This document shows positions 1 through 64,000 of a stretch of 64,000 nucleotides of DNA, piece by piece. Position 1 is the stretch's first letter. Every line of letters begins with the position of its first letter. Below the pieces are notes generated by a model, which made no database searches, had not been told where the DNA came from, and saw nothing but the letters and a program-made list of their open reading frames with translations. This DNA is from Balanoglossus misakiensis. Its lineage: Eukaryota > Animalia > Hemichordata. The translations under genes were made by a program, and so were the position numbers. Location of the stretch: the NCBI GenBank assembly GCA_040954595.2, contig CM082581.2, positions 11,902,286 to 11,966,285 on the forward strand, written 5' to 3'.

Positions 1-379
1 AGTGTGCTTTTTTTAGCATTACTATCAGCCAGACGCAAATTTATGAGCATGTTGACCGGGTTTATTTCATTTCGCTGAAACCTGGTGACGCGCGCGTGTT
101 CACCACAAAACCAGGACGCCCAGCGGACGATGGACTTTAACACGAATAAAAAGGTCTACGTGCTGTCCGCGAAGAACAATAAAAAACAATCACAGCATTG
201 CTCGTTAATCCATTTAATTCATTGCGAAAATAATTCAACAAATAACTTTCCCTTATCGCTTCCATCGGTGGTTGTCAATGAGAGTCAACGTCCTTTTGTT
301 GATCGCGGGTCAAAACAAAAGTGCGAAGGCCACACACTGCTGCTTAGGGACTGGACTGCCAAAATTTGCATATAAGGAA

Positions 380-462
380 CGATGATGAGGATGGTGGTGG
401 TGATGGTGATGGTGGTGGTGATGATGATGGTGGTGGTGGTGGTGGTGATGAAGATGGTGATG
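380..462. repeat. Mixed (GGT/GAT)n trinucleotide microsatellite, intronic
   Basis: Visible run gatgatgaggatggtggtggtgatggtgat...; it produces the spurious poly-His and poly-Val/Met ORFs. Confidence 0.9.
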
Positions 463-1304
463 CAGAACTATCGGATGGAAATGAACAAACACCATCAATT
501 CAAGACCGGTCATCTAAAGCATAGTTTCTTTATTCAACATTGTGATATCGCTGGACACTGTACTTTGTTCAAAAATATCTTCAGATAGATTACGGTACGG
601 TACGGCCGGTACGGGACCGTCAGTAGCGTAAACCGACGATACCAAAGAACTGTAGACTGACCCCAAAACTGCTGTTGATATCTGGTACAAGCACGTCATG
701 AACCCCCATAACCCAACCTCATGCGGGAAAATTAGATCAACTGAGGTAAATGTGCATGTTTGCAGAGTCTCGTATGAAACGTGGAAAGCAGGCCAACAAT
801 ATAAGAGCTACTGTGCATTGAATTGTTGGCGTCCACTCATTCATACGCCTCTAAATGATATAAAAGCGGGCCCTCATGGGCTTTTGTTGATCAGGACCCT
901 AGGCACCGGAGAATGAAAACAAGTCCCTAGACGTCAAAGGTCACCAGGTTGACCACTGTACTCTCTGAGTACGATTTGCGCTCAAGCCGCAACACGTTCG
1001 TTCTTTTCATGGGGCTTTGTTGAGGCACTCTCAGTGTCTTATGAAGAGTACAACACGCATTGTTGTCTTGATCGAATGGTTCCGTATTGGGGCGGGAACC
1101 CGTCCGATTTACCTTCTATTGGCGCGTCTCCATAAACATTAATAACCGGCGGGCGAATTTTGTTCATGCTCCGTTGAAAGTTAAAGCTTCCAGGTCTCTT
1201 GTTGTGCACAATAAACAGGATGTTATTAATTCGGCTCATGTTGCTTAGCAACTACTGTGTGAACTTCTAAAGGTGTATTGTTTGTTTCAAAAAGTCTATT
1301 AACC

Positions 1305-1325
1305 GACCAACCAATCAACCAATCG

Positions 1326-1413
<88 letters not shown>
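1305..1413. repeat. (AATC)n tetranucleotide microsatellite
   Basis: About 20 perfect AATC units preceded by degenerate AACC/AATC units. Confidence 0.95.
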
Positions 1414-1414
<1 letters not shown>

Positions 1415-1598
1415 CTTTTTCCAGTTGAAATTCCATGGTAACGGGAGAAGAAGATGTCTAAGATGTCTATTATTTTCAGATTATTTTATTAATTCTCACT
1501 ATGATAGTTAACTAAGAAACACACAAAAATGTGGGATGTGATGCTTTTTAAAATTTCATGGATGTTAATCGTCCCGTTTCACTGGTTTCCGATTGCAG

Positions 1599-2021
1599 GG
1601 AAAGCAAATCCCAGCGGGCTGGTCAGTTGTCTTCAGTATCCGCGAGACACAGCAATATGCAGCGAACTTCACTGAGCCAGATAAGTTTGATCCCGACCGA
1701 TTTATGCCGGGCAGACAAGAGGACAAACGCGGCGACAGATTCAACTTCGTTCCGTTTGGAGGCGGACCACGTGGGTGCATTGGCAAACAGCTGGCCCAGC
1801 TGATCATGAAAATCTTTGTGGTGGAACTCACGAGAAGATGTCGTTGGCAGTTGGTCAATCCGGAGGATTTGAAGATCGATCTGATGCCGTCGCCGCACCC
1901 GGTCAACGGAATGCCTCTTCGCTTCACCAGGCAAGACTGGAACGCAAACATCGTCGACTTCAACAGAGACAATGCGAACCAAGACGCCGCCGTACTAGAA
2001 CCCCAGACAAACGTTGTCTGA
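1599..2021 (+). CDS. Cytochrome P450, CYP26-like (paralog A): terminal coding exon only; upstream exons lie outside the window
   Basis: Acceptor ttgcag|GGA at 1598/1599. ORF GKQIPAGWSVVFSIRETQ...FDPDRF...heme motif FGGGPRGCIG, stop TGA 2019-2021. The IPxGWSVxxSIRxT segment is typical of CYP26. The intron position matches that of the paralog at 6764. Confidence 0.85.
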   Translation, partial: GKQIPAGWSVVFSIRETQQYAANFTEPDKFDPDRFMPGRQEDKRGDRFNFVPFGGGPRGCIGKQLAQLIMKIFVVELTRRCRWQLVNPEDLKIDLMPSPHPVNGMPLRFTRQDWNANIVDFNRDNANQDAAVLEPQTNVV

Positions 2022-5000
2022 ACTTAAAAATACAGAGAAGAATTGTCCTATATGAACCACCAAACCGCAAAGTATTTATTGCTTACTTCGTACAATCATT
2101 GAATTAACGAGAACAGGGCTCCTCGCGAACCATGGAACCACATTATTTATTGGTGTTTCCAGGACTTGTTCGCCGACACAATGATCAAGAAGAGTCAAAT
2201 TTTGAAGAGGAAAAACTGCAGCAAAGACCATCAAATATATCAACGTGCACGTGCATCGCGTACAGATTTTATTCTCCACCTTCGGACAATCGTTTTTGGA
2301 AAGAACAAGTTGGCAGAAAGCCAATAACGCCTGGTCTACGTTCCACACGACACTTCAATCGTACCATCCCCTGCACCCGAGTGACCAGTAAAATACTAGC
2401 ACAGCACAACTACATTTCCCCCAGACTTTGGAGATTTGCCAGGTGACCTCGACGAGGTGAATCAGTCTGAAGGTCGTCGACTGCAATTTTCTTAACTTTC
2501 CGTTCCTTTTCTGTATCAGTAACCATGTTATGTCGGTGTCACCTGTATTAACGGCTAAAATGATTTTATATTGGCTTTGGATTTTATATTGAAATTCAAA
2601 TGATAGCGAAACATGTTTTAATTTATGTTATTTACGCGGATGTTGAATTTATCCATTTAATATTTCAAGTACGGTGAAATGAGAATTTTTATCAGTACAC
2701 TTATAAATGACATATGAGGTCTGAAAATATAACACTGAATTTACATATACGCCATGGACAAAATTTAACCTTAAGTACTGAACATTTTGGAGCGTCGGTT
2801 TTTCAATACTGAAATATGTATATATTTTTATGCTAATGTTGTGTACAAGTTTCTTTAAGGAAACGCTTCATTGGCCAATCAAGTCACAGTGCTCTTGTCA
2901 TTGGTCAAATCGGAAGCGCCCTCTAACAGGGCATGATTGAATTCCTTTTATTTGGAAGTCCACTGTTCGCCATTCAAATGGCTGAAAACATAGTGTGATT
3001 TTCAAAAGTGTATAGCCGATTGGTCACAGCTTCTGTCTTGGTTTCGAATATTTTCGAAATAAAAATATTGGGTATACTAGGATAATTTGTACGTTAATTT
3101 CATAATGGCGATACCTTTTCGTTATTTTTCATCTACGAGTCCCAGAGGAAATGCCGATGAGCGTCCTCTACAACAATATTAAGAAATCACAACGGGAACA
3201 TACTGCCGTTGAGGTACTATAGTTTTGAAAGAATGAGCGCTTTACAGCGCCATGAACGGTAGAAAGCTAACGGGCTTTTGTTTTCACTCTGCGCTGATAA
3301 ACAGTCATCACGGTCTGTTTCGCCATGTCCCTGGTAAGGAAACATTGGGATTTAGTGTTGAGAGACGACGACCACTATCTACCAACAGATTCGCTGAAAA
3401 ACGAATTCCAATTAAAAATATATAACGCCCTTGTCTGCCCTCTTTTGTTAGAAAAAGTAGGTCGTGATTTTAACGCGGGCGTATATTCTCGTAATTGACC
3501 CGCAAATTATTTATTACCGGTGCTTTGTCGCCAAGTCAGAGATGTGTCGTGTTTACCGGGTGAGCCAGAATGTATACGGGTGCCAGTGATTTGTGGTACA
3601 TCTCTACTCTTTAAAGATACACATTAGAAATTGTTGTCGGCAAAACAATGTATTGAAATTCTTGACAAATACCGCCGATGCGCCGGTGTGTCGTCGGTCT
3701 CGACATTTTTTGTTCTTTCCCGTGGGAATGTCGATGTATTTATTATCTTCCACGCCCTTTAGTATTTACGGAGAAATAAGGATACCCGCAGCCACGGTTC
3801 GTGTGTGGAAAGACCGTGTCACAGCATACACGTTTTGTAACAGAGCCTTTGTGAAAATTTTAGGGTGCGAATTTTATAAAACCCAGTATTTGACCTGTCA
3901 GTTTGCCTGGATATTGTTGTTACTGTTGCCAAGACAATTAAGGTCCGGTTATTTTAATATTTTTGAACATATAGCAACTGTACATAACACAGGCGAAATG
4001 TTATGAAGGCGTAAGTTTATCTCCTATTGACTGAACCTTGTTGGTTGCATGAACACTGTCTCGTCCATTCTCATAGATATTGTACGCAGTCTCATTCTTG
4101 ATACACTTATGTCTCTGCACACGTAACGGGGGGCTCGAACCAGCGACGTGAAAGGCTCCGCTAATACAATGTATTGTAACCACACCCATACCAATTTGAA
4201 AGCAAACTGCAACAAATAAAAGTGACCACTCTACTTAAAAAGGGCGATAAAGTGCAACCAATGTCGTTAATGCTTCCTACGTGACCCCAAAGCCTTTGCA
4301 GTGACATTGTGCTGGCAGCCTCTATGGTTTTTATGACAATGTTTGTTTTCACGAATAGGGTATATCAGTAGTTTGTATACCGCAGGCTAACATGTGAAAA
4401 AAAACCTTCAGAGACATGGAACCAAAACAGTAGAGTGACATTGCCAATACATGTACTGTCTTTACTTTGGGAAAATATGAAAATGGCGAAACCAATCAAC
4501 CAACAAACAAACAAAACACAGATATTTGCCTGTAAATTTTATTAGCTCACGTTTCTTAATCAATTTGCATAGGTTTTGTATATTTCGAGGAAATAACAAG
4601 TCAAAAGCTTCCTTAAAGAAATACATCATCAAACGTTTGCACACAATGAAGACTTTATAATTAACAACTAATTATTAACCACACTTTAATTTTAATAGAC
4701 CGTTGTGATCTCGTCATGGCTGTAGTAAAATGAGACTTTGTATGAACTGCAGGGTTAATGAATAGTTTATTCAGTGGTTGCATAAAACCCCTTGTCAGCG
4801 TTCCTGTGCAATATGTCAGTTTCGCACTCGAAATGACTAAAACATTCTGGAGTTTGTGAAATCACGATGATTTTTAAATACTTTCTTTTCTGAGCTCAGC
4901 CGATTGCTGAGTTTGTCAATGTGTAAGACTTGCAGCCATTCATGCTTGGATAGCTTTTGCAGTGGTTGGAAAACCGACACAACGGAGTGTACGCGGAATT

Positions 5001-6368
5001 CGCGGCACGTTCTCGGCACTGAGACCAGATGGACGAGGCAGGTGAAATTTCAAACAAAGTTCGTTTACCGTCTATACCCGCGTAATATATTTGCTGCAGC
5101 GCCGGTCGCAAAGGGACAAAGGCTCAGGGCGTCGTTTTAAATGTTGAAAAACATGAGATATCCCAAGCCTATGTCAAGACAAAGTGCCAGGCCAAACTCC
5201 CACACGACGCGGGAGTCAAACATTGTGTACGGACACCTATGCAAATTTAGCCATAGTTACCATGGAAAGTGCAGATACAGCCATGCGATAAAAGCACAGT
5301 ACCACATGAACATCAGAAGAGCTAGACACGCCCCTTTAACCATATATGGGCATCTAGAAATTAGAGGTGCCGTTTTTTCCCCTTAAAGATAATTTCAGAC
5401 ACTACCAAAGACGTGATTGGCCATCACAACTCTTTTGCCCCGCCCATTTCTTTTTTCCCCCGAAGGATGAAAGCATTGCGCGCTCAATTGACTCGCGGGA
5501 GAATTCGTTGAAAGACCAACACGTCGCGATCAGTTCAAAACATTCTCATTACATCATCACAAAAATAGCGTCAAGGACACTGTGAAACCATTTCATCAGA
5601 ATTGGTACATTTTTGTGTACATTCAAGTGTGCTAAAAACATATACCCTATTACGTAGTTATTCCATATTGGAATAAATCTGACCAAGAACATTCCCAAGA
5701 CCTAAACTTACCCAAAATAAAATATTGATATGTTCACCATATTTTTTATCACAAATCACAGTGAAGAAAAACTTCTGCAAACAGGTACCAACGGATTCCA
5801 TAAGCTCCCACTGATATATTACATATACCAAATGGGAGCTAAATTTAAATAAACGGGAGGTTATTGCCCCGGGCCAGAAAAGGACAGACGACAGGGCAGA
5901 CTGTTTTCAGACCTTGATCATTTTTTTTGAATGGATGACAAGGAGTGTTTCCAATTTATCTGTGACAATTGGGGCATTTGGTCTACTGCCAACCTCCATA
6001 TGTTGTTTACCCAGACAGCAGTGGCCGTGTAAGAATAAATATCCTGGGATACAATTAAAATATTTATCCAACCTTACGGATGACGTCATGTATCTAGGTG
6101 ATCAATTGTTAAATAATCGCATGGTTAATTTCAACCCCCGAGAAACTTCGCAAAACGAATAAACAATTTGGTTACGAAAAATGATCGGAATAAGAAAGTT
6201 GTACACGATGAAGTAAAGATCGTGAAATAGAATGGGAGTATTAAAATGATACGACAGTGTACCTAGAACCAAATTATAACGGCATTGGTTTTATAGTTCG
6301 GCGCATTTAGGATAAATATAATAAGATATTAGCACAATTAGCCCGTGGCTTTCTGATGCGAACAGCCT

Positions 6369-9300
6369 CTATTGGGCCACTGAACTTTCATCGTCTGTGT
6401 TCTCAGCGACATTTTTGGAATTGCAATCCAGTCTGGTAAAGCGAAGCATTAGTCCTTCCGCCACGTGAGGTACCGGAATAAAGGTGACCGTTGGATTGGC
6501 CGGACTGACCACCTCCCATCGGCTGCTCTTCACCAATTCGATCAGTTCGATCTTCAACGTAAGCATTGCAAACTGCTTTCCGAGGCAACTTCTCGGCCCC
6601 ATTGCGAACGGAATGTACGAAAACCGATCCCCTTTCTTGTCTTCCTTTTTTTCCGGCATGAAACGGTCTGGATCGAACTTATAAGGATCGGTGTAATTTG
6701 GGGCCAAATCTTGAGTTTCTCTGATACTAAACAACACCGTCCAGCCGACTGGAAATTGTTTTCCCTGGGGAAAAGTAAAAAAAAAAAGATGCAAAGATTC
6801 AGGAGAACTGTTTTCAAATTTCTTGTCTGTAACGGCAATTATGTTGGTTAATGGATATTCTACTTAAGTAAGTTTAAACCCGTCTTCAGTATTCATTGGA
6901 GTGGAAACTGAATACTCTGCCTGGGTTCATAAACTTTTCCCATTCACCACACACCGGCCGATTCGTCATTCCCCAGGAATGTCTTTGACTACCGTTTCCC
7001 CTATCAGACTTCATTGACGCGTGGCGTCGCATCTCCATGGAGAACCACAACACTGTCAAGCCCCGCCCTTTATTGAACGCCGCCCCCACCCCGTGCTGTC
7101 CTTGGATTGACCTTTGGGTAGACGTCACCACAACAAATGTAGGTCGCTATGGTTTTTGCAACTACACAATGTGTCGCTTCTGAGGGCCGGGTTATTATAT
7201 GTAGAATTTGAGTATCACGTTCACTTACCCACGCAACGCCAAATCAAAGTGAAAGGGGAAAATGAAAGTATTCTTTTCAATAAACCAGCCTATTAATATA
7301 CGCATTCGTACCATAGGAATATTTGTATCTCGGTCAATGGAAATATATATTTTTTGCTGGAGTCGCATTTAAAAAAGCCAATGCTCTAGAACATGCGTAT
7401 AGGCACGTGTAAAATGGGACATGGGAGTATACTGTGACCTTTTTATTTTCTTCTGTGTGGGAACTGCTGTGTTAGCTGTCCTCATTCAAAACGGTTTCAA
7501 TTGGTTCTCAAAATGATCGGTGACCACATGACCTGTAGTAATGGACAGGCGTTACATTCAACTGAGAGGCACTAGCAAAGAAGTCTGATCTACAAAGCAG
7601 TCAGTAGTTTGAACTGAACTTTCTATTTGCGCGCTAAATTGAAGCTGTTCGCACGGCCAGGTATTCACAGGGTATTTGGAGCGTTTTTCTGACTGAAGTG
7701 TAAAATTGGCGGGTATTCCGACAAGCCTGCTTAGATTTTCCACTCACCATCAATTCAAAGGTCTTGGTGACCTTTCTGAAACCAGCTCCGATAGGCGGGG
7801 CGATTCTTAGAACCTCCTTGACAACGCAGGTAATATACCGCAAATTGCAGATGGCGCCCATGGTTATAGGTTCAGAGCTGTCCAGCAATCCGTGCTCTTG
7901 CAACTCCAGGCGGGCTTTCGCCACCACCTCGGGGTGTTGCGCCAGGTACAGCAACATCATGGTTGTCGCGGTCGCCGATGATGTATGTCCGCTGAAGATC
8001 AACTCCAAGGCGAACCCTTTCAATTGTTCGACATCCATCCATGGTTCTCCGTTTTCATCTGTCTCTTTGGAGAGAATGCTCAATGCATGATCGAAATCGT
8101 TTTCAGATTTCTCCTGGTTTTTCCACTGTTTAATTTTGGCTTCGATTCGGTTGAGTAAAATACGACGACCTTTCATTGCCTATTGGAAAATAAATAACAT
8201 GGCCGAAACTGTTTTTAATGCTACACATGCAATGCAGTGTTTCACACAAAATTGAAAGATAAAACGACTCGATCGCAAAAACTTTTCTCTCGCTTCGAGA
8301 ACTGCCAGGAAACGGTAATATGCGACAGTAAATACCTTGTTGAAGCCACTGCCTGGCAGGTCAATTGGTACTGCAAAAATAACATCAGCCATATTCTGGT
8401 AGACTTCGGCCAGATATTTGGTTTCAGCTTCGTCATGGTCAAAGCCACAGAGCACTTTACCGGCGATGCGAAAGAGCAGTTCGCGCGGTTGACGTTCTCC
8501 ACACACCACACCCTCCATGCACCACTTGGTCACAGCCTCCCTCGCGTACTTCTGGATGAAAGGCACATAGGCGGAGAGATGGTTGTGATGGAAAACCTTC
8601 ATAATTTGTCTGCGCAAACGATCATGCTCTTCACCAGTGGAGAAAAGGAGAGAACGGGACGGACTACCAAGGGTGGTCCGAATCGACTGTGGATAGAACG
8701 GCTCTACAATTTCTCCGTCGCGCAGTAGAATCTCGCGGACATACTCGACACCAATTACACGAATTGTAGGCCTACCAATGATGTGAGTCTTGAAAATCGG
8801 ACCATATTTCAAAAACTTCTTGCGAAAGAAATTGGACCCCTGAAAGGTATAACACAAACAGCGACTAAGACGTTATTTCGCTGAAGACTGGAATCCAATG
8901 ATAAGCTAGAAATGTGTAGAGTACAATGGCGTTTGTAATTTCGAAAATAAATCCGTGGAATATTGACGCTTGCAAGTGGCCAGTTAATTACCAACGACAT
9001 ATTATTCAAATGATGCATAGCAAACCAGAAAGTCAAGAGTTTGTAAAGCGGTCGAGAATATGGTTTGCACTTCAGTGACAGAGCTTCGTGCGCGCAATTT
9101 CCCGCAAGTGATACGGCCATTTGGCGTCACACTTTGCGAGTCAACTTCTCTCTCTACACATATTCACGTTACTAACCCAGCTTGCCACTAGAACGTATTT
9201 GTTCTGCCAAGCTTGCCTGCTATACGAAAGTAACAGAGGGTTACGCAAACAAACAAACAAACACGAAGGTTAAATTCACCTTGGCCTACAGTTGAATACA

Positions 9301-9916
9301 ATGTCAAGGACATTTCAACCGGCAAAAGTTGCCCTTTTACTGGGACAGGTCGTTCCCACATGAATCATGCATGGGGTAAAGAAGCGGCCATCTTCTGTTT
9401 TGTGTCGCAAATAATTTGATAACCGATTGAATGACGTATTCGAGATATTAGTTAATACTTATATAAAAATAGATGGTAACTCAGATGTTTTCCTTATTAG
9501 CCACTTACATGTGAAAGCGACAGAAAATCTTTGGTGGCATGGGTTTGCCTGGGCCACTCAAGCAAATCTCTAACATGCAAAATTCCTTTTAGGCGCGACC
9601 CAAAACGAACGAAGGCCAATTTAACTTAGGAATCCAATTCGGTCACCCACCAGCAAATGTCAGGTGCATTTAATTGTTCGGCAAATTGCGTTTCAATAAT
9701 ATAAATTTTTACCTGCATTAAGAATTGTACGGTTTCTCCAATAAACGGCCAGCCCATGCTGCCTTCAGGTAGGGGAGCCGGGCAGCTGACATCTCGTGTA
9801 TTCTCATTGTAGACGTTCCACAGCTTTAGTGCCAATGCCAGCAAAATGCACGGCAATATCAGTGGTAGTAGTAGTGGACATAACGCAGTACATGTATTGA
9901 TAACCAGTGATTGCAT
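6369..9916 (-). CDS. Cytochrome P450, CYP26-like (paralog B), 4 exons, ~511 aa
   Basis: Exons (minus) 9916-9713, 8839-8336, 8179-7748, 6764-6369; all GT-AG, phase 0, frame continuous. N-terminal TM anchor, PLPEGSMGWPFIGET, KYGPIFKTH, K-helix KEVLR (ExxR), FDPDRF, heme motif FAMGPRSCLG. Confidence 0.88.
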
Positions 9917-10025
9917 CTTCTTGGTTGTCGCAGCTAATAACTGGCGGTTTTATAATGCCTGCTGAAATGCAAACCGATCACACAACGTCAGGTAGGTTTT
10001 CAACGAAAGTGATTCATTCTGTTCG

Positions 10026-10033
10026 TTTATATA
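10026..10033 (-). promoter_or_regulatory. Candidate TATA box of CYP26-like paralog B
   Basis: TATATAAA on the minus strand ~110 nt upstream of the ATG at 9916. An ETS-like CCGGAAGT (10366) and full CRE palindromes TGACGTCA (10380, 10781) lie further upstream. Motif match only. Confidence 0.35.
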
Positions 10034-13000
10034 TCAGTCAGCGCCTCTATAGTTTGACATGAATATTCATAAGGGAAAGTTCGTCTGTCGGTCACACCTC
10101 GAGACGTGCCACCGTATTCGCCCCACAAACGAATGCGAACTATGAGAAGCCATAAAGCTCTGACACTTGACGTTTTATGACATATAAAGTAGTCGCTGAT
10201 TTCAAAGTGAAAATTCTCCAAATTTCCCTGTGCAGTGTCGCAAAAGACGATGAAGTTTTCAGTTGTAGAACAGCAGACTTGGAATATTGTGTTGGGCAAA
10301 AGTCGCTCGACTTAGCGAGAAACCAAGAATACGATGAAGGAAATCTCAACAAAGCTAGCTACATACCGGAAGTGCATTTTGACGTCAGCATGACTCAGAC
10401 TTCAGTGTGGAAAGTATAGTAAGATTTTAATTGGTCTGTTTAGACTCGGAGTATGATGAACTCGATGAAGTTCTCATAGCGGACGATTTCTTGCGGCATT
10501 TATTGTATAAGCATACAAGGCAACAAAAGCAAATATTTTATTTCAAAACTTAGCAACAAAACTTTATCCCATGAGAAAAAAGTGATCAAAATTTTATTTC
10601 AAACTGCTATCATTATATATGGATGATGGTGGTGGTGGTGGTAGTGACGGGGTCATATTTCAAGTAGGACACCGTGACACCCACCCTCATGCAGAAACTT
10701 CTCCTCGTAAACAATTATTACCTTTTTTACAGAAACGCACGGCTCACTAAAGGACAGATCTGTAAGCTCTGAGCGGGAAATGACGTCATCAGTAGACATG
10801 GACGACCGACAGCTAATGCATCATGGGTTATTTAGCTATTTTGATATCAATATCAGACAGATTCAACTGCAAGCTCAGCATGACTGGCCAAAACACTCAG
10901 GATTGACGGTTTCAGAATACAGGGTAAGCCTATACCCATTGAGTAGCACACATTCAAGATTGAGGTCGAAATGTTTGTCACTCTAATTTCGGTCAACTCG
11001 CTATCTGGTTCACCGATGTATTGTCAAATTCGTAGTATAGTGAGTTTTACGTCAATGAGCGCCTTTGACAGCTGAGATCCTTTCGTACCTTACTCACTTC
11101 TGTGGACACGGGAGGGGGGGGGGGAGAGTGCAACAAAAGTTCATGTTATCGCTGTTGGCGCTTTTTTCTCACTTTCAACGCCTACAGATTAAGCCGTTGA
11201 CAAATAGAACCCATTAACGGGACAAAGCTGCTCAAGTTTTGACCTTTTTGTCCACTTTCATTTGATAGGCTAGCTTATACGGTCTCTCCACAAAAAGGGC
11301 ATGGCAGGGCTATGTCGTTCTGCTCATTGAAACATGCTAAATGATCGGCTAGAATCAGGGTAATGATCTTCAAGTCACGTGATTCTGATCTTTCCGCCAT
11401 TACCGTGATGTCCACATGACCTTAAGACCTGGTATATTTGTTGGTATGAATCCATCACCCAAGGGAAACCATGAAAACTATCGTTTACTTAACATTCTTT
11501 TCAGTTCAAACTCTATTTACAATTGCATTTTTCAAAAGCTGGTGCGGTTTTAGTCCCGCGATAAATTAAAACAACACGACTTACGCCAGCTTACGACCGA
11601 CTATCAAATTGTTTCGTTTAATTTCCGATTGGCAATAGACAAACTTAGGAGTGGTCTGGTCGCTGTCGCCTGACCAGGTGTCGCTGACCAGGTGTTTATG
11701 AATAAATTGTCTGGGCCGTATAAAAGCCTTCAGGTGTCCACGTGACTTCGTCTTCTTCGAATTTACTTTGAAGTCCACGTGGACCCCATCGTTTAGCCAG
11801 GCAGTTACAGAGAGAGGAAGGTGGACACAACGCTGAAGTAAGTTTTGGATAGTGCCAAGCCGATAGTGAGAGATGATACTGTAAATCCAAGGAGCAATAG
11901 TGCCGGGAGTTTGTGTGGTTACCCGTCTTCGTTGACCAGTTCACATAACAAAGTAAACGGGCGATAACATATTCTATTCACAAGTAAGATCTGCTATAGG
12001 CGCGTCAGTCCGCTTGCAGACAACGCTGAAGTAGGCAAGAATCCTCATGACGTATTAACTAGGTCGAGTTCCTTCAAGCATACCCACGTACGTACGCGGT
12101 AACCAGGCCACACGTCTGACGTCCAGCTTTGGTTTTTATGGCGTTTCTAATGCAATTGAAAGTTTGGTGGGGGTCAGCGGTATCTCTGACCATTGACAGC
12201 ATTAGTCAGAAAATATCTAACTTAACTATCCCTTCCCTCCCTCTCTCAGCACCTCAATACATTCTTCCATCCAATTTCAACCTCTGGCTCTGATATCACA
12301 CTCACAGTTGGTGGAATACATTTTATTTAAATCCAGCACACATTTATTTTTTATTTCTCTGAGTGGTCTGATCTCTTATTCTCGACAGGTCTAACATGAA
12401 TTGTGTGCACCAAACGACGCAACATGAATTTGAACACCATAACATTGTGGGTTTGACGTGACCACTGCCAACGTGTGAAGGGAACATCGTGCATTCCTCG
12501 ATGGGAGTCACCTGTAAAGTGTATTAGCCAAACTGTGGCCTGCGTACGCCATGCTTCTCTGAACCCATGCAGTGTCGCACGTACACAGATGAAAACACCA
12601 CGTACAGTGCCGGCAGCATGTAGGGCCAGGGTTGGAAGTGAAAATGCCGGTCCACGTGGTTACCGCCTTCTTGCGTTTCAAACGCGCAATTATAGCAGCA
12701 TATGGTAAGTTTACTTTACTTTTGTCTGTTAATAATTATTAAGCTTATTACCCAGAATAGTATGGTTCACAAACGTAATATCCGATGATATTTCATTGAT
12801 TAAAATAATTTATTATTACGAAACGTCGACTGGTCATCTTGAAATTTATATATAAATAGACAGGATAGGAAGTACTGATTCTGTTTAAAATAGGATGTTA
12901 GCAGTGTTTACAAATTATCACAGCAACCCCTTCCAATAATCTCAGACACGAGCCAAATCACGGATACCAGATAACGCTAAAGTATCTATGACTGAAAAGA

Positions 13001-13860
13001 GTCGTGAGGCGTGGACGACAACCAGATTAGCCTCACGTCAAGTAGCACGTGTGGTCGTATTTGCACAACTTCAAATTATACCATTTCATTCAACATGCAC
13101 CGTGGTTGTTTTATGATAATCTTGACCTTTGACCGCCGAATTACGCATTACTTTAAACTGACATATGCAGATTGGATTGCGAAATACGCAGAATGACGGG
13201 TGCAGCTTGTACGTGTATGACCTGGAATACTTCAGTTACACATGCTCCTATGCAGACAATCGGTCCATGTATGCACAATATAGCGCCAAGGTGAACAGGT
13301 GAGTTGGTATGGCTTCTTTGACGTAGAATATATGTTAAAGAAATATTTTACAGTCGCATTACTTTTTTGTTTTCATGAATTAAGCATGAAAATCATACCC
13401 GAATTGTTGGTCATTCATCTGAAACCCCACACGAAACGAACCCGGGTTATTTTAACAAATTTTATCGTATGGGCATTTTCTAAATTCCAAAGCTTTTCGT
13501 CCTGAAAAAATAAACACGTGACCTCTGTTTTTTATTGATACAGTTTATAAGCTTATATATTTTTCTTGTCTGTATTATATTTTCAATAAGTATCGTAAAA
13601 CTATCACAACGGTTATTTTTAAGGTAATTGATTCTAGATTAATGTCATGCTATGTTGAATATGGGGTCATTGAGATAACGCCCTTCAGATTAATTTGTTA
13701 AATTCGAAACATTTGTGGATTTTTCATAGTCTGGCGTCAAATTCGATTAAAACAGTTGTGATCTATGAAATTGTGAACTTGACATGACTACGGGTTTCCT
13801 TGGTTATCGATGAGCCGATTTGTTTTTGTTTTTTCAGGAATCCCAATTTGAGAATGAAAC

Positions 13861-16800
13861 ATGGTGAAAAATGTGAAAGTAACGGAGACGTCATCCACTG
13901 CCAAAACTGTCGTCTATGTGGACGATCCACCGGATGGGGGGTGGGGCTGGGTAGTCGTCGTAGCGGCCCACTTTGCTTTGCTGTTTTCTCAAGGCAGCCT
14001 GACCGGCTTCGGCCCATTCGCCATTCGACTACGGGAGTATTTCAAGACCGGGGCAGGTGAAATTGCAGGCGTCAGCGGTACTGCTTTATTCGTCACATTG
14101 GCAACAGGTATGTAAGTACAAACGGGTTAGCTACTGAGCATTGGTGGTATTTTATGAATCAGTGACGCAACCTCCCACGACCTACATTGCAGCAGACAGT
14201 ACGGTGAGCCTGTCACGCACACATTTGTGCGGAGGGACCGCTGTCTATGGTAAGAACGAAGAGGAAACAACCTTGACGCATGCACAGAGACCAGCCAGAT
14301 TATGGTGACTTCAACACGTACTAAATGTGTGGCAAATCCTCGTTGAACGATTTCACCCGTACTATAGACCGATTCACGGAAGCAGTCAGTAAATCAGAAT
14401 GTTTGTAAATCTTTAAGTAAAGAATAATAGAATCAATCAATCAATCAACGACAAGTCATTCAAGGATTATTAAAACACACAACAACATTCCCATTATCCC
14501 AACCAACCAACCAACCAACCAACCAACCTACCTACAAATTCATCCCCCGTGACCTTGTGGAGAATCCCTAAACAAACTTGAAAAGTCCAAGAATGAATCA
14601 ACATAAATCCTTTGAAGATATGAATCTGATGGATTACGTCTGATTAATTTGCTTGTTGTCTATAACTCCAACCCCAGGTCCAATTTCCAGTGCACTGAAT
14701 TCTTGCTGTGGTTGCCGTATCGTTGTGGTTATCGGAGGGATCATCGCAACCCTTGGTACGATTACCAGTTCATTCGCTACTCGAGTGTCTCATTTATACA
14801 TAGCTTATGGTGTCGTTACAGGTACGTATAAACAAGGGTCTATCGACTGCTTGCTTAAACACTGTTTGTTGATGATGTTACAATACGTGATAACATTTAC
14901 ATCAACACCCGTTACACCTATGGCGGTAATGCACGTAACTATACGTTGTACCATAGATACTTTTTTTTCTATTTTCCAGGTTTTGGCTATGGCTTGGTGG
15001 CCACTCCGAGCATCGCCTTCATCGCCAGGTATTTCAACAAGCGGTATGCGTTGGCAAATGGAATGGTCTTCTCAGCCTTCGCCATCGGTTGGATCGCTCT
15101 CCCTCAGCTCTATCAAATATTCCTAGATAATTACGGCTGGAGAAACGCCATGTTGTTTCTGGCGGCTTTGAACTTTCTCATTTGTCTGTGCGGCACTTGT
15201 TTTCGACCGCCTCCGCAGAAAAGCGTGTGCGCACCAAGACCGGCTCCTGTGGATATTTCTCAGCTGCTCGAACAACTGTTCAACAGAAACCCGTACACGC
15301 CAGCAGTGGGATTCGAGACGAACAAAACAAAGACAAACAAGCGACGAAGGACATTCTCAGAGATTCTCCTAACTTTTAAGAACAACAGGTGTTTAAAACT
15401 CATGTCCAAGATAATCGACGTCACCTTATTTTGTGATCCCAACTTTGTGCTAATGGCGACTGTGTACTTCATAATTGCTATTGGGTTCTACCCGACCATC
15501 CTCTTCTTGGTAGCCAGAGCTGAATCATTCGGGATACCATATCCACTACCCACCACCTTGATGACAATCACCGGGTCTGTGAGTTTGCTGGGCCGCACGG
15601 GGCATGGCTTCGTAATCGACGTTGGGGCGATGACTCCAGTTCGGGCAACTGCGTCAAGTTTACTTGTATGTGGCTTGGTGAACGTTTTCAGTGTTTTTGT
15701 CAAACAGTACATTGGACTGGCCTGTCTCTACGGGGTTTTTGGACTGGCCAACGGCATTTATCACCCGTTACTAGCTGTAACACTGAAGCATTTCGTTGGA
15801 GTTGAGAAGTTTCCCGTGGCCCTCGGGATTTGCAACCTCTGCCATGGACTTGGGGCTTTAATTGGGCCGCCTATAGCAGGTAAGGAGTCAATTTCGATTC
15901 ATATGAAACGGACAAGAAAGGGTCAACAATTTCAACTGCTTTAAATAGACGTCAGCTCTCCACTTTTAGTTTCTGCTTTACCATTCGTGCTCGTTTGTAA
16001 AATAGTTCTGAGCTCTTGGGTGCATTTAGGTACGTGTATCCTTAACAAGTGCAGCTGGGTGTGAGTTTGGCATTGATCACCTGGTTACTTACCTCAATGA
16101 CGTCATGCTCCAGTCGCTAAAATCTCATTACAACAAATTACAGGCAAAACCCCGTGGGAATGACAGATCACTGTTTGAGCTAACCTAGGTAATTATCATT
16201 GTCAACTAGCCAATTACCGGAGGTCCACCCAACCGAGGGATTAACCGATATTAGTTAACGGTCTCCCAGCAACGCGTATAGAGTGACACCCCCCGCTCAA
16301 GTGATTTCTGGGATTTTGTAACTGTACGACAATCAAATGATAGCTAAGATGTCACCGCCTGGTGAATAGATGAACCAACGCAGCTATCATGATCTAGATA
16401 TAATGTACAAGACTGTACACAAAGTTCGTGCGTGATAAGTGTCGATCAAAGAATGTGCCAATGCTTTCCAATGCACGTTTCTGCAATGCCACCCACCATA
16501 CACGTGGCGGTCACGCCGCGCCTTTCTATTTATAAAATATGTATACTCGCACCATCGCATCGCTCCACGCCCGTTTTATTTATATAATTTCTTAAATCGT
16601 ATCATCTTGATGTCTAAGCCGCCGCTCCCCCGCCCTATTTACGCACAGTGGCTCTCAAGTTTCCATCAGAGCGAAATAGAATAAGACTAGTATCTCGTCA
16701 CGTCCGAATGAAACTGAAAAAACCCGCGTAGGACAATAAAAGTAGAGTCACCTTGAACCACTAACCAGAGTAGTCCGGAATAACGTACGTGTGCCCGTTT

Positions 16801-17095
16801 GGCATGGTGCAGTGTACCCGTCAAAATTGGCCAACTTCATTTGCACTCGCCAAAATTTATGTAGGCATTTTTCCTTTTAATTTTAGGACGGATTTTAGAC
16901 CAGAGCCAGAATTACAATTTTTGTTATCTCTTCACCGGGATCATACTCTGCTTTTCGGCAACGATATTGTTTGCGTCGCCCTATATTACGGAAAAGTGCG
17001 GTGTTCAGCGGCGTGGACGAGGGAAGCTGCCGAGAAGCAACACTGAAATGCTCGATGAGGTCGAAGTCGTTGTTGAGATTGTTACATCGCTTTGA
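13861..17095 (+). CDS. Monocarboxylate transporter family (SLC16/MCT, MFS), 4 coding exons, ~499 aa
   Basis: Exons 13861-14107, 14678-14821, 14980-15879, 16887-17095 (phase-1 GT-AG introns, 1500 nt in total). SLC16 signature PPDGGWGWVVV, YFNKRYALANG, YGWRNA, GPPIAG; ends ...EIVTSL*. Confidence 0.9.
14499..14533. repeat. (AACC)n microsatellite in SLC16 intron
   Basis: ccaaccaaccaaccaaccaaccaaccaacctacct. Confidence 0.85.
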
Positions 17096-17664
17096 CTTAA
17101 AAAGTTTCCTTCGTGTGCGATTCATTTAGAGTTATATACTTTTTGACTGAAAAAAAATATATTCCGACTTCACGTGTGATAAGGTGAACTTGCTGTTCTC
17201 GTGTATTTCTTTAAATTTCAAAAATGATTTCTTCGGTTTTGTGTTTCTTTTGATGCACTTTAGGATCTTTTCATGTTGTAACATCTCTAACAGTTTGTAT
17301 TTAGTGACTGTGGTTGTACAGTAGACAGTTGTACTAGACAGTAGAACGCGTGCGAGACATTATCGTTGCTACTTCCGAAGAAAATATTCTGAATAAAAAC
17401 CTTAAAATTATAACTGATATCCCTGGCCTTGAATGCTGGCTTTGTCAGTACAGGATCCAAAAATTGAACAGCATGAATCTATTCCCATGTAGGTTAGTTT
17501 TGCCCACCGATTTCCCTTTATCGACAGAATACAGCAATGGAATAATGAGTTCCGAGCATGTAGGCAGTGCATATGAACGACTCTATTTCATCTCCACGCG
17601 ATTAAATATCCTCAGCATATTGCATAATTTATGCAGCAGACATGACGAGGCCGGCGATTTCAAG

Positions 17665-20600
17665 ATGGCGATGTACTGGGTGCTGGAGACATGGCAAGTG
17701 TGGAACCAGAGGCACTCGCTGAGTGCGGCGCTGGGTGGAGTGACAGCCGTCGCCACCATCACGGTCATCATCTACAGAAGACTCCGAGAAAGGTACGTGC
17801 GCGGGGGTGATGCGCTCCAGCCGAAACGGAAGCCAGGTCTCCCGCACTGAGAAGAGGCCGGCCTATGCTGTGCTCTAATTAATTGGAAACGTCATCGGAA
17901 GCTTATACCTGCAGCGCTCGCTACTTGCGTTACCTCGCTGTAACAGAAGCTTAATTCGATTCATGCGTTATGATCCTGGCCTGGGGTGAGAGGGCAAGCT
18001 GACCCCTTTCTTAACAACCGGTTTTCTATTACGAACTCGATGAAAATATCCTTTGGTATAGTATGCATACCTTGTACTGACCCGTCCCTAATGTAATAAA
18101 TCAAAAATTACATTCTGGAACTGAGTGAATAACTCAAATCATCATACCGCACTGGGAATCGGACTAAAATTTATAAAAGTGTTTGCAAAAGATGACACAC
18201 CTTCAGGTTAAGGACGCACTTTATTACCATTCCCGTATTCTATAGTACGCCATGCTATTAACATTAAATAAGAATTGAATGGCATTTCTAGCTTTTTTTG
18301 ATAGTTTAATGGATTAATATGGTGCAGTTTGATGGTATTGCGGATTACGGTGGTCATAAATCACAAACGTATTTCGCTGGTGGTGTCAACTTTACGTGTC
18401 AAATACTACGTAGTCAAAATGATCGCCTTCGTGACGTGCCGCATTACCCATAAACGCCACCCACGGAGGCGATACGTGTAGTTTGGCCCTTTGTTTTTAG
18501 TCTAGCAACATAAAATAACCATGGTGTATTTCTTTGTATTTAGTGACTATGAAAGTGTTATCTTTCGTAAAGTTATTAATATAAGCTACAGCTTGCTCTC
18601 CATCCGAAACAAAACCAACCAACCGACCCACCATCCAACCAACCGACCAAACAACTACATGGTCACCAGATATACAAATACGAGGGAATCCCTCCCATGT
18701 ATGCTTCAAATCCATTATCCATCTCATGTACAGATTCAGAAGTTCGAAGCACCCAACAGACACCGTCGTTTTACATCAGATAGGAAGAGGAAGATTTTTA
18801 CCAAGCATGTCACCATTCCCTATGAAATTAGAAACTTACTTAAGAATGGCAAACATTCCTTACATGGTAAGTTAACAATTCTATATATTTAGGTATGAAA
18901 CTTGTACTTTTGGACGGAGATGAATAACGCCGTGAAAAAAGTCGCGCGGTTAGCCGGGGCACAAACAACATGGCATAACTTTCACAGCATTCCCTGTTTT
19001 GTTTTTCCCGCTGTCAGTCTGTGCACAGTTTAACACTTTCACGCCGCCATCGAACTCCTTGGATCGAATACAATGGCGAAGTTGTGAGCGATTCAACATT
19101 TATTATCGAATTCCTCAACGAAAGACGCAAGCTTAATCTGAATACACACCTGAACCCCACAGAAAAGGCGATCGCTAGAGCCTTTCAAGATATGGTAGAA
19201 GAAAATTTGTGCTGGTGAGTTTTATAGCAAATAGGAGGGTCTGGACTGTTGTTCAACTCGAAATCGATAACTTCGCTCTACGTGGCCAATTTCGTCAAAG
19301 AACTCGCGCGCGGAACGAAATTCTCTCTCTACTTGAAACATGGATTTTCTTTTATCACTGTGGTGGTAGACCTTTATTTTTTACTTATGTTTTGTGATTA
19401 ATATCCTATTGCAAGATGTGCTTGCAATTGGATAATAAAACAGCCCAACCAACATTGATTACTCCTTCGCCCGCCAAGGTCTAGCTCTCCGAAAAATTAG
19501 GAAGATTGTGGTCGAGCCAACGACCTGTGCGAGCGGACGATGCCTTGCAATTATAAAGTTGCTATACATGGATTTATCAAAGCAGAGACCTTGTCAGTCT
19601 AGAATAAACGTCGTATCGAGGCTCTTGCATGCTTGCGCTTTTTTCTGTCATCGAGGACCCCCGATGCGACGTTTTGATTCCAGACTCTAAGAACCTGTCG
19701 CTAAGACATTTATTGGAATGAATAGAAAGTTCACGTATTGGCCAACAGTCTGAACATTCTTCTGAGGATAAAGACGTTTAGACATGTTGATGGCACCTGA
19801 AGCGACGACCTTGTCTGATTACGCATGTCACACAAAGTGCACATCGCAGCATGGTGCAAGTATGTTATTGTGTCTATCTGTCAGTGAAGGAAAACAACTT
19901 TATACATGTAAAGCACATCTACGTTGGTCTGACACAAAACTTATTTGCAAGGAAAACGTGATAAAAGTCCTTGAGATTAATCGATCGACTTGTGGCCAAT
20001 AAAAGATATATATTTTCCCCCGAAAGTTGCAAACTTCTTTCTACTTTTTATGGAGTCATTAACGTTTTCTACCTTCTCTACAAGGACGCTAGCGTATATA
20101 AAATGGTTGGATAAAAGTCACCCTAGTCTTCTGGAAACGATCTATCCCCAAAGCAGACTGGTCATTTGGATAATGAGAAAAGGGATCGAACCAGTCATGA
20201 AGAAAGCGTTGTATTTACAGGGAATCGGCCGAAACACAAGACAGGAAGTCTATAGTCGAGCTGAGAAAGATCTACTCGCTCTGTCAGCATTTTTAGGTAG
20301 GCCATCGAGTCTGGTCCCAGCTCTACTAAATTCTAGTGCGGGCGCTGGTCAATATTCGTCGACCATGGAACCCATGCGGAAACCTTGAACGGTGTTAATA
20401 GCGCCACCATGCGACCACTAGAAAGTCATAAAAATGGTTAATCTTTTGAGAGAATCAACTGAGTGTGTGTGTGTGGGAGGGGGGGGGGTTATCCACATGG
20501 AGAGGGAGAGATTATAAAATAAAATGCAGTACACATGACGTCAGGACTCCTTTTAGGCATGCAATCATGCAAACGTAATATAATTTTAATTTTCAAAACC

Positions 20601-21105
20601 TAGTCATTCATAGCGGTTTTATACAATGAAATTTAAATGACATGTCAATTGTATAAATTTTTAGCTGAAAAGATGTCTGCATGTTTGATGTAACAGGCGA
20701 AAAGGAGTATATGTTTGGAGATGAACCCAGCGAAGAGGACTGTGCCATTTTTGCTGTACTGGTGCAGTTTATCTGGAATTTACCCGGCACTGACATTGAA
20801 GCTTTCATCAAAGGTATACATGACAGGGACAGACTTTTTCTGTCACACTTAATAGTTGCTATAGTACCGTATGTAAAATCTGATATTAAATGGTTGAAGG
20901 TTTTGTTCTTTTAGCACCCTGACATCGCGATAAATAAAATTTTATTTCTATTTCAGGAGACTGCAAAAATTTGGAAGATTACTGCTACAGAATGAAGAGC
21001 AGATTTTGGCCTGATTGGGAGCAGTGCATCATGGGAAATTTGCCATCATCTTGGTTTGGTTTTCTGGTCTTCCCCGACTCTGATCCTACGATACTCAAAG
21101 AATAA
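17665..21105 (+). CDS. FAXC: Failed axon connections homolog (FAX/FAXC; metaxin/GST-fold), 6 exons, ~311 aa
   Basis: Exons 17665-17792, 18734-18866, 19018-19214, 20085-20296, 20697-20813, 20957-21105, in frame. Motifs SPFPMKLETYLRMANIPY, PWIEYNGEVVSDSTFII, QGIGR, YMFGDEPSEEDCAIF, NLEDYCYRMKSRFWPDW. N-terminal hydrophobic anchor followed by RRLRER. Exact orthology is uncertain because the family is expanded in invertebrates. Confidence 0.85.
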
Positions 21106-23258
21106 ACATCAAGTGAATTGTTGTCTCAAAATGAAGAGTTTCTTGGTTCAGAAATGTACATATGAAATTTGTGCTGTTTTGGGGCCTTTCGATGGAGAAT
21201 ATTTTCCTCAATGAAACAGCCACACCACGAAAATTAGTTGTAAATGTACTTGACACTGTTGTGCTGTATGGATTTTGTTGCGTCACTGCAGTCGAAATGT
21301 GTATTGTGGCAAATTATGCAATCCATTTACTTTTATTTATTTACATAAACATTTGTTAATTTTGGAGCACATTTCTGTTAATATTTTGTATATATGGAAC
21401 ACTTCTGGATCTATATACTAATTCAACTGAGTGACTTGATTTCCATGCAATGCAGGTCAGTCGGTCAACGGTGCTATATTTTTTTGTTCCTGTCCAACGT
21501 ACATGTAACCAGTCGTTGTGACTGTGCCACCAGTAATTGTTATGAAGTAAAAACTTAGTTTACAGATGATCGTGGGAATTAAAGACTAACTACATGTATA
21601 ACAGCAGCTGCTTTGGGAGGGGCCGGAGGGGGGGGGGGATAGACGGAACTCTTGGAGTTGCTTCGTCATGATGCAGAACAGAAATGAGTATTTTAAAGAA
21701 ATCCAAGGTGAATTAAAGTATTCTGATTAAATCTCAAATGGTCTCTGTGACTCAATAGATCACAGTCACTCCGCTGTGAAGTGGTACGTGCCTCAATCAG
21801 CATTCATTTTGTAAGATGCATCATGGGATCCAATGAAGACTTCAGCAGCCAGTAATGAGAATGCATGATAAATGTCTACAGTGCGAATACCACACCTCTA
21901 TGGTAGACGTACTGCAGTTGTTTGTGAGGTAGCAAATTGACCTGGCCATAAAATATTGCTGCCAGGGTTAAAATATATGCCATCTTGCTTCCGTGTGGAT
22001 TTGAGCTCTTGAAATACACATTCCATAAATATTATAACTGGCAAGTCATACTCATAAATAAACCAGTCTGTTAAAGTAAACAAACACTTCACATCAAAAG
22101 GGTCAACTCCTGTCATATTGCACACAAGTAGTTATTCTTATCGACTAATTTAGCTTGAAGTTGAAGGGCAGACCCTATTGATCCATGCATAATTCACTGT
22201 GAAGTTCGCTATAGGAGAATCATGAACCATCTCAGTTTCATCATATCGAACTTTAATTTCTAAAGAATGAATAATAATCAACAGATTACTTAACTACTCT
22301 GCAATTAAGAGGCTGTAAAATGAACTGATCAGATTACACAGGACAATACCAGGCAGTCACCATGAGCTGTGACTAAGCACAATAGAATGGCATGAGGTTT
22401 TTATGTTCGTATCAACACTATAGACATTTCATATTCTAATGAGCCAGTCGTTGTCAAAGGTCATCCTGTAACATACATTTATGTTAATCAGTGAGTCTGG
22501 TATGTGCGAGTATATAGGGTTTGAAAGCTGCGGTGACTGTTATTGGTGCACAAAAATAGTCGAAGACTGCCTGGCCTTTCACCGATACATGATATCATAA
22601 AGGATTAAATAACATCTAGGGGTGAGTAAAGCATTATTTCATAATTAAATTGAAAGTCAGTGCTAGATTCAGATATGTAATACTTTAAAGCACCTGGTTA
22701 TGACTATCGGATATATGTGTATGTTTCATCTACTGTGGTTGATATGGTGTACCTTGTTTGGCCCACAACGGGGCATAAATTCTGGGTTTTTAAAAGTCTG
22801 TCTGATGTGGTCATTAATCTCTCAAGGCATGTCATCATATTTGACATATTATAGCCAGCTGTAGCTGCAGACAATCATGTCAGACATGCATGAGTGGATT
22901 AGAGTCACTAAGACACACTGTACCGGGTATATAATGTTGTGTTTTGAGGGGTATGTGGGGTAACACTAAATGACTGTTCTCTGGGATTTTATTTGCTCTC
23001 ATGACTTGGTTTCATAAACAGTGCAGTATATTGTATTCAAGATATCATTGCTCATTAAATATTCCATGGACAGAAACAGCTGGAGTTGACCATTTTCCGT
23101 CCTCACCTCTCACAGGAGAAGGCAGGATAAACAAGCACTTTCACAGTGCACCACTAACACAGTGGTGTCTGACTGCAAGCTGCCAGGGGTCGTTGATCTG
23201 AAACATTCAATATCCAGGCTGTCTGCAGGAGAGGGAATTCTTTTCTAATCCTAACAAG

Positions 23259-26200
23259 ATGTCGGAACCACTGGGAACGCTGACTTTCAAATGGAATCCA
23301 AAGGATTTAGAAATCAGGACATATTCCGTGGAAAAGACGTTAGAACCGTTAGTACAACAGGTATGTATGAGCCAGTATTACTAGACTTACATGTACATCC
23401 CATCATGGCTATACATGTAACATCTATAGTGTACAATTAGTATACCGTTGTCTTCCAAAAATATAATACTGCTAAAATTATTTCAAAAGTGCTGCTTGGT
23501 TTCCCACTGTTTTGTCTACCAAAGAGAATGTTTGTTGTTTTGCTGAGAACGGTTTAAAATGGCAGCACACATTCAATGCATCGGCCATCAATGCCAGCTG
23601 TCAATGCACTCCATTGCAAGGACAAGGGCAATGACACCAGCACAATATATCAATCACAATTAGCACATAATGTCTGACCATGTTTTTATCGATTTCATTG
23701 AAAAAAGAAAAGTCTAGATTTTTTCTGCTTTTTCCACAAGAGACGTAAAGGCCTGTAACCTTCAAGTGAAGAATTCCTTTGGAATTTCTATGCAATTCAG
23801 TAAAAAACACACACACCACGCTTTTATTGTTATGCAAATCAACCTTTTAAAATAGCTGCTGTTTGGGTCCGCCAAGGTATGCAGCCTATTAAGCCAAAAA
23901 AGGGCAAATGAAAGTGTTTGTGTATGAGAGTAGAATATAAGTTTTGATTTCTTGTGTTTTCTCTTTGGTGAAAATGCATGTTTATGATAGTGATTCAGGG
24001 CAGGATATGTGGTTATTATAGATATTCACTACAAAAATATAAAAAAACCCACCAACATTTGATTTTGAAAAACAGTGTTTACACTAACAGCCAAATTACC
24101 ATATTGTCATTGTGTAAGACTCACACTATATTGCGGGTAACAAATATAAAAATTAAGGTTGCCCTTCTGAAAATATGTAGGTATTTAACTTCAGAATCTC
24201 AGATGACATTCAAAACAAGTCAGCGTTTTTGACTCTTGCTCTGTGTGTGCTATGTATTAAATGACAAAACCTGCTGCTTGTTAGACAGTATGTGTTAGCA
24301 ATCTGATATTCTACCAAGGCATGGCGATTTTGTCATTCTCAGCAAAATAATGTCATGTTGACTTTGATATAGACTAGCTCATTTACGCAAACTGTAATTT
24401 AAACCATTTTAATTAACAAACAAATGTTCATTCTTTAATTATCAAACTTAAGACTCAACCTTACATCATTTACACCGGAAAGATTCAATTACTGAAATCA
24501 GCATGAGGCTAATTTTCAAAGGCACTTTTACTAATTGTGTGAATGATAGAGAACATGACCTACCCTTGCCTTGTTGTATATATGGACCCAGGGGGAATTG
24601 ATAGCCCACCAATTACTCAGATGACAAGATCAAAGCCATGAAACTGACATCAAATAAAACAAATGAGCCCAGTCCTCCATTCCATCAATCACATGAAAGT
24701 TTCAGATTTCCACCACATGTGTTTGTTCACGCCATTCAAGGAGAATATTGTAATATAAGAGTTGGTTTCAATTTTCAGTGCTAGGTTTATCCAGATGACC
24801 TTTCACCCCACATCTACAAATTTTAATGACACGTCCAGACTGGTATGTTTGCTTTAAAGGCATTTACTGGTCTCCAACAGCTCCAGGCAAGCCCCAGGAG
24901 GAAAGAATGCATCGTGAAAGTCACACAATTTGAATGTTGCTAGCCATTCTATATTAAGTATGGTGATACTTTAATTTAGCAAAAACCCAATTATGTGATT
25001 ATGCAACATGTGAGTGGGAGGCTTTAATGATGGAATTCTTTATTATGGCAGTTAGTTTTATAGTTATGTCAACGCTATATGATATTTTACCCTAAACATT
25101 TGGATGTTAAATACACAGTCCAATTTGAAGCATACCTATAATAGAACAGCTGCGCTCCTTATCTCTCAGTAAATATCTGTGTGGTATGTTTTACCGGATG
25201 TCATTCATCATGAAAAAAATAGTGTGATATATGGTAACCATACAGTTTTGGTACACAAGACAATTTTGTACAGCCCAGTTATGTACATAGCCACAGATAC
25301 ACAGAGAGAAATGCACAAACATGGTTGCATGTGTACACATTCAGTGAAAGAATCCTGTGGACGTCAACACTTGGCAATTGTCTACATTACTAAAGGTTCA
25401 TTGGCTGTGTGATCATAGTCATTCATAATTTTAAAACAAATATTTATCGCCCTGTTTACAATTTTGTCCATGTATTAACTTTAACTCCAGCTTGTTTTAG
25501 TTCTCATTTTAGTTTGTGGAGACTGAACGCAAACAAGTGGCAGGTCATAAGGTTTACAGACATGCTCTCAGCAGAAGTGGGCATGACCTTTGTCAGAGAC
25601 TGAGGTCGATAAACTGTAATGACTGCCGGATGGAGAAAGTAACCATTCCGTGCTGGAATTTGAAGCACGTCATCTTGAAATATAACTCCCAAAATTTGCA
25701 TATATACACATCTTGCAGTGTGTTTGTGGAAAAGCAGTAAGAGCACACCTTAAGGCTTTGCTATTAGTGTGTTTAATGACATCTTGAACAAAAGGGCGTT
25801 AGAGTTCTCACTAAAGTCATAAAAAGTCTGAAGTAGTTGCATGCCAACACTAAACATAGGTTATCATCCGTTCATTGTCACTGAAAAAAGGGAAAAGAAC
25901 AAGTTTGTAGACTATAGGCAAAATCAAGGATTGAATTTTACCGATAATTAAAATTCCAATTAAAAGTACCAATTAAAAGTGACAAAATCAATGTATATGT
26001 GAGAATATTCAGCATGTGCTCCAGGCCCTTGAAATTCTGCAAATAGTTGGGTTTATAAAAGTCTAATAAAAATTATCCATGGTAAACTTGTTTAGCAGAA
26101 AACTGACCCAACACTGGTGCCTTATGAATAGAGCATTTACGGTACAATGGAGGACAAACCTCTACCTTTCAGTGAAACTTGAATAGGGGAAAGCATGTAA

Positions 26201-29200
26201 AAAGAAGTTCCTTTGATTGGCACAAGTCCTTTGCCATTATAAAGGCACTGAAAGAAATCTGGTATAAATAAATACACCAAATGTTGAGTATATTCACATG
26301 ACACCATCGTAGATAGTAGAGCGACTGTCGCTTGCTTCCAGGGAAAGCGCAACTCTAAGATGGTCACGTGACCATAATGCGCATCCTGCAGCTAATCCTC
26401 TCATTCACACGTCCGTCTTTCTTGAGGGACTGTGATATAACTTTCTTTGATAGTAACTGCAGCATGAAATCAAATCCCAAATAAAGACCAATAATATTAA
26501 ATAATAATAATGATAATAGTAATGTATGAAATAGAAATACGCCTTGACAAAACTTTATGCTACTTGATACAAACTCACTGGTTCAAATTTGCCCTGATTG
26601 ACGTATGACACACATGGTAAAGTTTAAACCTTGCTTGTATGAAACTCTCTTCAGGTGACAACTTTGGTCAACACAAAGGGACCTTCCAAGAAAAAGAAAG
26701 GGAAGTCCAAGCGAGCCCATGTCTTGGTTGCAGCAGTGGACAAAGCAACACAAACATTTATTGAAAAAGGAGAAGAGATAGCGAATGAAAATCCAGAAGT
26801 CAAGCAGGAAATGTTGGCAGCTGTTGATGAAGTCAGAAAAACAGGCAAGGAGTTTCCTTTGATTTTGTTTTTTTCTGAGATTGGATGACGTTTCATTGGA
26901 ATCAAAACTTCATTCAAGACATCACACTTTAGTTAATGGAAAAACCACCTGTTGATTTGCTTTGAGAAATAACATTTGATGCGATTTCATCCAGAACGAA
27001 CATGGCCTATTGGCCAATTTTGAGAAGAACTTCACGCGATCAGAAAACCACGGTAGTAAGAAAAACACTAGTTTTATTTCGCCGGCATACAACAGTAATC
27101 GGCAGTACAAAAACAATAAACGCCTAGTATTTTATATGCCCTGAACTTAGAAAGTTGCCCATCCAAACGCCTGCTTTGTCGAGTGTGCGGAAAAACGAAT
27201 CTGTCAAGTTTTCAAGTTTTTGTTTTTGTTTCGTAATATTATTCTCAGTCTTTCATTTGACGCATCGATTAAGGTGTATATAAGTAGAATTGAACTTACC
27301 TCATTTAATTAGTTTATCATGAATGTCAAATTCCGTTCTCCAGGAGAAAATATGAGACTTGCCTCCAGCGATTTTGCCGATGATCCATGTTCGTCTGCTA
27401 AACGAAGTAACATGGTCAGAGCCGCAAGAGCTTTGCTGTCTGCAGTCACGCGATTGCTGATCTTGGCTGATATGGTTGACGTTCAACTTCTGTTACGAAA
27501 TTTAAAGATTGTAAGTAAATACAATTCTTCTTATGACTTGAACAGATTGTTAGAAAATCCTTCCCGGTCCGCAGAACTTGAAATGAACATTCTTTTGTCA
27601 TGCAAATTTCGTCGTCTGCTACTTCTTGGGGTCGCCTCAGGTCACACTGGGGTCAAAGGTCATTTAAGGTGATTCCCTTCCAAGCAGCAGGCAGTTATTT
27701 ATTTCGTTGTTTTGATGTCGATTTCCAGTATTTTAGGTAATTAATTTTTTCTCAATATTACCAATATCATTTATACTTTTATTGAACACCAGACATACAT
27801 CAACAAATTTGGCTTTATATAAATTTATGTATGAACAAATCAAAACTCTTAGTCTGTTGTCTGTGCATGTCTGTGTAGTGCACTAAAATGTCTTAAAATT
27901 ATGATCTTCGACATAATAAATGCACCCCATTTTTGACACAGGTTAAGGCTGACTTGAAGAACATCAAAGATGCACGAACTGAACAAGAACTCAATAATAA
28001 ATACAAGACATACACTGAAGATGCAAATAAGTTGAATAAGATGACAGGCAGTAGACAAATGGTAATGTTAACTCTTTCACCATCATTAAGCTCCATCAAC
28101 TATATTTTTTTGCCAGTTTTTTCCCGGTATTTTTTTGTTTTATGTGTACGTGTCTGCAGTTTGATGAAATACCCACAATTCACTCATGCTCTCAGGATAA
28201 GAAACTTCATAACGATTTTCATCAATAAATAATGGTTCAAGCATCCGGACTTGATACAAACTTTTGTCATCTATACCTTCAGGATCTGAAAGATGCTGGT
28301 CACCGCGAGAAACTGGCTGGAGCAAGAGCTGACCTGCAAAAGCACGGAGACATTCTTCTTACATCATCCAAGGTAATTTTTACTTTCAAGTTTAGTTTTA
28401 AATCTCGTGTAAACTAGCAAGAAAAAGCTACTAGACTGTCATCTAAGCCCTCATAACACAATTACATTACAACATTAATGGTTAGCATTGATAAAGGTTG
28501 CATGATACGTCCCACACTAATGGTCACTCACGTACACTGCAGGCATACATCCGTCACCCAGAGGTTGCTGCAGCCAGAGAAAACAAAGAATATGTCATCA
28601 AACAGTTGAGCGATGCAGTCAACACCATATCAGATGTTGCACAGGCTGTGGGCAGATCAGAGCCAGATACATCTCTGTATGGACCTGGTGAGCTGGCAGC
28701 AGCATTGGGAGAACTTGATGTAAGTACATTTTGTGCATATGTGTGGACGTGCATACATCTTCGCCGGCAAGGGTCGAGCCAACGACCCATGCGAGTGGAT
28801 GATGACGTGCACGTGGTTACAGAAAAGTTATCAGTTTTACTATCAAAGAGTAATAGTTTCATATTGAATATGGACATAATCATAGAGAAAAACCCAAAGC
28901 AGCTCAATGATAAGGGTATTTCTTAATGACCTGTGATTCTTCTAGCGGGAAGTGCTGATGAGCCCTGCAGATTATCAGGAAAGACGCACACGGCCGTCAC
29001 TGGAGGAGAAACTAGAAGGTATCATCAGTGCCGCAGCTTTGATGGCCGACTCCACTTGTACCAGAGATGACACTCGAGAAAGAATTATCGCCGAATGCAA
29101 CAATGTCAGACAAGCATTGCAGGACCTCCTGTCTGAGTACCTGTCTTGCGTAAGTTGATCATTTTCTTGAACCAAAACATACCAGTCGGTCTTTCAAACA

Positions 29201-32200
29201 TATACCGGTACTTTGAATTGTGTGTGTGATTACTGGTAATCACAATTTTCTGTTTTTCAGGCTGGGCGAAAAGAAAGGACTGATCCACTTGACAGAGCTA
29301 TTGAAAGGATGTTCAAGAAAACTAGAGATTTACGTAGACAGGTAAAAGTCTTAAGTAATTGATGTGAACTTTATACTTGATGAACAAGTTTATGAGGTCT
29401 CTTGTTAAAATCAGAAGTATTGAGGAAAGATCCAAGGATGTCATCTTATGCTAATCGGAGAAATGTTCCATGATTTTGTCACCAGTTACGTAAAGCCGTG
29501 GTGGACCACATATCAGATTCCTTCCTGGAAACCAATTTACCGCTGCTGGTCTTGATTGAAGCTGCCAAGAGTGGGAACATCAAGGAAGTTGAGGAGTATG
29601 CTGGTGTTTTCCAAGAACATGCTAACAAACTTGTAGAGGTAGGTTACAACTCTACTGTTTGTAGGTCATTTTTAATTTTCATGCGATTTTATTGGCTCAT
29701 TGAAATTGATGTTAAATCTAGTTTTGATGTATAGAATATGTTCAACTTTAATCTTGCAAGGTATATACATTTCTGTTTTGTTTGTGTCTCACTTTTGTAG
29801 GTTGCCAACCTTGCCTGCTCGATGTCTCAGAATGAGGAAGGAGTGAAGTATGTGAGGATGGCAGCTCAGCAGTTGGAAAACTTGTGTCCCCAGGTAACTT
29901 TGAGATTGCTGATCATAGGCAATTACACACCTGTGTTTCTATACATGACTGTTGGACAGTGTCTAACCCTGCAGTGTGACTATGTACATGCCTGTGTGTG
30001 TAGAAGAGTATGTGAACATATACTGATATTCCTCCCTCATTTCACTCTTTCATGACTTTCCCAGGTAATCAACGCTGCTCGTATCCTAGCAGCCCGTCCA
30101 CGCAGCAAAGCTGCCCTAGATAACATGGATGCATTCAGAGACCAGTGGGAGAAACAAGTACGCTTGCTGACTGAAGCTGTGGATGAGATCACCACCTTGG
30201 ATGACTTTCTGGCAGTGTCAGGTAGAATCTAATAAAAAAATATGTTTAGTTTTAATTTCAGAGCTTTTGTCTGTACTTTGCTTTTAATGGTGACAAATCT
30301 GTTTGTTTCGTAGAAAAACACATTCTGGAGGACATTGGCAAGTGCAATGAAGCCCTGAAGGAGCACAATGGTGATAACCTGGATCGCTGTGCAGGTGCTA
30401 TCCGTGGACGCTCGTCCCGTGTCTGCCATGTTGTTGAGTCTGAGATGCAGAATTATGTGCCTAGTCCGTACACGGCTAAAGTACTGCATGCAGTGGATGA
30501 GCTAAGAGATCGAGGTAACATACACTAAGTCATTAACTCCACTGCAATGAAATCCAAAGAGGATAGTTTTTGAACATTTTTTTCGCATCAAAGTTGGTTA
30601 ACTTGATGTCATTATACATACACATCATTTATTATTATAAACTTAATTCAGACTTAAATGTCCATATCAGTGTAATGAAAAATGATTACAGAATCGCCTA
30701 TGTAATGTAATAACTGTCATTTGACTTAATTTCCTAACAGTGATGCCCAGATTTGCCAGGGAAGTTGAAGATTCCGTAGAAGGACTAACATCACGTCCAC
30801 CAAGACCTGTGGATGAAGATGAGTTTATGGATGCTGCGAAAATGGTCTATGATGGTGTCAGAGAAATCAGAAGGGCGGTCCTTGTCAATAGGGTATGGTT
30901 GATATTAAGGTAGTTGGAAAGGCTAGGGCGTCAGTTAAAATTTCATTTAAAAACACTGAATTTATATCTAGAAATGTATTAGAGAAAAATTAAACTCATG
31001 AAAAATTCGGGGCAATAAACGTGTAACAAGATATGGCTGGTTTTATGATACCTAATTTCATTCATCTGGCAAGGAAGCTAGGGAGCCTTATTTGAGCGCC
31101 CTCTAGGGGAAGACTTCTCCTAGGCTATGCGCACAAGGACGGGTTCCCCTAGCCAAGGGCATTTAAATGTAACTTGCAAACACTGATTCTTGCAATTTTC
31201 AGCGATAGATAACCTTGCTTGTTTATTAAAGGCTGCCAAATTATGGACATTTTTGCATTTCTAGGGAACCCGAAAGGCCAGCGGAAAAGCATTTGACCCA
31301 GATAAATGCGATCCTTCGCCGTGAACTGCCGCTAAACTTTGCGTATTTCGCTACTTTTCTGCCCTTCGCCATAATGTTATGGTTTTTATTTGTGATTGAA
31401 TTGGTATGCCAGATAATTCTTTTATTATGAAACTTTCAGGAAAGGCTCGGGACATCCAAAAGAACAATTTTACGGGACAGTTTTTTCATAAGTTTTCCCG
31501 TTGTGTTTTGGCAGCACGTTAAAGTTGTATACAAAATATCAACAAAAACTGTGTTTTCCTGAGTGATAACTTTGAAAAAAATAAGTTTTTGCTGAAAGTG
31601 TCCCATACATTGCTGGAGGGGTTGTTTCATATTAAAATGAATACAAATTATTCAATAATTTGTGAAAACATGTCAAGATTCAATCAATATTTTGTAAAAT
31701 TATGAATATTTATATTTAGGCGTATCAAATTTCATAATTTTAGCAGATATTTTTACAGTCATATTTTTCCCTCACTTTTTAGTTTGTTAAGAACACATGC
31801 TGCAAATTTCAAGTCATTATCTTTATTCTAACTTGTGAAAATAAATTCACAAACATTGAGAGAATTTGCTTCAAAAATAGCCTTTCCAACTACCTTAATT
31901 CTGTGTTAAAAGTGTGAATGACATTATAGTTACTCCTGTGTGGAGGGACTATGGTTAAGTTTAACACTGTGAAACCCAGCTTTGAAATGTGTGGAACAAA
32001 ACTTAGTGCAAAAACTTGTTAGTCTTGCTTCAACTTGATAATCATGAGTTTATACCAATAATAAAATTACAGTGTTTTTGAGTATTTTGCAGTTCAGAAT
32101 GTTACATCTTATCATTTTCTGTTGTAAATTTCTTGGATTTACATCAGATTGATTTTTTCCAGGATGATCGTGATGAAGATCTACCCAGTGATGTAGATGA

Positions 32201-35200
32201 TCTCTATGATGACAGTGGTGAGTAAATGCAAACAAACAAAAAAAGACAAACATTTTAACTTTAATTGACCTGTACATCATCTGCATGTGATTGGGCATTA
32301 ACAGAGAATGTCAGTCACACTAACAAAGGCAGGCTAACTCTTAGTTGGAGACAGCTCTGCATGATTGCCATGGCGATATGAACTTGTTTGCCCTCCCCGC
32401 CCCTGCGTTTCCTAATCTTTATTTCATCATAACTATCATTCTTTGCCACATTCATCTTACTGAATTTTCTCTTTCACATCTGGTTCTGACTCAGTCCTCA
32501 CACTTATCAGTTGTACCATCATCTACTAAACAATTGTTTTTAAGTTTACTTATTTATCAGACACATGAAGTTACAAAAGCCTATTAATGCATGATTTTTA
32601 TGAAGTACCAAATGGCAGTTTTAATCAAAATGAAAGCTTTCTAGGTAAGATATCACACTCTCCTTTAAGCCAATTTAATCATATTGACTTACAGGCATTT
32701 TCATGTTGTTTTAGGATTCTTTGACATAATGCACATTTTTCATTTATCCTTTCTTTTCCTTGACATCTCCCACTTGATACTTACATGGAACAGCCTATAA
32801 CTGAATGGTTATATTTGGTCACAATGTATTTTATATGGGGAAAAAAATACTTTTTTTCTGGTACAGAAATACCAAGTTACAGACAGTGCCATGTTCCATA
32901 GAATGCATGCAACATTTCCATTTCCGTGGGAACTCCTATCTGGTGTTATTTTATTTCCTGACTATTCTATCCTGTTTGGTGATGGTTTTATTTTCCAGTT
33001 ATTCTCTCTCCTCTTCTTTTCCTTTTTCCCTCCACATTTTCCTTCCTTTCCTGACAGTACATCTTCAGCCGCAAGGTGGCAAGCTCTTATCCCATGGCAA
33101 AACCAGAGAGGTCACAGTGGTGAAGGAACATGCCCCTCTCAGGTCGCCCCCTCCCCTCTCATATGCACCAAAACAAAATGCCACAGCGAGTAACTTTAAA
33201 TCAAAAACAAGTTCTGTACAAGAAACCGTGATAACTACAGTGACAAGGGTACCTGTACAACAGATGGTACAGACAACAACTAGTCAGACAAATGCAGAGA
33301 AATTATCCATGAAGCCCACAGATTGGACAGACAAGACAAAAGCCAATACTTTCAAATATGAAAAACCAAAATCTGATGTTGATTTTGGAAAGCAAAAATC
33401 AAGCACTTTGGAATACAAGCGAGAAAAAGTACCCCCTCCCCCTCCAGTCAGATGGAGTAAACCAGTGGGCTTGCAGTCACCAACTTCGCCCACTAATAAG
33501 TTGTCAACCATCACTGAGCAAACCATGACAAACCTGTCCCCCCTGTCCCATGGGTCCCCTCCCCCTCTACCTCAAATGTCACCACCACCACTGTCTCCAA
33601 CTAAGAAGGTTGCCGCAGAAACCGTCGTCATGGCGCCTGACTTTGTGAGGAGTGCAACTCTGCAGATAAACAGGAAAGAAAATTTGAAATCAGAGAGTGT
33701 GGTTGGCAGACCCATGTCTCCTGTTTCCCCGACTGGTTCTTACACAACTACCAAACTGGTAAATGTAAAATACAACACCCTGCCTTCGACTGCTGTGTAT
33801 GTTAAATTACCCAAAGATGAAACTCCGAGCAGTGTTAAGACAGATCTGAAAGATTTAGCAGCTGCTACTCCTGGTACAGTTACCACGACAACTTCTGTTG
33901 CAGTGAGTGGCTTCCAGCATAAATTTGGTCCAGTGCACTACGATCAGTATGCGCCGGAATTGGAAAAAGCAGCGGCTGCAAGATATGGAACCGGTGTTGG
34001 TGGGAGAGGCAGGGATGAAGAAGAAGGCAGGTATTTGTACGGGCCAGATGGGCAGCCAATATTGGGACCGGACGGACACCCTATAGTGATTGCACCAGAT
34101 GGTACTTTGGTGGATTCACAGGGAAGACCACTGGGTGTGAACAAGAATGGATATTTGGTCGATCCGGAGGGAAGACTTATCTATGGTCCGGATGGAAAGC
34201 CGATCCTGGTTGATCCGGATGGCAAGCTGATGACGTCAGACGGCTATGCTCTGGTCGGCCCTGACAACAAGCCAGTGCACATGGGAGAAGATGGTCGCTT
34301 GTACAGCAGTGATGGTAGACCGCTGATTTCAATTACGGCTGATGGTCGTTTAGTCGGGGCAGATGGTAAGGCACTTCCTATTGGTGCAGGTGGTGCTGTC
34401 ATTGGTGCGTACGGTCGACCAATCATGACCGCCGACGGACGTCCCTTGACTATCGCCAATGACGGTAAGTTATTAGACCCAGAGGGCAGACCGATATCTA
34501 TCGACAGCAACGGAATGCTTGTGGGTCCTGATGGCAAGCCCATCCTTGGAGCTGATGGCAAACCCATGTATGTGGATTCACAAGGCAGGCTTCTCGGCTA
34601 CGACGGCAGGCCAATAATTGGCCTCGATGGAAGACCCATCATAATCAGCCCAGAGGGAATGCTGCTGGGTGCTGACGGCCAACCCATCAGGGGGTGGCAC
34701 AAGTATGATCCGCTGAGAGCGCCCGGTGGCTGGCAGACCTACATGGAACAGGATGACTGGTCCAAAGCTGCACAGGACAGAGAACGAAGCAAGCATGCTG
34801 AAAAACTGGTACAGGAGACAGGACCTGAGATAACCAGAGAAGTAAGTGTACTGATCATATTTCCGCAACTGCAGCAAGTTATTTTTGGTTGCTGACATGG
34901 AAATGTGTTCAGATTGAGTGTTAAGTTTTCAGACATGTTTTGCTATACATCTTTGGCTCTCTTAAGATTTCCACTATGACCATAACTGCATATTACATAC
35001 ATCTAAGATAATTAAGCTGGAACAACATGGATTCTACAATTTGAGCAACTGATGATGGCATCGTTTCTTTTGACAAAATATTTGACATGTTTTTTTGCCT
35101 CTTTAGGAAATCTTGGCTCAGTTTACTGAAGCTGAGAAGGAGCAGATTGCAATGCAAGTTGAAGAATTTGAACAAGAAAAGCAGAGATTGGAACAACAAG

Positions 35201-37553
35201 TTATCTACCAGTGGGACGACACTGGCAATGACATCATCATCCTGGCCAAACAGATGTGCATGATTATGATGGAAATGACTGATTTCACCAGGTGAGCTTT
35301 CTGAAATATTTTCATGATTGTATTTTTTGTCAGTGTCAAAATAAATCTTTTATATCCAGGTGCAAGTTTAATACCATGCTTTCTTATTTTTCTCTCGATT
35401 GCAGAGGTCGTGGTCCACTGAAAACCACCATGGACGTGATCCACGCAGCCCGACGGATTGCCAATCTTGGCTCCAAGCTGGACAAGCTGGCCCGCACCAT
35501 CGCCAACATGTGCCCTCACTCCACCTCCAAAGATGATCTCATCGCTTACCTGCAGAGGATAGCACTTTACTGTCATCAGTTGAACATTTGTAGCAAAGTG
35601 AAAGCTGGTGTGCAAAGTGTTAGTGGAGAACTAGTGGTGTCAGCTGTAAGTTTAATCCAAGAAACTGCATGTGATATTTCACTAATGATCTTATATTGTA
35701 ACAAATACGCATGCAGCATCTTACACTGAAAGATCCTTCATTTGAGGGCACGTACTCCCCAGCAGAGCCCCCTCGAATGACAGATCTTTCAGTCTAACAT
35801 CTCTACTATTGTCTTCCACCAACTCTTTGCACTCTCTCTCTAAACATATATTGTATTAACTCATTTTTAATTCGAATCTGATTTTAATTCAATCATATCT
35901 TTTGATTATTGTTATTATCATTGATATTTATATCCCTACCCCAATCACGTATCATTTAACCATACTCACTCATTTCAAAACTCATTTTAAACTCATCTCA
36001 TTGGACCTATTGGTTTAAATCATTTCATACTATCTTGTTATGTCCTTCATATACAATACTTGGAATCTTCAAGTTGAGGGAGATATTGAATGTTACTAGT
36101 ATTCATTTTGTCAGAGTGGGAACAGTTTGGTACATCTCATTGTGACTTGTTTTATCATCATGACAGTATCATCAAACACCATTTGGAGTGGTCCATCACC
36201 AACTATAAACCCTGCTCCCGCCCCCAAAAATCTGTCAGAAACTTCTCAGGACATGTTCTTTCTAAAGCCATCTGCAGGTGTGCTGTGGTGCCTTCTCTAT
36301 TGCACTGCAAATATAAACCCTACCACTTCACGGTGCAGTGTGTTGAATGTGACACAGGGGTGACTGGGTTAACACTTGGCAATAGCCCGAGCACTGCAGC
36401 TTTGCCTTTGAACTTGCAAGAAGAAATGTTGATCCACGTGAAAATGACATAAATTAACAATTTGAAATGTTTGTTCAAATCTTAATCCTCGAAGGAAGAA
36501 CGACGGCGTGCAAGGGTATTTTACATTCATTTATTTTTCAGTTTTCATGGCTTATCTTGGTTCCTTGAGTTTTTGGCATTTCTGGGCTCAGAGATATCTT
36601 TAGTCGATTCATTATTTACCACATACATTAGTTATGCATTGTGTCTTATGAAGGTATTTAATCCCCCCCCCCCTCCTTCATTAATTCAGTCTGATGTCAT
36701 GTCTACTTTTCAAGTCAAGACCAATATTGCCGTGTGAAGGGACTTCATCCATTTAGTTTGTTAACAGGTGTAAATGATTGATATTAATGGTTCTCGATTG
36801 CAACAAATATGAATGCCAATGCTGATGTAACATTTATATGTGAATGTACGCCTTCATCTTCTTTGTGATAACTGCCAAATCAAATTAACTGCACTGTTGT
36901 CTTTTTATGGGCAGTATAAACCGGGTGAGGACAAGCTGGAAAATTATAATTGTTGACGTATATCATAAATAACGGTTTCACTATTTTATTTCAAGCTTGA
37001 CAGTGCCACTTCGTTGATCCAAGCCGCCAAGAATTTGATGTCAGCCGTGGTGCAGACAGTAAAGGCGTCCTACGTAGCATCAACTAAGTACAGTAGACAA
37101 GGAACGCTCAATGTTAGGGTATGTATAAAGAAAAGAATAGTGGCCTTCTGTGTTTGAGGTCGCACTAACAGGCACGGTTGTTCTTGAGGACTGGCATTCA
37201 TCAGGAGCACAAAATCTACTGTCGAGGAAAAAAATCAGCACAGTGGGGCTTTTTTTCTTTACAGCTTTGCACAATCTTGATTAGTGAATGATTGATGCAA
37301 CTGTTGGTGTTGCCATATTTGTGAGAGCAGGATTGTTCTGAAGACACGCATTGTGTGATTACGTCCTTCTTGTTTTTCACAGTCTCCTGTGGTATTATGG
37401 AAGATGAAAGCCCCAGACAAGAAACCCTTGGTGAAGAGAGAGAACCCGGATGAAATGAAAGCAAAAGTTCACAAGGCAGCCAAGAAGAAGGACATCAACA
37501 TTGTTCAGGAGTTGAATGAATTCAAAGGAAGTGATAGTTTCTCAAGTGTCTAG
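23259..37553 (+). CDS. CTNNA: Alpha-catenin, 19 coding exons, ~1479 aa including a giant linker exon
   Basis: Exons 23259-23360, 26655-26844, 27344-27510, 27942-28061, 28283-28372, 28543-28719, 28946-29149, 29261-29341, 29486-29638, 29801-29893, 30065-30221, 30314-30514, 30741-30892, 32163-32217, 33058-34841, 35107-35291, 35405-35645, 36996-37112 (or -37118), 37383-37553. Hallmark peptides: KWNPKDLEIRT..VEKTLEPLV, FADDPCSS, RERIIAECNNVRQALQDLLSEY, LRKAVVDHISDSFLET, WDDTGNDIIILAKQMCMIMMEMTDFTRGRGPLK, LDSATSLIQAAKNLM, WKMKAPDKKPLVKRE. Confidence 0.95.
30909..31894. mobile_element. Non-autonomous DNA transposon (Kolobok-like) in an alpha-catenin intron
   Basis: Perfect 17-bp terminal inverted repeats GGTAGTTGGAAAGGCTA (30909-30925) and TAGCCTTTCCAACTACC (31878-31894), flanked by TTAA on both sides (30905-30908, 31895-31898). 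GG...CC termini with a TTAA target duplication fit Kolobok rather than piggyBac (CC...GG). No transposase ORF. Confidence 0.8.
33058..34841 (+). CDS. Giant (1784-nt) alpha-catenin linker exon: Pro/Ser/Thr-rich region plus 27 x 8-aa GxDG[KR]P-type repeats
   Basis: Preceded by a ~55-nt almost pure polypyrimidine tract and cag (33055-33057). The phase-1 start matches the upstream exon 32163-32217, and the phase-0 donor GAA|gtaagt matches the downstream exon at 35107. No stops over ~595 codons. Confidence 0.8.
35725..35793. repeat. Imperfect inverted repeat / 69-nt hairpin in an alpha-catenin intron
   Basis: ACTGAAAGATCCTTCATTTGAGGG pairs with CCCTCGAATGACAGATCTTTCAGT: a 24-bp stem with 2 mismatches and one G:U. 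Confidence 0.7.
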
Positions 37554-38605
37554 ACATGGAAGATGAAAAGCTGTGTAAATAAAGTGGAAGTTAGAATCAG
37601 CTCTTACTTGTAGAAAGTTCAAGAGCTATTTTCTGTAGCCAACCTCACATACAGTCAGAAAACCCTGATCAACTTGTCAGTCATTTTCAAAGTCATTATT
37701 GTACTGTAAAACTTGGAATAATATAATCTCCAAGTTTGCCTGATCATATCCCAGTACTGCTGTCATTTAGTGCCACCTGATATATAGTGAATATTTTTTG
37801 TCAAAATGCACATATATTATGGAGAATCTTGTAAAAGTTTTCCTTACAATGACATAGACAAGGAACAGCGTACAGCCCTGAACAGTTATATTGTAGAGCT
37901 AAGGTTGAAGATAGTATTTCAAGAACACCTTGTATATTTTCTAAAGTAAAGTGTTTTTACATGGATTTTCCTTCAAATCAGAAATTGAAAAACATAATAG
38001 ATCCGTGTATTCCTTGTATACATTGACAATGAGTCTTGCATATCAGCTGGTTTTAGTGGTATACTTATAGTGAGAGAGGTTATTTTATTCAGAACAAAAA
38101 CCAAGTTCAACAGTGTTGTTACTAGTATTTGTTCAAAATACAGGCACAGCTTAGAATATGGATTTGAAGAAGCGCCCTCTTGTGTTGTACTTGATAATAT
38201 TTTTGTCTTTCAGGAACCACCTGTTCGCATTCATCAATGTAGAGTTGGATCTTTGTAGAATGTTGTTGTCTAGAGTTTGTGTTTCACGAAAGGTATGGCA
38301 AATTCACTATGTGTCAGACAATTTGGAGGGGAAAATCAAATTAAATCTTCATTTGTGAAGGGGTAATGTGGTGAGTTTGGATTTGGAGATGTAAATAAAT
38401 CATGAAACGCCATGTGTTATTGAAATTTACAGGAGATAATGTCTGTTATGCATTCTGTTTTTCAGTTTTGTTTCTTGGCTTTTCCAAAGTTAAAATAATT
38501 GGTTTTAAGAAATGGTTTATTTTTTATCTGTGCATTTATTTTCATACTCAAGGGGCTTTCTATCATTGTAAAATCTTTAAATGTTATATGATGTGATCAT
38601 AGATT

Positions 38606-38627
38606 TGTGTGTGTGTGTGTGTGTGTG
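38606..38627. repeat. (TG)n microsatellite downstream of alpha-catenin
   Basis: About 11 TG units. Confidence 0.8.
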
Positions 38628-41600
38628 CTTTGATGATTGTCAAACAATTTGAATATTTTAGTACTTTTTCTTTGTTTTTGGTAAGCTTTTTGAAGGATTA
38701 GTTTCACTGCCAAAACTAGTAAGTCTTGTCAAATTGACAAAAAATCTGTGCACAATGATAATTATAGTACTTCTGCTTCAGAGTATTTCAGGTCATCCCT
38801 GAAGTTTATTGTATAGAATCATTTTTACTGAAAAAATTGAATATTGTTATCACGAAATAGAAAATCAAGCATACCATTTAGTTTTGCCACAAGACCCATG
38901 CATTGGTAATTGTATTTTTTTCATTAATTCTCACTGATATATGCACTGTTATCATTAGCTGTTGCCTAACCTACAAATATCCAACTCCAGAGATTTTTAA
39001 ATATGCAAATTAGAAACCTAAAGCATGATGGGATAACAACTCAAAGATGTCAACAACTATGAATCTTCTTAATGCTGCATGATAGGCTTGTCTAAACATA
39101 GAATATGATGAACAACCAATAGGGTTTGCTCACACTGTTTATGATGCCTCATAATTTTCTCCACATTTCATTTTATTCAAAATATTACAAGGTTGGTCAT
39201 TTATATCAGACAGGTTGGTAGGTTTTTTGTGCCGCAGTAAAACAGAATTTTATATTAGCAAGTTAGGCTGTCTTTTTGCACAAAAATTAATTTAGAAATA
39301 TAATTCTAGAGAAGCATCACTCAATAATATGTAATTCCAAACACTGCATGAGTGTCACTACTTGTGAGAAGGGCAAAACTTGCTCATATTTGTTCACAGG
39401 GATTTTTTAGCGTTGACTGGTATAGAGTATATTTTAATATCTCACCCAATGGCTATTTGAAACACAATAAAAGGCTGAACTTTATTCCCAATGGTTTGAT
39501 GAAAATCCAATTTATTTATTTGCAAGTGTCGGTGTGAAAATAATCAAGCTATGTTACAGATCTAATATATTTCTGAACAGATAAAAAAAAACATCTACTA
39601 TATGAGCCACTGGCAGCGACATTTCTCATTTATAATGCAAAATTCAATTACATGTGCATGTATTTATCACTTTGGGATCTCTTCTGTTTATTTATTTATG
39701 ATAACTCCATTTGTCAGGAGCCCCCAGACTCCCTTTTTTTATTACAACCTTTCAATTTTGTTATTATTTTCTGCTAGTTCAGTATAAGAACCCAAGTTTA
39801 CATGAACTTTCATTGGTAAGCATGAAAATCCGCCATCGTGAAATTTTGTGAGATTTTTATCACTTGCCTAGGTAGCCAAAACCTATTTAATGTTGTGAGA
39901 ATTGTCTCAGTATTTTTTGTTGTATGTATCAACAACATTTTCTTGCTCTCCTCCTTATTATAGTAGCAAGATGCCCTATTTTCTGCCTGGTGATAGATAA
40001 TCCTCATATCAGGAAAATTAGCTAGGTCTTTTCATGTCCATTCTTCATCATATTCTCAGTCTGGTTTTCAATTAATGTTGGGCAAGCAACATAATTATTA
40101 TCGACTTCCTAACGTTTGTGTTTGTAATCACGTGCCAGTACCAGCCATTCTGTAACGACATCCCATTACACATGGTGAAAAGACAGTGTCACAATCGTTA
40201 TGTCGGTTATTTCCACCGGGTATCCAAGGCAACTCAACAAAAACAGCAGCTGAATTGAACTAGCATATAGCTGGACTGCTCTCTGAGCCGGAAATCGGAA
40301 TCCATAGAAGGGGTGTAGACAAGTAGCGAAACCGTGTCGTTTCAACAACACAGTTGTGATTGTTGTCTCCATGACAATCAAAACAACCAAGCTTTTAATC
40401 TCAGGATGAAAAGTGTGTGAAGTCGTGGCACTGTCAGTTTTTGGATTGAGATTTTTTTTTAAACTCCTTTCTCTTATACATTATGATGTGAAGGCCGCAA
40501 TACTAATTAATAGAATACGAGTAAAATGTCATGACGTGAATGTAGTAGATAAACTATGCCGAGCTGGCATTTGTTCGTAAATTGGTTTTATATGACCAAT
40601 TTGAAACGATTTATGACGTCATCACAAAATCAAACACGGCCACAGAAAATGCAATGTACATATACTAAAATCGTCTAAAGGGCTCATAAAAATTACGACA
40701 GTGGAGGGTAGCTTTCCTGCATATTCGAGTGTAATATAGGAATGGTCAAATTTGACAGTATGTTATACTCCTGACTTTTACTGTCGCAAACATTAAAAAC
40801 ATGGACGTTCAAAAGGCTTTCAAACACAAGCTAAGTGTACATTTATTTAAGTTAGAAGATTTAATTGGGTTTTATTTTATGTAAGCTAAATACTCATAAA
40901 TTTGAATTCTAGATATTTATACAATGCGGCCAGTGTTGTCGCCATTCTTCGGCAAAAAAATAGATCGAAATGAATCAATTACCCTTTCAGATATTTTAAC
41001 CGCCATCATCGTATTAATCTATAAACCCATCTTTTGCTTGCTCTATGACGTTTTGCATGCCAATATTTCTTTTCATGTGTGTTTCTTTCACGACTTAAAG
41101 GTCACCCAACGATTAAGCGACCCATGATGCAGTCTTAGTGAGATGATTTGATGCCAATACTAGTAAGTGTTTGTTGCGAATTGCACAGCGTGCAAATGAA
41201 TGATTCTTGGCAGTCGATAGATAGTATTGTCAATGTCAATGCAATAAACCTCAAAATGCAAGCTTATAGAAAAAATACTTTGCCTAAGCCCCTGTAGCAT
41301 ATCTGAAGCAACCTCCCCCCCCCCCCCCCCCATAATCAGATTACGTAATTGAGAAGAACACCTGTTGAGCAGAAACGCTTACGTCATGTTGTCTACATGC
41401 ATGGTCTCGCACGCCCAGCCAGCTTCTTGGCCTAACGAGCAGGCCTACATGTAACATGATAACGGTCGTATGGATAATTCCTTACTTTGGATTAGCAATG
41501 GACCCGTGCAACTTGTACAAGAACTGCATGATTATGGTCTAAGGTTAGTTTCAGATCCAGAAAACGTCTTTGTGTATTTCACAACGTAATTTGGGACACC

Positions 41601-42568
41601 TGGTTGCACCGTGCATCAAGCCAACATCATGTAACCGTAGCGTGGGTCCGTTCTTATGGAAGGCAAAAAGACAGTGAATGTAACAGGAAATATGCATATC
41701 CAGGGTTGTGTCTACTTCTATGAGTTTGCGATATAATGATGTTTTCAAATTCGGAATGCTCAGCGTAATGTAACATTTATTTTCATGCTTCAGGTTGTTT
41801 CATGATAACGTGACGGAGGCGGCTTCTGCTGGCAACTGAGATGGTATGTTGTAATTTATTTTCTATTGATGACCAGGGTTGTTTGGTTTTATTTTATGCA
41901 AATATTTAACGAAATGATGCTCAGGCGACAATCCAGGATTTTGCAAACAGGGCGGTGCAATATGAAAGCAGTTAGTCCGTAATGGCCGGCTATTCAGGCT
42001 ACCAGAAAGACAAGTCGCCGGTCGCGCGTGCGTATTAGAAGCATGATGGCTGTCAAAATCCTGGCCATCGCATTTCACACTGTTGTTTGTTGTATACAAT
42101 ATTAATTTTAAAACACGGATGCAAATAATTTATTAATATAAACGATTAACATGACGAGATAAAAATACATCAACTCATGAGTCGGATGATATCCTTAAAT
42201 TTATACAATCACCTCTGCAAATTCAGCCACGGTTACCATGGAAAAGGTGACATAGCCAATTATAGATTTTCACTTGGGTGCCCATGCGAAAAAGTGTGCC
42301 ACGACAAACCCTACAATGTATATATTGTTGAATATAGAAACACGGAGTCTCACATGGGACCATGCCAGACATATACATTTATTTTTTTGTGTATATAGTA
42401 TATCTTAGGATAATTACAATGGGTGTTTAACATCACTAACACTTTTATAGGTACTGCAATTTAATGAAAATAAAGTGTCCGTCATAAAAATAATGTAGAT
42501 GTAAATGCGGAAAGTTTCTGAATTTCCTGTCCGTACTGAGTTCGATACAAGTGTTCGATTTTGCTTTT

Positions 42569-45500
42569 CTACCCTCTCCTGCAAGAAAAGAGTTTTCTCA
42601 GTAAATCCACCATTTTCTGTCGAACTTGTTTATTGGTCCACGTGTAGATGATTGGGTTGAGCATGCTGTTTGCGTAAACAATCCACATGGCAGTTACCCG
42701 GATGTAGCGATGGATTTCGAGTCCGTCCACGTAACACGAATTGACCACAGCGTACGGTCCCCAACACATGAAATAAACGATGATTAGAATAGCGCCTGCA
42801 GTGAAATAACACATTTTGAAAAGATCAGTGTTTCATCGACATTTCTTTTTCAAAGATGACAGCTAGGGCATTGGAAAATTACACCTGGCGGCATGAGTAC
42901 GCTTATTGAGTATTTTTCTACATTAGAAAACAGTTTTGATAGATTAGCCAATTATGTACCTGTTTAACTGAAATGCTGTCGCTCTACGCGAACACGTCAC
43001 ATTTATCATGTCTATAAGTCTTTGGTTGGCCATGAGTCCACGCCTGGTAATTTGAAATCTGTCTTACACGTTGGCTGGGGGAATCTTCATATTAGTATAC
43101 CGCTAGCGATTTTACCTGTTATGGCAACTCTCTTCTCCGCCCTCAATGAAACTCTTGCCGGGGGCTGATTGCTTCTCTCCGGTACAGTGCCGGCAGTATC
43201 ACCCGTGCCCGCCGTATTAGAGAAACCGCTGGGTTGTATGACCACGTGGAGTCCCTGACCATCGCTGATGCCGCCACGACCATTATCCGTTCCCAATGAG
43301 TCTTGGGTCACTGAAAACTCAGCAAGATCTCGCCTTGGTCCCGTGCGCACAGTGATGCACTTGACCTTGGCGTTGCTCGCTTTAAGCTTTCTGTAGATGA
43401 AGACGTATGACGTAGCCATGACCAAGACAGGTATCACTAGCCCCAGGACAACCACGAGAGTGTAGTACCCACAACTTGAAGTCCATACTGGCGAACAGTG
43501 ATGGGTTCCTGTGGGAGGGATGTTATATGGGAAAGCAAAACTTTTTTCACGTTACATTCGCTAGAGTACAGAAAAAAGCAATGCACTTTTGAATTAGTGC
43601 AATCAATATATCTATTTGTAGCAAAACGGAACTCACTATATTCCACTTAATTCAAACCACGCAGTTATATGCATATACTTGCATCGTTAATTTCTACATT
43701 CGACATTTTTTAAAACTTTACCGGTAGATAATGCATGCGAAGCAAAAAGGGCGCCGAAAGCCTACTACCTGACTTTATGTTAACAGCATAGTGAGTGGCA
43801 ACTTTCATCCTTCAACATTTATTTTAAAATATAACTTTTACCGAGAAATTTCGATTAAAAATAGTATGTCACGAAGCACGCAATCTACCTTAATTGCGTT
43901 TCATCATTAATGCCATTGCCATAGTCTCCATTCATGTGATTACTTATAAAGGCTTAAATTATTCATTCCCCCTCATTGTGTAAAGTGCTTCTCCGTGTTT
44001 GTCTAATTTATACGTACAGTTTTTTTGTAATACAAGCTCATCATTTGAACCGTTTTAGTTAGATTGGAGTTGTGCCTTGCATAGCACATGCCCATTTAAA
44101 GAGAAAAGGCACCTTACCTGGATTATAGGAATAACTGGACCAACCGAAGAGCGGAAGTGCACACACGATTGCGCTGCTCACCCAGATGGAAATAATGACG
44201 AGAGTGACCTTCTTCGGAGTGATGAAATCGCGATATTTTAGTGGGCTTGTGATGGCGAAAAAGCGATCGAGAGAAATCGCTGTCAGCGAAAACGTTGATG
44301 CACCAATTAGTGTGCAGGACATGAAACCGTTAAACTGAGGAAAAAAGAATATGATGATCGGTTTAAGGCTATACTGCAAGATTGGTACGTGCAAATTAGG
44401 GATAGAGCATTTAATGTTGGAAGGGGGTTTGGAATTAACACTTGCCTGCTTGATATCATGAATAACTACGGCCAAAGAATTAAGTGACAGTCACAGAGAG
44501 GGGGATTATACTAAATAGGTATTGAAAATAAATTCAGTGAGTTTCGTTGCAGCGACGAATCAGTCGTTGATTGGCCTAACCACGGATATTGTTATGCAAA
44601 GTGAGGTCATGTTGGGTTCAAGATCGCGGAATCGCATCGCCGGTGTAAATAAAATGTTCAATAATCACCTCTCTTTTATTCCATGTCACCTTTAAAAGCT
44701 CGCATTTTGAAAAATAAAACTGCACAGTCCCCCACTGTTAATTCTATCAAGGCCCTTATCACATGAATCATTTACTTTTATTAATATGCGTTGCAGAAGG
44801 TATAATCTATTTATTACTTACAAAAGAACCCTACTGATATATCCTTTTTTTGACGCATCTTAATACAGCGCTGACTTTTAAAAGACGGGTTGAACTTTGA
44901 AATGTCAATGCGCCCAAGATAATATTCAATTGACGGAAAAATCATTTTAGGACTACACGATATATGATAACACTGAATTGTAATATACAGGCCAAGAAGA
45001 AAAGCTTCCTTGCTACGGTGTCTTGGCAAGCAATGCGAGCAACAGCAAATATAGGACTTTTTTATCTAACCAATGAAATAACAGACGCTATTGACAAACT
45101 TGATTTTCTGGAGTCCGTAAACAGTCATCTTTGTAGTTAGGTATACGACTTGTGAGTAAAATTTGACCAGAAAAAAAATATGGAAATAAGTGATATTGAC
45201 AAATTATCTAGGGTTGATACCGAAATTGACTTTAGCGGGATAATCCGGCGTCAAATTCTCTAGGTATTTTTCAGGAGAAAATCGATTTAATGACCAGCTA
45301 AATTCGTATAATGCATGGTGCACTAGTTTCAAGTTTGATTTTTCAGGAGTTCGTCAATAGTTGTCTTAGTACGTATACGACTTGTGGGTAAAATTTGACT
45401 AGAACAAATCTGGAAAATAAGTGATATCGACAAACTATCTGGGATGTATATTGCAATTGACTTTGGAAGGATAACCCATCGTCAAATGCTCTACTTGTTT

Positions 45501-47810
45501 TTTTAATATATGAGAAGAAAATCGATTTAACGACCAGTTGAATTCGCACAATGATCGCGGTGCACTAGTTTCTTGCAATGTTCATTTTGAACTTCTCACG
45601 CGGAAATTAAAACGTGCAAAAATTGTTCTTGCCAAAAAAAACTAGGAAAGATTTGGAATTGGTTTCATCATTGAAAAAAGCCTGAAGTCACGTGGTCTAT
45701 CTGAAAGCATTCTCTTTTAGTATTTGTATTCTTACGCAAGAGAATGAGAATCGTGTGCTAGTATTTTGCTTGATTTAGTGCTGGCTTAATGAACCTAACA
45801 AAAGAAACACTCTCACCGTTACGTATCGATTTTTTAAAAATAAACGAATACATTGTAATAGACAATGGTCAGAAAATGACATTCATCGTCTCCAGCACTC
45901 TCATCAAAATATTTACACAGTCTCCATCTTTTAAATTGTGATTGCGCTTTCTTTTAAAACGCTTACAGAGAATGCTCTGCAGGTTAACATGTTGTCGGCT
46001 CGTCCTAGTTTACACGCTGAACGTAAACACAGTATGTGAATGGCCCTGCTGCAGTTGTAAAATGTCAGGTGTTGTACGTTTTAATTTGGTTGTTTTGGTA
46101 ACTGTCTTTACACTGAAGGAGCAAAGTCACCCACGATTGACATTATTATATTAATTTTTGTCAGATTATATTGCCCTGTTGAATATGCTGATATTACAAC
46201 TTTAACTCAACGTACACCTTGTACCTGTTATAAGGCTTTCATGACAGGTGTGCAGTTATTAATCGAACGATTCGTCTTTCTGCGACCGAACTGCGAAAAA
46301 TAAGATGGAAAATGACACTGTATGACGCATGGAGATATCGCGGTGTGAAAAAGAAAATTGACAATTCGAGCAAGCATCCATTCTCCCCGTTAATTCTCCT
46401 TCCTAATCGAAAAAGGAAAACAGTTTCCATGGTTTCGACTATGCGCCTCGAAAATTAAACTCTCAAACTTGTTCTCATATTATGCCCAAGGTAACTTTAG
46501 ACTACGCGTTCCACAGTAATGTCACACGAAACCTAAGCATGTAACATGATCTTACTATAGTAACGACGTCTTTTCAAAAACTCTTTAAATGATATTAGCG
46601 TCAACGTAAGTTTGTGTCATGATTGTCCTCGTCAAGAGAAGCGTGGTGTCAGCTTGTTAGGATAAGAAGCATTTTACCGGATTTGTATGTATATCATTTC
46701 TTGAGGTGTACAATACTTCATAGATATGTAAACATTACAGGTGTAACCTTACCACGAGTGAAAGTAATGCTAAAACAAAAGTGATAAACTGACCTTTATA
46801 AATTCACACAAGAACTTTGGTGAAGTTTGTTGTTTTAACGCATTTTGTTGTAAGATCTCATTTTGAGGGCGACTGCTCAAATTTGAACAACCTGATTCAG
46901 TTGACGTGGACATGTTTACAATGACTTCATAATTATAGTGCTGAATGTGTGATTTAAAAGCTGTGGGATTATAGTGAGCCCTGTTTAACCTCGTAAAAGG
47001 AAACTAAATTATTCTGTTTGGAATGATCTAGGTCGGTATAATCTGATTCAGATGATGCCATAGTATAAATAGAATCATATACGCATCTTTGATGTTACAT
47101 GTTCATTGCATTGGTTTTTCTCTTTGAAGCAAAATTTATGTAGACCCTCAAATTTGGAAAGCGAGACCACTTACATTTCAGGGTCTGTGCTTGTGACTGA
47201 CAAACTTTCGAGCTCCCGGGGCTTTAAACACCTGGCCGAGTATTAATTTTCATCATAATAACGACGAAATGTCAAGCTCAAATCGCTTTGTTTCATCCGT
47301 CGAAAACGCAGTTAATAGATCTCCGAGGATGTTTTCCTAACCAAGCGGAACATTCTATCAACGGTCTACGCGTGAAGAAGGGGCTTCTTGCAAATCAACA
47401 GGTTGCGGCATATTTCCTCTAAAAACTCAGTGAGCATTTCATCTTGTTCTCTCGTTCCTTCAGCAAAGATTGCCAAATAAAACGAGCGCCTGCCTTCAAC
47501 AAGGTTCCGCGCTGGCTGGATGAAATCAAATCATACGTACCATGCAAAAAGGAGCTGATGTCCACAACACGTTGGACTTCAAGAAGACAGAGACAACTGC
47601 AAGAGGCATGCACGTCACGGCCAAAGTGACGTCGGAAACGCTCAGGGCAAGCAGGAGTTTAAAGTGCGGCTTAATTCGAAACTGCGCATTTTTCAGGATG
47701 ATGTAGCACCCCAGTAAGTTGAAGACAATCGTAAGCAGTGCAATGGTTGCCAGGGTAATCCCTGGAATAAAGACATCATACGCCGAATGAAGGACGTCGG
47801 CAGCTACCAT
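42569..47810 (-). CDS. Class A (rhodopsin-like) GPCR, orphan, 4 exons, ~368 aa
   Basis: Exons (minus) 47810-47541, 44334-44118, 43508-43116, 42795-42569, in frame. TM1 FN, TM2 LSVSD, C3.25, DRF, TM4 W...LPLFGW, ECL2 Cys, TM5 IP, TM6 CWGP, TM7 NPIIY, helix 8. Confidence 0.9.
45101..45572. repeat. Diverged tandem duplication, 2 x ~235 bp, in GPCR intron 1
   Basis: Copy 1 ~45101-45330 and copy 2 ~45337-45572 share colinear blocks: GTATACGACTTGTG, AAAATTTGAC, AATAAGTGATAT, AATTGACTTT, GAAAATCGATTTAA, GGTGCACTAGTTTC. Confidence 0.8.
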
Positions 47811-50263
47811 TGCTCCCCGGCGCCGACTGCTAACGCACTGGAGTAGGCCGGCAGTTTTTGTGGAGTCGTCACGTCACGTCTTGTACCAATCCGCAACCTC
47901 ACATTCGTCAATTATACTTCATACATTATTACTGAACGCGGCATACAACCCTCGCGGAATAAAATGAATATGGATATATCAGAACTGCGATTCAGCGTAG
48001 AGTATGATGCGATATTCGACAAGTGTCCAATTAGGGAAAAAATTCGTCTTGTACAGACCCCTCCCCCTTTAAAAAATTCAAATACCTTGCGGCTTTCCAA
48101 CTCTTAATAATTATGTTCTTTTCTTAGCATGACAAAAAGATAATTATAATAACGTCACTAGGACATGTTAACATGGGTTGTAAAGAGATGTTTTTTGATG
48201 GTCGCCCACATGCTTCACCAAGACGTGTTTTCTTAAATTTAACAAGAGTCAGACAAACGAAACAGAGATACAGTCGTTGGGGGCGCCAATTGTCTTTCGG
48301 TCGAGGAAGACGCCACCTTTGAGACCTTCCATTCCATTTTGCACCTTTATTGCTCTGAGTTGCTTTCCTCTCCAGACTCCATGGTTCACTTTAATTCTTG
48401 GTCAGAGTTCAAAACACTATTTTCTGACTCGCATTTATCTGCTAGTTAAAGATCGAATAGGATTCAAACCTCCATGTTTTGCTGTGTTTGATCTTCAAGG
48501 AAACAGAATCATGTGATGTGATGATACATACGCTACAAGAATTTTTGTATTTTATTTTTCATATTTACATGAAAATATCTTCTACAAATAGGAAAAAATC
48601 CGGCATTTGAACACTATACATACTATAAAGTGAGGCAGTTATTTACGTGTATAAATTTATTTATACAAATCACAGTTGAAAAAAGTTGCACTAATTTGCT
48701 TTGGATGGTGTCATGGTGAAGGAATACATCAGGAATGACCAATCAGGGAGGGTTTAACACTCTGGAAGGCAAGCAAACCCCTACACATCTACAAGGAATG
48801 ACATAATTGGCTGTCTTTTGCAATCACTGGTTACAGTATACCATTGATTAGACAAAATGTGCGTTTGTAGGGCATAGGATAAAAGTATTATTTTGGTTTT
48901 GGTCATGTGTGTACTGTAAGTGAAGTACAAAGAATTTAGCCATTATACCTCACTTTGGGGTCAATCACAAATCAGGTTTTCAGGGTCAAAGTTCAAAGGT
49001 TCTGTTTCCTGTTTTCAATCCTGTATACAGGTGGGGAAATAACATGTGCTTGTGAAAGTATGGCAAGAAAATTGTAATAGTTCAATGTTTTCCATAAAAA
49101 TGACAAAAGTCAAAGGAAAGGAAAAAATGACAAAACCAAAACTCTTAAATCAATGTTGAAAAAATACATATTTACAATATTGATACAATTTTGAAGTAAA
49201 TATTACTCCATACATAAATAATTCGCACTTTTTAAAAAATAAATACACAATGTTAAGTTTTCAGTTCATGTTGTATATTAAAGGGATACAACAGAGCTGA
49301 ATATGTTGGAAACTATCAAACCTCAAAAAAACTACTTGAGTTGCTAGCATTGAAAAACTTTCTTTACGATCCAGATAGCATCAGTAAATCTGCAAGGTTC
49401 CCAACAGAGCGATACCGATCATTTCTCTGAGTAGAATAATTAACTTTGGGCAGGTGCTTAATCTTTGATGAATACAAAACAAAATAGTACTGTTTTCAGT
49501 CTTTGTTTTAACACTTGGATCTGTCAAAGGACAAGATTACACTGGCTTCACCAGGAAAGAAATTGAAGCAATCATCAATCCGACTTACATGAAAATCACC
49601 ATGAATATAATTTTTTTCTTATTTATCAAGTTTGCTAAGAACGAAACACAAAACCTTTTTGTTTTACAAGCAGTCATGGCTGGCCTCAACAGAAGTTAAT
49701 GCTGTGCTCTGTCAATGTTAAAGCTATCCTCTACACAAGAAAAGAGTCCTTCTACAGAAGTCACAGTTGTCATCTGCAGGGGAAAAGATTCTCTCTAATT
49801 ATACGCAGGGAAGTTATCACCTATAAAAAGAGTTGTCTTTTACAGAAATCAGAAAACATGTATCCTCTTTAGAAATCAAAGTACACCAAATAACGTGGCC
49901 CTCCCAGAAATTGTGCGAAATGGAGATCAGTATTTCAGATAGAGCTGTATACATATATTTACATCTCCACTACTGCCTTGTTATGCGTACAATCACAACC
50001 CAGGGTCTAGAATCTTATCTAAACGCTCTACACTTATATTATAAGTTGTCACAACCTTTATGTCCAACTACTGCTTTACATAGCACCATGGTATCCGTTG
50101 CACTGAACCATATATTAAATAAATAGAATACCTTTTCTGTACATGTTCTGCTACTTCTACTTTCTGTTCATTACACTTTGATCTTTCATAACAAAAATGT
50201 ATGTAAAAAATCCTCTCATATGGGAAGTCAACAAAGACCCCACATTTGGTGTCACCAGGACAC

Positions 50264-53200
50264 TCAGAAGTTAATGACCCCAAACAGTGTGGGCACCATC
50301 CGAAGACCATCTAGTTGAGTTTGTAGAGAAGCACCATAAGCTTTGAGATTGTCCACGTCACATTCATATTTTGTAACTTTTTCCTGCGAAGTAAATAAAA
50401 TGTACAGAAGATGTAAGGCCTGTTCTGGCACAGTTAGGCCCTACATGTAGCATGACCATCATCTGAAGTTTTGATTGTGTTACACAAAACAATGTTCACA
50501 AGTGCTTACTGCAATGAAAGCAACCCATGAAATAAGGGAAAATGCACGAACCTTATATTCATCTAATTGTTTGGTAAGAAACTCATGTTGATCATTTAAG
50601 GCTGATAAATTTCGTCTAAGTTCTCGAAGTTCCATTTCTCGAGCTGTGAACAAAGGAACAAAAAAGAATGCCCTGTTAAAAACCTTTTACTGCCTCCATT
50701 TTATATGGAATCTTCAGACTATATGGAAACACATAATATTGAACACCCCTTTCATGATCAAAACTTTCAATCAAACATTGCTAACCCTTAACTTACCTAT
50801 ATTTAGTTCTACAAAATCGTTTTTAAATTTTTCTACGTCAACAGGTCCTGTGACTTGAGTACGTGGTGAGTACGCTCCGCTCGAATTGGGTGATGTGACA
50901 AGATCTCCTGGTGAGTCCATAGTACTATTATCATCCACTGTTGATTGATGTTGTTGGTTTTCAAGTTCTAATGTTTCTCTTTCAAATTCACCTACGACAA
51001 AGATGACACGTAAATGTGAAAAGGCCAGTAGATAGAACTGTGGCTCTTGCAATGGTTTACAGTAACATTGATAATATTGTTACACCATGCAAAATACTTA
51101 CATAATTTACCCGTGAGTGTTTGAAGATGCTGTCTTCCATACAAATGTTCTTTTTTATTGTGAAGTGAACTGAAATACTGATTGCAGGTTTTACAGTACA
51201 AATCATTCGGATCGTCATCCTGAAATGAGAGAGAGAGGGAAGAAAAAATTGTGAAGACTGGAGTATTTACCATGCCCGCTCTTCACAGTAAAACTTGAAA
51301 GGTCAGTGACCGGCAATCTTATCTTAAAAATCAAGGATAAACATTGCAATCTTACCTCTAAAGCGCCTAAAATACTGGCCACTTCTTCAGAGTCTATACT
51401 GGAAGCATCACCTAGACCCGTAATATCAAAAGCAAAAGAAAACAGATGATTTTGAATGACAGGTGTGTAGATATGAACAGTTGGCAATATGCAGAGAAAT
51501 TTCACAAACTTTCATATCAACACGGGATAAATACTTACTGAGTTTCTTTGCAGCTTGTCTTTTTAAAAATGCTTGATACGCCTCAGTCTGTTGGTATGCT
51601 TTCAGTTCATCTATGTATCTCTTCTTGTCATTTTCTGCGTCTTCAACGTATTTCTGAAGCAACAAAGGTTATCCATACTACGGTAATAATAAATGTCTAC
51701 ATTTTTCAAGCTTCATGTTGTGTTTTTATTAACATATCTTCTGTGGCCTTTATAGACTCTAACGGATTTGCTAATATTTTATAAGAGTCGAGATTTTACC
51801 TGTTTTTCATCGGCAGTCATGGAGGACCATTGACTACCTAACAATTTGGTTACATCCGTAAATGGCATCTCTGGATTGTCTTCTTTTATTTTACTTCTTT
51901 GTTCATTTAAATATAAAACATAACTGTGAAGAAGAGAGAACATAATGAGTCAGGCAATGTTACAGCAAACAGACTTTCCCCATTGGCCTCGCTTTGAGGT
52001 CAAATTCATGATGTCTGCATGATGATGCTATCAACAGTAAGACTAAATCCAATACTTACGCTGTTGTTGGTGCTTTTGGAGCGCCTGTGTCTTTGGTGTC
52101 TTTTTTCCTCTTCTTACCCTTTGGCCACCCACCTTTCCTCTTCTGAAAAAACGAAATAACAGAGGACAGCTCAGGTTATTGCTGGTTTCTGATCAAATTT
52201 TGTGATAATCTCACAGGGTCTCATGGAGTTCGGAAAATGGTCTATCACAGTTTTGACCTACCTTTGGTTCAAGTTCATTTCCCTGAGTGGTAGTATTGAC
52301 AGTTGGGTCCATGGATGTGGTTGCGGTTGGCACAGTGGTGGTGCTACAGGTGGCATCCAGGTGATTATTAACCATATCAGTCTGCACTTCAAACAGGTGT
52401 GAACCCTGCGAACAGGTGCCAACAACACTGCTGTCGTTGACCAATAGCTGATGAGCTGCAAATAAGTATGAAATAAACTATATTATTTTTCAAATGTGCT
52501 AAAAATGACCTTGGGTTAGCCTTAAACTAACCCAGTTTGAAACTCCAATGTGATCTGTACAGTAAGTTATCAAGATTTACAACATACCTGTACTTTGTAT
52601 CTGTAAATCTGTAGTGTCAGGGCCTCCAGCGACAGCAATATTATTTACCAGTGTCACTGTGTGAACACCATCGCTGTCACTGACTGATCTCACATTTCCC
52701 GCTGCAGCTGCTTCCATGCTGTCGCTGACCTGCGTAGGTAACCTGTAAGTGACGACGTTGTTCATGCTGTCTGTCACAGCTAGGGATGTTGCAGTGTTGG
52801 TGACGCAGCCAGCTACTGTGGTGTCTGGCAGGGTATCAGTGGAGGTACCCACCGTGTCTGCAGCAGTCATGCATACCATTCTGAAAAAACGAGAAACAAA
52901 ATTACATTACTCTTCCTGTAGCTTATGTCATTGTTCATGCAAGTTCAACTCAAGGCCATGAAAAAATTACCTCAGAGGCTTCTCATGAATAATTCAAAAC
53001 AGCCCGGAAGTATTGTGATTGCTGGCAACCATCATTTTTTCAAGGTATATGTACATGTATTGAAGATCAGCATAATACTATGTTAAAATAGTATGTACAA
53101 TTAGTCCCTCCATGGTACAATCAAACTGTTTAAGTCCCTTGTGACATGATCCCATCTCCAAGGCTTGGGAACTTCTGGAGTACAGCCTTGATACGCAAAA

Positions 53201-53705
53201 CCGAACCACGGTCGGTGTCAATGTGTGATGTATGATCCATCCCGGAAGTAATCGGCGAATCGTGTGTGGGGAGGGACGATGTCGTGTTTGCATTTACAAA
53301 TGTACATATACGGAGAAATACGATCGAATCATCATGATAATACGGGAGAATACACAATGCTTCGACTCTGTACATTAAATTCATACGCCGTGTTACTATC
53401 ATAATTCATGAAGCAACATGTGACAGCTTTAAACTTCGATCACAGTACACGTACTTTCAGGACAAGATATGTACATACCTGGAGGGATCGGCAACGATCG
53501 AAGCAACATCGTGATCGTGTACGGTCACAGGGACGTTATCGAGAAAAGTGGCGGTTGTGGCGGCGTCTAACTTTACAGTTTGGTAGTCCGTCTTGTCTGA
53601 GTCTGTCGTAAATGACTCGAGACTGAAAGCACTACTCGGAATGTGATGCAGCACAATGGTTTTGCACGAAACTGGCATCGATACGTTTTCCAAATCATTC
53701 TCCAT
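50264..53705 (-). CDS. HMG20A/B (iBRAF/BRAF35)-like HMG-box protein with an additional C2H2 matrin-type zinc finger and coiled coil, 11 exons, ~535 aa
   Basis: Exons (minus) 53705-53479, 52880-52588, 52455-52262, 52142-52060, 51923-51800, 51653-51539, 51411-51356, 51219-51111, 50991-50797, 50643-50552, 50383-50264, in frame. KRKGGWPKGKKRKK..APKAPTTAYVLYLNEQR..PFTDVTKLLGSQWS..YQQTEAY and AREMELRELRR match HMG20-family signatures. Confidence 0.85.
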
Positions 53706-54704
53706 TTTGTTTTTCTTCTGTCCGACACACAGACGTGCCGGAAGAAGTGCCCTCTAACGATCGGTCAAATAATACCTTTGTTTTAGAATAGACAGGGGTT
53801 TTTCGTCCTCCCACGAGTTCAGTTAGAGTTCAAATAAGTAGGTTGCATTTAAAATATGACCAAATATTGACATTATAACGTCCAAACAACCAAATAATAC
53901 CATAATAATGATGGTGGTCAAGCTAATTCAACTTCTGGGTCGGTCCAAGTAATAAATTATTTACATGCCGGAGTAAAAAATAGGATCACCATGACATTGT
54001 ATAACAATTTTGGCCATAAAGCTTACCAAGGACAAATTTCCATTTAGGAGTTTACTGCATCGGTGTAAAAATAGAAAACCCCCGACCTTGTTCGCATTAT
54101 ATTTATCTGAGTAAAGAATTTACAGGACAAGATATCCCAAGCAAATCAAGATAAGATCACATTTCTAAACAATATCAAGATCACCGTCAGTTTCACATCA
54201 TGATCCGCCCGTTTGCCAGTACTACTAATTGCATTGAATATCGTGTCTGTGCCGTTGACGACACGAGCTCTATTCCTGTATTACTATGCAATTGCAAGTA
54301 GCTGTCTATAGAAAGATATCCCATCAATTGGACATGCAATACGTTAGTTTTTTGCGAAATAAAACATATTGGATGTGATTGTTTTCAAGCGCCATGGACG
54401 CGACAAGTGCTCGGGTTGACACCCCCTGAGGAATAATGGTGTATATGTAGCGTGTGTACGCGTATGCTAGCTTCTTATTTATTGGATGAACGGTATCACG
54501 TGACAGTGACACCAGCCTAGGCAAAATCAAAACAAGCAGCAGGACAGTGCAGTGTGGCAGCTACAATTCAGCTAAGTGTGATACAAAAAGCGTTTATATC
54601 GTCCCCGTTGAGCTTTCTCCAGGACTCACGTTACCTCCGGCCCTTAATTTCTATCTTTCGGCATTTTGAGGCTCTATTGTCGACGTCAGTTGCAACACAA
54701 GGCC
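53706..54704. promoter_or_regulatory. Candidate bidirectional promoter between the HMG20-like gene and PDCD4
   Basis: Only 999 bp separate the divergent ATGs. CpG is retained relative to the depleted gene bodies. ETS-like CCGGAAG (~53738), ATTGG (54481), palindromic E-box TCACGTGA (~54496). Confidence 0.55.
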
Positions 54705-57700
54705 ATGGCAAGCGAGATAGAAGTTAGCTCAGCTGTAGCTGGGGAGCTGGAAAATGGCGAGGGCCAGTTGGTCAATAACAACAGTGACACTGTTGGAACG
54801 GGAGAGATGGAGCCAAGCGAACAAGGTGAGGTTAGTCGTGTCACGCGTAAAGCCAAAAGGAGAATTAAGCGCAGTCCAGGGAAGGAGATGCAGCAAGTTA
54901 CCGTGGTTAATGGTACAGTACAAGTCCCCAGGAGTTCCAAAAACATGAGAAAATCTCGCATGGGTAGAGGTCGAGGGCTGCCAAAGAAAGGTAAGGCTTG
55001 GCGTGCGTGTTGAGCAGTTATCGACCGACCATGCTTTGTTGACACTTTTTGAACACAAGGCTTCTCTGACACAAACTAGAATTTACACAGTTTTTGAAAG
55101 AGATTTGCTATCGACATAGTGTTTGCCTCGGAATATTTTAAAGTGCAAGTGAATGCATTCTCTAATTAGACAAATAAGAAGAGATTTTGTATCCGAGGAA
55201 CATAAACATTTTGATCGTCGATTTGTCCATTGTGAACAACCCTGGACATTTAAATTGTTTGAACCCTTTGAATATTAATCAAGTAGTGTTTAAGTTCAAC
55301 AATTATTTCAGGTGGGAGTTTATACGCCATGGCGTGACGGTGAAGACGAATCCACTGTATAGTGACATTGTCCTTTGACTTTCATACGATACGACGTGTT
55401 ACGGGACCATTAGCACGTATTCAGGGGTCACATAGGTCCGCATGTTTGCATATAACGGGACAGGCGTGTGTTCACAATGATTCGCCATGAAAACATCCTT
55501 TGTTTACAATAATTATGTATGCACCCGAAATAGCGGTAAGTCGGTGTTTCCCCCGATAATTGGGGACCCCGAAACTGCAGTCATCGCTAAAAGTGTACAA
55601 AACGTTGCATCATCCTGAAATTTATAAAAAAATGCGTGATCAAAAACTACAAACTGTCTGTGTCTGGGTCAATCTGCTTTTTGTAAACAAAACTCATAAC
55701 CTTCAATTATTTGGTGTACTGTACTTTTGACGCAAGTTTACGTGGTTTCCTCTGTAAGATGTTTATTTTAGTGCAAACCCATTTCTGTTTGAAAGCAACA
55801 CAGCTCCTTTCGTTTTCACTGATAATAATATTGTGCCATACTTTTGAACTTGTCCAGTCATGCATGTAGACTCTGATATCATAGTGATTGTAATAACATG
55901 AGGGAAATATCTCCATGTTGCAGTTTTGGGGGTAAATAGGTTGCAATTCTCACTGATATGCAACTGAAAGATTTCTTTTTACATCATTTACGTAGTTTAT
56001 AATATTAATTTAGAGGGTGAATACTTTGTTCCAAGGTCGTTCAATTATAGCCTTTGCCTTTCAAAGGCATCTCACAATCACATGACAGGAAGTCAACAAC
56101 AACAAAAAGCGTGCCATAAATATTTTGGGGCTTGTGGGGAAGATCCATCTTGCTGTGTCTACCTATTAGTATAAATGTCTTGAACACTCAAGAGAAAACA
56201 TCCTATGCCATGGTGGTTTGCGAACGCCATTATCTATGGGAATATCAACATTTGGCCCTTGTAATTTCTGATAATTATGTATGTAGGACAAGTGAGTGGG
56301 TGAACAAAACTGGACCCTGTCCTATTTTCTGTTGAGTAATTTATGAAGTTTTGTAAATGATTTACAACAAAGACATTCAGAAATTGCATTGAACTTTATC
56401 GTGGATGAGCATTGTGAGCCTGACCTGTTCTTGCCAGAAAACAGCGAATAATTACAAAAGCTAATTTACATGATGTATATCCCTAGACTAAAGGTATATT
56501 TATTGGGGACACAATAAAGTACTTGTAGTGCGTTATGTAACTCAAGTCTGTGTTATGCAAAAATTGTAGTTCGAACTGAACATGTCTGGACATGTTTACT
56601 TTGTTTACAAACACACAAATGTGGATGTAAAGCAATTTGTGTAAAAAGAGGGCATTGACCCCATAGTTTGTAAACAAGTTGCAATGCACATTTCGTATCA
56701 TCAGTTGGCCATGAGAATCAGCAGGCATTAAATAATTAAATATTCTTAGGATATACTTATAGTGGTAGTGTTAAATAAGGGAAAACATTGAAGTGAAGCC
56801 TTGTGTGGTGTCTTCTCATGTTTTTTTTTTTTGTGTGCGACTCCATCATTTTAACAGATCCAAAAAAGAATCATAGATATAATTGTTATTTCCTTCCCTG
56901 TGAGTGAGTACAATATGTGGAAAAGTTTAAGACTGATTTTAGTACATTGATTTTAGAGGCATGTACTACCTTAATCATGTTTCTGGAACACGAAATTTAG
57001 ATTATGTACACATTGCCCTAAAAAACTTGACTTCATGGCTGATCACATGACTTGCCATGCTGTTAAGTATTTGGTTTCATGTCAGCCATGTTATAAGCAA
57101 GGTCAAATGCTCTTCAGCTGGATCCATAGCTGTACCACATGACTTCATGCGTTCCAAATTTTGCTGGGCCCATCTTTGTGGCTGGACATAAACCCCCAAG
57201 TCTTTTCCAGAGAAAAATGTGTTCACATGTATTTGTTTGTTATCTAGGTCATCATTGACTTCAAAACTGCCTGGTATGAACTCGGATCATAAAACTTTTT
57301 TCCCCTTCAAAAGTACAACAAAAACCCATTCATGCTGGCTGAGCACCCTGTGTCGACATGACCTGTTGTTGACACAAAGGACAGGCAGAAATGTATTGAA
57401 TGGGGGTAAATATATGTTCTTGCCAACAAGATGATAATAGCAGAAGTGCAGGTAGATCTTTAGTGGCCGTGAGTACCAGGCATGGATACAGCTCATAGTT
57501 TCTTTGTTGTCAACACAAACATGTGCCCACAATTCTAAATTTTAATAAATCGAGATAAGTATTTCCAACCAAAGAAATATAGCTCGAACTTGATTTGTTA
57601 TGGACTGGTACTTAACGGATCAAAACCTGGGATGCTCTTGCTTCTGGATTTGCCAGGTGCCTTGCATTTTCCATGTGACTTCATCAAACATTACAAAATC

Positions 57701-60700
57701 CTGAACCCCAGGCAAGAAATTATATTTCAATAAACCTGCATTTATTACTAACAGATGTTTGGTCTTGTTGCAACGTGCAGTGTAATTTGGTATGCTTAAT
57801 ATCATTCTGTAATTATGGCCTGATATGCCAAACCGACTGTTATAACCCCTGTACTCTGATGCCGTAGGTGGTGATCCATAACATTAGAACTAAATGGTTG
57901 CCTTGAAATTGTTGGAAAGAGATTTTATGGCTATGGAAATGACACATTTACATACAGAGAAATGCTAGTCACCCATTCAGCCCATCCATTGACCGTGTTT
58001 GCATATGCAATATACCAAAGTTGAATTTTAATGCCACCATCTGTCACAACCCCAGGCACTGCCAAAATGAAAAAAAAATTCAATCCTTTGTAAATAAAAT
58101 TGAGAGCCTAGCAGTTTTTGTTATTTATGTAACTGAATGAAATAACGTGGTACTGCCACGTGGTCAACTGCTTAGTTGGTTAGGTTCTTTGATGCTCAAG
58201 TTGAAGGGTTAAAAAGATCAATCGTACACCATACCTACCTGGCAATGGGATAACTTGATTAGATCAGAAGTTAGTTATCAATGAAAGTAAAAGACAAAGC
58301 ATTTTTTTTGCATAAACAAAAATAAACTGGAAGTATGCAGTTATTATGACCTTTGTTTGTTTCCTTGTCTATAAAAGTGGCTAGCGTTCTAGAGCACTAA
58401 TTTTGATGTTCAGATTCGAGACTGACGACTAACAAGATGATAAAATTCTCCACATTCAAATCACAATGAATTGAATTTGCATACCTATCATGGCATGCAT
58501 CAGTGATATATGTCCTTGTCTGCCTACTTGAACCTCATTTGCATCCATACAGATCATGATGTCAAAAAGAGCATGGGGTGTTTTCAAGCCATGTGGGTGT
58601 CTTTGAGTGTATCGCCATTGTGTACATCAAATCAAACTCAGTCCAAGATGCGGAAGTTGCTCTGTTTTTGAAAGAATTACAAACTCTTACACATGTCTCT
58701 TACAGTCTTACATGTAGATTTGACATGTTTTATGGTACATATTTTGTAACTGAAATATAGCCCTTGGGTACATGTGAGGGGCACATGGGTACACAGTGGC
58801 GCCCAGACATTGCCTACAGGTCTTCCAATGCACCCTGGGATTATGCCTTAAACACATAAAATTTGGTTATTGGATACCACCCAAGGATGCCCAGTAAGGG
58901 GCAAATTGGCCTTTCTCATGACATACTGGTTGCAAAATCCAAAATACAGTGAACTCTAAAACACTTGTCAAATGTTTTATTGCTGGAATTCAAAAGTTTG
59001 GTTTGCTATCTTGGCATTTGAGTGCTTCTCTGTACGATGTGTGTTGCCAGAAATCAGTCTGTTGTGTATAGTTTATGTAACATTTTACGAGCTGAAATGA
59101 TAGTTTTTATTACCACTGCTTGATTTACAGGAGGACTGATGGCTCCCAGCTCCAGTAAAAATAATTAACATGCATGCTGTTGCAGTTGAAAAATCACACC
59201 ATTTTATTGTGTTCTAATTATAAATGATACCTACTTAGAAGATTAAACACTGCTGTTTTGGTGGAAATTAATAAGTGCCTGAGCAAAGATTTATTTGGCA
59301 ATTTAGTTGAAAAAATTATAGTTTTGGAACCTACTTAGCAGATGGTGTAAAGTGAATTGTAAAATTAAAAAGAATTGAATTGTTTATTGATGTCGCAAAA
59401 GTATGAAACATGAAAAAGAGCTGGTGAATGTGGGTGTTATTTTAGGTCATCAATGATGATTGAAAGCCTGAAGGAGGTCAGCATATATCACATGACCTCA
59501 TTACATGTAATATTCTGATCCCCACATGATGTTTATCAAAAAAATTCACTTAAAAATTATTTAATATAAATTACATGTACTAGGTGATATGTAGAATTGT
59601 GTGTTCGTGTGTGTGTGTGTGAAATCTCACATGTAGGAATGAGTTCACTGGTGACAACGACCGTGATACCACAGCAGATTAAATTTAGGTGACAACAGAG
59701 ATTCTGTGATGACTCATCTGGAACACTTGGTGCAAATGGCGTCTGTTGCATGTGTGTATTAGCTTGCCAATGACTGATAGTGATAAATGTCCGAGTAAGA
59801 CGCGTGTGTTTCTCGTTTGTTGTGATTTCAGGTGGAGCAGGTGGAAAAGGAACGTGGGGAGCACCGGGCTCAGAGCTTTACGAGGAACCAGAATGCAATG
59901 ATGAATTTGATCCAAATTATGATTCTGATACTCAGGTTGGTATTGTATGTGATGTTGGCATGTATTCATGTGGGTGTGATATGTACATTATGTTTATTGC
60001 AAGCGTGTTGAAAGAGTTTGTTTACATCCTGACCTACTTTTGCAGTAATTTCTCAACAACATATGCATGCTTGTGTTTAATATCTGCAGACTGTGCTATT
60101 GGAGTTCAGTATAATATATACCAATGTCCTGTGGGGGTAATAAAAATAATGGAACCGCTAAACATTGCAAAACTGTGGGAAATAAATGATGAATTACCAG
60201 CTGTAGTCTCCCTAAACAATATGCAAAAAAACTATCCATGGCCTCACACATGCAATTGTCATTTCACCATGACCCTTTCAAATACTTGAATGTGTGCATA
60301 TGTTGTTGGATTGCTGTATTGCAAGGTTTGATTCTACTGTGCAGGAATTGGGCTTAACAAACAATATGAGTATCATTTCAATATGGTGACCTTTAGTGAA
60401 CTCAGTCATCCTTTTACTGCAATGAATTTTTGAGTTGCTTCCTGCCATAACCTTGATTTCAGTCAAGGTTGCAGTGTAAACACTAAAAGTACATGAAGGC
60501 CGTTTGAAATTTTGATGGGTTTTTATGCAGACTTTTCTAGGTTGGAAATTTATTTTTACGAGCAGAGCAGGCCTCGTTGCTGTTTCATTGTCCAATTGCA
60601 AATCCGTTTAGAAAGTCCAGGGCTTTTGGTGATAAAAATATATTGTAATTTATTACCTAGAACACACACACACACACACACACAGTATACACTGAAAATG

Positions 60701-63700
60701 ATTTTCTAGGGCAAGAAAAGACCACTCAATTGATTTTAAAGAAAAGTTCACCATTCATGTAACTTACACTTTAAAAAACAACAACCACAATATGCATGAC
60801 CCAAGTGACCTCAAATTATACAAAGATGGAAGGCGTGTAATAACAGGGCTGTTCACAGAATATGACCTTGAACTCGAGGCTCTGCACACGAAGTGCATTA
60901 AACTTGCCCATGGCTTTTCTAATCTTATGCACAGAGCTATCTTCTATACATGGCCATTCACTCATTCATTCTCTGTTTTCTCTTCAGAAACGAAATAACT
61001 ACTTCACTAGTGTAGAACCTGAACTTACTGAAGAGCAATTTTTTCATTTTGTTGAACCTATTATTCAAGAGTACTTTGAACATGGTGACACAGCGGAAGT
61101 GGCGGTGAGTTTTTCATTTTAATTAACTTTGTTTAAAATCTGTACTTTCATTTTTTGACCTCTGATCATATCAAAGAGAGCATTTAGCACATTACGACTG
61201 TATCGAATATGACAACAATTTACAGGAGTTTGGGTTCAAATCAAACAAGTTCACTCTATAAGACTCTTGACTTTGAAAAAAACTATTGAAAGGCAACAGT
61301 TCCTGCAGTGTGTGAATGATCTCAAGGGATTTCTCGTTTATGTAGCATATGTCATAGCTCGCACTTGATGAGATGCGCTTTAAGAGATAATTTTTCCTCG
61401 GTAATCAGTGCTATTGTGTTCTCCACAAGAAGTGAAAGTATCACTTTGCCTGAGGTGTATTCTGAGAAAAGATAACCTGGTGAGAGATTTTCCTTGGAAG
61501 TGATAATCTCTTGAGAGATTTTTCACGGAAGTGATAATCTGTTGAGAGATTTTTCTTGGAAGTCATGCATCAATTTCATGGTCAATATATAACCTTTCTG
61601 TTCATCAGGAGTGTCTTGAGGAGGTGAACATTACAGACAAGAAACATGAGGTACCCAAACTGGCACTTACAATAGCACTAGAGAAGAAGGCAACACATAG
61701 AGAGATGACCTCTGTCTTGATCTCCGATCTGTACGGGCAGAAAGTAGTCAACGAGCAAGAAATAGCTAAAGCCTTCGATAATGTACTCCAAGATCTCGGG
61801 GATCTGTCTTTAGATACACCTGATGCTCCAGAGGTAAGTTGGATGATAATTTAAAATGCGAAGAGTGGATGTACCAAGTCTTTTTTGTGTGTCAAGATGA
61901 CCAACAGAATAAGACAGTATTGCTAAAGCACATGGGTTCTATATGGAACCCATACTGAAATGCCCTAAGGTGTGTTCATTGATGAAGAATGTGATGATCT
62001 GTATGGTGTGACGTGACTGCTTTATGTAACTTGGCATTAAAGCCTGGCTTACATAAACTCACTCAAATCTGCCCAGTGTATGTATATGTACCAAGCCTGG
62101 CTACAAATACTCAATTGAGTTGAATATTTGGCCTCAACTTTCATGCAATTGACCATTTTCTGTATGGTCTTTCAGGTTGTTGGACAGTTCATGGCGAGAG
62201 CAGTTGCCGATGATTGCCTGCCTCCCAAGTACATCCAGTCTTACAAAGGGAATGTGGATACAGATCATGCCAAGTAAGTCAAATCATCAAGTTTTCAAAT
62301 TTATCTGCCGCAAGAGCGAGAGAGAGACCGACAGAGGAAGAGAGAGAGGGGGGAGAACACTTGTTTTTCTTTGCATGCTTACAAGCCTTCCATGTTCCAT
62401 GTTTTAAGCTTACAAAACAACTGCGTAATAGTACATCTACAAAGCTAACCACACAACTTCAGAAGTTCAATTTATTTCTCAATCGCATTAAGTGATGTAG
62501 TGTCCCCACTACACAATGCACTAATCTGCTCCCATCTAACAACTATGTGAAATTCTCTCTCAGGGAATTCTCATCTAGCTTCAAACTAATAGAGTTGTTG
62601 CTGATAAACAGAACCATTTATTTGTCTCTGAGTTTTGCAAGGCGTGCACTGAATATTACAGAGATTTTCAACCAGGCTGATTAGAGAAATACAAACTCCA
62701 TTTTGTATACTTTGACCCTTTATTTGTGTAGGTCAGCCCTGGACAAGGCAAATACATTACTGAACATGAAGCATGGTCTGGTCCGACTCGACAATGTCTG
62801 GGGTGTGGGAGGTGGTCGAAGGCCTGTCAAACACCTTATCAAGAAGGTGAGTGAGAGGATAGTCACATGGTGATAATACATCATATACTGATGGATCATC
62901 TGTTTGTGAAGATGCTAAAAATTGTGTCAATAACTTAACTGTTAGTTTAAAAATTCTACAAAAAAGGAGTTCCATTTAAATGGAAGTTGACTGTTTGCTA
63001 ATAGTTGTATTCCTCCTTTGCAGATGGTACTTCTCCTGAAGGAGTATCTTTCCTCAGGGGACATCGATGAAGCAGCACGTTGTCTGACAGATTTAGAAGT
63101 ACCTCATTTCCACCATGAATTGGTCTATGAGGTGAGTGTAAACACTGTCTTTCTCTTGCGTTCATTTGAAGTCATTTTTTTCATCCAGTGTAGTAACTGT
63201 CGTTCTTGGAATGATATATTACTCAAACAGTAAAACCCAATGGATGGAACATTCTCTCTGAAGACTTCTTTTCATTTTGCAATCTTCATTTCAACTGAAC
63301 CTTACTCTCTCATTAAAATGATGAAACTTAACCCATTCTCATCGACAGGCTATCGTCATGGTGATAGAAGATACGGGTGAAAGGGCAGCAACAATGGTGG
63401 CCAGACTTCTGAAATCACTGTATAATAGCACCATTATTACTTGGGATCAACTGGCACGGGTCAGTAGCCATATTTTCTCCTGTGTACCTTCCCTTTGAGT
63501 TGCTTTGTCTCATGGATGTGAAGCATCTCTATATTTGATTATGAGAGTTGCGTCAAATAGAAAGATGTTTGCAGTTTCAGTGTTCGTCAAAACCTAATGG
63601 ACGGGTTTAGAACAGAGCTCTGTCAGACTGTCTGCTTGTCAAGTGCCATTACTGAGACATGCTAGGAGAGCTCTCTTTCAACGCTGGCTTAAGTATGCAC

Positions 63701-64000
63701 AGGCTTGTTGCAGCTTTGAAAGCAAGCCCTTCAATAAACTGGTGACAACTAATGTACTGAAGGTTTACAACCAATGAAACTATTTTGAGACATTCAACCT
63801 GCAAAGCAGTCCCATTTCCAACCCAGAGTGAATATTAGCTCATTTTTGTTGCGTAATCTTTCAGGGATTTGAGCGTGTCTTCAACACCCTGCCAGATATC
63901 CACCTAGATGTGCCTTCTGCCTACGTTCTGATGGAACGTTTTGCAGATATCTGCGTTAAAGAGCAGTTGATGTCTGAGAAAATGAGAGCTAAGGTGCCAG
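54705..64000 (+). CDS. PDCD4: Programmed cell death 4 (eIF4A-binding, two MA3 domains); 3' end beyond the window
   Basis: Exons 54705-54990, 59832-59935, 60988-61104, 61609-61833, 62176-62273, 62732-62846, 63024-63131, 63349-63459, 63865->64000. Signatures RKSRMGRGRGLPKKGGAGGKGTWG, DPNYD, PIIQEYFEHGDT, LDTPDAP, ARAVADDCLPP, WGVGGG, LEVPHFHHELVYEA, LDVPSAY. Confidence 0.95.
60662..60683. repeat. (AC)n microsatellite in a PDCD4 intron
   Basis: About 11 AC units. Confidence 0.8.
61471..61563. repeat. Minisatellite, 3 x 31 bp, in a PDCD4 intron
   Basis: Units at 61471, 61502 and 61533; consensus GATAATCTNTTGAGAGATTTTTCTTGGAAGT. Confidence 0.85.

Follow-up and report, generated by a model that had tools for sequence, protein, structure and literature searches.

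The window, meaning the whole 64,000-nucleotide stretch of Balanoglossus misakiensis DNA that was analysed, contains an alpha-catenin gene. This gene is flanked by an MFS transporter gene (14644-15944, +), a rhodopsin-family GPCR gene (43087-47873, -) and an MA3-domain gene that looks PDCD4-like by eye (54648-61854, +). Two cytochrome P450 genes, which match Pfam p450 and appear CYP26-like by eye, lie tail to tail at 1569-2021 (+) and 6369-9949 (-). The alpha-catenin gene carries a long insert in the linker between the M domain and the actin-binding domain (ABD), and its features are as follows.

23259..37553, + strand: giant-hinge alpha-catenin paralog with 19 coding exons; 1481 aa in the long form, 1199 aa via the internal acceptor
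32163..32217, + strand: acidic linker exon, first half of the phospho-linker; 55 nt, phase 0 in, phase 1 out
32339-32354 and 33591-33606, no strand: 16-nt perfect inverted repeat that spans acceptor 33058
33058..34841, + strand: large exon, long form; 1784 nt, preceded by ag and followed by gtaagt, phase 1 in, phase 0 out
33058..33903, + strand: 5′ extension of 282 aa; rich in Thr, Pro, Ser and Lys, probably disordered and probably subject to alternative inclusion
33432..33464, + strand: PPPPP-x-RWSKP motif, kept in 3/3 long forms
33771..33785, + strand: Y-x-T-L-P motif, kept in 3/3 long forms and found in the linker of normal hemichordate paralogs
33904..34841, + strand: core exon; 938 nt, 312 aa, common to all forms
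34026..34679, + strand: beta-hairpin repeat module; 9-aa lead, two lobes, non-repeat middle
34053-34316, + strand: repeat lobe 1, 88 aa
34317-34415, + strand: non-repeat middle, 33 aa
34416-34679, + strand: repeat lobe 2, 88 aa
34680..34841, + strand: C-flank; conserved GW-x-K-[YF]-DPL-x-APG motif, predicted helix into ABD helix H0, 50-75% identity
35107..35291, + strand: first ABD exon (H0-H1-H2), phase 0 in

The large exon of the alpha-catenin gene

All three of the flanking exons that were tested match Pfam Vinculin, and outside the linker the gene is 91% identical to the giant paralog of Ptychodera flava, its sister in the tree described below. The initial annotation had placed the linker exon at 32163-32217, the large exon at 33058-34841 and the start of the first ABD exon at 35107; these coordinates and the accompanying phases are exact, and the ~1479-aa product that it proposed agrees well with the 1481 aa of the 19-exon model. 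Intron 2 begins with a GC donor at 26844/26845 (ACAG/gcaagg), and RKTGENMR is read across this junction in orthologs. Intron 13 contains 22-nt perfect inverted repeats (30904-30925 and 31878-31899) that lie 952 nt apart and probably mark the termini of a MITE-like element.

The large exon runs for 594 codons without a stop, which has a chance of ~1e-16 at the intronic stop density of the gene (0.0596 per codon), while its other two frames contain 13-17 stops per half. This open frame and the orthologs described below bear out the earlier view that the insert is coding and lies in the M-ABD linker, and the insert is conserved in hemichordates. The acceptor at 33058 has 17 pyrimidines in 20 positions, the maximum in the gene (the other 17 acceptors have 12-16), and is preceded by an AG-free zone of 58 nt. 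It had been called a very strong polypyrimidine acceptor, and the tract is the strongest of the gene, though a small matrix trained on the gene scores the site at only 3.3. The large-exon junction is in the same register in the window and in Ptychodera isoform X1.

When the large exon alone is skipped, the computed product shifts frame and reaches a stop within 7 codons, as had been predicted for direct joining of the flanking exons. Skipping of both the large exon and the linker exon keeps the frame, and gives an 868-aa protein in which the linker is gone. The reported lack of small substitute exons also holds, in that, of 986 open candidates with phases 1 and 0, none outside the large exon scored like a real exon (best intronic score 8.3, compared to 10.2 for the large exon).

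Relatives, paralogs and functional residues

When the exon product was searched against longer proteins, 28 matches came back, and the top five are predicted acorn-worm alpha-catenins. Giant orthologs occur in Ptychodera flava (1545 and 1197 aa), Saccoglossus kowalevskii (1465 and 1214 aa) and Glandiceps talaboti (1200 aa, with a further cluster member of 1207 aa). They are already in RefSeq as unnamed predictions, and every feature tested places the giant-hinge protein in the alpha-catenin family. The identity of the window to these three species is 87-91% in the N and M domains and 86-92% in the ABD. A passage in PMC4729200 places the split between Saccoglossus and Ptychodera at over 370 million years before the present.

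The length of alpha-catenins is nearly fixed. Among the best 120 of 1738 matches to the 1197-aa protein, 115 are 888-965 aa long, and the five exceptions are the giant proteins of acorn worms. Five echinoderm species appear among these best 120 matches, with proteins of 907-920 aa. Glandiceps and Ptychodera each have a second alpha-catenin of normal size, at 918 aa and 919 aa; the accessions of the pair, in no set order, are XP_070539853.1 and XP_077991933.1. No normal paralog of Saccoglossus is present among the best 120 of 1738 matches, and tblastn with the normal paralog found no second copy in the window. The normal hemichordate paralog is 69-70% identical to the giant form and shares the YxTLP linker motif with it, but it has a short linker and, unlike the giant form, keeps the R670-equivalent and the S-x-x-S-x-x-T relay.

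A tree was built from 21 rows with the linkers removed; Lineus, Lamellibrachia and Nomia were dropped from it, and it has no chordate or cnidarian rows. In this tree the giant proteins, four in number, group together (100/100) on a long stem (0.38), and the two normal-size proteins of hemichordates are sister to them (96/95). An AU test leaves a grouping of the normal hemichordate proteins with those of echinoderms unrejected (p 0.138), and an older duplication or long-branch effects may be compatible with this result. Judged by sequence, the giant-hinge gene is a duplicate alpha-catenin of acorn worms. The giant and normal genes of Ptychodera and Glandiceps have the same listed longest-contig size, which suggests that they share one chromosome within each species. 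A normal-size paralog exists in two of the three named species, so that the giant protein is not the only alpha-catenin there and ordinary adherens junctions do not call for a new architecture.

The giant ortholog aligns end to end, through its N, M and ABD regions, with alphaE- and alphaN-catenin (CTNNA1/2; PDB 6upv, 4igg) and their invertebrate kin (1140 bits). Pfam Vinculin matches the three orthologs at 1074-1093 bits in two stretches beside the insert. An identity as vinculin was considered and rejected, since the giant protein nests among alpha-catenins (996-1140 bits) and matches vinculin only partially (173-177 bits). Functional residues were mapped by alignment of the Ptychodera ortholog to human alphaE-catenin (6upv_M), and the window translation was checked by eye. 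The equivalents of D392, D503, K525, R548, R551, L785, I792 and V796 are kept; eight of nine residues are identical, and D500 is replaced by Glu as in the normal paralogs. The M-domain salt-bridge residues are described in a section of PMC12393524, and the actin contacts L785, I792 and V796 in a section of PMC6269467. The serine equivalent to S641, a CK2 site according to the same section of PMC12393524, is kept in the linker exon at 32163-32217, ahead of the insert.

The rest of the linker is much changed. The linker span of other alpha-catenins has a median of 51 residues and a range of 39-86 (89 of 115 proteins, since 26 failed the motif parse), while that of the giant proteins is 336-353 aa in the short form and 604-684 aa in the long form. 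Past the insert, the giant sequences have RS[KR]x[A] at the place where the CK1-type relay S-x-x-S/T-x-x-S/T is found in 83 of 111 parsed normal proteins. RAIM670-673 aligns with EEIL, so that R670 is replaced by Glu across the 34841/35107 junction, and the giant ABD has one extra residue ahead of the conserved Trp. R670 is reported in part of PMC6269467 to hold helix H0 on the bundle, and part of PMC9402232 attributes the catch bond to H0-H1 undocking.

Fixed changes in the giant paralogs occur at 38 of 533 conserved sites, compared to 0-15 in three control sets (39 were listed, and one alignment artefact within the insert was removed). The H0-H1 region has 6 of its 18 conserved sites changed (Fisher p 0.0009 for a region chosen post hoc, with p 0.06-0.65 in unbiased scans). 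The M1 vinculin site has 6 of 45 (p 0.09), and the N1 region, which is the beta-catenin site, has 4 of 92 and no excess. On this alignment, the H0-H1 catch-bond latch is altered in the giant paralog.

Splice forms, arm and repeat module

The large exon contains an in-phase internal acceptor at 33904 (matrix score 6.5) that was overlooked in the initial annotation and leads to an open 1199-aa form. The equivalent junction is found in four of the six database proteins (one from Ptychodera, two from Glandiceps and one from Saccoglossus; 1197-1214 aa), in which the acidic linker runs straight into [VA]-[SG]-[GA]-F. The long form is carried by the other two, Ptychodera X1 and the older Saccoglossus model. 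All of these orthologs are predicted RefSeq models, and those of Saccoglossus have evident splice or read-through errors. The codons TT[TS]SVA/[VA] upstream of the 33904 junction are kept in all three long forms. It is likely, as far as predicted models can indicate, that the length of the insert is switched by splicing at two 3′ splice sites, with a 282-residue arm in or out. Some form of the exon had been thought obligatory, and this is correct for the gene; the full 595-aa exon is not obligatory, because four of the six orthologous database proteins join at the internal acceptor.

At the end of the exon, TREVIIVIHHWKSLAQF stands in both Saccoglossus models, probably through a mis-predicted splice, and the long model has an intron-like insert ahead of the linker. 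The two Glandiceps isoforms differ by a 7-aa ABD insert after ELVVSA. The length of the 16-nt inverted repeat is reached in 1 of 2000 codon shuffles and in 1 of 216 window block pairs. A candidate RNA duplex of this repeat could bias splicing toward 33904, a lead that comes from a single species. The exon also has a cryptic donor at 33110, weak, in phase and likewise overlooked earlier, which would give a 904-aa product; it arises because the start of the extension (33101-33123) resembles the exon end (34832-34854; TRE-V, 74% over 23 nt).

The 5′ extension, or arm, is 59% identical to that of Ptychodera X1 and 32% identical to that of the older Saccoglossus model, and it is absent from both Glandiceps models. 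It is of low complexity and rich in indels, with a length of 237-348 aa and an internal duplication of ~50 aa in Ptychodera. Its alignment to Saccoglossus scores 213, compared to 98+-14 in local shuffles within 10-residue windows, and none of 1000 rounds reaches this score. Since this collinear similarity exceeds that of local shuffles, the extension is under constraint. The PPPPP-x-RWSKP motif fits the class II SH3-ligand pattern PxxPxR, and a SATL motif is also kept in the extension of the long forms. YxTLP is found in 2 of 115 normal-size alpha-catenins, both from hemichordates; because the motif is common to the normal hemichordate paralogs, it points to an origin of part of the arm in the second half of the ancestral linker.

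The insert had been viewed as a single extensible element. It is better described as two modules, the variable low-complexity extension and a predicted folded repeat that does not vary in length. This 222-aa repeat has an identical length and no indels in four species, and the window is 76-86% identical to the other three. Invariant positions number 144 of 218 in the repeat and 26 of 33 in the middle, its most conserved part. The repeat segments are 7, 8 or 9 residues long and end in [DN]G-type turns. Each lobe is identical to its ortholog at 60-80 of 88 positions and to its sister lobe at 39-51 of 88; because each lobe is nearer to its ortholog than to its sister, the repeat positions are individually constrained.

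AlphaFold2 models of the repeat alone, from a 56-row alignment, have a block pLDDT of 82-97 in both lobes and 52-59 in the middle (pTM 0.53), and all of their secondary structure consists of short strands. In a model of the full 1197-aa ortholog, for which 5 of 69 alignment rows cover the insert, the N, M and ABD regions form the usual helical bundles, and the repeat, again predicted with confidence, lies between low-confidence flanks (pLDDT<50). This full-length model (pTM 0.36) does not pack the insert against M or ABD in any defined way. Foldseek searches with the predicted repeat found no fold match in the PDB (TM<=0.14) or among viral structures (TM<=0.15). In a VIA search of 48161 chains, the best row was a beta-trefoil at Z 3.5 (rmsd 3.0, 67 aligned of 126), and none reached Z>=5. 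These partial beta-trefoil rows (Z<=3.5, ~70 residues) hint that a predicted lobe is compact, and at nothing more. A PDB sequence search with the repeat gave a partial best match at E 0.006, and the ESM Atlas gave no usable match. The missing structure match does not establish a new fold; the predictions covered the two lobes together.

Possible roles and origin of the long hinge

In current models, a ~33-aa linker couples the opening of the M domain with phosphorylation of the linker and with the catch bond of the ABD. A functional parallel is offered by vinculin, whose proline-rich hinge leads from head to actin-binding tail and binds VASP, vinexin, ponsin and Arp2/3 (from a portion of PMC5501900). 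Metavinculin has a splice-controlled insert near the tail (from a portion of PMC6726196). The giant alpha-catenin is proposed to have such a proline-rich hinge with docking sites, but in vinculin this hinge measures 61 aa and lacks a folded module, and the 68-aa insert of metavinculin is located inside the tail.

The reading that we hold somewhat more probable than its denial is that the gene encodes a neofunctionalised junctional alpha-catenin, in which a folded repeat makes the hinge a scaffold and a splice-switched proline-rich arm bears SH3-type and phospho-motifs. After duplication, one copy would have kept the ordinary junction job, while the giant copy, to judge from its kept residues, would still bind beta-catenin and F-actin. 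The old phospho-linker would have been split, with the CK2-type serine ahead of the insert and the S-x-x-S-x-x-T relay missing behind it. Partners might be recruited by the folded module and by the SH3-type and YxTLP motifs where load passes to actin, by analogy with the vinculin hinge, and the charge changes in H0-H1 might loosen or retune the catch-bond latch. Such a protein could, speculatively, serve at high-load junctions, for example between the myoepithelial cells of the proboscis, which in Saccoglossus are joined by adherens junctions (described in part of PMC4081662). A bolder form of this reading, which we regard as doubtful though worth stating, is a second class of cadherin-actin junction with a beta-hairpin hinge domain of undescribed fold, a rewired catch-bond latch, and a splice switch that alters the tether by ~280 residues and brings in SH3-type sites, which would amount to a natural experiment with M-domain force sensing uncoupled from actin binding.

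Other readings address partly different questions. The hinge may be, in line with the extensible module proposed initially, a mechanical spacer or spring that lengthens the M-actin tether, with lobes that unfold under load as shock absorbers. The insert sits in the load path (PMC9402232, in part), and the arm would lengthen the contour by ~100 nm (282 x ~0.36 nm). Its low complexity and its indels also suit a spacer, and similar repeats are found in VirB10/TrbI stalks (7 of 24 scanned), nematode DIG-1/mesocentin, plectin-repeat, protein 4.1 and filamin-domain proteins; elsewhere such repeats belong to very long stalk-like proteins, and this suits a spacer no less than a scaffold. A spacer with no other role should, however, tolerate the gain and loss of units, while the length of the repeat is unchanged in four species, its non-repeat middle is its most conserved part (26/33), and the arm holds short motifs against a background of 32% identity. 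We therefore consider the spacer unlikely, though it comes closest among these readings. A protein that has lost its tie to cadherins, with a repeat that dimerises or binds membranes and bundles actin outside junctions, would agree with the symmetric two-lobed module and with an altered H0-H1 that could raise constitutive actin affinity. It is quite improbable given that the N1 beta-catenin region has no excess of fixed changes (4/92).

Two further readings concern the products of the gene. If only the short form via 33904 is made, the 5′ extension would be open intronic sequence caught by gene predictors. Four of the six database proteins are short, both Glandiceps models are armless, the newer Saccoglossus model has dropped the arm, and the matrix favours 33904 (6.5) over 33058 (3.3). 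Against this, 282 open codons have a chance of ~3e-8 at the intronic stop density, Ptychodera X1 is 59% identical with the same junction register, and collinearity with Saccoglossus exceeds 1000 shuffles. The strongest pyrimidine tract of the gene also lies at 33058, and YxTLP is common to the normal paralog, so that production of the short form only seems improbable. A main product of canonical size, made through a 53-nt cryptic exon at 33058-33110 (904 aa) or by the double skip (868 aa), would be in frame, and KTRE closes the cryptic exon just as it closes the real exon. This is very improbable, since the donor GAG/GTCACA is unlike the other 17 donors of the gene in that model and is impossible at the equivalent Ptychodera codon (Ile). 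The in-phase AGs close to the 3′ end show 5-11 pyrimidines in 20, and no ~900-aa product of the giant paralog is found among the best 120 matches or the six cluster members.

No description of a hemichordate alpha-catenin of the giant-hinge kind was found in the literature searched, which leaves much subscription literature and many supplements uncovered. Term look-ups gave no hemichordate terms in PMC3141441, PMC3933685 and PMC4265756. PMC3216324 mentions cadherin only and the word 'catenin' is absent from PMC4729200 and PMC13554239, while two supplement files each of PMC11618098 and PMC12768270 contain no match. A hinge of 300-600 aa kept for more than 370 million years, with the normal paralog as a built-in control, makes the roles of linker length and M-ABD proximity in force sensing testable. 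The reach of the finding is limited to one small phylum in which a normal paralog acts as buffer, and the function is a predicted one.

The repeat of the window is a compact, conserved case of a widespread and structurally unsolved repeat. Similar DxxG repeats have 265 representatives at E<=0.001, and the 24 repeat proteins scanned include seven with TrbI/VirB10, three with VWA, one with plectin repeats and one with a FERM/4.1 domain. The exon-product search likewise matched two filamin-domain proteins and a mesocentin-like protein. DotG/IcmE (VirB10) stalks, DIG-1/mesocentin, beta-flower proteins and snail 4.1 share the [DN]xxG turn and a spacing of 7-9 residues with the window repeat, but their repeats are mostly long and variable, while that of the window is short, fixed and two-lobed. 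BLASTP identities between them are mostly 23-39%, with gaps. Neither TrbI nor VWA/FnIII domains, as expected of DotG/IcmE/VirB10 or DIG-1/mesocentin members, were found in the exon or its orthologs. The beta-flower fold, a closed symmetric barrel of 8-12 strands that often encloses a helix, has a [DNEQ]xxG tip motif, as described in part of PMC10584680, and this motif is present at the hairpin tips of the window repeat. The PF21784 beta-flower profile scores the isolated repeat at 24.3 bits, below its cut-off of 25, over 43 of 116 profile positions, and is not listed for the three full orthologs.

A horizontal donor was sought and rejected: GTDB genomes yielded 0 of 62 candidates, metagenomes yielded 10 of 586 with 24-31% identity, and stand-alone proteins were at 27-45%. 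A transposon or DNA tandem-repeat origin was also rejected, as TRF found a 19-nt array only. Because no close kin of the repeat and no donor were found, a local origin via hairpin duplication appears likelier than transfer.

The snail Physella acuta has a protein 4.1/FERM protein labelled mesocentin-like (XP_059167298.1), with ~1100 aa of DxxG hairpins between its FA and CTD domains. The repeats of this 4.1 protein are a parallel insertion in another junction-cytoskeleton linker.
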